From NCBI GenBank assembly GCA_025839675.1, contig CP104013.1, forward strand, positions 1,290,001 through 1,322,000: a stretch of DNA of 32,000 bases. The letters run 5' to 3'. The DNA comes from Candidatus Lokiarchaeum ossiferum. GTDB taxonomy: Archaea; Asgardarchaeota; Lokiarchaeia; Sigyniarchaeales; Promethearchaeaceae. The notes under the pieces are model-generated. The model did no database searches, was not told the origin of the DNA, and saw only the letters and a program-made list of their open reading frames with translations. This document shows, one piece after another, positions 1-32,000 of this stretch; position 1 is the first letter of the stretch, and each line of letters begins with the position of its first letter. Made by a program: the position numbers and the translations under genes.

Positions 1-739
1 TGATATTATTCAAATTTAAATAATCGCTTAGTATTTCCCGAATTCTCATTACATGAGATTTCCAGGCCCAATACGGAACTTGCATTATTTTATTTGAATC
101 ATGACTTATATCGAAGTATAAGCCATCATTTTGGGCGATTAAATCGCTTTCAAATAGTCGTAGTATTTTGTGGTAGATTGGTAGATATTCTTTTCTCTTT
201 GGAATTTGAATAGAAAAAGATTTTCGAATGATTGCTAATGATTTGTGAGCATCATCCATAACAATAGCACCAATTTCCATTATTTCCTTTCTGGGATTAT
301 TTTTTATGCCAAATAAGGACATTCCATTAAATAACTTATCAACAGATGTGATTAAAATTGATTTACTATTTATAAAATCCATTGGCAAAGGTTGTCCCTG
401 AACTGCTTTGACTACAGAAATACCAAAATCTTGAGCTTGATCAAAAATTTGATCCACCAAATATTTATTTGGACATAGAAATAAACCGGGTTTATTCAGT
501 TCATTCATTTTTGATTGAATAATTAATAAACCAACAAGTGTTTTACCATGACCAGTATGCAATTTTACAATAACATCATGATTTGACCGATTTTTTAAAT
601 TCCACTCTTTTAATATTTCTCTCTGAGAATCTCTAATATATTCTTTTCCTTGAAAAGTATCTAAATTATTAAAAATTTGAATTGGATCTAAAGTTTTCTC
701 AACTTTATTCTCTTTCAACATTTTTGTAAAATCAACCAT
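1..739 (-). CDS. SF2 (DEAD/DEAH-like) helicase, N-terminal part; the C-terminus lies beyond the window edge
   Basis: Hand translation of the minus strand from ATG (739..737) is open to position 1: MVDFTKMLKENKVEKTLDPIQIF...VIVKLHTGHGKTLVGLLIIQ...GLFLCPNKYLVDQ...IGAIVMDDAHKS. It shows Walker A/motif I (TGHGKT), a motif Ia-like LCPNKYLVDQ and motif II as the DEAH variant DDAH. It is absent from the ORF track, presumably because it runs off the edge. Confidence 0.8.
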   Translation of the reverse strand, partial: MVDFTKMLKENKVEKTLDPIQIFNNLDTFQGKEYIRDSQREILKEWNLKNRSNHDVIVKLHTGHGKTLVGLLIIQSKMNELNKPGLFLCPNKYLVDQIFDQAQDFGISVVKAVQGQPLPMDFINSKSILITSVDKLFNGMSLFGIKNNPRKEIMEIGAIVMDDAHKSLAIIRKSFSIQIPKRKEYLPIYHKILRLFESDLIAQNDGLYFDISHDSNKIMQVPYWAWKSHVMRIREILSDYLNLNNI

Positions 740-1830
740 AAAATGAACTATTTATACTATTTCTTAAACTTATTGAAAATCAGCAATTATTAAGATATTG
801 TCATATTTTTTCTATTTTTGGTAATAATATCTTAGTTTTTTCTCAGCAGGATATCCCACCATTTCACAATTAAAAAGAAACGCGACGATTGAATAGATTT
901 AAATTTTGCGTAATTATTATTAATTTTTAAATTATTTACATATTTCAATTCCCCATCGTTAAAGAGTTTGAAGTCTTGACCCACCAGAGAACCTCACTGT
1001 GAAAATGACATGACCATTGTACAATCCTGTCTCACTGGGTTGAATCCACAGTTAGCGGTAATCCAATCTACATGTTTGAGTATATTTAACATCCACGATT
1101 CTCTTTTCACTGTACATAATATCATGTCAATGTGTCTTTGTGGTTAAAAATCTTTAATTTACTCGGATTTGCAGGAAACCATGAAAAGACTTCGATAATG
1201 TTGTCTTCGCCAACATTTTCCTATCTTTTGGATACTGAAAGTGAAAAAAACCTGTTCATGGTGTTTAGTGAACTGACTTAATCTCTAAAGTATATTTAAA
1301 AAAAAAAAAATAAGATATTTGGGAAGAAAAAAGGATTGCAATACTTTCCCTACAATAAATATAATGGACAAGTCACAATTGATTCATTTAACGCTAATTT
1401 GGTTTTTTGCATTTTATTCATCTTCAATATCCCATTCTTGCAATTGAAATCCAAATTTTGCTGTGATCTCTGGATTTTGAGTTAAGAAATAAGCATATTC
1501 ATCCCCAACACCGTCATCATTTAATTTTATTCCATGTTCCTTCCATTCTCTAAAAATTAAAGTGAATTGATGAAATCGTTCAATAAATCATCGATAGTGT
1601 TGCAATCACTCGTCGCCATTTGCCTCTAAATATCGAGTAAAATTTTTCCTTAGTCATAAATAACTTATTGCAAGGATTTTAATAAAAAAACAATGAAGTA
1701 ATTTATCAATTAGATTGTATTTTTTTTGACCTTCATCATATTTATTGAATGGGATAAAACTTTTCCATACAATTCCAGAATCAAATTTGCTATTTTTGAA
1801 ATCATAATATAGAAGAAAAAGAAGGGTTAG

Positions 1831-1964
1831 TGCCTTCGGTCGGATTTGAACCAACGATGCCTGGATCTCAATAGATTGGGCGAGATGCCCAATTTTCTTC
1901 AGTCCAGTGCCTTCCCGAGCTTAGCCAAAAATATCGAATTGATATTTTTTTAGGCCACGAAGGC
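1831..1964 (-). tRNA. tRNA-Phe (anticodon GAA) with two introns: about 29 nt in the D-arm and 30 nt at the canonical 37/38 site
   Basis: Minus-strand exons fold as acceptor GCCUUCG/CGAAGGC, U8 G9, D-stem GCCU/AGGC, D-loop AAGCUCGGGA (A14, G18G19, A21), A26 and anticodon stem CUGGA/UCCAG. The anticodon loop is CUGAAGA, the variable loop GCAUC, the T-arm GUUGG-UUCAAAU-CCGAC and the discriminator A73. The mature length is 75 nt and no CCA is encoded. Intervening segment 1 is AAAAAAAUAUCAAUUCGAUAUUUUUGGCU, with a 9-bp internal hairpin. Intervening segment 2 is AAAAUUGGGCAUCUCGCCCAAUCUAUUGAG, with a 6-bp internal hairpin. Confidence 0.85.
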
Positions 1965-1986
1965 ACGTTTTCACCCAGATCTACTC

Positions 1987-1994
1987 AATAAAGA
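1987..1994 (-). promoter_or_regulatory. Possible archaeal TATA-like box for the tRNA gene
   Basis: The minus strand reads CTTTATTG about 23-30 nt upstream of the tRNA 5' end at 1964, which is the usual archaeal TATA distance. AT-rich context makes chance matches common. Confidence 0.3.
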
Positions 1995-2274
1995 ATATGA
2001 GCAAGAAGCTTCATATCCTTTTCTTATGAGTATCTCTTGAGATATTCAATATTTCATCTTATTAAAAATTTTGTGTGGGGAGTGTTACAATCATTTTCTC
2101 TACATGAAGTGTTTATAAAACATGGCTCTTGGACAAAACAGTATTCACGATTAATTATTAATATAAAAGGGATTTTTCCCACTTTAGCATGTACCCAACA
2201 CATTATCGAAGTTCATGCAATTATCTTGATTATTCTGAACAATAGATAATAAAAAAGTGCTGTTTTCTGATTCA

Positions 2275-3924
2275 CTAAAATTGATTTCTTTTAAGAACTC
2301 CTTTTAGAAAATCCAACATTTCCAACAATTGTCGAAACTTTCCAATTTTCTCCACATATTGCTTTTTTCCTTCAGAGGATCTTAAAATCGATAATAATAT
2401 CCCAGTAGTCTTTTCTGGAGCAAAATACGTTGCATTATCGAATTTTATACGGATTTTTGTTCCCTTTGCTAAATAGTATCGATAAAAATTAAGATACTCA
2501 TACCGGAAATCCTTGCGAAAATCTTCATCAGCGATTATTTCATCATTTTCAGCGATCATACTCATATTTTGCCAAAGATATTCTAAGAAATCAAGAAAAT
2601 CACCATAATATTCCTTTTTTTTATCGAAATAACTAATATTGAGTAAAAATTTCAATGTAATTTTTCCATGGTCTACTATAGAACTATTTTTTTCAATTTC
2701 AATTAGTAAAAACTTCAGAATATCAAAAAGGATTTCGTGGATTAATGCTAAATTATAAGTTTGGTCCAAATTAGGAATTGAAGGAAGAATTTGTTTAAAT
2801 TTCTGATATTTTTCAGGGAGAAACATTGAAGGTTTATTCGAGTATAAAAATTTTGCAAATTTTTTGAAATCTGACAAGGCACTATAATTGATCATAGCAA
2901 ATGTTTTTTTTCCTATTTCGGATGATATAGCCCCAGAAGTTTTCTTTGAATCTCTCGGTGGTTGATAAATATTTTTCTGTGACATTTTAAGAAATCCGTG
3001 TAGTAACCGCTCAATAGTAGATAGGAGAAATTTTGTTCCACTGAATCCAAAACTTTGCTTCTCAGAATTACCTATGATTGTTCCATCCCCATCAAAAGAT
3101 CCTCGAATATAATCAGGTATTAAATGAGTGGGAACAGTATCTTCTGCCGCAATATCTGAATCCCAAGCATCTTTCAAAATTGTAATTGATTTGGAATAAT
3201 TTTTAATCTGTTTTTCAAATTCCATTTTTTCTCTTGGAGATGGATTGAAGAGAGATTTTAAAGTATCGTCTGATAGAGGGAAGTTCAAATCCCTTGAAAA
3301 AACGGCATATTTCTGTTCTCCAATATCAAATTCAGTCGCGGGAAATTTCAATGCATGTGATTTTAAGCGACCGGGAATCATTCCCTTGTTAATTAAATCA
3401 TAATAAATGGACTTCTTAAGAATACTCAAGCTCAAATTATATGTTCCGTGTACTTTATTCCAATGAAAATAGATTTTATGATTGCTTCCCATCAAAGCAC
3501 GAATTTTATAGAGCCAATGAATATCTGAGAAAGAACTAGTGATCTCTAATTGATAATTTCGCTTATTTACTTCAGTTCGAAGGGATCCATCTGCTCCGAT
3601 GACACCCAAAATATACGCTTTTTCAGGAGTATCAATTACTGCAAAGAAACTTTCATCAATTGAATATTTTCTCCCTCCAGTATAAGTTGGTGGCAGAAAA
3701 ATCGAATACTTAGAACGATTATTGAATAAAGTTTCCCATTTCTCCCCTTTTTTGATTTTCACAATTTTCTTATAAAATGCATTACCAGAAAATATAATCA
3801 CGGCACATCCAATTCCTTTTTGTATAATTTTATTCATTTGAGATTCACGATTTATTAAATTTTTTGTCAGATTTCCCCTATTGCACAAAATTTGAATTGA
3901 ACTCAGTGATATATTATAAATCAA
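2275..3924 (-). CDS. Free-standing double-motif LAGLIDADG-family endonuclease-like protein with a long helical C-terminal extension
   Basis: Two LAGLIDADG-type motifs are present: AYILGVIGADGSL and DYIRGSFDGDGTI. They are separated by about 170 residues, longer than in typical single-chain two-domain enzymes. About 250 further residues have no motif I recognise. The track start is TTG at 3924. An internal ATG (MNKIIQKG) at 3837 is an alternative start. Confidence 0.7.
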   Translation of the reverse strand: MIYNISLSSIQILCNRGNLTKNLINRESQMNKIIQKGIGCAVIIFSGNAFYKKIVKIKKGEKWETLFNNRSKYSIFLPPTYTGGRKYSIDESFFAVIDTPEKAYILGVIGADGSLRTEVNKRNYQLEITSSFSDIHWLYKIRALMGSNHKIYFHWNKVHGTYNLSLSILKKSIYYDLINKGMIPGRLKSHALKFPATEFDIGEQKYAVFSRDLNFPLSDDTLKSLFNPSPREKMEFEKQIKNYSKSITILKDAWDSDIAAEDTVPTHLIPDYIRGSFDGDGTIIGNSEKQSFGFSGTKFLLSTIERLLHGFLKMSQKNIYQPPRDSKKTSGAISSEIGKKTFAMINYSALSDFKKFAKFLYSNKPSMFLPEKYQKFKQILPSIPNLDQTYNLALIHEILFDILKFLLIEIEKNSSIVDHGKITLKFLLNISYFDKKKEYYGDFLDFLEYLWQNMSMIAENDEIIADEDFRKDFRYEYLNFYRYYLAKGTKIRIKFDNATYFAPEKTTGILLSILRSSEGKKQYVEKIGKFRQLLEMLDFLKGVLKRNQF

Positions 3925-4759
3925 ATTGAAATATTACTTATTCAATTTTACCCACCCAAATCACATTTAGATGATTATAATCACATATAATGAAAATATA
4001 TTTCCATAGTTAGTTAATTTTTCAAATATTATCAACTGAATTTTATTTCATACTTTTTTCGCAAGTATAATCTGATATACCCAAATAACCATAGACATCC
4101 CACCTATAAAAAGCTATTTGATCATATTTAAGAATTATTTCCACTCATTCATATCCTATATTTTACTATTCATTCACTTTCAACCCTTAATATCACTAAA
4201 ATACCCCTTCAATATTTTTACCTTAAGAAGTGTTTTGAATTTTGAATAAAAACTCATTTAGTTTAAGGTCATTTTGCCTAACACAAGTCTAATCTGGAAA
4301 ATTTTAGCTCTTAAATTGTAAAAATATATAATAAATTTTAACGCATTTTTGAATTGTGCTGTAATATTTACAATTAGGCCTAACGAAAGCATTGCATTAG
4401 GAGTCTTTTGATAGAAATTAATTTATCAACATTATCCCACCCGAACGATTGATCATAGGTTTCCATCAAGACTGATTTTCACCTTTAAATACTCAAACTT
4501 TAAAAACGACCAAAATCATCCAAAAATCATTTTAATCATATTTGATAAGCGATATACATGTTCTTTGAAGTTTGAATTCTCTAACTTTAAGTTCAATAGA
4601 CATGTCTTCTAAAGAGTGTAATTTAAAGAAAAAAAAACTAAACCATGAGATTGATAAACTCAAAAATTATGATTTTTAATTGGGTGCTCTCTTTTTTCTG
4701 TTCAGTTTTTTTTTATTTCTCATTTATGTTTATAATTCTTGTATCAATTAGATGAGTGT

Positions 4760-4795
4760 TTGAATCAAGATTTCTTGAATCAATATTTGATTCAA
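4760..4795. promoter_or_regulatory. Three copies of the 9-mer TTGAATCAA (two direct, one inverted) upstream of the recombinase gene; candidate recombinase or regulator binding site
   Basis: TTGAATCAA occurs at 4760-4768 and 4775-4783. Its reverse complement TTGATTCAA occurs at 4787-4795. The last two form a perfect 9-3-9 palindrome, 41 nt upstream of the ATG at 4836. Confidence 0.35.
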
Positions 4796-4835
4796 ATACT
4801 TTGGTATTTGGAACAAATTTTCGAGTGATTGGAAA

Positions 4836-5258
4836 ATGAAAGTTTTTGCATATTACAGGATAAGCCCTAATCCGAGAAAAAATACTCCAGAGAATAATCA
4901 GATTAATGAGATTGAAAGTTATTCCTTACAAAAGAACATCGAAATTGTTAAGGAATATAAAGATTTACTTGTTTCTGGTAAAATTATTAATCAAAAGGGG
5001 TTTAATGAAATGCTAAGCAATTTATCAAAAGTAGATGGAAATATCATTTATGATGTATCTCGCTTTGGTAGAAATGCTAAAGAAGCGATTCCGTTATTTA
5101 TCAATATTCTTAGCATGAAGAAGGCTATTAAATTTGTCAAAGATAATAAAACTCTTGATTATTCAGATAGTTCAGATATGTCAATTTGGGAAATGTTAGT
5201 TCCAATAATTGAGCTATTTCAAGCAGAAGAATACATCAAAAATCTTCATATTATGTAA
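4836..5258 (+). CDS. Serine recombinase (resolvase/invertase family), catalytic domain only, apparently C-terminally truncated
   Basis: The protein shows KVFAYYRIS (catalytic Ser motif YxRxS) and IIYDVSRFGRN (the conserved D-x-SR-x-x-R motif). It ends within the E-helix region (ELFQAEEYIKNLHIM). At 140 aa it has no HTH DNA-binding domain. Confidence 0.7.
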   Translation: MKVFAYYRISPNPRKNTPENNQINEIESYSLQKNIEIVKEYKDLLVSGKIINQKGFNEMLSNLSKVDGNIIYDVSRFGRNAKEAIPLFINILSMKKAIKFVKDNKTLDYSDSSDMSIWEMLVPIIELFQAEEYIKNLHIM

Positions 5259-5305
5259 AATTGGCATCCCTTCCCTCCATCAAAATCACCATTGAATTAA
5301 ATAAA

Positions 5306-8300
5306 TTAAGCAATATCCCACATTTTCCTTGATATTTTAACATCTTCATCGACCGAATTCTTTAAATCTTTTAGCCAACTAATAATTTCTTTATTTGTTG
5401 CTTCTTGTATCCAATTTTCTATTTGGTTATATTCTCTAGAATATCCAGATTTAATATCCATACCAGAATATGAGCGGACAGTGGATAAAAAACTTCTAAA
5501 TATGTTATAGTTAAAATCAGTATTATCCTTGAATTTCAAAATTAATCTTTGATATACTGGATTAAATAATTGCTCAGATGATGATTTTTGCAATAACCTT
5601 CCTATTAGTTTCCCTAAAGATTTTGGATTAATTCTATATAATTTCACCAATTGTTCAAAATTAAATTTATTTAAAATATCTATATCTCCAGATATTTCAA
5701 ATTTTATTAGGACACTATGAAGTTTTGTATATTCTTCCAGCATTGATTCTTGAAACATCAGAGTTAATATATTATAGATTTCATCCTTAAATTCCCCCAT
5801 TGCTGATGTTAGAAATCCAGTAGATTCATACTCTGAAATTGAAAAACCCGTAATTAACCAAGGATTAAATAAATCAGGTTCTTTTTTCCCACATTCAATT
5901 AGAAAAGGAAAAGAATAGGTTTTTTTGAGAATATGTTCAGAAAATTTATGAAATTCCTTTAAAAAGGTTTGGGAAAAAAGATTATTTAATATATCTGGAT
6001 ATTTCTTGTATACTTCCTCAATTCTTATTAAATATATATTAAGGTCGTCATCTTCTGAGTACTTTCTCATTTTTGAAAAGTTAAATTCTTGAGAGCTTAG
6101 CTTCTTAATACTATTAACTAGAAAATTTCGAATTTCCCCTATTGGTATTTCAAAATTGAAATCTTTTATGACAATTAGAGTTAAACAAGGTTCTATATCA
6201 ATCTTTTGTGTATTAATCATTAGTTTAAATTTATTCCAAAGATTTAACGAAAAAATCTGAGGGATAAACAGAAATTTTTCCCTATAACTAACCAATTTTG
6301 GATTATCCCACAAATCTTCAAAAACTGAATCAAATATTTCCTTGTTTTTCACTTGAAGCGAGTATAAGAGACTTATTAGAAAATCTGAAGTATTTGCCAC
6401 ATTATCTACTTTTTCTATTAAATTGGTAAGAAATGAGATTTGTTGGACTAATTCATGTGGATCATATTTTTTTGCAAAAAACTCTCCGAATTCTCGGCTA
6501 CCCTTAAAATTTTCTTCTAATATTAATCTATAAATCTGATCCCTATTGATTTTTTCAAGCTCTAATAGTTTTGAATGGACATTTTCATATATTTTAAATA
6601 ATTCTGCCTTTCTAGTATCCCTGTCCCTATATTTATGAAATAAATCCATTGAATAAAGATCATAATCGAAATATTTCCTAAAATAATCTTCTGTGGAGAG
6701 ATTTTCTTCTAATTGCTCATCAAAAGTTAAAATTTCTTGAAGAGTGGTTTGATCATAACCATTTCTCCAAGAATCATATGCTTTTAAATTTCTAATGTGA
6801 TCCCTAAAAATATCTCTATATTTAGATTCATTACTGAATTCCCTACTTAGAAATTCAGATATTGAATGCCAAGGTATATATTTTGTCCAAAAAATTAAAT
6901 TACTGATTAAATATCTAAAAATTTCTTCTTTATAAGTCATATTACTAATCTCTTTATAAAACTGCATAAGATAGAAGAAATTCTTCTTTCGATAATCCTC
7001 TAAATTTTCAATTTCGGGATCGATTCTTGTATGATTAAATCTAATTGAAAAATTATCCATTCTTGAAAATGTATGCCATTGAAGTTCCATAAATGTTTTT
7101 AATGCAAGAATTTTCAATTTTATAAATGCATTTTGATATTTCTCAGGCCAACTTTGAGTATTCTTGAGATTTTTAATATAATTCCATCTTGTTTCTAACC
7201 TAACGTCTCCAATTAAACAGTGGCAATTCTCTGTAAATTGATCTAACCCAATTCTTGCTGAATATCCATAGGAATGTTCTTCATATTTTTTTATATTTAC
7301 CAGATATATCATGCTAAATTTTTTTAAGATTTCCATTGATTTCTCAAAAAAAATTTCATACTTTGCAACTTTTGATAAAAACCATAGAATAGGTTCTTCT
7401 GGACTTCTAGGTTCGTATATATTGCTTTGAAATGGAAAAAGTTCATTTAAATCATCTAATGATATTCTTTGGAACCAATCGTCAAGAATCTCCATTGATT
7501 CTCCTTTAAAGACGTATGATAATTGTGAAAAAATTTCACTTTTCGTTTTATCTCTCAAAATTAAGATGTTTTGAAAAGGGCCATTTTCATCATAAAATAG
7601 ATGACTGATTATTCCAGAATACGACTGATTTAACATACTCGTATTGCATATTTTTGACATAAACTCTTTTAAGTAAAAATCACTGGGTTGTTCATTCAAA
7701 TAATTAAAGATATTTGAAAAAAAATCATAATCTTCTTTGATTTCATTAATTGTATCAATTAAAATACTATTGGAACATATAGTGTAAAAATTTCCAAATT
7801 TACTTAAGATATTAGTTGTATTTTTAATTAGAATATCGAAATAATTTTGGATCTCTTCATCAGATAATGTCTTATTTATTAAATCTTTAACTATCGGTCC
7901 TATATTTTCAAATTTTTCATTTTCATTGAAATAAAATTTAGAAAACAATGAAAACAACATAATAATTTTTTTTAATTCTCCCGATTTGGTTGAAGGAAAA
8001 TATTGTTCTATGTATTTTAACCTAAATGGTGTAGTGAAACTAAGGAAACTTATAATTTCTTGAATAATCCTATTTAAAACGGAATCAATGTAATAATAGG
8101 ATTCTTCATCTTTTACTTCATATTCATAAAAAGTAATATCGACTAATTTTGTTATATTTTCTTCTTCTTTTTCATTTTTTTTTGATGATTTTAACGGAGG
8201 TTTTAATCCAATTACAATAATATCTAGCATCTTTATGAGTCCTAATAAGTAAGTTAACCAAGGATCCATTGCATCATCTAAAATTAGAACGATGTCTGAT

Positions 8301-8947
8301 TTTCGAAAAATTGTTCTTAAAAATATAGGTTTAATATTCATTCTACTATTGATTGAATAAAACTTGAATCCATTTTGTTTCGCAAAATGTCTTAAATACT
8401 TCTCAGTTTCTTGAAAATGTATTTTTTCTTGTTCTTTCTCCAAGGATTCTTGTTTTTCATCAATTTTTATGTTATTAATTACATATAATCGAGATTTTAA
8501 GGAATTTTCGTCATTCAAAAGTAAATTTAGAGCTAAAGTAGTCCTAATATGCTGTTTCTGAGTTAAACTTATATTTTCATCAATCTCTAACTCGCATCGA
8601 CCCTGATCAAAATCCAGTGGTCTATAATTTAGTGTGACATGTTCTATTTCCATTATTTTTTTTTTTGATATAAATGCTATCTTATATTGGGCATTATTTT
8701 TTCTCTCCAATATGGTATTTGGAGTATCAAATTTATCCCAATAAAATATCTCGATTCCATTTAGGAAGTTAAATGCTTCTGAGATAATAATTCGGTCGTC
8801 AAAGGCATTGATAAAATTATTGTGGATGGGATAGAATAAGATGTCATTTTCTTCAATCTTATCCTTCAGAAATGTTGATTTATTTTTATTTTCGTCTTGA
8901 AATTCTTTAATTAATTCGATTAAAATTTCTTTGTTCTTTTCATTCAT
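5306..8947 (-). CDS. Large (1213 aa) protein of unknown function, predicted mostly helical, translationally coupled to the upstream phosphoesterase
   Basis: This is a long uninterrupted ORF in 20-25% GC DNA. Its ATG (8947..8945) overlaps the stop of the upstream gene in ATGAATGA. I found no Walker A (GxxxxGK[ST]) and no other catalytic motif by eye. Confidence 0.85.
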   Translation of the reverse strand: MNEKNKEILIELIKEFQDENKNKSTFLKDKIEENDILFYPIHNNFINAFDDRIIISEAFNFLNGIEIFYWDKFDTPNTILERKNNAQYKIAFISKKKIMEIEHVTLNYRPLDFDQGRCELEIDENISLTQKQHIRTTLALNLLLNDENSLKSRLYVINNIKIDEKQESLEKEQEKIHFQETEKYLRHFAKQNGFKFYSINSRMNIKPIFLRTIFRKSDIVLILDDAMDPWLTYLLGLIKMLDIIVIGLKPPLKSSKKNEKEEENITKLVDITFYEYEVKDEESYYYIDSVLNRIIQEIISFLSFTTPFRLKYIEQYFPSTKSGELKKIIMLFSLFSKFYFNENEKFENIGPIVKDLINKTLSDEEIQNYFDILIKNTTNILSKFGNFYTICSNSILIDTINEIKEDYDFFSNIFNYLNEQPSDFYLKEFMSKICNTSMLNQSYSGIISHLFYDENGPFQNILILRDKTKSEIFSQLSYVFKGESMEILDDWFQRISLDDLNELFPFQSNIYEPRSPEEPILWFLSKVAKYEIFFEKSMEILKKFSMIYLVNIKKYEEHSYGYSARIGLDQFTENCHCLIGDVRLETRWNYIKNLKNTQSWPEKYQNAFIKLKILALKTFMELQWHTFSRMDNFSIRFNHTRIDPEIENLEDYRKKNFFYLMQFYKEISNMTYKEEIFRYLISNLIFWTKYIPWHSISEFLSREFSNESKYRDIFRDHIRNLKAYDSWRNGYDQTTLQEILTFDEQLEENLSTEDYFRKYFDYDLYSMDLFHKYRDRDTRKAELFKIYENVHSKLLELEKINRDQIYRLILEENFKGSREFGEFFAKKYDPHELVQQISFLTNLIEKVDNVANTSDFLISLLYSLQVKNKEIFDSVFEDLWDNPKLVSYREKFLFIPQIFSLNLWNKFKLMINTQKIDIEPCLTLIVIKDFNFEIPIGEIRNFLVNSIKKLSSQEFNFSKMRKYSEDDDLNIYLIRIEEVYKKYPDILNNLFSQTFLKEFHKFSEHILKKTYSFPFLIECGKKEPDLFNPWLITGFSISEYESTGFLTSAMGEFKDEIYNILTLMFQESMLEEYTKLHSVLIKFEISGDIDILNKFNFEQLVKLYRINPKSLGKLIGRLLQKSSSEQLFNPVYQRLILKFKDNTDFNYNIFRSFLSTVRSYSGMDIKSGYSREYNQIENWIQEATNKEIISWLKDLKNSVDEDVKISRKMWDIA

Positions 8948-9998
8948 TTATTCTTGCACCATCCTTCAAATTGTTTTTTAAAGTTGAAATATCCAATCCC
9001 ATAATTTCAATTCTTTTAATAATATCATCAGTAGGAACCGACCATCTTCTAAATTTATGATTATACACCCATTCTTCCTGATTATTATCCCAAGCTATTA
9101 AAGAATATTCTACTGATCTGCCTCGCATGAATTTCAACAAACAGCATTTATTTGGATAATTTTTTTTTGAAAATGTAGAACCAAGTTTGAGATGAAGAGT
9201 TTCAGAATCGGGATATATGATAATATTCTCATTGTCTCTGGTTTCATGTTCATGTCCAGTTATTAAAACATGAGTTTTTCTCCTAATTCTGTCAAAATCG
9301 TTGTCTTTCTTCCTATTATCAGCAAACCAGCGTTTCGGATGATGAAAAAGAGTAACAACAAATGGTAATTCTTCTCGGTCAATTCTATTTTTGTTTTGGA
9401 GAACTGAAAAAAATAAATCTCCTAGCCATAATTTTTTTTTATCTGTAGAAGAATTTTTACTAAACCAACAGGAATTTAAAGATATAAAATAGATCTGTCC
9501 AATTTTTCTAAAACCAAATAAGTAATTCTTATGATACTTCCCATGTTTGTCACCATATTCAAACTCTGGTATTTTTAAGTCTTTACTCATAAAAGAAATG
9601 TAATCTTCAAAACCTGAAAAATAATGATCTAGGTTTGTTTCTAACTCGTTTTCTACTTCATCTTTATCATCAATGTAGTCAATAATATGTGATTTACTTC
9701 GAAGTCGATCATGATTACCTGGTGTTATTAATAAATTCTCCATTGGAATAGATAATTCACTTAGAAATTTGTCAAGCCAATCTTTTTTAAAATGCAAATA
9801 ATCATCATTACTTCCATAATAAGCTATATCACCTACAATAACACAGATATCGGGTTTTGATTCATCTGGAAGAGTCTTAATTTGATCAATTAATTTATCT
9901 AAGCAAATCATCCTCTTGCTGAAATTTGCATCATTTGGGTCTTTTGACTTATAAGATGTAAAATGAATATCAGAAAGACACAGAACTACATTTTCCAT
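8940..9998 (-). CDS. Calcineurin-like metallophosphoesterase
   Basis: All five canonical motifs appear in order: LSDIHF (DxH), VGDIAYYG (GDxx), PGNHD (GNHD/E), LFHHP (H) and ITGHEHE (GHxH). Confidence 0.85.
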   Translation of the reverse strand: MENVVLCLSDIHFTSYKSKDPNDANFSKRMICLDKLIDQIKTLPDESKPDICVIVGDIAYYGSNDDYLHFKKDWLDKFLSELSIPMENLLITPGNHDRLRSKSHIIDYIDDKDEVENELETNLDHYFSGFEDYISFMSKDLKIPEFEYGDKHGKYHKNYLFGFRKIGQIYFISLNSCWFSKNSSTDKKKLWLGDLFFSVLQNKNRIDREELPFVVTLFHHPKRWFADNRKKDNDFDRIRRKTHVLITGHEHETRDNENIIIYPDSETLHLKLGSTFSKKNYPNKCCLLKFMRGRSVEYSLIAWDNNQEEWVYNHKFRRWSVPTDDIIKRIEIMGLDISTLKNNLKDGARINE

Positions 9999-10306
9999 TT
10001 TTTTATTTAATAATTTATTTTGACTATATATTAGCTTTCGTCTCGGTAAGAAAAAACATGGAATTCTATTTTTTTTATAATCAATTTTTGGGGAATATAG
10101 GAAAAAAGGAACAACTTTTCAACTGTCCCTTTTCTATTCTAATTTACAAACAAATCCTTATAACTATTGTTAAGTAAACTCACCAAAATTGTCAAAATAG
10201 AATAAGCAAAAAATAATGTTACAAGATAAAGCGCTGAGGCATTTTTCCAGTAAATTTCTTCAATAGGTTCTCTAAAGGGAGTGAATTTATCATTATTTTA
10301 ATTATA

Positions 10307-12283
10307 TTACTCTAAATATTGTTTTAACTTAGAAAATGAACCAAATACGGAAGGATACCTTTTAATTCTCTCTTTAAAATTCATCTCTACTTTTATATCA
10401 CATTTTTCAAAGTATAGTTCAGTATTCAGATCAATCCATTCATAAACAACTATGAAACATTCAATTTCATGATGTGGATATAATTTCTTCAAAGCTTTTT
10501 TCTTTTTGATTAGTTGTTTAATAATTTCTTCCTTACTATGCACAAAATATTTACACTCATAGCATGAAAGTACATTTTCATCTTTCAAAATATAAATATC
10601 AATTTCTTCGCCATAAATACTTTTTCCCCAAGATATTTCAAAATTGGGATATTTATTTGTATACCATTGATATACAACTGCCTCGAAAGCAAAACCCTTT
10701 CTTTTGTCTATATCCATTTCTAATTTTTTTAACTTATCTTTTTGAGAATGTATAATTGAATATTTGGTTTTTCCCTGAAGATATTTAAGCAAGATATCCA
10801 TTTTTAGATGAATAACATCAAGGGTTATAATCAAAAGGTTTGAATTAATGGTATCCATGATATTTTTATAAAGTGAAGGTCCAAATCCATGATAACCATA
10901 GGTAGCTACATTGAAGAAAAATAACCAACCTGAAAAATCAGAACCAATAGTTCCATAGCCTTCCATCAATACTGCAACTGAAATATCACCTGAAGTTCCA
11001 TCTTCGTGCTTAAAAATTTTTATTTGTAGCTTATTCTCAAAATTTTGATTCTTTCTTCTAAATATCTCACCTCTAATTAGCGATAAGCATGTGTAATAGC
11101 CATTGAATAATGTGTCATTTCCTTCCAATACATCCACTTTATACCAAAATAACTTCTGATCCAAAATATGAGATATTTGTTTTTCAGACATACCATCATT
11201 GATTTCTTCAATTTCATGTTTCTTTGAAAAAAAGGGCATAACAATCTCTTTTTTAATTGGACATTTCCATTTAACTAGTTCAATTAACGAAAGATAGGAA
11301 AGCTGAGATTCGTAATTTTGAATTAATTGCCTTATTCCTTTAAAAGTCCACGATATTAAGGACCAAATCATATTTACCATTATCTGCTTGCTTATTTTTT
11401 CGTTTGTAATTTGTTCGTCGTAAGGAGACAAGAACCTACTCCAAAATGAAAAATTAGATTCGAAATCTGTATCAGTAAACTTCTTGATCTGAGAAGTTAT
11501 AATTTTCAGCCCAGAGTTAATTGTTTTAATATTTTTTTTCTTATTTCTTTTGAAATCTTCTGGAATTCCCATTTCATGTTCTTTATACAAGTTTTCTATG
11601 GATTTTGAAATAAAAAAGTTAGATATTTCCCCATAATTTGATTTTAAGATTGAAACGGTGTTTATCAAATTGACTAAATTATTTTTCTTAATTAAATCGC
11701 TATATTCAATAATTTTAAATTTATCAATAAGAAATTTGATCGTAATAAGATAACCGGAGATTATTTTGAGAATAAAAATTCCGGTTAGTTTAGTTTGGTT
11801 AAACTTATTGAAAAAAATATTAGGTTCTTTGTGATCTACGGTTAAATAATCTAATAGTTCGTAAAATTCAATAATTTTTATTTTTTTACTAATATCTCCA
11901 TCTAATAGATATCCATTTTCAGATATATAAGCTAATAAAACATCAATAAACTTATTTATCAAAGTGATATGTTCTTTGATTTCATCAAATGATTTAGCTT
12001 TTCTTATTTTTCTTCCTAAATTAATTAATCCTTTAATAAATTGAATTCTCTCACAATTTTCGGGGATATCATTCAAATTTACTTTGTTAGAATAGAAACC
12101 TCTCAAGAAATTTTTATTATATTCTAAATCTAAGATTTCATCATTATCAATTTCCTTAATAACATTTGACCAAGAAAGATTCAAAATAAATTTATATCCA
12201 AAAAAAATTTCCTTCGTTTGGAAAATTTCAAGGTTATGAGTATAATAATTTATATAATTCAAAAACTCATCAACATAACACAT
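10307..12283 (-). CDS. 658-aa protein with a C-terminal PD-(D/E)xK (restriction-endonuclease-fold) nuclease-like domain; the N-terminal about 500 aa are unknown
   Basis: The C-terminal region reads KGFAFEAVVYQWY...GEEIDIYILKDENVLSCYECKYFV. This gives a helix Glu, then a D on a beta strand, then E-x-K, which is the classical PD-(D/E)xK arrangement. Confidence 0.6.
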   Translation of the reverse strand: MCYVDEFLNYINYYTHNLEIFQTKEIFFGYKFILNLSWSNVIKEIDNDEILDLEYNKNFLRGFYSNKVNLNDIPENCERIQFIKGLINLGRKIRKAKSFDEIKEHITLINKFIDVLLAYISENGYLLDGDISKKIKIIEFYELLDYLTVDHKEPNIFFNKFNQTKLTGIFILKIISGYLITIKFLIDKFKIIEYSDLIKKNNLVNLINTVSILKSNYGEISNFFISKSIENLYKEHEMGIPEDFKRNKKKNIKTINSGLKIITSQIKKFTDTDFESNFSFWSRFLSPYDEQITNEKISKQIMVNMIWSLISWTFKGIRQLIQNYESQLSYLSLIELVKWKCPIKKEIVMPFFSKKHEIEEINDGMSEKQISHILDQKLFWYKVDVLEGNDTLFNGYYTCLSLIRGEIFRRKNQNFENKLQIKIFKHEDGTSGDISVAVLMEGYGTIGSDFSGWLFFFNVATYGYHGFGPSLYKNIMDTINSNLLIITLDVIHLKMDILLKYLQGKTKYSIIHSQKDKLKKLEMDIDKRKGFAFEAVVYQWYTNKYPNFEISWGKSIYGEEIDIYILKDENVLSCYECKYFVHSKEEIIKQLIKKKKALKKLYPHHEIECFIVVYEWIDLNTELYFEKCDIKVEMNFKERIKRYPSVFGSFSKLKQYLE

Positions 12284-12770
12284 TTTTTTAAAAATTTTAA
12301 CTGCCCCTATAATATTTATTTCTTTTCACCTATTTGATGCTTTATTAGATGAGTACTCATAATTAAGTCTTTATCAAAGCACTTAAATTCGAAACCTAAT
12401 AATATTGATTCTACATATTGATTATTTTTTTTATGCGTTATGAATATAAAGTCGCCCCCCATGTTCCCATATCCCAGATTTCCAACACATGGTGAATTTT
12501 GGCAAACACTTTCGATAAAATTTCTGGGTCGTGGTTATAATACTATTCAGAATTACCTATGTAGGATATAGTAAGGAATGGAAATCAAATTAATTTTTGA
12601 AACTCATAAATATGAATCTTATCTCAACACAATTACTAATCAAATATTCTTACATACATTGTACAAATTACGTTATATTATGATTTGCACCGCTTTTAGA
12701 GCAATAATTTGGAATGGATATAGTTCCAAATGATTTGAACCGAAATAGATAATTTTTAGAAAAAATGGAT

Positions 12771-13463
12771 TTATTTTTTCGAATTAAATACCCATAATAG
12801 AAAATCTTCATCCCCGCGGGTCTTGCCCAAATAAAAACTAGGAATCTTATATTTCACAGAGATTTCCAGCAAACGAATGGTGAGTAATTTCGTCAAGGGA
12901 GTCAAATCGAGAATCACATTGGAATCTTTTTGCTCTGACTGGATGAGAGATTCCAAATTTTGAAAAATGGAACTATCATCATTACGATATTCTAAATAAG
13001 GATATTCATGGACGACATCAAAAGTCTCGAATTTTTTGGCGTCTTTAAGGTTGGATTTGGGGGTGACAAACGCTACGATCCGAGAAATGACATAGCCTTC
13101 TTTTTGGAGAAGGGCTTTAGATTTGAGGGGAATTTCATAGGAGGGGCCAAAAGTAGGGCTATCCAGACCAAATCCGGTGATAAGCGTATAATGATCCTTA
13201 GAGATCCCAAGGAGGGAACGAACCCGTTGTATAGCATTGGGATGAATCGCAATTTCATTCAAGGACACATTACCAACGGTTGCCAAAGTTTTTTTTGTGA
13301 TTAAATCCGCTTCTTCTAACTTATTTAAATTATAGAGAAGACCTGCCCCCGAAATGCCAATAGCCATAGCAAGATCTTTTTGCTGGTAAGGTTTTTTCTC
13401 CAAAAGAGCCAGAATATGGAGTTGCTTGTCATTTAAATGGTAGTTAAAAGTGCGGTTAAACAT
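12771..13463 (-). CDS. Transcriptional regulator: N-terminal wHTH fused to a C-terminal Csa3-like CARF domain
   Basis: The N-terminus is ArsR/MarR-like: LHILALLEKKPYQQKDLAMAIGISGAGLLYNLNKLEEADLI. The C-terminal half has alternating beta/alpha pattern with YTLITGFG after strand 1 (compare Csa3 FVTMGF). It also has VILDLTPLTK, which fits the CARF strand-4 signature [DN]x[ST]xxx[RK]. Confidence 0.5.
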   Translation of the reverse strand: MFNRTFNYHLNDKQLHILALLEKKPYQQKDLAMAIGISGAGLLYNLNKLEEADLITKKTLATVGNVSLNEIAIHPNAIQRVRSLLGISKDHYTLITGFGLDSPTFGPSYEIPLKSKALLQKEGYVISRIVAFVTPKSNLKDAKKFETFDVVHEYPYLEYRNDDSSIFQNLESLIQSEQKDSNVILDLTPLTKLLTIRLLEISVKYKIPSFYLGKTRGDEDFLLWVFNSKK

Positions 13464-13510
13464 TTGAATCTAATGATAATTGGTCACAGCAAGACTTTAA
13501 AGATTTCTTT

Positions 13511-13546
13511 AATCGCCGTTAAAAAAAAATTAAATAGCCGTTAAAA
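13511..13546. promoter_or_regulatory. Two 14-nt direct repeats, AAT[C/A]GCCGTTAAAA, spaced 22 nt start to start in the divergent intergenic region; candidate operator
   Basis: aatcgccgttaaaa is at 13511-13524 and aatagccgttaaaa at 13533-13546, with one mismatch. They lie between the wHTH-CARF gene (start 13463, minus) and the Smr gene (start 13647, plus). Confidence 0.4.
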
Positions 13547-13646
13547 TTATTCTTAAATACCATTAATGAGTTTATTTAATCGTGAAATTTGAGGAATTTA
13601 ACTTTGAATTCGATCAACTTATCACAAAAAATGGGAGGATGAGAAA

Positions 13647-13937
13647 ATGCAGATCGACTTACATGGATATAACTTGGCCGAAGCCATTGAAGACGTGTGC
13701 TGGAGGGCAACCGAAGCGGTACAAAGTGGAGATCATGTTTTGGAAATTGTGCATGGATTCCATCGTGGACAGGTCCTACAAACTCATTTCACTTCGTATG
13801 CCTTCAAGCAGGAAATGCAACGAATTGGAATCCAAATTCAGTATGACCCCGCGTCGTCCGACGAGGGGTTCTCAGTGTTTACAATGACCGCGCTAGCCCA
13901 TCACATACCACATCAAAAGACCTACATAGGGAGGTGA
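13647..13937 (+). CDS. Smr (small MutS-related) domain protein
   Basis: MQIDLHGYNLAEAIEDV...GDHVLEIVHGFHRGQVL matches the Smr pattern LDLHG...EA...hhIIHGxGxG. GGAGG at 13634-13638 lies 8 nt before the ATG. The overlapping ORF 13582..13887 in another frame has no recognisable features. Confidence 0.65.
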   Translation: MQIDLHGYNLAEAIEDVCWRATEAVQSGDHVLEIVHGFHRGQVLQTHFTSYAFKQEMQRIGIQIQYDPASSDEGFSVFTMTALAHHIPHQKTYIGR

Positions 13938-13947
13938 ACACACAGAC

Positions 13948-14082
13948 ATGGCAAAAAAAGCAATGGATAAAGCCGCCGCTCGACGGATCCAATCCGCTCA
14001 AGATAAGAAGGGAGCGAAGGGGGATGCACGATTCAAAAGTGTAGCCCAAAGTAAAGCGGCCAAAAATACCCAAAAGAAATAA
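13948..14082 (+). CDS. Small (44 aa) basic hydrophilic protein, MAKKAMDKAAARRIQSAQDKKGAKGDARFKSVAQSKAAKNTQKK
   Basis: It starts 11 nt after the Smr stop, with GGAGG at 13930-13934, and is followed by a strong hairpin plus T-run. From memory it weakly resembles the IQSA...AQSAA repeats of SMP-type hydrophilins. It falls below the ORF-track size cutoff. Confidence 0.4.
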   Translation: MAKKAMDKAAARRIQSAQDKKGAKGDARFKSVAQSKAAKNTQKK

Positions 14083-14096
14083 ACGGGGTTTTTTTT

Positions 14097-14127
14097 AGGA
14101 TAGAAGGTTGCTTCTATCCTTTTTTTT
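14097..14127 (+). terminator. Intrinsic-terminator-like hairpin with a T-run
   Basis: aggatagaag (14097-14106), loop gttg, then cttctatcct (14111-14120) form a perfect 10-bp stem. T7 follows at 14121-14127, directly after the small ORF. Confidence 0.6.
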
Positions 14128-14154
14128 GTGTTTGTTAGAGAAGGAGAAAGCGAA

Positions 14155-14436
14155 ATGTATTTACCAGAAAAGAAACGAATTCACGATCCAAACACCGAAG
14201 TGGCCATTTTTTGGGATTATGAAAATATTCGGGTGGTCGCAAAAGGCATCAAGGTTCCATTAGCAGAAGCCTTGGATGCCTATACAGCAAAAATCGGATT
14301 CTTGCGTATTAAAAAAATCTACTCCGATTGGACCGATATCAATAAGGCAATCATCAAGGCCATGTATATGCTCTTATTGATATTTAACTTGTGGAACATT
14401 AGAGGAAAATGTATTTTGCGGAAGAATTTTATATAA
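14155..14436 (+). pseudogene. NYN-domain gene 5' fragment: N-terminal about 70 codons, then unrelated AT-rich tail
   Basis: MYLPEKKRIHDPNTEVAIFWDYENIRVVAKGIKVPLAEALDAYTAKIGFLRIKKIYSDWTDINKAIIKAMY carries the first NYN motif (hhWDxEN). After position 14368 the sequence turns AT-rich and similarity to the full copy ends. AGGAG at 14142-14146 precedes the ATG at 14155. The track's earlier GTG at 14128 is less likely. Confidence 0.6.
14206..14368 (+). repeat. Left copy of a 163-nt diverged direct repeat (NYN codons about 18-71)
   Basis: Hand alignment with 16288-16450 at a constant offset of 2082 gives 26 mismatches in 163 positions and no indels. Confidence 0.85.
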
Positions 14437-14496
14437 AGTTTAAATTTCACAAACAGATTATTATTATAATTTAGAATTCCCAAAAGGTAAACCATC

Positions 14497-16197
14497 TTGT
14501 TAAAAAAAACACAAATCAGAATTATCTCTTCAATATTTTTCTTATTATTCTTATTTTCCTTTGATTCAACATTTATTTTTTTAAACTCATCAAAATTAGA
14601 AAAAAAAAGAGGACTCATAATTAAAAAGAATATTGGAGGATGTAAATCTAATAACAAACAACAGGATCTTCCAACAGATGAAGAAAAATTAGGAGGATTG
14701 CTGATTTCCACTTATTTTGGAGGAAGCAATATGGAGTCAAGTAAAATGATCGTAGATGAAATGGGATATATATATATTGGAGGCGTAACTAGGAGTAAAG
14801 ATTTCCCAACAACTCATGGAGCATTAAATAGAACACATGATAGTTTTACAGAAATATTTATCTGCAAATTTAATAATGATTGTTCGAAATTGATTTATTC
14901 CACTTTTATTGGAAGTTCTGATGGAGATTATTTATCTGATTTAGCAGTTGATAATTATGGATGTGTTTACATAACAGGTTCAACAAATCAATCAATTTTT
15001 CTTAATGATTCAGTAATAATTCCCCCCAGAATAGAGGTTCCAGAAGTTTCAGGTAATTCAGATATTTTTATTTGCAAAATCAATAATAAAGGCACGGATA
15101 TGGAGTACTCCACACAAATGGGGGGATTAAGAAATGATTACGCCATAAGTATTATCATAGATGATGATAATTGCACATATATTACAGGTACGACTGAGAG
15201 TTATAATTTTCCATCCACAAATGGAGCTTATGATGAAAGTCACAATGGTAACAAGGATGCTTTCATATGTAAATTAAATAATAATGGAACCGATTTAGAA
15301 TATTCAACATTTTTAGGAGGATCTAACACTGATCAAGGATTAGATATAACAATTGATGACTTCAGAAATGTATATATTACTGGTTATACCTTCCACTATG
15401 AAGGTACACTTTTTCCAACAACAGATGGAGCTTTTAATCGGGATCATGGAGGTCAATATGATGCTTTCATTTGTAAAATGAATAGCGATGGCACGGATTT
15501 AATTTATTCTACATTAATAGGAGGGAGAGGAGAAGAAAAAGGACATGCAATTTGGGTAGATAATGAATATTGCGCATATATAACAGGGTACACAAATTCA
15601 TGGCAAGATTTTCCTATTACAGATGATTCATATGTTTCAAATTCTTTGGGACAGAATGATGTCTATGTATTCAAGTTAAATCCAGAAGGAAGCCAAATAG
15701 TTTATTCTACATTAATTGGAGGATCAGATTGGGAAACGGGATTAGCAATATGTGTAGATTCTTTTGGTTACTCTTATGTAACTGGAAAAACTATGAGCAA
15801 AAACTTTCCTACAACTCCAGGCGCAATTGATGGAAAACATAATGGTCGAAGAGATGTCTTCCTATTAAAATTAGACCAAAATGGAACACAAATAGATTAT
15901 TCCACATATCTCGGTGGATCAGAATATGATGAAGGTAATAGCATTGCAATGTGTAATTCAGGTACAGTCATAATTTCAGGAGAAACAGCATCACATGATT
16001 TTCCAACGACTAATGGTTCATTTCAAGAAATACAAAGTGGTAATTATGATATTTTTTTTAGCAGAATTTATGCAAAATCAAATAATGAAAAGAAAATTCA
16101 AAGTTTTCGAATTCAGTCCATAAGTATTATTAGTATCATTTCAATATGGGCAATCACTTATATAAAGAGAAAAAAGCTTAAATTTATGAGGACCTAA
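14497..16197 (+). CDS. Surface or secreted seven-bladed beta-propeller protein (SBBP-type repeats) with an N-terminal signal/anchor and a C-terminal TM anchor
   Basis: Seven repeats follow the pattern YSTxhGGsxxDxGxxIxVDxxGxxYITGxTxSxxFPTTxGAxxxxxxGxxDxFhxKLNxxGxxL. The N-terminus is hydrophobic (IISSIFFLLFLFSF) with a TTG start. The C-terminus reads ISIISIISIWAITYIKRKK. Confidence 0.8.
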   Translation: MLKKTQIRIISSIFFLLFLFSFDSTFIFLNSSKLEKKRGLIIKKNIGGCKSNNKQQDLPTDEEKLGGLLISTYFGGSNMESSKMIVDEMGYIYIGGVTRSKDFPTTHGALNRTHDSFTEIFICKFNNDCSKLIYSTFIGSSDGDYLSDLAVDNYGCVYITGSTNQSIFLNDSVIIPPRIEVPEVSGNSDIFICKINNKGTDMEYSTQMGGLRNDYAISIIIDDDNCTYITGTTESYNFPSTNGAYDESHNGNKDAFICKLNNNGTDLEYSTFLGGSNTDQGLDITIDDFRNVYITGYTFHYEGTLFPTTDGAFNRDHGGQYDAFICKMNSDGTDLIYSTLIGGRGEEKGHAIWVDNEYCAYITGYTNSWQDFPITDDSYVSNSLGQNDVYVFKLNPEGSQIVYSTLIGGSDWETGLAICVDSFGYSYVTGKTMSKNFPTTPGAIDGKHNGRRDVFLLKLDQNGTQIDYSTYLGGSEYDEGNSIAMCNSGTVIISGETASHDFPTTNGSFQEIQSGNYDIFFSRIYAKSNNEKKIQSFRIQSISIISIISIWAITYIKRKKLKFMRT

Positions 16198-16287
16198 CAA
16201 AAAGAGTTTATCGCAGGGCTAAAAATAATTTGCACATTTAAACTAACCAATAGTAGCATCCATTTTTTCATTATATTTTCCCTCAAA

Positions 16288-16450
16288 ATTATTTGGGATT
16301 ATGAAAACATCCGGGTGGTCGTGAAGGGGATTGAAGTACCTTTAGCGGAGTCCCTAGATGCCTATACAGCAAAAATCGGATTCTTGCGGATTAAAAAAAT
16401 CAACTCCGATTGGACCAATGTCAATAAAACAATCCTTAAAGCCATGTATA
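16288..16450 (+). repeat. Right copy of the 163-nt diverged direct repeat
   Basis: See 14206-14368. The copy begins abruptly at the AT-rich/GC-richer boundary. Confidence 0.85.
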
Positions 16451-17055
16451 GTCTCGGATTTGAACCAATTCAAGTATCCATGGGCAAAACTAATAGCGTG
16501 GATGTCAAAATTGCAGTGGATTGTCTGGACACCGCGCAATTAATCCCCAGCATTAGCACGTATATTATTGTCACGGGAGATAAGGATTTCATCCCGGTCA
16601 TTAATTGGCTAAAATCCCACAAAAAACGTGTGATTATCATTGGAAAGGCGGATTTGGTGAGCGATCATCTCCTCCTAAGTGCGAATGATTTTATTTCCCT
16701 CGAAGAACTCTCGAAACTGGAAAAACAACAGAAATCCTCGAAAGAAAATGGAAAGCAAAAGTTAACCATTTCATTTACGGAAGCAGTGAAATGTTTGGTT
16801 CAGAGTATTCACCAATTGCATTCCAAGGGCAAACCAAGTCGTTTTTTAACCTTAGATAAGTACATGCGAAGTTTGGATCAATTCAATTATCGGGGGGCCG
16901 CTTCGATAGAAAAACCCAATGGAAAGGGAAATTTTACATCCTTTACCAATTTGGTGAAAATGGCGGAAAGTCAAGGCAAAGTGAAATCCATTACGGTAAA
17001 TGGGTTCCGAGAAATTCGAGTCAATCCATCCAAAAAAGAGAAGAAAAAAGCATAG
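16315..17055 (+). CDS. NYN (LabA/limkain-b1-type PIN-like) domain protein with a C-terminal OST-HTH/LOTUS-like domain; no proper 5' end
   Basis: TYIIVTGDKDFIPVINWLKSHKKRVIIIGK is the typical NYN C-terminal motif. The C-terminal about 90 aa (FTEAVKCLVQSI...FTSFTNLVKMAESQGKVKS) resemble OST-HTH. Homology including IIWDYENIRVV extends upstream to 16288, but no ATG, GTG or TTG exists in frame before the GTG at 16315. Translation from that GTG would lack the first catalytic Asp. Confidence 0.7.
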   Translation: MVVKGIEVPLAESLDAYTAKIGFLRIKKINSDWTNVNKTILKAMYSLGFEPIQVSMGKTNSVDVKIAVDCLDTAQLIPSISTYIIVTGDKDFIPVINWLKSHKKRVIIIGKADLVSDHLLLSANDFISLEELSKLEKQQKSSKENGKQKLTISFTEAVKCLVQSIHQLHSKGKPSRFLTLDKYMRSLDQFNYRGAASIEKPNGKGNFTSFTNLVKMAESQGKVKSITVNGFREIRVNPSKKEKKKA

Positions 17056-17067
17056 AGAGACACCGTC

Positions 17068-17742
17068 TTATTTTTTGGCGCTTCGAGTTTTTTTGAAAAT
17101 TTTCGGACGGGAACGACCATCTTTCTTCACCAGAGACCCCATAAAATCTTGAAATTGATTGACCAGATCCGGGATATTTTTCTCGGTGATTTCCTTCGAT
17201 TTTAATTGCACATTATGGAAAAATTCTTCAATGGGTTTGCCCGTCGCCAGGATTTTTTCAAACTGACCAGTAAATTTAAGATGACCGGAACTCGCCTTGG
17301 CATGCTCTTGGTCACGTTTTTCTTGAATGAGGGTATCAACAGGAATTTGAAGAAGTTCCTGCACAACTCGGCTGGACAATAAGGCAAAAGCAGATAGTTT
17401 ATCGGTCTCAACCGTTAAACCATTCCCGCGGTGATACATGTCGTTGCGAATCGTGTGATAGAATGTTAGCTGCTTAATCGTCGCTTCGGGTAAAATTTGG
17501 GGGGAGATTTCCGACACCAATTCGAGTTTACCCGGATACGAATTGCGCACCCGTTTATATTTCTTCCAATTGACTTTTTCATTGGGCACTCGAAAATGAA
17601 TGAATGCATTCAAGCTGGCTTCAACGGCATTATCAAAACTGATCATCGCTAACCGCTGATCAAAATCTGACTCCTTTCCCATATGATCATAGCCGTGCCA
17701 CAGTAATTCAATCGGGCCCGAGATCCACGGTTTGTTTTGCAT
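17068..17742 (-). CDS. Putative HEPN-domain protein (RNase-like)
   Basis: TFYHTIRNDMYHRGNG contains R-N-x-x-x-H, the Rx4-6H HEPN signature with the typical Asn after Arg. The N-terminus is helical (GPIELLWHGYDH...ISFDNAVEASLNAF) and the C-tail is Lys/Arg-rich. The gene is convergent with the NYN gene, 12 nt apart. Confidence 0.45.
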   Translation of the reverse strand: MQNKPWISGPIELLWHGYDHMGKESDFDQRLAMISFDNAVEASLNAFIHFRVPNEKVNWKKYKRVRNSYPGKLELVSEISPQILPEATIKQLTFYHTIRNDMYHRGNGLTVETDKLSAFALLSSRVVQELLQIPVDTLIQEKRDQEHAKASSGHLKFTGQFEKILATGKPIEEFFHNVQLKSKEITEKNIPDLVNQFQDFMGSLVKKDGRSRPKIFKKTRSAKK

Positions 17743-17950
17743 AAGTCAGTATCACATTAGTGTCGAATCCTAATAAGTATTTAGAATAGTTAGCCAAATT
17801 TCATACCATTCCTAAAAAAAAAAGCATGAAAAAAATTCGATAGGAACTGGGCTCGATATCATTCTAATGAGAGGCTCCGAAAACAAAGTTGACTTTTACA
17901 TTAGTTATTTAATTTTAATGCTGATAATTTAAAAAAAAAAAGGTGCTTAA

Positions 17951-19216
17951 ATGAAAATGGAAAAATACTCCTTACAACAAACTGAAATATTTGCCCAGAA
18001 TCCAGAGGAAAAGCGGAAATTCTTCCAAATTGATTTAATGAAAGCGATTATGATTGCATTAGTCATTATGGATCATAGTTTCACTCATGCTTTCTTACGT
18101 CAATATGGATCCTACTTCTGGGAAAGAATAGCTATCCCGATTTTAATGATTATTATGGGATTTAATATGGGAAAATCATATAAAGGAAAGAAATTTGCTA
18201 CTTTGAAGGAATATTATACTCGATCATATTTTGAATCTAAGTTAAAACGGTATATGATCCCTTATCTTCTATTGTATGTACTTCATGGAATAATTCGATT
18301 GATAGTCACAGAGGCAGAAGTTATTGTAAATTCACCAGCGGGATATGATTTACCAAGTTTTCGTTATATTGGGTTTACTTTTTTCTATGGACCGGGGTTA
18401 TGGTTTATACCCGTCCTGTTTGGATCAATCCTAGTGTTTCCAATCTTATATTATAATTTCAATAAAAATCCCAAGGTTACTTTTGGTTTAACGTTTGCAA
18501 TAGAATTTTTAACTCATATTGTATTATTAGGAGCAATTCTCATTCACAATATTGGGAGATCTATGGATGAATATGAACCACCGATGCTATTTTTTATCTT
18601 ACTCTATAGTCTTTTTATATTGATTAGCTCAGTTGGAATTGGACTATGGCTATCCGTAGATCATGATATCACATCAAAGCACAATCGTATCCTTTGGGTG
18701 TTGTTTCCTATTAGCGTAGTTTATATGATACTCTATTTTTTGGAGGTTCTCCCGATTCCTTTTCCAATGGGTGATTATCAAATGTTTTTCTTTCCCTATT
18801 CAGCAGTTATTTTTATGACTTTGATGAAAATTGTACCTCCAAACCCTAAGGGATCTTTTAGCCATTTCATACGAAAAGTTAGTAGAGCGACTTATCATAT
18901 TCTTTTAACTCAAATTTTTTATTTCTCTATCATATTCCAATTTTTCTTAATAATAACAGATGGAAATAATTCAACATTGGATGTATTTGATGCAAATCCT
19001 TTAAATTATCTATGGTTTTACCCACTCAATCTAATAATTACTTTTGGGATAGGTTTACTTTGGAAAGAATTGGAGGATCGATTTTATGCAAAGAGGGATG
19101 AAAAGAAGAGTTTTCAAAGAATTTACCAAGTAACAATTATTTTAGCAGGAATAGCATTTGTAGCTTGGTTAGTAAGCTCAACAATTTATACGATAATAAG
19201 TCTTATATCACTCTAA
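17951..19216 (+). CDS. Integral-membrane acyltransferase (acyltransferase-3/OatA-like or DUF1624-like)
   Basis: The N-terminus, FFQIDLMKAIMIALVIMDHSF, is the typical motif of family-3 acyltransferases. About 10 hydrophobic segments follow. Confidence 0.65.
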   Translation: MKMEKYSLQQTEIFAQNPEEKRKFFQIDLMKAIMIALVIMDHSFTHAFLRQYGSYFWERIAIPILMIIMGFNMGKSYKGKKFATLKEYYTRSYFESKLKRYMIPYLLLYVLHGIIRLIVTEAEVIVNSPAGYDLPSFRYIGFTFFYGPGLWFIPVLFGSILVFPILYYNFNKNPKVTFGLTFAIEFLTHIVLLGAILIHNIGRSMDEYEPPMLFFILLYSLFILISSVGIGLWLSVDHDITSKHNRILWVLFPISVVYMILYFLEVLPIPFPMGDYQMFFFPYSAVIFMTLMKIVPPNPKGSFSHFIRKVSRATYHILLTQIFYFSIIFQFFLIITDGNNSTLDVFDANPLNYLWFYPLNLIITFGIGLLWKELEDRFYAKRDEKKSFQRIYQVTIILAGIAFVAWLVSSTIYTIISLISL

Positions 19217-19668
19217 TGGATAGTAGGCAATTTTTTCTTTTTTCCGATATACCTTTATTTTTATCACTTTCGCGCACTTGTTTTTAGTGTGCACACTTAA
19301 CTGACCACTTTTTGAGAAACCAAAGGAGGTTTGAATGGTAAAAAGATCTTTTACTATTTATCTAACAATTTCATTATTGGTTTTCTCTCAAATGTTTTTT
19401 TTGTACTTTTCTCTCAAAAATCATTAATTTTTGTCTTCTAAGTTCATGATATTCTGATAAACATAATATTTAACAGTTATCGCATTAATTTCTTTGAAAA
19501 TAAGTAATCCAGATAACTAATACAATACCTAGAACAATATCGGAAATCCAATCAAAGAACAATGTAGCAGAAATCAATCCAAAATAATCAAAAAAAAATA
19601 TCGAACATCCTCAGTCAGAGATTTTTATTTTCGTTTCCAAATTACTCGATAATTCATATGTTGAAGAA

Positions 19669-19896
19669 TTATATTTTTGAACACGGATCTCGTTTTCGAT
19701 TCAACAATATTATGGGGATTAAGAGGAAACAACAAAAAGTTATTGGAAACGAAAAACCATGAAAATTGGGAGATTTTGATGGAATATTTGAAGGATTCGA
19801 TTGAGTATTACTTGAATTGGTTGAACTTGTAGTAGTAGTTGTAGTAGAAGAAGAAGTGTTTGTCGGTTCAGACACAATTACATAAATGGTATACAT
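19669..19896 (-). pseudogene. Orphan C-terminal fragment of a surface protein: Ser/Thr-rich linker plus PGF-CTERM-like sorting signal
   Basis: TNTSSSTTTTTTSSTNSSNTQSNPSN is followed by HGFSFPITFCCFLLIPIILLNRKR, that is a (P/H)GF motif, a TM helix and a basic tail. No plausible ectodomain lies upstream. Confidence 0.4.
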
Positions 19897-20001
19897 TTTT
19901 TTTTAAATCTTAAGGATCATGATTACGAATTATGAATTTCTTAAGTAATCCTTTGAGGAAACTTTAGTAAAGGTGAAGTATAAAACTGGAAATCATCAAT
20001 C

Positions 20002-20562
20002 ATGAAATGCATACTTATATTGGGTCCTCCCGCTGTTGGAAAAATGGCCGTTGGTATGGAACTCGTAGCTCAAAAGAACTTCAAGTAAGTTCATAATCAC
20101 TCTTTTATGAAAATTCTCAATCGGTTGTTTGACTGAAGTTCGGAAGCATTTTACAGACTTGATAATGAATTTTATTGGCGAGTTTGTGAAGAATTTGTTC
20201 TTAGTAATCCCCCTGGAGTTATTCTAACTAAATTACGACTGTTGGATAAAGAAAATGACAATGAATTTGTAGAAAAAACGCTTGACATATTTCGGAAACA
20301 AGGAGCGGACATTTTTCAAGTTGAAGTATATGCTACCCTAGAAGTGAGAAAGCAGCGGAATAAAAACCCACTGCGCTTGCAAGAAAAAGTATCTATACGC
20401 GATGTGAAGCAATCCGAAAAACATTTACATGTTTATGAGAAGTATCAAATTAATTCAGATCATGAACCTGGTTTAATTTCTCCTGCCTATCTGAAAATTG
20501 ATTCCACTAACAAATCGGTTTTAGAAACTGTGGATGAAATAATTATTCAATTGAAATTGTAA
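20002..20562 (+). pseudogene. P-loop kinase-like (AAA_33-type) gene with two in-frame stop codons
   Basis: A single frame from the ATG at 20002 reads MKCILILGPPAVGKMAVGMELVAQKNFK*VHNHSFMKILNRLFD*SSEAFYRL...LLDKENDNEF... through to 20562. It has a Walker A motif (GPPAVGK), a TAA at 20086-20088 and a TGA at 20134-20136. The track ORF 20242..20562 is the in-frame tail. Confidence 0.7.
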
Positions 20563-20644
20563 AGAAAATTTGACTCTTAATTGAGTAAGTATGATTCTTG
20601 TTTATCAAGATATCAGAGCAAATGAAAAAAAAGTGAAAATATGA

Positions 20645-21181
20645 TTACTCATTATATTTAACGTGATTGTATATATCGACATACTCACCATCAACATACA
20701 CTTCTTTTTTCAACGTTGCTTCTACATGATAACCGGCTTTTTTAAAAGCTTTTTGAGATCCAAGATTGGGAGAAAAGATTCCAGCTTTCAATTTCCGCAA
20801 ATTTAATTCTTGAAAAGCATATTTAGTTAGTAAAATTATCATTTCAGTGCCTAAACCTTTCCCCCAATAGTCTTGTTCTCCAATAAAAGTTCCAAGCTCT
20901 GCTGTACGATTTATCCATGATATACAGTGTAGATTACAAGTCCCAATCGGTTTTTTATCTTCTTTATGCCATACCTCAAAAGAGTAATAATTCGTTGATT
21001 TCACTGAGGCAGTAAACCAATTTTTGACTTCTTCTGTGGATCGCGGAAAGAAAAAACGACAATAACGACGAAAATCCTCATCATTTCCCCACTTATCGTA
21101 TAGAGCCAAATGATCAAAATTGAGGGGGACAAGATTAATTCTGTCTCCTTTTATAAAGGCATATTCCTCCTTTTGTGTCAT
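20645..21181 (-). CDS. GNAT family N-acetyltransferase (RimJ/RimL-like)
   Basis: INLVPLNFDHLALYDKWGNDEDFRRY...WGKGLGTEMIILLTKYAFQELNLRKLKAGIFSPNLGSQKAFKKAGYHVEATLKKEVYVDGEYVDIY. The likely start is MTQKEE (ATG at 21181), not the track start at 21316. Confidence 0.8.
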   Translation of the reverse strand: MTQKEEYAFIKGDRINLVPLNFDHLALYDKWGNDEDFRRYCRFFFPRSTEEVKNWFTASVKSTNYYSFEVWHKEDKKPIGTCNLHCISWINRTAELGTFIGEQDYWGKGLGTEMIILLTKYAFQELNLRKLKAGIFSPNLGSQKAFKKAGYHVEATLKKEVYVDGEYVDIYNHVKYNE

Positions 21182-21300
21182 AATATATATGGATGAATAC
21201 ATAATATATAAACGTTCGAAAAAATGAAAAATACAATATGATTTTGGATTCTTTTTTCTTTCACTAAATGGATGTTTATTTTCTTTGACTGCTAAAAATT

Positions 21301-21513
21301 TTACTTTTTTTGCCATTCTCTTTTCAAGAGAGAATTCATCTGAAGATCCCCTAAATTGCCCTTTTCACACTCATAATCACGGAGAACTCCTTCCATTTGA
21401 AAACCTAACCGACGTAAAAACTTTTGTGAGGGCATATTTTTCAGATTCACCAATCCTTCGACCCGATTTAGATTCAGTTCATTGAATAAAAAGTATTTCA
21501 GAATTGGAAACAA
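21301..21513 (-). pseudogene. C-terminal remnant of a second RimJ/RimL-like GNAT gene
   Basis: ILKYFLFNELNLNRVEGLVNLKNMPSQKFLRRLGFQMEGVLRDYECEKGNLGDLQMNSLLKREW corresponds to only the last about 65 residues of such enzymes. The N-terminal acetyl-CoA-binding part is missing. Confidence 0.6.
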
Positions 21514-21739
21514 CAGAATATAAAGAAGTTTTGATAGCTCGTTTATTGGAATAGATTATTGAATAACTCACTTTTTCTTTTTGAACAATATTGATGTCTT
21601 CTAAAACCTCTAAATTATATAGTGTGGTGATTCGAGCCATTTCGGTATTTTTTAATATAGATTTTTGATCCAAGGGAAAATATAGAATCAATTTATTTAA
21701 ATTTAACATAGTTGGTAATTTTAGATACACGAGCCCCAC
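21479..21739 (-). pseudogene. Remnant of a wHTH regulator, paralogous to the C-terminal module of 24491..25207
   Basis: LDQKSILKNTEMARITTLYNLEVLEDINIVQKEK aligns with LDQKLISQYTKMARSTTLYNLRILEDTGIVRKKQ in the 238-aa protein. The 86-aa ORF overlaps the GNAT remnant. Confidence 0.5.
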
Positions 21740-22002
21740 AAGAATTGAATTAAATGAAGTACTTTTTTTGCTGAAAACCTCAAGTTGTCCGATTTTGTGC
21801 TTTCCCTTAAACGGGGATATAATGGTGTTTATGTTATTATTCCTTGGAGCGATTATAATTGGATCTGGATTAATTATTCAATCAATAAGTGATTGGCGAG
21901 TGACGAAATCCATACCAATGTTATTTATAGCCTATTTTTGATACGATCAAATTATATCCATTTGATGGATTTTTTTTTGATGATATAAACAAGGTATGAA
22001 AA

Positions 22003-24063
22003 ATGAAAAATATACGAAAAGTGCAGGTATCAATAATTTTTATGCTTGTCCTGGTCTCTTCTACAGGTATTGAGCAGGCTCTGGCATTCGATAGTAACTG
22101 CACAAATGAAAGTAGAGAAAACGTTAAAATCTCTATATATTATGATCCGAAAGATGATAATATTGCAGATACAGTTAAGAGGTATGAGCAGATCAATTTT
22201 ACTCCCGATTTACAAATGACATGGTTTGAAATCAGTACTTTTGCTGATTTGAATCGTATGACTAAAACAGATGATAGTATCAAAATATTTGTTTTTCATG
22301 GAATAGAAGAAGGATTCCAGATAAATAACGAAGTGATAGAATGGAATAAATTATCAAATTTGCTTAAAAATGATAATACTCAATATAATATATTGATGCA
22401 ATGTTTTTCGAGTAAAATTGGAATGATTCCAGATAAGAAAATTCTCAGTTATGAAGAAGAAGTTGATATTGAGATAGCATATATAGATTCACTATTCTTC
22501 CTTAGCGATTTTATGAGAGGAAAAAATGATCTGATAGGTGAAAAATTATTCAACTTTGCAATAGAGCAGATAGAAGAATTGGGTTATGAATATTTTGAAA
22601 GAATAAATAATCCAAAGGAGTCTTTGGGTCTTTCTTCAACAACAATGAATGGAATTGAAAAAAATTTCTATTATATTTGTTGGTTGAAAATGTTTGAACA
22701 ATTGAGCTATTCCATAGAAAATACATATTATCCCATTTTAAATGAATTTTCACTTTTGCATGATGTCAATGTTGCAAGTTTGCAAGCAGTTGGATTAATT
22801 TTTACAGGATTATTTGGAGCAGCGACATTAGGTATCCCAGGTTCAGCAATATTTTCAATATCCACGGCACTTATATCAGCAAGCTTCACTAAAGTTACTG
22901 ATTATTCAACTACATCAAAATATGAAGATGCAAAAGATAATTTGTTCAACAGTCAAAGTGTGGAAACAGATGTTGATGCCTTATTATCAATTTTACCTGA
23001 TGATATTGTCGCCAAAATTGGTAAAGTTGTAGTATCACAGGCAATCAAGAGAGATTATGTAAATCTCATTTATGCAGGAATGTTAGATATAATAATGCTA
23101 GAATCATTAGAAACTGAACTTGGGAGCACAACTTCTCCAGGAAGATTAGAAAATGATTATGTATTAAAACATCTTAAAGGTACTTCAGGTTTAATGAGCA
23201 AAATGAGGGAATTTGTTGATGCACTAAACAACAACTTCGACAATGTTAAAGCAAAAGCATTAAGTGTTAAAAATATCGTTGAAAACATAAATAACGATGA
23301 AAACTATTTAAGACTCCCTTCATTCTTGAGTAAGCCTTGGAAGGCATTCTTTCATAACTTAGAAGAAATGTTAGATAATTTTATAGACAATTCTTATCCT
23401 ATCATAGACAAATTAGGATCGAGTTTTGCTTATCAAGAATTTTACTACCGAATTCATTCAAATTATTGGGATGATAAAATTTGGGTAAGTTATGAAATAA
23501 GAAATCCTGGAGGCAATCAAGTTCCAATTGTTAAATATCATGGTAAGTACACGGAAAGTACTCAAGGAAATGTGCATTATGAGGACATTAATTTCTTCAC
23601 GACATCACAGAACTATATCACACCTGGAAATTCGTTTGCAGGATCTTTTACGATTAATCGAAGGCGATTTGTGTCTGGAGTTTCTGTTCCCCATGTTTTC
23701 GATTTAGAGGTAGTAGATTATGACACTAAAGGTACAACATATCGATATGGATATTTTCGAAATGGAGTCCAATATTTTCCGAAAACAAGTTATGCCAGAA
23801 TAAACTTCAATTTAGGAACTCCTATTACCCAAGTATTTGTTGCGATATCACAAAGAGCTGATAGTTATAGCCGGTATTTCAGAATTAGGGCAAATGGTGC
23901 AATTATATTTGAACGAATTGTAGGATCTGGGACATACTATTTCACTCCTGATGATATCAATTTAAATGGAAAATATACCAGTTTAACATTTGAGATCTAC
24001 TGGGGCGGATACAAATATCAAGGATGGAGCATAGATAAGTTACTCATCGGATCAAAAGGTTAA
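22003..24063 (+). CDS. Secreted or membrane-associated 686-aa protein of unknown function; the N-terminal domain has a caspase-like His/Cys pattern
   Basis: A signal peptide (MKNIRKVQVSIIFMLVLVSSTGIEQALA) is present. The pattern KIFVFHGIEEG...(35 aa)...YNILMQCFSS follows. A hydrophobic segment (AVGLIFTGLFGAATLGIPGSAIFSISTALISASF) lies mid-protein, and the C-terminal about 230 aa are beta-rich. Confidence 0.8.
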   Translation: MKNIRKVQVSIIFMLVLVSSTGIEQALAFDSNCTNESRENVKISIYYDPKDDNIADTVKRYEQINFTPDLQMTWFEISTFADLNRMTKTDDSIKIFVFHGIEEGFQINNEVIEWNKLSNLLKNDNTQYNILMQCFSSKIGMIPDKKILSYEEEVDIEIAYIDSLFFLSDFMRGKNDLIGEKLFNFAIEQIEELGYEYFERINNPKESLGLSSTTMNGIEKNFYYICWLKMFEQLSYSIENTYYPILNEFSLLHDVNVASLQAVGLIFTGLFGAATLGIPGSAIFSISTALISASFTKVTDYSTTSKYEDAKDNLFNSQSVETDVDALLSILPDDIVAKIGKVVVSQAIKRDYVNLIYAGMLDIIMLESLETELGSTTSPGRLENDYVLKHLKGTSGLMSKMREFVDALNNNFDNVKAKALSVKNIVENINNDENYLRLPSFLSKPWKAFFHNLEEMLDNFIDNSYPIIDKLGSSFAYQEFYYRIHSNYWDDKIWVSYEIRNPGGNQVPIVKYHGKYTESTQGNVHYEDINFFTTSQNYITPGNSFAGSFTINRRRFVSGVSVPHVFDLEVVDYDTKGTTYRYGYFRNGVQYFPKTSYARINFNLGTPITQVFVAISQRADSYSRYFRIRANGAIIFERIVGSGTYYFTPDDINLNGKYTSLTFEIYWGGYKYQGWSIDKLLIGSKG

Positions 24064-24490
24064 TTTAGTACATATTTTTTGATTTTTTTTATTCTTATTA
24101 GCTTGGGACAACTTTCCAGCTTAACTACTAATTAGAATAAAAACTAATTTGGTTATCAACGAATTTTTTCAAATTTTGGCAATTATCCGATTATTAGTTC
24201 GTGACCTTCTTTCCAACTGAGATAAGAAAGCTTTTGAATTTAATATATGGATATAGATCGCATCTTCTATGAAAAGTAGTTCGAAATTAGAAGGAGAATA
24301 CAAAACTCACAAAATATGCATGAATTCTCCATTCATGCAATGAAATTTCATCTCGTAGTTAAAAAGGTAAAAAAAAGAAATTGATTGTTATATGCAAACC
24401 AAAAAAAATGAAAATAGTCAATCAGTTATTTTAGATCCAAGTGACATTGATATTGTTATGTCCCATTTGGAATGCTTTCCAGAATATTTA

Positions 24491-25207
24491 TTAGTACTTT
24501 TGCAGATATTCATAATTCAAAGCAATTGAATGAATTATGGATCTGAAACTCTCATTAATAGAGTAGAAAAGAGAACGTTTTTTTTGCTTCTTTCTAACAA
24601 TTCCAGTATCCTCAAGTATTCGTAAATTATACAGTGTAGTACTTCGAGCCATTTTAGTATATTGGGAAATCAATTTTTGATCTAAGGTGTGATATTCTGT
24701 TAAAATCTCCAATATGAACCGAGTTGTCGATTTTAAATACAATACACTAGCTTGAACTAATTTAAATGAAGTATCAGGTTTGAAATATACATAAAATTGG
24801 TTAAACTTTTGTTCTTTAATTAATTTGGAATCCTTCAAAACGTTTAAATGCCATAGCAGTTGGTTTGGTCCAACATCAATTTTTTTTCGTAAAAAATTCA
24901 GATGTAAACCAGGATATATAGATAATAATTTCATAATTTTTAGTCTGATGGAATTAGATAATACATTTAGGGAGATTTTATTATCTTGCATAAATAGATA
25001 ACCTGCTCGAATATATTTTTCAAGTAAGTTCCGAACATAGGATAAATGATAACAAAAATGTCTAGCAATTTGATGAATTAGAGCATCAAAATATAAAACT
25101 TTTTTTTTTGGAAAAATACGTTGAATATATTGAAAAACGGGATTAGTGCTAATATTTGCACGATATACTAAGTAAGATTCATTTTGAAAGGTCATTCGAA
25201 TAATCAC
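24491..25207 (-). CDS. Multi-wHTH transcriptional regulator (ArsR/TrmB-like)
   Basis: IRLKIMKLLSIYPGLHLNFLRKKIDVGPNQLLWHLNVLKDSKLI is one ArsR-like HTH. A second unit reads LDQKLISQYTKMARSTTLYNLRILEDTGIV. The start is GTG at 25207, or ATG at 25195. Confidence 0.7.
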   Translation of the reverse strand: MIIRMTFQNESYLVYRANISTNPVFQYIQRIFPKKKVLYFDALIHQIARHFCYHLSYVRNLLEKYIRAGYLFMQDNKISLNVLSNSIRLKIMKLLSIYPGLHLNFLRKKIDVGPNQLLWHLNVLKDSKLIKEQKFNQFYVYFKPDTSFKLVQASVLYLKSTTRFILEILTEYHTLDQKLISQYTKMARSTTLYNLRILEDTGIVRKKQKKRSLFYSINESFRSIIHSIALNYEYLQKY

Positions 25208-25529
25208 TTATTTAATAATCAAATCTTTTATCTTTCGATTTAGAAAACATCAGATGTTCTCAATAATTTCAATCGTATATCTGGAATATAAAGACATTGT
25301 AGAATAAGTACATGAAACAATTTGATTTGTGTATAATATATACATTCTTTCATGATAATTCAATCCCTTAGCGGGTTTCAACCTATAAAATTTTTTAAAA
25401 ATAATAAAAATAGCATGGTTTTAGGGTTATCCAATTGATCAATTTGTGGATTAATCGGTTCTCTTTACAATTTGATTAGAAATGAAAACCAAGTAGAAAA
25501 ATTAAATTAAAAAAGGTAAAGACTTCGTT

Positions 25530-26558
25530 CTAAAATGATATCTTCTGATATTCATGATGAAGAGGGTTTCCAGGGCTTAGGTAAAAGGCATGTTCTTGGA
25601 AATCATAAAACCACGACCAGATAGTGCCGAATTTTATGCCCATAAAATCTCCATCTTCATGAATCCCCCCCTTACTATGGCTAAGAGAGCAAAATTCTTT
25701 AATTTTGACCGAATTAATTTTACCTTTCTGTTTTGCTAACCATTTCTGAACATTTTCAAACCGAATTGGGCTTGAAACGGGCATTCTTGATTCATCCTGA
25801 CGATCAATCATACTATCAACAATGATATGATTAGTTTGAATCACATTTTCATCGTTGAATAGATCAACCACGACTCCATCAGGTGTTCCAAGAATTCGAG
25901 CAATATTTCGATCTTGATCTACAACAAAGTAATGAAATGCTCCGGTATGGGGGACAGATTTTATATAATTTGCCGCTTCTTGTGCTGTACTGTAATGGGT
26001 AAGAACCCATTGGACTAGTAGGTTCATCATGACTCCTGGTATCCATTCCCCATCATAAGTCGCGGCAGCCGTGATACCAATCAGTAATCCCTTTTGATTA
26101 ATCCCTCCATAGGCACCGCCCCAAAGATCTGTAAAGGAAATAGATTTATTCCCATTGGTAGGTGATAGTATCATTTTTGCCATAATTTTTTCTGACGAAT
26201 AATCCCAATCATAATTTCTTAACATAAACGGGTGGCCGGTAGCGGAATACTCAGAAGAAATATAAGAGATTGTACAAGAGGGTTTTGGGGGTTCCCAACC
26301 ATAATTTAATACCAGAGGTAGGACTTTAATCATATCATAATCATAAGATCCCCCTTCTGCAAATCCTTTTAAGAATTCTATCAAATCAGGCGCATAATTT
26401 TTGACTTGTTGCTCACATTTTTCTGCAAATTCATAACGATGCATCATATTTTCATCATAGATGGGTGCTTGGAAAGGAGAATGTTTCATAATCATCCCAT
26501 ATTGCTTACCCATTTCATACCAATTTCCAATTAATTCAATTTCAAACATATTATTCAC
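25530..26558 (-). CDS. Peptidase C45 / acyl-CoA:6-aminopenicillanic-acid acyltransferase-like Ntn hydrolase
   Basis: GNWYEMGKQYG lies near the N-terminus. PSCTISYISS...HPFMLRNYDW provides the nucleophile Cys followed by the RNxDW motif typical of the family. Confidence 0.65.
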   Translation of the reverse strand: MNNMFEIELIGNWYEMGKQYGMIMKHSPFQAPIYDENMMHRYEFAEKCEQQVKNYAPDLIEFLKGFAEGGSYDYDMIKVLPLVLNYGWEPPKPSCTISYISSEYSATGHPFMLRNYDWDYSSEKIMAKMILSPTNGNKSISFTDLWGGAYGGINQKGLLIGITAAATYDGEWIPGVMMNLLVQWVLTHYSTAQEAANYIKSVPHTGAFHYFVVDQDRNIARILGTPDGVVVDLFNDENVIQTNHIIVDSMIDRQDESRMPVSSPIRFENVQKWLAKQKGKINSVKIKEFCSLSHSKGGIHEDGDFMGIKFGTIWSWFYDFQEHAFYLSPGNPLHHEYQKISF

Positions 26559-26778
26559 TCATTTTTATCCATACTTATTATATAATCAAGTTAATCAGCC
26601 TCAATTCTTGGAAGTTCAATGATTGCAGATTAACTGTATAAATCATGAAAAAGAATCACTCTATATAAATCAAAAATATGATTTTTTTTATATTCATCAT
26701 ATTTAGGCGTATAAATTTTACCTAATTTTCATGAATAATATTCAATTTTTTTAAATATTTTCGTTCACTTCCAATAAT

Positions 26779-28176
26779 ATGGATTCCTGTGATGCATTAG
26801 GAGAAATGCAAAAACGACTATTTGATGGTGAAGAATTCATAATTCCTTTAAGTAAAGCCATTTCACACCCATTTCGCTATAAAATCATGATTTTTCTTTA
26901 TTCCAAAGCGAGATCATTCCAATATTTGGAGCAAAAATTGATTATTGGACGGACCGCCCTTTCAAATCATTTAAAGCATCTACTCGATGCAAAGTTGATT
27001 CGAAAACCAGAACGAGGACATTATATTTCTACAGAAAATGGGAAACTTTTTCTAAAAATATTTTTAGATTACTATAATAAAATTAAAGTAAAAGAATTAA
27101 ATAAAGCGAGAGAAATTCAGCAATTATATAAACCTAAATATCAAAAAGCGGGTGAATTCTTTTCCTTTCACGTTTCAAACCCTGCAATTTATCACCAAAG
27201 CTGGTTATCATTTTTAGGAGCCTTTCTGGGAGTTTTGAAGTCCCATAACGGAAAATGGGAATTATATGAACTGGGAGGAATGACAGGTTATTTTTTTATA
27301 ACAAATGTGGCGAATAATCTCTTATGCCCATCTGGTCCAACCGCATTAAGCAAATACATTTGGGAATCTATGAATAAGCAAGTTGAATCATTAGGAATTC
27401 ATATCCAGCACTATTTGGATCTTGTTAGTTATCCTTCGAATGAACAATTATCCCCAAAGGATCATTTGCGAGCCTTAAAATTTAAAAACTGGGTAATCGA
27501 TCAATTGAAAACTACAAAAAATCCCATTATTGCATGGGGAATTCCAATTCCGGAATTTGGAATCATCAATGGAATCCAGAATAACCAATATATTTGTAGT
27601 ACATTTCGCCACTTAATCAATATGGAAGATGATCCTGTTTTTTTTGAACACCTTCAGGCACCAGGTGGTTTATGGGGATATTCTCTTGAAATTCAAGAAC
27701 ACTTTGGACAAGAAAAATATAAGGAGGAATGGGATTTAAGCAGCTTAAAGTTAGGCCTTAAGTTTAATACAGAAACTCCAGCAACAGAAGGATACACCAA
27801 TGGTATACAAGCATATTCAGAATGGGCACAAAATTTAGAATCATTAAGCCATACCGAGAGTGATTATCATGGAAATAGCTATGTAGGGGCGTGTTTATGT
27901 GAACAAAAAGCGGGATTAAGTAAATATTTGCAAAGTATGAGTGATCGGTATTCTGGTAAACCCCAAGCCGAATATCTACATCTTGCGGCTAAAGAATATC
28001 AACAAGTGGCAGATATCCTACAAAAATTCACTCAAATTTTTCCTTTTTCTTTGAGGGGATCATTTTCAAATAGTGATAGAAAAAAGGGTAGCGGATTGTT
28101 ACGTTCAATTCCACCTTTTGAAGAGGAGGCTTTAAAGTATTTACGAAATGCGATAAAATTCTGGAATTTAGAATAA
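26779..28176 (+). CDS. ArsR-type wHTH fused to a roughly 350-aa domain of unknown function
   Basis: The HTH region reads ISHPFRYKIMIFLYSKARSFQYLEQKLIIGRTALSNHLKHLLDAKLIRK. I do not recognise the remainder. Confidence 0.7.
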   Translation: MDSCDALGEMQKRLFDGEEFIIPLSKAISHPFRYKIMIFLYSKARSFQYLEQKLIIGRTALSNHLKHLLDAKLIRKPERGHYISTENGKLFLKIFLDYYNKIKVKELNKAREIQQLYKPKYQKAGEFFSFHVSNPAIYHQSWLSFLGAFLGVLKSHNGKWELYELGGMTGYFFITNVANNLLCPSGPTALSKYIWESMNKQVESLGIHIQHYLDLVSYPSNEQLSPKDHLRALKFKNWVIDQLKTTKNPIIAWGIPIPEFGIINGIQNNQYICSTFRHLINMEDDPVFFEHLQAPGGLWGYSLEIQEHFGQEKYKEEWDLSSLKLGLKFNTETPATEGYTNGIQAYSEWAQNLESLSHTESDYHGNSYVGACLCEQKAGLSKYLQSMSDRYSGKPQAEYLHLAAKEYQQVADILQKFTQIFPFSLRGSFSNSDRKKGSGLLRSIPPFEEEALKYLRNAIKFWNLE

Positions 28177-28394
28177 AACCCATCAAAACATAGGGAGCAA
28201 TTTCTGTAAAGAATCACACCATTACATGGTAATTGAATCATTAGAAGATGCACTCCATTTTTTCTTCGATTCTCTTAATTCTATTAACCCATTGTTCATT
28301 AAGTCGATTCTTTTTTCACCATGACTCGGAAAAAAGGCACACAGTAAAAATCGGACTCAATTTATTTATAATAGAAAGATGTATTAATTTTAAT

Positions 28395-29150
28395 ATGAAA
28401 ATATTGGCTATAATTAGCAGTCCCCGAAAAAAGAATACGTATCAGGCCATAAAAACCATTGAAAGCATGCATAAAAAGAGGTATGATTGCGAATACGAAT
28501 ATCTGTTTTTGCATAAGGTCGATCTAAAAGGATGCATTGGGTGTCATCTCTGCTTAACAGAGGGAGAAGATTCTTGTCCTTTGAAGGATGATAGGGATAT
28601 GATAATCAGTAAAATTGAAGCCGCCGATGGAGTGATACTGGCCAGCCCCAATCACACGATGAATGTAAATTGGCGAATGAAAAATTTTATCGACCGGTTT
28701 TCATATTTAATGCACAGACCTCGCTATTTCAATCAACGGTTCATGATTCTGATTACGAGTGGGAGTTATCAAGGGATTAAAGGAGCATTGAAGGCTCTTG
28801 CGCCAATGGTCTCAGGGGGGAAAATCATTAGTAAATTTGCAGTCACGAACTCTCCCGGTATGAATGATAAGAAAAGAAAAAAGCAAGCAAAGAAATTACA
28901 AAATGAGGCAAGAAAATTTATAAAAAAAATGAAAAAACCTTTTATTCATAATCCTCCGTTTGGCTACCTGATTTGGTTTTCGGTCTTTAAAGCAATGACC
29001 AAAGAAACTGGAAAAGACTCTCCCGCTGATTTTGAATATTATTCTACGAAAGAATACTTTGTCAAAACGGATCTCTCAAAGGGTCAGCGGTTGATTTTAA
29101 AAATATCCATAGCAATATTTGGATTTCTAATTCGGATTGGAATGATATAA
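28395..29150 (+). CDS. Flavodoxin-like NAD(P)H-dependent FMN reductase / iron-sulfur flavoprotein-like
   Basis: MKILAIISSPRKKNTYQ..., CIGCHLCLTEGEDSCP and ADGVILASPNHTMNV are present. The likely start is the ATG at 28395. The track extension from 28248 is hydrophobic and implausible. Confidence 0.7.
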   Translation: MKILAIISSPRKKNTYQAIKTIESMHKKRYDCEYEYLFLHKVDLKGCIGCHLCLTEGEDSCPLKDDRDMIISKIEAADGVILASPNHTMNVNWRMKNFIDRFSYLMHRPRYFNQRFMILITSGSYQGIKGALKALAPMVSGGKIISKFAVTNSPGMNDKKRKKQAKKLQNEARKFIKKMKKPFIHNPPFGYLIWFSVFKAMTKETGKDSPADFEYYSTKEYFVKTDLSKGQRLILKISIAIFGFLIRIGMI

Positions 29151-29553
29151 TTCTTTTTTTATTCATTAATTTCCAAGGTATTTTTAAAAAATAATGCACT
29201 TGACCGTTTGAAATGTCAGATAATTTGAGAACAAATCACTTGAAATATTCTCCCAAGGGACATTAGGATCGATAAACAGGAGAAAATTGCGGATTAAAAG
29301 ATGGGCAAGATGATCCAATCCTTCTGCAAAAGTTTATCTCATCTACAAGCGATGATGTCAAAGTTAAAAACCCGATCTTGGGGAAAAGTAAAAAATTTGT
29401 CATTCCATTGAGCAATATCGGGCGCTTGAAGTGGATTAGGCATTTCCATCTCCATCATAACAATCCAACAAAAATGAGAGATATAGTTCACACCCTTTAA
29501 TATAAATTTTTTAATGGAAATCTCTTTATTATACAAAAAATAAATGTAAGGAT

Positions 29554-30300
29554 ATGCTCCCGAAATTGATTAATTTGGAGAAAATTCTTCTAGAGGTTAT
29601 GAACCCCATTAGAATTCAGATTTTACAAATTTTAAATGAAGAAGATCAGAATCTATCCAAGCTAGCTACAAAAATTGGGCTAGTATCTAATTCGGAAATA
29701 TCAAGACACCTAAGTCGATTGGGAGAACAATCTTTAATACGAAAAGAAAGAGAAACAGGAAGATACTATCAAATAACAGCCTTTGGAAAAGCAATAATGA
29801 ATTCTTTAGATAATTTTGTATTTCTTTCAATAAATTCAGATTATTTTACTGATCATTCAATTGCAGATATTCCTCTTTCACTACAGAGTCAAATCTCTGT
29901 TTTGCAAAATGCCGAAATTATTTCTGGAACAGGGAATGTGATGCACAAAATAAAAGAATTCATGGAATTACCTATAAAAAAATTACGTATCATTGTGGAT
30001 TCAGGATATCCTTTTCTAAATACTGAGGCAGAAATTTCAGTAATCGTCCCTGAAAGTATGAATACAACGGAAAATCAGGAGGATCCTAGTTTGAAATCAT
30101 TTAAAATTGGATTATTGCCATCCGTACCAATAACTATGGCACTATGCGATTTGGAAATCGGTATTATCGCTTTCCCAAGAGAAAGTGAAAACAATCCAGA
30201 TGTGTCAAAATGTTTCTATATTCAAGATCCCCAAGGAATAAAATTTTTGGAGCAAATTTGGGTTTTTTTTTGGGATAAAGCACAAAAAATATCAAATTAG
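29554..30300 (+). CDS. Archaeal ArsR-type regulator with a DUF1724/FilR1-like C-terminal domain
   Basis: NPIRIQILQILNEEDQNLSKLATKIGLVSNSEISRHLSRLGEQSLI is followed by SDYFTDHSIADIPL...LQNAEIISG. This architecture is typical of the archaeal family. Confidence 0.65.
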   Translation: MLPKLINLEKILLEVMNPIRIQILQILNEEDQNLSKLATKIGLVSNSEISRHLSRLGEQSLIRKERETGRYYQITAFGKAIMNSLDNFVFLSINSDYFTDHSIADIPLSLQSQISVLQNAEIISGTGNVMHKIKEFMELPIKKLRIIVDSGYPFLNTEAEISVIVPESMNTTENQEDPSLKSFKIGLLPSVPITMALCDLEIGIIAFPRESENNPDVSKCFYIQDPQGIKFLEQIWVFFWDKAQKISN

Positions 30301-30397
30301 ATTTAGTATTTCATAACATCCCGTAATTATTGCTCAAACCAAAAGTATTGGATATGACCGAAATTTTATTTATTAACCCTCCACCAGTCATTCATTT

Positions 30398-31210
30398 ATG
30401 CTTAAACATATGCAACGTATGAAGAAATGGTATTTTTTGCAGATTTTGCTTGCAATATTGACACTTTTTGCTTCTCTTGGAGGATTGTTCCTTTCTGATT
30501 TATATTCAGATTCTGATTCTATTATTGCTCAAGCAATAGGACAAGATTGGGTCACAGCCTTTTTTGTGATTCCATTGTTTATCCTTGGATTGGTTAAATC
30601 CAAGGGTGGGTCAATTCATGGGACAATTATTGTTATAGGATGTCAATTATATTTAGTTTATTCATATTTGTTATACATCTTCATGGGAAATTATAACATG
30701 TTCTTTCTATTGTACACCCAAATTGTTGCAATTAGTTTCTACTCCCTATTAAAATTCTGCTACAATCTCGATTTTGAAAAATTAAAATCGAATATAGATC
30801 CAAATATGCCATTCAAAATGCTCGGATGGTACCAAATCTTAATTGCGTTGACGTTCTACTTCTTGTGGATGCAAGAGATACTAAATAGTTTGATTTTGAA
30901 TTATTTTCCAGCGATTGACATGGAAGATCAAAAAACGATAATTGCAATGGATTTGTGTTTTCTTTTACCATTAATCATCTCTTCTGCGATTAAAGTTTTA
31001 AAACGAAATATAATTGGAATATTTTTAAGTGGGGTGATTTTAATCAAAGGGATTACCTTAGGATTAGCGGTTATATGTATGGGCATTTTTGAATATACAA
31101 TGAATCAAGCGACTTTCAACATAACATGGTATATTTTTATAGGGATAACTGCAATCTGTACGATAATGATAGTTTATTACTTCAAACACATTCATCCCAT
31201 CCCAAAATAG
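30398..31210 (+). CDS. Polytopic membrane protein of unknown function
   Basis: The 270-aa ORF has about 7-8 hydrophobic segments and no recognisable motif. Confidence 0.6.
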   Translation: MLKHMQRMKKWYFLQILLAILTLFASLGGLFLSDLYSDSDSIIAQAIGQDWVTAFFVIPLFILGLVKSKGGSIHGTIIVIGCQLYLVYSYLLYIFMGNYNMFFLLYTQIVAISFYSLLKFCYNLDFEKLKSNIDPNMPFKMLGWYQILIALTFYFLWMQEILNSLILNYFPAIDMEDQKTIIAMDLCFLLPLIISSAIKVLKRNIIGIFLSGVILIKGITLGLAVICMGIFEYTMNQATFNITWYIFIGITAICTIMIVYYFKHIHPIPK

Positions 31211-31414
31211 CCCAATAATTTCCTTTTTTCTATTATTGAAAAATTCTAATATTGAGAAGTTACAAAAAAGGGAATTTTGCCCAATTTACATGGAAATTCT
31301 CCATTTACGATATTTGGATATAAAAAATTAAGTAACATACATCATTTCATATTTAGATATAACAGAATTTAGAGTAGGTCTGACATTTCGATTAATGGAA
31401 TAGATTATCGATCG

Positions 31415-31729
31415 ATGAACATCGCAGCCTTAGGAAGAATAGGACGCGGAAGTTATTTGAGTAATCGTAAACCTCGCCTATCTACGAAATATGGGCATCG
31501 AATCGTTCGACATCCAGAATATTTAATGTATATATTATTTTTTGTAAGTTTTCCCTTCATCACCTTGAATTTATAGTTTCTTTTACTACTTCCAGGAATT
31601 TGGGCGTACTATTATTTTACGAAATCAGAGGAAATCTATTTAATGGAAGAGTTTGGTCAAGAATACATTGATTATAGTAAAAAAGTAGGTAGATTTATTC
31701 CAAAAATATGGTTACGTAAGAAACAGTAA
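31415..31729 (+). pseudogene. Remnant of an ICMT/PEMT-type membrane methyltransferase with an in-frame TAG
   Basis: The frame reads MNIAALGRIGRGSYLSNRKPRLSTKYGHRIVRHPEYLMYILFFVSFPFITLNL*FLLLLPGIWAYYYFTKSEEIYLMEEFGQEYIDYSKKVGRFIP. The RHPxY and EExxLxxxFGxxYxxY motifs are present, the N-terminal half is missing, and the TAG is at 31574-31576. Confidence 0.5.
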
Positions 31730-32000
31730 ATTTGGTCAAAATATTCAAGACATCTGAAGATTGAAAAAAAATATTTCTTACCCACAAGTCAACCTCATCT
31801 AAAGAGCCTATTTGAATTGTTCCTACGGCTGAAATTTAAACGCGACAGGATAGTGATTTAAGAAATCATGATTGTTTTCCAAATAAGAGTTAAAAATTGA
31901 ATAAAAAAAAGATCGGAAAAACCATATTTAATGGAAAGATCGGTTTACTTAATCCCAAATGATATCTTTCTTTTTGGCGGTTTTGATGCCAACAACATGC

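Follow-up and report, generated by a model that had tools for sequence, protein, structure and literature searches.

A metallophosphoesterase gene overlapping an α-solenoid gene with a TIR-like remnant in Candidatus Lokiarchaeum ossiferum: a possible two-gene immune sensor–effector cassette

In the Asgard archaeon Candidatus Lokiarchaeum ossiferum, the gene for a complete metallophosphoesterase (MPE) with an intact active site overlaps the start of a gene for a 1213-aa protein, in which a degenerate TIR-like remnant precedes a long α-solenoid. The two genes form a cassette within the 32,000-nt stretch of DNA that we analysed (hereafter, the window). We suggest that this cassette is an accessory two-gene immune sensor–effector unit, derived from a single-gene, NTPase-free family in which an enzyme head is joined to an α-solenoid. 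We consider such an immune pair plausible and give this reading a probability of about 40%.

Both genes lie on the minus strand, the MPE gene at 8940..9998 (352 aa) and the large-protein gene at 5306..8947 (1213 aa), as taken from the list of open reading frames. Direct reading of the sequence agreed with the preliminary description of this DNA on both frames and on their 8-nt overlap (8940..8947, minus strand; ATGAATGA). The MPE frame ends in ...AGA ATA AAT GAA TGA and that of the large protein begins with ATG AAT GAA AAG, the MPE stop codon falling within codons 2–3 of the larger frame; a partial SD-like GGTG is found 9 nt 5' of the large-protein ATG. The overlap suggests that the two genes are translationally coupled.

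The MPE had been described as complete, with five metal-binding motifs. This is borne out by its match to Pfam Metallophos (E = 6e-13, past that model's cutoff) and by an alignment with four relatives, in which the metal ligands D10, H12, G56-D57, G94-N95-H96, H219-H220 and G248-H249-x-H251 are invariant. The catalytic domain spans approximately aa 5–310 and is followed by a helical tail of ~40 aa (aa 311–352), in which a Pfam search detected neither a GAAD nor any other recognised adaptor domain. The MPE also matches NCBIfam DS8_antiphage (NF053861; 3.3e-26, aa 8–310 on profile positions 2–288 of 994) with 91 bits, far under the 790-bit cutoff, as well as PADLOC PDC-S60 (3.4e-20) and NCBIfam DS9_1 (6.6e-12). 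The nearest full-length relatives found are MPE-GAAD proteins (P0003, P0004 and an Agrobacterium plasmid protein; 26–30% identity), which head GASH/DO-GTPase/GAP1-N1 operons, and a further match is a DS-8-like protein of 1033 aa from a Bacillus thuringiensis plasmid. All informative matches are effectors of conflict systems, and the sequence places the MPE in the clade from which DS-8, PDC-S60 and GAAD/GTPase-centric conflict operons draw their effector. In the source record, this protein is named CpdA, a cAMP phosphodiesterase.

DS-8 (DefensePredictor; NF053861) is a single protein consisting of MPE, NACHT and a C-terminal region, and has been validated as an anti-phage system (PMC13092281); the PADLOC candidate PDC-S60 is probably DS-8 as well. 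The L. ossiferum MPE belongs to the same clade, has the same catalytic motifs and, like that of DS-8, comes first in a large protein or operon. In DS-8, however, the MPE and an essential NACHT ATPase form one polypeptide, whereas here the MPE is a separate protein of 352 aa, and its partner lacks a P-loop and is unlike the C-terminal 700 aa of DS-8. A split DS-8 was also considered and rejected, the large protein having no similarity to the NACHT or to the C-terminal part of the DS-8-like protein. In GAP1-N1 GTPase-centric conflict systems, whose commonest effector is a calcineurin-type phosphoesterase, MPE-GAAD effectors (Kaur, Burroughs, Iyer and Aravind 2020; PMC7159879) are likewise encoded by a separate small gene at the operon 5' end, overlapping the next gene. 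They differ in their C-terminal GAAD and in the genes downstream, which encode GASH, two DO-GTPases and GAP1; neither that adaptor nor any of these genes is present at the L. ossiferum locus. The NTPase and adaptor of the DS-8, PDC-S60 and GTPase-centric operons were not found with the L. ossiferum MPE.

The 1213-aa protein has no Walker A or P-loop of any form, in agreement with the earlier claim that it lacks an NTPase motif, and Pfam, PADLOC and NCBIfam contain no family that matches it, even with the threshold relaxed to E ≤ 1. A domain can nevertheless be recognised in it, in the form of the TIR-like remnant described below. Its family is very small: an exhaustive search of 1.84 billion representative proteins gave nine matches, three of them full-length (29–30% identity), and one more member was found in a metagenome-assembled Promethearchaeota (Asgard) genome. 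This last is the only relative with a taxonomic label, and the family is thus labelled so far only in Asgard archaea. Such extreme rarity and patchiness speak for an accessory character. The PADLOC models recognise neither the large protein nor its relatives.

The body of the large protein (~aa 310–1213; 5309..8020, minus strand) is modelled by AF2 as a HEAT/ARM-like all-α solenoid, nearly all helix between aa 400 and 1200 with pLDDT mostly 70–93, so that the partner is mostly helical, in line with the earlier description. This region, which aligns to all relatives, forms the family's conserved core and presumably acts as sensor or scaffold. Its best Foldseek matches in the PDB are CRM1, exportin-4, CAND1, SF3B1 and transportin-3 (E 3e-6 to 1e-4); since the TM-scores are just 0.12–0.21, we regard the fold resemblance as generic. 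At the other end of the protein, the first ~200 aa (8348..8947, minus strand) are missing from every relative aligned, and have neither similarity to DS-8-like or GTPase-system proteins nor an adaptor domain, GAAD or other. An opening of 200 stop-free codons is improbable at this composition (p ~3e-9) and the other two frames contain 19 and 25 stops, which argues that this N-terminus is genuinely coding. AF2 pLDDT is below 50 over the N-terminal 300 aa, including these ~200 aa, which we infer to be a candidate for docking or regulating the MPE.

Four full-length relatives have, directly before their ~900-aa α-solenoid, an intact N-terminal domain that is putatively TIR-like, of the CAP12/PycTIR type. 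The domain matches PF10137 in all four (best E 6.8e-6), most under the Pfam gathering threshold, and its model (pLDDT 59) has PDB matches by Foldseek that are almost all TIR (TIR-STING, TcpB, AbTir and plant TIR domains; E ~1e-3), scores that range from sub-threshold to marginal for this assignment. In L. ossiferum, the profile of the relatives' domain matches only aa 205–249 (~45 residues, SDIVLILDDAMDPWLTYLLGL...; 8201..8335, minus strand; E 2e-7 in a single-sequence search), and this remnant has no Pfam match. L234 and W230 stand in the alignment columns where the relatives invariably have Glu and Asn, and the L. ossiferum head is, as judged from this alignment, decayed, with loss of the conserved Glu. 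The relatives thus resemble the CAP12/PycTIR effectors of CBASS and Pycsar in their PF10137 match, but their domain is fused to a solenoid and not to a SAVED, cNMP-binding or STING sensor, and the L. ossiferum copy lacks even this match and the Glu. A second parallel is DSR2, in which an N-terminal SIR2 NADase is joined to a C-terminal α-solenoid that binds the phage tail tube protein (PMC11850899, PMC11263360). The family has the same plan and size, with a ~150–200-aa head of NAD-cleaving type, a ~900-aa α-solenoid and no NTPase. However, its head is TIR-like and not SIR2, there is no sequence similarity, no DSR2 chain is among the 50 best Foldseek matches of the large protein, and L. ossiferum combines a degenerate head with an added MPE encoded in trans.

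Co-localisation of homologues of the two genes in other genomes, on which the earlier proposal depended, fails: there is no MPE in the sequenced flanks of any of the four full-length relatives (L008 has almost no flank), and the three relative loci whose flanks extend for several kb in both directions have no neighbour in common. Because these relatives have an intact TIR-like head and no MPE in their sequenced flanks, the pair is not a conserved two-gene system; as far as the compared sequences indicate, the pairing is confined to one lineage and found nowhere else. The sensor–effector logic proposed earlier is reasonable in that the best matches of the MPE are conflict effectors. One relative adjoins a CD-NTase-like cyclase (3e-23) and an OLD/AriA-like ATPase (1e-27).

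The whole cassette (putative promoter, MPE, large gene and a 49-nt tail) occupies 5257..10107 on the minus strand, as delimited by comparison with related contigs. Two of these, L014 and L015, have only this block in common with the window (93–95% at the nucleotide level), running from 110 nt upstream of the MPE to 49 nt past the large gene, with unrelated flanks on both sides. Both carry a 4.15-kb internal deletion (~5887–10035 in window coordinates) that removes the MPE gene together with most of the large one. The cassette is co-inherited, and its presence as the only shared block, internally deleted and within foreign flanks, makes it discrete and dispensable. GC is 0.28 in the cassette remnant of L014 versus 0.39 in its flank. 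The block inherited upstream of the MPE (9999..10107, minus strand) includes 10036–10107, which is 93% identical to L014 530–603, homology ending at 10107. A TATA-like TAATATATA lies at 10025–10033, ~31 nt ahead of the MPE ATG and preceded by a purine-rich CGAAAGC, and we infer that this block is the promoter.

The surroundings had been described as a defence island, which holds in part. The SF2 helicase is present as an N-terminus at the window edge (1..739, minus strand; motifs GHGKT and DDAH; PDB match 5e-51), the recombinase remnant was confirmed by Pfam profile search as a resolvase fragment (4836..5258), and the window has one NYN nuclease and one wHTH-CARF protein (PADLOC CARF_m5, 2e-15), the latter 2.8 kb upstream on the same strand. 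The reported tRNA was not found in the window, either by ARAGORN or by Rfam at gathering score and at E ≤ 0.1. The homing-endonuclease-like gene does have a LAGLIDADG match, which is sub-threshold (E = 2.8e-4), and a 658-aa protein is a candidate PD-(D/E)xK by motif alone. Recognised defence genes are thinly spread in the window. In a PADLOC-based survey of L. ossiferum, the locus is not among the defence systems named in the main text (10.64898/2026.02.13.705702).

It is unlikely, in our view, that the cassette is instead a non-defence accessory operon, with a solenoid scaffold and an MPE phosphatase or phosphodiesterase acting in strain-specific signalling or metabolism. Such an operon would loosely resemble PP2A, with its HEAT scaffold and calcineurin-fold catalytic subunit, and would fit the scaffolds and transport receptors matched by the solenoid (CRM1, CAND1, SF3B1), the CpdA name and the failure of recognised defence models to match the large protein. 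However, those fold matches are generic, the specific matches of the MPE are conflict effectors and not PPP phosphatases or CpdA models, the relatives bear a TIR-like head, and the family is rare, with the cassette deleted in a related contig. That same deletion, together with the wearing down of the TIR-like domain and the restriction of the pairing to one lineage, would also fit a decaying locus, in which the large gene is a disabled TIR–solenoid relic and the MPE a chance overlapping neighbour, with no joint function. We find this rather improbable: the 1213-codon frame is open at 26% GC, where stops are expected about every 11 codons, dN/dS is 0.23 over the 191 codons that can be compared between the window and the related contig, every MPE catalytic residue is intact, and the shared block unites the region ahead of the MPE with the end of the large gene.

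More doubtful still is a role for the MPE as a regulator that degrades a signal and not as the killing effector. As a phosphodiesterase of cyclic nucleotides or oligonucleotides it would tune a nucleotide-signalling pathway, with the TIR-like remnant as ligand-binding domain and possible cross-talk with the wHTH-CARF protein or with Pycsar systems from other parts of the genome. The DS-8 MPE has been described as a homologue of SMPDL3A, a cGAMP-cleaving phosphodiesterase (PMC13092281), Kaur et al. predict nucleotide substrates for the MPE clade (PMC7159879), and strain B35 reportedly encodes two Pycsar systems and lacks a CRISPR array (10.64898/2026.02.13.705702). The CARF gene lies close by on the same strand; against this, both it and the 658-aa gene fall outside the shared cassette block, and there is no cyclase in the window. 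Finally, an SbcCD or Mre11–Rad50-type nuclease–ATPase repair complex, suggested by an MPE-fold gene beside that of a much larger protein and by a weak match to SbcD_rel_arch (E = 0.0064), is refuted, as the preliminary description had held, by the absence of an ATPase head: the large protein lacks Walker A, Walker B, signature motif, SMC, AAA or ABC ATPase domain and zinc hook, its AF2 model shows no long antiparallel coiled coil but a solenoid, and the MPE scores 16 bits against the 115-bit cutoff of that model.

We return to an immune sensor–effector unit as the preferred reading. For the relatives, DSR2 and TIR effectors suggest by analogy a solenoid that would bind a cue derived from the invader and then turn on the N-terminal enzyme. 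In the L. ossiferum lineage, the TIR-like head would have decayed, losing its conserved Glu, while a new N-terminal region of ~200 aa was gained and an MPE of an exchangeable effector clade was placed immediately upstream, with the 8-nt overlap. The MPE and the large protein would be produced together, and the N-terminal part of the latter may hold or regulate the MPE. On sensing its trigger, the solenoid would release the phosphodiesterase on a nucleotide or nucleic-acid substrate, and the infected cell would be arrested; in DS-8, the metallophosphatase catalytic residues are needed for anti-phage defence (PMC13092281). As read from the sequences, the L. ossiferum pair looks like a local effector replacement.

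Two genes on the minus strand of the window, which is from Candidatus Lokiarchaeum ossiferum, lie where the preliminary description had placed them: a 352-aa open reading frame encoding a metallophosphoesterase (MPE; 8940..9998) and a 1213-aa frame (the large protein; 5306..8947). Their overlap of 8 nt can be read directly in the sequence, ...AAT GAA TGA ending the MPE and ATG AAT GAA... opening the large frame. The MPE is 100% identical to an NCBI protein named CpdA, and identical contigs occur in Logan assemblies. The N-terminus of the large protein is genuinely coding, since 200 stop-free codons are improbable at the local base composition (chance ~3e-9) and the alternative frames across it contain 19 and 25 stops.

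Judged by its sequence, the MPE is a member of the calcineurin-like metallophosphoesterase superfamily. It scores 50.1 bits against Pfam Metallophos (PF00149; gathering cutoff 21.5; E=6e-13) and contains all five motifs, DxH, GD, GNH[DE], H and GHxH, as had been claimed. The active site is intact: the metal-ligand motifs are D10/H12, G56-D57, G94-N95-H96-D97, H219-H220 and G248-H249-E-H251, and D10, H12, G56-D57, G94-N95-H96, H219-H220 and G248-H249-x-H251 are invariant in an alignment of the MPE with four relatives (A6). The NCBIfam profile DS8_antiphage (NF053861), built on the anti-phage protein DS-8, matches the MPE at 3.3e-26, but only through its head portion (profile positions 2-288 of 994); the match reaches 91.3 bits, compared with a full-length equivalog cutoff of 790 bits for MPE, NACHT and C-terminal region in one polypeptide. 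DS9_1 from NCBIfam (6.6e-12) and PDC-S60, a PADLOC candidate (3.4e-20, profile positions 3-247 of 1027), also match. The closest full-length relatives that we found, at 26-30% identity, bear a C-terminal GAAD adaptor and head GASH/DO-GTPase/GAP1-N1 operons in metagenomes and on an Agrobacterium plasmid, and a Bacillus thuringiensis plasmid encodes a fused, 1033-aa DS-8-like form (1e-63). Because every informative match is a conflict-system effector domain, we place the MPE in a clade of repeatedly exchanged effector modules, of which it is, on these similarities, a new member. A PDB sequence search and a scan of metagenome contigs with the MPE gave no match. DS-8 is a single MPE-NACHT protein whose anti-phage defence requires both the metallophosphatase catalytic residues and the NACHT ATPase, and whose substrate was left undetermined (PMC13092281). 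In GAP1-N1 GTPase-centric systems, this phosphoesterase is the commonest effector (Kaur et al., PMC7159879).

No form of Walker A occurs in the large protein, in agreement with the earlier statement that this partner lacks an NTPase motif, and no Pfam, PADLOC or NCBIfam profile matches it even at E<=1. Among 1.84 billion representative proteins searched exhaustively with HMMER, only nine matched, three of which are full-length (1079-1103 aa, 29-30% identity); one further locus, from a metagenome-assembled Promethearchaeota genome, came from a pattern scan of 185,579 species genomes. Word-indexed protein searches, with the single sequence or with an alignment, returned self-matches only; the family alignment had no match among metagenome and viral contigs, PDB sequence searches with the family profile and with the profile of the TIR-like domain described below had none, and Foldseek against viral structures gave none that was informative. 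In an AF2 model built with the relatives, aa 400-1200 are almost all helix (pLDDT mostly 70-93), and Foldseek against the PDB retrieves the HEAT/ARM solenoids CRM1, exportin-4, CAND1, SF3B1 and transportin-3 (E 3e-6 to 1e-4). The TM-scores of these matches are only 0.12-0.21, and the likeness is thus generic and no evidence of kinship; what the model supports is a generic alpha-solenoid as the body of the protein.

The full-length relatives start straight with a conserved alpha/beta domain of ~190 aa (motifs AFIVYSS...HVPY...SDxGIVILDGLRPNVAYExGL...IIPLK). Pfam PF10137, the CAP12/Pycsar effector TIR domain, matches this head in 4/4 relatives (best E 6.8e-6), most of the scores being lower than the gathering cutoff of 24.7 bits. 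An AF2 model of the head (pLDDT 59, pTM 0.60) has, at E 1e-3 to 1e-2, almost exclusively TIR domains as its top Foldseek matches in the PDB (TIR-STING, TcpB, RPPT-TIR, RRS1, TLR10, BtTir, AbTir, Roq1), followed by nucleoside 2-deoxyribosyltransferase and DNPH1. Since the profile matches all four heads and the model retrieves TIR domains, we are moderately confident in calling the domain TIR-like, the evidence being consistent but marginal. The database gene call of one relative (P0005) is N-terminally short; its frame runs 19 codons further upstream (contig L006, 9944-10000) and thereby gains AFIIYSS, the conserved first strand of the domain.

The L. ossiferum protein retains a degenerate remnant of this head. 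The relatives' head profile aligns to it at aa 205-249 only (E 2e-7 in a single-sequence search), and the residues invariant in the relatives as N72 and E76 are W230 and L234. Of the acidic residues in the helix that follows strand C, only E76 is invariant, and from this topological position it would be equivalent to the catalytic Glu of TIR and NDT-fold enzymes. Neither PF10137 nor any other Pfam profile matches the L. ossiferum protein, which, with the conserved Glu replaced as well, would not be assigned to PF10137 by sequence. The ~200 residues that precede the remnant have no counterpart in the relatives, DS-8 or GTPase-system proteins, and have a pLDDT below 50 in the AF2 model.

Two known architectures to which the MPE might have pointed are ruled out. 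The pair is not a split DS-8: the large protein is without a P-loop and is unlike the NACHT and C-terminal part of the B. thuringiensis DS-8-like protein, and neither the MPE nor the large protein has a Walker A or any match to NACHT or AAA profiles. It is not a GTPase-centric system either, with no GAAD, GASH, DO-GTPase or GAP1. GAAD (PF19976) is absent from the MPE at E<=1, though present in two of its relatives (P0003 and P0004), to whose tails the MPE tail has no similarity; Pfam scans of the window ORFs detected no GASH, DO-GTPase or GAP1 neighbors, and the large protein shows no similarity to the Agrobacterium GASH, GTPase and GAP1 proteins. The nearest architectural analogue of the large-protein family is DSR2, by virtue of an enzyme head followed by a solenoid, free of any NTPase. 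DSR2 consists of an N-terminal SIR2 and an alpha-solenoid C-terminal domain that binds phage tail tube protein (PMC11850899, PMC11263360). A large alpha-solenoid fold is supported by the model in the large protein, too, and no SIR2 match was found in it or its relatives. The large protein is a member of an undescribed family, the overall plan of which is already known from DSR2-type proteins.

The limits of the locus emerge from comparison with an ENA metagenome contig (L014; its Logan twin is L015), which has just two abutting segments in common with the window. Window 10107-10036, immediately upstream of the MPE, is matched by L014 530-603 (93% identity), and window 5886-5257, holding the final 191 codons of the large gene and 49 nt beyond them, by L014 601-1230 (95% identity). 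Because the two segments abut, meeting at a GAAA(A)G microhomology, L014 has lost ~4.15 kb, comprising a TATA-like element, the entire MPE and approximately the first 1020 codons of the large gene. In both contigs, the fusion (L014 519-1230) yields a 220-aa chimeric ORF, P0007. Homology stops on one side at window 10107, at a T-run after a small hairpin, and on the other at 5257/5258, the stop codon of a resolvase fragment. No direct repeats of at least 8 nt occur at the two edges, and the flanks of L014 are unrelated to the window on both sides and have a higher GC content (0.39, against 0.28 in the remnant). L014 thus records both co-inheritance and loss. On this comparison, 5257-10107, which holds the predicted promoter, both genes and the tail, acts as a single unit of inheritance or transfer. 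This cassette is dispensable, and the gene for an upstream 658-aa protein, a CARF gene and the resolvase lie outside it. A three-gene system with the 658-aa protein is ruled out, since the common block stops 200 nt before its gene. The 191 common codons hold 11 synonymous and 11 nonsynonymous differences between the window and L014 (dN/dS = 0.23), a sign that the large protein has been under purifying selection in the past.

We read the genomic context of four full-length relatives, on contigs L003/L004, L005, L006/L007 and the short L008, which extends just 279 nt beyond the gene upstream and some 20 nt downstream and so says little on neighbors. No MPE lies in the sequenced flanks of any of the four, and all-against-all BLASTP found no neighbor genes shared among these loci. 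Co-localization of homologs had been named as the test of a conserved two-gene system, and by that test the pair is not one; on the sequences compared, the combination of the two genes is confined to a single lineage. Beside the L003 relative are a CD-NTase-like cyclase (PADLOC Cyclase, 3e-23), an OLD/AriA/PtuA-like ATPase (1e-27), a minimal nucleotidyltransferase and a NERD-like protein, and close to another relative are a ParB_N protein and a PAPS reductase that is weakly DndC-like. Given these neighbors, the family tends, anecdotally and over four loci, toward variable, partly defense-rich regions. The cyclase and ATPase of L003 (317-3479) are 1.5-4.7 kb upstream of P0006, an intact TIR-like-solenoid protein, and the minimal nucleotidyltransferase is directly upstream of it. 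A 767-bp region with 75% nucleotide identity is common to L014 1459-2217 and L003 10521-11285, from the same metagenome, in each case within 2.2 kb downstream of a large-family gene; it encodes a 133-186-aa ORF starting MSLSELCSR... and may mark a hotspot or belong to a gene family that is repeated or mobile.

The surroundings in the window agree in part with the defense island that had been described. An SF2 helicase is real, though situated at the window edge (1..739, minus; motifs GHGKT and DDAH; PDB 10uj_A, 5e-51); the piece runs off the window start and aligns to the first 236 residues of 10uj_A (845 aa), a recently solved "Helicase ATP-binding domain-containing protein." The supposed recombinase remnant is a resolvase N-terminal fragment (4836-5258, plus), a 140-aa serine-recombinase catalytic domain without DNA-binding domain. 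Its stop falls within 1-2 nt of the point where the cassette's homology block ends on the right, which suggests that the window-specific flank starts with this gene. The homing-endonuclease-like gene does have a LAGLIDADG match, but a sub-threshold one; between it and the helicase, ~1.5 kb (740-2275) without an ORF of at least 90 aa on either strand and without an Rfam match could be degraded or non-coding. The reported PD-(D/E)xK protein is the 658-aa protein (10307-12283, minus), in which the resemblance is confined to a C-terminal PD-(D/E)xK or NERD-like motif, G..FE...DID...ECK. A NERD-like 652-aa protein with the same C-terminal motif also adjoins the large-family gene on L003 (8418-10376, plus); the 658-aa protein has no detectable sequence similarity to it. 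As to the RNase-rich CARF island, we found one wHTH-CARF_m5 protein (12771..13463, minus; PADLOC 2e-15) and an NYN nuclease (16315..17055). The former, an orphan CARF regulator, is encoded on the same strand as the MPE, 2.8 kb further upstream, in a genome reportedly free of CRISPR arrays. GC content peaks at 0.41 in 13001-14000, against 0.26-0.29 in the adjacent 12 kb, and the sign of GC skew flips at ~13 kb; no RNA gene was detected in 13001-14000. The tRNA of the preliminary description was not found, and no Rfam family matches anywhere in the window. For strain B35, six PADLOC systems and zero CRISPR arrays have been reported, in a survey whose main text does not name this locus among its systems (2026 preprint, 10.64898/2026.02.13.705702).

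We suggest, with a probability of roughly 40%, that the cassette is a sensor-effector pair built on an NTPase-free "enzyme head plus solenoid sensor" family, and we infer for it an MPE-large protein interaction, a trigger, a substrate and a role in defense; the gene structure, the domain identities, the intact MPE site, the degenerate head and the joint inheritance and loss of the cassette are shown by the sequences. The cis TIR-like head has decayed in L. ossiferum, and an MPE of the exchangeable effector clade would be co-translated from the overlapping upstream gene; the new N-terminal region of the large protein would presumably hold the MPE until a trigger bound by the solenoid released its phosphodiesterase activity. 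The pointers to an anti-virus role are indirect, namely the effector homology of the MPE, the patchy distribution and the defense genes near one relative. An accessory scaffold-phosphodiesterase pair acting outside defense is a rival that we consider rather unlikely. A decaying, functionless locus, which the degenerate head and the L014 deletion favor and the intact MPE site and dN/dS oppose, is an improbable explanation. It is also quite improbable that the MPE degrades a nucleotide signal instead of serving as an effector. An SbcCD-like or Mre11-Rad50-like complex, already discounted in the preliminary description, is ruled out for practical purposes by the missing Walker A, SMC and AAA domains and the solenoid model.

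The sensor-effector reading has a more far-reaching form, which is doubtful at present: the large protein may define an undescribed family of NTPase-free immune receptors, with a TIR-like head on a HEAT-like solenoid, known so far only from Lokiarchaeum-like sequences and one Promethearchaeota genome. L. ossiferum would then display an effector replacement in progress, in which the cis TIR-like enzyme is dead, a new docking region has appeared and a free-standing DS-8-type MPE has been recruited in trans via translational coupling. The Asgard host and this apparent replacement give the finding its interest; support from a single lineage, the marginal TIR-like statistics and a defense role reached by inference limit it. 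Were the reading wrong, the locus would be a strain-specific operon with no assigned role. With L. ossiferum in culture and a virus-host system now available for a sister strain, the prediction is testable in principle. If true, the two-gene architecture would be one absent from PADLOC, NCBIfam and the conflict-system literature consulted, and would exemplify in an archaeon the metallophosphoesterase class of effectors, only recently shown to work in anti-phage defense (DS-8, DS-9). It would also be a natural effector swap, from fused domain to separate gene, usable to test sensor-effector coupling. Moreover, it would place a new NTPase-free TIR-like-plus-solenoid family in the archaeal lineage closest to eukaryotes, and would bear on the joining of TIR-based immunity with helical-repeat sensors before the origin of eukaryotes.

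Follow-up and report, generated by a model that had tools for sequence, protein, structure and literature searches.

The signals of type III CRISPR systems are received by CARF domains, and cas loci are the known setting of CARF transcription factors, Csa3 among them. Csa3 is a one-component regulator of archaeal CRISPR loci that combines a CARF domain with a winged helix-turn-helix (wHTH) domain; it binds palindromic promoter sites and carries the pocket motif [DN]x[ST]xxx[RK]. The BrxR/CapW proteins are wHTH-WYL regulators of bacterial defence islands; a conserved palindromic operator lies at their promoters, and their neighbouring cargo comprises many unrelated defence systems. RtcR has been proposed to sense RNA ends. 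Viperin is the Asgard defence gene that figures most in discussions of how eukaryotic immunity arose. In most CARF families the wHTH lies downstream of the CARF domain; RtcR (CARF-AAA+-HTH), the activator of the rtcBA RNA-repair operon, is a CARF regulator that works without CRISPR, and a parallel between CARF and WYL domains has been drawn (PMC4012209).

The window studied here (the whole 32-kb stretch of DNA) is from Candidatus Lokiarchaeum ossiferum B-35, NEF87_001052 to 001060. The original prediction described a CARF regulator flanked by Smr, NYN and HEPN nuclease-type genes, and the four ORFs are all present at the predicted positions with the motifs quoted for them. Our main conclusion, to which we give a probability of roughly 0.6, is that NEF87_001054 is a CARF-sensing one-component regulator that no longer stands beside CRISPR genes and that controls putative defence cassettes. 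Profile and array scans of the window found no cas genes, no CRISPR array and no cyclase, as had been predicted, and according to a preprint both strains of L. ossiferum are without CRISPR arrays. The lack of a cyclase in the window and of reported arrays in the strains counts against this conclusion.

The regulator NEF87_001054 and its family

NEF87_001054 (12771-13463, minus strand) encodes a 230-aa one-component regulator, assigned by profile, model and motif, with a wHTH at about residues 10-85 and a CARF domain at about residues 90-228. The N-terminal winged helix matches Pfam HTH_24 (25.0 bits, cut-off 21.9). Residues 36-214 match positions 29-188 of the 195 in the PADLOC profile PDLC01987 'CARF_m5' (E 2e-15), whose name follows the 2020 CARF census; homologues of the regulator cover profile positions 4-191, with E values of 6e-11 to 8e-17 for other Asgard proteins and 8.8e-22 for the Thermoprotei protein of locus L021. 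The AF2 model has a pLDDT of 90.1 and a pTM of 0.85. Foldseek searches against the PDB matched its CARF half to Csm6 (8jbc/5fsh), Cam1 (8t66) and Can2 (7bdv), with further matches to the ring nucleases Sso2081 and Sis0455 (Crn1) and to Cdn1 (E 2.5e-5 to 1e-3, prob 1.0), and the N-terminal domain to MarR/ArsR proteins. By sequence, the CARF part of CARF_m5 members matched no solved structure. These results bear out the wHTH-CARF assignment of the original prediction, including a C-terminal domain that models as a CARF Rossmann-like fold. The predicted domain order, HTH first, is also correct and is inherent to the CARF_m5 family. The label 'Csa3-type' was wrong at the family level: the match to the Csa3 model TIGR01884 reaches 11.8 bits against a cut-off of 60.2 (E 0.11) and covers the HTH only, and the PADLOC Csa3 models likewise match the HTH part alone.

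CARF pockets are recognised by a Gly/Ser/Thr-rich loop after strand 1 and by [DN]x[ST]xxx[RK] after strand 4, and the regulator has both. Among 24 aligned homologues (41-60% identity), D186, T188 and K192 of DLTPLTK are invariant, as is G99 in the TGFG of TLITGFG. The motif D-x-T-x-L-[ST]-K-L is identical between the Asgard regulators and their cas-linked relatives. In the winged helix, L42, Y44, H45 and L49 vary little or not at all, which fits the conserved operator predicted for the family.

The cas-linked relatives are found in L020, beside Cas10 (E 3e-111), Cas5, Csx7 and Cas1, and in L021, beside Cas1, Cas2, Cas4, Cas6 and a ring nuclease. Since type III CRISPR-cas loci harbour distant members of the family, the ancestral ligand would be a cyclic oligoadenylate (cOA). 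No cas gene was seen beside any of the ~30 Asgard-type regulator copies whose neighbours were examined. A non-exhaustive search of the searchable literature returned no mention of this regulator family.

The operator and the divergent promoter

In ~30 Asgard loci the regulator gene has a 14-bp pseudo-palindrome, TTAAYSGCSRTTAA, on its upstream side, in most cases in two copies spaced by 22-23 bp. This operator of the Asgard regulator genes is new here; TAAnnGCnnTTA is the core of the predicted site. The window contains one exact match, O1, TTAATCGCCGTTAA (13509-13522), which at 19.6 bits in leave-one-out scoring is the best site in the 32 kb. The second-best, O2, TAAATAGCCGTTAA (13531-13544), has two mismatches, scores 12.7 bits and lies 22 bp from O1. 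No other matches occur in the window; both sites are between the regulator and Smr genes, and the operator is absent upstream of the NYN and HEPN genes. It is also absent from the cas-linked loci L020 and L021.

A scan for the operator pattern, allowing up to 2 mismatches, gave ~100-fold enrichment in the 200-bp stretch that precedes the regulator, with 18 matches (6.9 per kb) there vs 12 (0.069 per kb) elsewhere; the pattern was partly derived from the same data, a weakness lessened by a leave-one-out scan and by an independent set. For 10 of 13 loci, the leave-one-out PWM places the best site of the whole locus between -30 and -73. The independent set consists of 22 metagenome loci (~102 kb) left out of PWM training: in 19 of them the interval from -47 to -74 contains a site scoring 14.7 bits or more, and of the 35 sites that reach 13 bits, 32 fall in that same interval. 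A few high-scoring extra sites were found elsewhere. One is 89 nt upstream of a Zc3h12a gene in L014, 5 kb from the regulator, another is upstream of a HerA/FtsK-like gene in L003, and a site at +816 to +846 recurs in L003, L008, L022 and L025.

Putative TATA-like boxes, read from the sequence, flank the pair of operators. TTTAAAG (13495-13502, minus strand) would serve the regulator gene and lies 6 nt from O1; TTAAATA (13553-13559, plus strand) would serve the Smr operon and lies 8 nt after O2. The arrangement of site, spacer and TTTAAWAG recurs in homologous regulator loci. We propose that the N-terminal winged helix binds DNA and that the C-terminal CARF Rossmann-like domain senses a ligand. 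Co-conservation points to the regulator as the binder of TTAAYSGCSRTTAA, with a predicted specificity for this site and probably as a dimer. The 183-bp divergent promoter holds two operator copies 22 bp apart, and each is followed after 6-8 nt by a putative TATA-like box, on the O1 side towards the regulator gene and on the O2 side towards the bicistronic operon for Smr and a 44-aa protein. With one operator and one TATA-like box per divergent gene, the regulator gene and the Smr/44-aa operon would therefore both be under the control of the regulator, and a nucleotide ligand in the CARF domain may modulate this control. As to the direction of regulation, activation is slightly favoured by the location of the operator immediately before BRE/TATA.

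Genes beside the regulator in L. ossiferum and in other genomes

NEF87_001055 (13647-13937, plus strand), preceded by GGAGG, encodes a stand-alone protein of 96 aa for which an Smr domain is plausible from profile, motifs and UniRef name (Smr-domain protein). Its motifs IDLHG and IVHGFHRG align to the MutS2 Smr structure 2zqe (E 0.8); the profile match is borderline, with 25.1 bits to Pfam PF01713 against a cut-off of 25.7 (E 2e-5, profile positions 1-50 of 77). The gene for a 44-aa Lys/Ala-rich protein (KAAxRIQS...FKxxAQ), NEF87_001056 (13948-14082, plus strand), follows 10 nt after Smr, and conserved basic homologues in the size range 40-44 aa adjoin the regulator in L002, L018, L019, L036 and L038/39. 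A 10-bp hairpin with a T7 tail and a T8 run ahead of it (14097-14127, plus strand) likely ends the Smr/44-aa transcription unit.

This hairpin and T-run separate the Smr/44-aa unit from NYN, and the placing of NYN inside a CARF-controlled unit is not supported; the NYN gene is, moreover, broken in this strain by a 1.9-kb insertion, and its catalytic core is not intact. The 5' fragment of this LabA-type gene (14155-14378, plus strand), recognised by profile and repeat, continues as an ORF into unrelated sequence to 14436. The insertion (14379-16287, plus strand; 30% GC) is missing from strain B36. It carries a gene for a 566-aa SBBP beta-propeller protein (14497-16197) that the original prediction did not mention. 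The 3' part (16288-17055, plus strand), with a Pfam match, is 17 codons short at its beginning, and no canonical start precedes the WDYEN motif; its ORF (GTG at 16315) is without the first strand, which bears the WDYEN aspartate. Both fragments share a 173-nt direct repeat, 83% identical. In strain B36 the gene is intact (278 aa) and matches PF01936 at E 1e-23, compared with 4e-17 for the B-35 3' ORF; VPA0982 and the NYN domain of MARF1 are matched weakly. The NYN half of the predicted NYN/OST-HTH protein is thus supported by profile. Its OST-HTH half was not detected: the C-terminal ~100 aa have no Pfam match to OST-HTH/LOTUS (PF12872) and, by phmmer, no PDB sequence match, both at E<=10.

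NEF87_001060 (17068-17742, minus strand) encodes a 224-aa protein, for which a HEPN domain is moderately supported by motif, fold and UniRef name ('Apea-like HEPN'). H96, R99, N100, Y103 and H104 are invariant in its family, and R99-N-D-M-Y-H104, which conforms to the Rx4-6H motif of the HEPN superfamily, is invariant in 8 homologues. The model has a pLDDT of 70 overall and 80-90 over approximately the first 140 residues. Fifteen of the 17 top Foldseek matches are to the HEPN family (HEPN domains and toxins, HpeT toxin-antitoxin, Csm6), at marginal E values of 0.05-0.25 and target-normalised TM scores up to 0.73; Pfam, NCBIfam and PADLOC scans gave no match. The gene, whose original prediction quoted the RNDMYH motif, lies between the NYN 3' fragment and an acyltransferase gene, with no MNT gene adjacent. 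GC content is 38-48% in the genes for the regulator, Smr, the 44-aa protein, NYN and HEPN, compared with 31% for the window. The NYN and HEPN genes are neighbours within the same GC-rich block and are not predicted to be direct targets of the regulator. The slot downstream of the regulator is strain-variable: in B-35 it holds a 658-aa protein (10307-12283, minus strand), an Mrr-type restriction endonuclease by UniRef name, and in B36 a 602-aa HEPN-like protein.

Smr, LabA-type NYN and HEPN of the NEF87_001060 type are companions of the regulator in the two strains of L. ossiferum alone. The original prediction had regarded the lack of a conserved association of its four genes in other genomes as fatal to it, and that, taken literally, is what was found. 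Elsewhere the commonest partner is viperin. In ~10 loci a pVip gene (E 1e-86) is divergent from the regulator and 110 bp away, with both operators between. Other partners are CD-NTase (E 5.5e-27), PD-T7-4 (E 1e-49) and Zc3h12a RNases; the CD-NTase score is that of the L019 NTase to CBASS cyclase models. In L019 and L036 the CD-NTase cyclase shares one operon with the regulator, together with a HEPN-like gene. HEPN-like genes with the motif WRxxRNxIVH come after the regulator in L001, L007, L018 and L019 and adjoin it in L038/39 and L042. In L002, Zc3h12a takes the place of Smr and the small protein is retained. What survives of the predicted nuclease module is that Asgard regulators adjoin defence and nuclease genes, NYN- and HEPN-type included, on a plain count of the loci examined; in the window itself the operator is confined to the regulator/Smr interval.

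The domain identities, the conserved operator with its positions and the variable cargo are direct observations on these loci. In the model that we build on them, the Asgard regulator-operator module would have left the cas genes and become a portable controller, with defence cargo that is exchanged from locus to locus. The cargo would be Smr and the small protein in the window, and elsewhere viperin, PD-T7-4, CD-NTase with a HEPN-like protein, or a Zc3h12a RNase.

Alternative readings and relation to known systems

The CARF domain might instead sense a signal other than cOA, for example RNA fragments with 2',3'-cyclic phosphate ends, as proposed for RtcR, and the locus might then answer RNA damage or translation stress by switching on the RNA-processing enzymes Smr and NYN, in place of antiviral signalling. 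RtcR is a precedent for a CRISPR-independent CARF regulator (PMC4012209), the cargo is of RNase type (Smr, NYN, Zc3h12a) here and in L002, L011 and L014, and the reported lack of arrays and of a cyclase in the window would agree with such a role. We consider it unlikely, since the pocket motif is the same as in relatives adjoining Cas10, and the prevalence of viperin with the co-operonic CD-NTase of L019 and L036 points to antiviral cyclic-nucleotide signalling. Still less likely, in our view, Smr and the 44-aa protein could form a toxin-antitoxin-like pair, with the wHTH protein a mere (auto)repressor whose CARF domain only dimerises, its ligand lost. The close coupling of the gene for a small nuclease to one for a very small basic protein in a bicistron, the exchange of nuclease beside a retained small protein in L002, the resemblance of the L019 NTase and HEPN-like gene to MNT-HEPN pairs, and a highly variable neighbourhood within a mobile hot spot all suit that description. 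But the small protein occurs without an adjacent small nuclease in L018, L019 and L036, the L019 NTase fits CBASS cyclase models and not only a minimal NTase, and a pocket invariant across 24 proteins is unexpected for a dead sensor.

Least probable of all is that the genes cluster by chance, the wHTH protein being autoregulated and controlling only itself in a strain-variable hot spot of defence genes and mobile elements. B35 and B36 have wholly different flanks around the regulator locus, genes for a resolvase and a LAGLIDADG-like protein lie nearby, the exact gene set does not recur beyond L. ossiferum, and the proximal operator adjoins the regulator's own promoter. Against this, two symmetrically placed operators face both genes, and the extra sites in L014 and L003 and at +816 to +846 lie upstream of other genes. 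In the pVip loci, the ~110-bp intergenic region holds both operators, so that the promoter of the partner must overlap them.

The reading that we prefer, a CARF-sensing controller of defence cassettes, can be extended to one that we hold tentatively and regard as doubtful: that in Asgard archaea a CARF sensor of CRISPR origin has become a general transcription switch for innate immunity, independent of CRISPR and driven by a second messenger. A cyclic oligonucleotide, made by a CD-NTase (as in the L019 and L036 operons) or by another cyclase that is not Cas10, would bind the wHTH-CARF protein. The ligand-bound regulator would switch on viperin, RNases (Smr, Zc3h12a, HEPN) and the conserved 40-aa protein; the output of the cyclic oligonucleotide would thus be transcriptional and not the direct allosteric activation of an effector. 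If our model is right, it would show by what logic Asgard innate immunity is regulated and might connect CBASS-type with CRISPR-type signalling. It would also offer a ready regulator-operator pair for genetic tools in cultured L. ossiferum, for which a virus-host system now exists (preprint).

This regulator clade is set apart from other CARF transcription factors by genomes reported without CRISPR arrays, a sharply defined conserved operator, cargo swapped between lineages and, in some lineages, a CD-NTase cyclase in the same operon. It is closest to CARF_m5, with a near full-model match and the same wHTH-then-CARF order, although the best-scoring member found, L021, is embedded in a CRISPR-cas locus and the Asgard copies are not. 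NEF87_001054 shares with Csa3 the one-component combination of CARF and winged helix and the same pocket motif; in Csa3, however, the CARF domain is N-terminal and the wHTH C-terminal, whereas NEF87_001054 has the reverse order and no cas neighbourhood. RtcR differs in its sigma-54 AAA+ architecture, divergent CARF domain and bacterial host, none of which applies to NEF87_001054. As in Csm6/Csx1 and HEPN-MNT systems, CARF and HEPN functions occur in one locus, and the CARF fold matches include Csm6, but here the two domains are on separate proteins and the output of the CARF domain is a DNA-binding domain; unlike in HEPN-MNT, the HEPN gene of the window has neither an MNT partner nor an operator. 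BrxR/CapW offers the likeness of a wHTH with a ligand-sensing domain, a conserved palindrome at its own promoter and varied defence neighbours. There is no sequence relationship between the two: the sensor of the regulator is CARF and not WYL, and its family, an archaeal one, is to date restricted to Asgard lineages.

The regulator and its family

The ORFs and the motifs quoted in the original prediction were confirmed in place, and five of the window proteins (NEF87_001052, 001054, 001055, 001058 and 001060) are exact matches to public proteins of the B-35 genome (6,035,313 bp). The regulator, NEF87_001054 (12771-13463, reverse strand), consists of an N-terminal winged helix and a C-terminal CARF half, and belongs to the CARF superfamily and, within it, to the CARF_m5 family. 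Its winged helix matches Pfam HTH_24 above the cut-off (25.0 bits versus 21.9) and its C-terminal half matches the PADLOC model CARF_m5 with an E value of 2e-15. An AlphaFold2 model from an alignment of 24 homologues, all of them Asgard proteins where an organism is named (Loki-, Hel-, Hod- and Sigynarchaeota), is confident (pLDDT 90.1, pTM 0.85). Foldseek searches of the PDB match the C-terminal domain to Csm6, Cam1, Can2, the ring nucleases Sso2081 and Sis0455, and Cdn1, and the N-terminal domain to MarR/ArsR repressors. Both the model and these structural matches bear out the predicted CARF domain, and residues G99 and D186-x-T188-x-x-x-K192 are invariant in the 24-homologue alignment.

Membership of Csa3 was ruled out, and with it the "Csa3-type" label first given to the protein: the Csa3 models match the HTH alone and the domain order is reversed. 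Near-full-length matches to CARF_m5, in the order winged helix then CARF, were obtained for every Asgard homologue tested and for a protein from Thermoprotei (L021). Since this order is common to the CARF_m5 members, it is a trait of a catalogued minor CARF family and not a novelty of this gene. The family is rare, with 99 clusters at E ≤ 1e-3 in a search of 1.84 billion representatives, and sequence search found no solved structure that covers its CARF part. Elsewhere in the window, the ORFs at 24491-25207 (reverse strand), 26779-28176 and 29554-30300 (both forward) match only the winged-helix part of Csa3/CasR models, and a 300-aa ORF at 28248-29150 has a very weak match to CARF3 (E = 0.005).

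A predicted operator upstream of the regulator

The operator was derived from regulator-upstream DNA of 13 non-redundant loci, whose proteins are just 36-60% identical. Its consensus in this alignment is a GC-cored pseudo-palindrome, TTAAYSGCSRTTAA, in otherwise AT-rich spacers; T2, A3, A4, G7, C8, T11 and T12 never vary, and A13 hardly does. Approximately 7 nt past it the aligned loci have a TATA-like sequence, TTTAAAG or TTTAATAG. With up to two mismatches allowed, the 200 bp ahead of the regulator contain 18 operator hits (6.9 per kb) and the DNA outside this zone 12 (0.069 per kb), an enrichment of about 100-fold. When the loci, 5-32 kb long, were scanned in full with leave-one-out PWMs, 10 of the 13 had their top-scoring site at -30 to -73, nine of them at -50 to -73, and in two further loci the upstream operator was a close second. 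A second set of 22 metagenome loci was fetched later and kept out of training: 19 have an operator scoring 14.7 bits or more at -47 to -74, and this interval also holds 32 of the 35 sites that reach 13 bits in the ~102 kb of these loci. Operators are mostly paired and 22-23 bp apart, or about two helical turns.

The sole operator matches in the window are O1 (13509-13522), which is exact, and O2 (13531-13544), with two mismatches, and both lie inside the 183-bp spacer between the regulator and the Smr gene. Each is 6-8 nt upstream of a TATA-like box, and the boxes face the regulator and the Smr gene respectively. No operator with up to two mismatches or above ~9 bits was found upstream of the HEPN gene, the NYN gene or the gene for a 658-aa protein. 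A 10-bp hairpin with a T-run is located at 14097-14127, after the gene for a 44-aa protein that follows Smr. From the positions of O1, O2 and this hairpin, direct control is predicted for the regulator's own gene and for the Smr/44-aa bicistron.

High-scoring operators also occur upstream of genes other than the regulator. Four loci (L003, L008, L022 and L025) have a second operator at about +816 to +846, ~150 nt past the regulator stop codon and ahead of the next gene. It precedes a HerA/FtsK-like gene in L003 (5648-5661) and a ThiC-like gene in L008 (about 7814), and lies at about +833 to +841 in L022 and L025; its placement suggests that the gene downstream of the regulator may also be regulated in this clade. 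One contig labelled Patescibacteria (L016, JANBVM010000002.1) carries a decayed regulator, split into two ORFs, and no operator above threshold was found there; it is probably a mis-binned Asgard contig.

Genes adjoining the regulator in L. ossiferum and other Asgard archaea

The Smr ORF (13647-13937, forward strand) scores 25.1 bits against Pfam, just below the cut-off of 25.7, and its IDLHG and IVHG motifs align with the Smr domain of MutS2; its assignment to Smr is plausible, but not proven. The gene call on record for the sister strain B36 (L001 9527-9882, corresponding to 13582-13937 of the window) is 356 nt long, which is not a multiple of three, and fuses a 101-aa GTG ORF with the Smr ORF from another frame. 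The real gene looks like a 96-aa Smr ORF starting with MQIDLHG, with GGAGG upstream. The 44-aa protein (13948-14082) is one of a set of Lys/Ala-rich proteins of 40-44 aa, with the consensus MxKxKMTxKAAxRIQSHxDKxGxNQxFKARAQxAA, which are found next to it in five or more regulator-bearing lineages: the window together with L001, L002 (6268-6390), L018 (7694-7822), L019 and L036 (7700-7822 and 130-252), and L038/39 (4863-5024 in L038). They occur with or without a small nuclease alongside. The 44-aa protein has no Pfam or NCBIfam match, and a word-based homology search recovered nothing beyond the protein itself.

The HEPN gene (17068-17742, reverse strand) encodes a 224-aa protein, called "Apea-like HEPN" in UniRef, whose H..RN..YH.GNG block is invariant in eight homologues. 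Its AlphaFold2 model is moderate (pLDDT 70 overall, 80-90 over roughly the first 140 residues) and the Foldseek list consists mostly of HEPN proteins, with marginal E values; the invariant block, this model and the Foldseek list together give the HEPN assignment moderate support. The homologues have a second, C-terminal RNxxxH domain, which has been lost from the window protein.

The adjacent gene was correctly recognized as NYN (PF01936, E = 4e-17), but it is not the intact NYN/LOTUS gene originally described. It is broken into a 5' fragment (14155-14378) and a 3' fragment (16288-17055) that share a 173-nt direct repeat, 83% identical, and are separated by a 1.9-kb insertion of 30% GC with an SBBP beta-propeller gene; the WDYEN strand precedes the start of the 3' ORF. 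In B36 the gene is intact (278 aa) and lacks the insertion. Against the one copy in B36, the two repeats show 95% and 88% identity, less than the ~98% of the surrounding DNA; thus either both have evolved unusually rapidly or one derives from another allele. Neither profile nor PDB sequence searches detected an OST-HTH/LOTUS domain in the NYN protein.

Over shared blocks, B36 (CP163304.1) and the window share 96-98% nucleotide identity. Between 12771 and 17742, the regulator, Smr, 44-aa, NYN and HEPN genes have 38-48% GC, versus 31% for the window, and the same block is raised in B36. GC is not raised in the SBBP insertion (30%) or the 658-aa gene (26%). The pattern would fit foreign DNA of a single origin or a constraint common to these genes. 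Downstream of the regulator (window 2275-12283, L001 10753-16447) lies a strain-variable hot spot. In B36 it holds a 602-aa HEPN-like gene together with a TIR-TM gene (PADLOC E = 1e-50); B35 has the Mrr-like 658-aa gene, a calcineurin-like phosphoesterase with PADLOC matches to PDC-S60 and "Effector endonuclease", and a 1213-aa orphan, which the phosphoesterase gene overlaps by 8 nt. The 1213-aa and 658-aa proteins have no profile or PDB match. A resolvase and a LAGLIDADG-like gene beyond these genes are kept in both strains.

The proposed conserved four-gene island was rejected: the Smr, the LabA-type NYN and the 224-aa HEPN protein are found beside the regulator only in L. ossiferum. The commonest divergent partner is a genuine prokaryotic viperin (PADLOC pVip, E = 1e-86; L007, L017, L026, L028-30, L032, L038/39 and L043, with a fragment in L027), and the ~110-bp spacer between the two genes holds both operators. 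According to a 2026 preprint on strain B36, B35 also encodes pVip elsewhere in its genome. The partner in L005 is PD-T7-4 (E = 1e-49). Zc3h12a-type NYN RNases are partners in L002 and L011, and L014 has a Zc3h12a gene 5 kb from the regulator with an operator of its own. A HEPN-like family with the motif WRxxRNxIVH is present in L001 (B36), L007, L018, L019, L038/39 and L042; hhalign matches it to the second HEPN domain of the 224-aa HEPN family (E = 5e-5, 68% probability). STAND-like, HerA/FtsK-like and helicase genes are found at other loci. Immediately after the regulator, L019 and L036 have a CD-NTase-type oligonucleotide cyclase (PADLOC Cyclase, E = 5.5e-27), which overlaps the wHTH-CARF gene in L019 (8668-9498), where a 188-aa HEPN-like gene and then a 411-aa gene follow, and lies directly after it in L036 (1144-1587). 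The arrangement looks like a CBASS-like operon in which a CARF transcription factor would replace the sensor-effector fusion. Across these loci the regulator and operator stay the same while the defence cargo changes.

Possible ligand, proposed mode of action and related systems

Searches of the window confirmed that it contains no cas gene, CRISPR array or cyclase. Two relatives of the regulator are linked to cas genes: L021 sits among Cas1, Cas2, Cas4, Cas6 and a ring nuclease, and a protein from Hydrothermarchaeum (L020), of which only the CARF part was found, adjoins Cas10 (E = 3e-111), Cas5, Csx7 and Cas1. The Asgard operator is absent from both loci. The DLTPLTKL pocket motif is common to these cas-linked proteins and the Asgard ones, which argues for a type III cyclic oligoadenylate as the ancestral ligand and for continuing selection on the pocket.

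We favour, with a probability of about 0.6, a dimeric, nucleotide-responsive wHTH-CARF one-component factor that acts on the operator pair and controls its own gene and the facing cassette. A regulator dimer would bind the operator pair, and a nucleotide ligand would cause it to set transcription in both directions. The main gap in this model is the source of the ligand, given a genome reported without CRISPR arrays; the preprint finds arrays in neither L. ossiferum strain. From the operons of L019 and L036, which contain a cyclase, a CD-NTase product is suggested, but the preprint does not report CBASS for B35. By analogy with archaeal activators, the position of the operators just upstream of BRE/TATA on both sides leans slightly towards activation.

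A ligand other than cyclic oligoadenylate, for example damaged RNA, as proposed for RtcR, seems unlikely to us; the pocket motif shared with cas-linked relatives speaks against it. A little more doubtful is that Smr and the small protein, predicted to be co-transcribed, form a toxin-antitoxin-like pair and that the regulator is a sensor-dead repressor; the small protein also occurs away from small nucleases, and the pocket residues are invariant. Least probable, in our estimate, is pure autoregulation of a regulator that happens to lie in a hot spot; an operator and box that face Smr speak against it.

The original prediction is supported in part: it had captured a sensor-regulator with a defence flavour; its conserved four-gene unit, intact NYN/LOTUS gene and Csa3 type did not stand. 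A search of the literature, which was not exhaustive, found no description of the Asgard clade. New are the clade itself, which lies apart from cas genes and, in the case of L. ossiferum, in genomes reported without CRISPR arrays, its predicted operator, and its link to viperin, CD-NTase and RNase cassettes. Csa3 is the closest to the regulator in its predicted mode of action, that of a CARF-gated transcription factor, although the regulator itself is not a Csa3. In genomic logic, the closest are BrxR/CapW, the bacterial wHTH-WYL regulators of defence islands.
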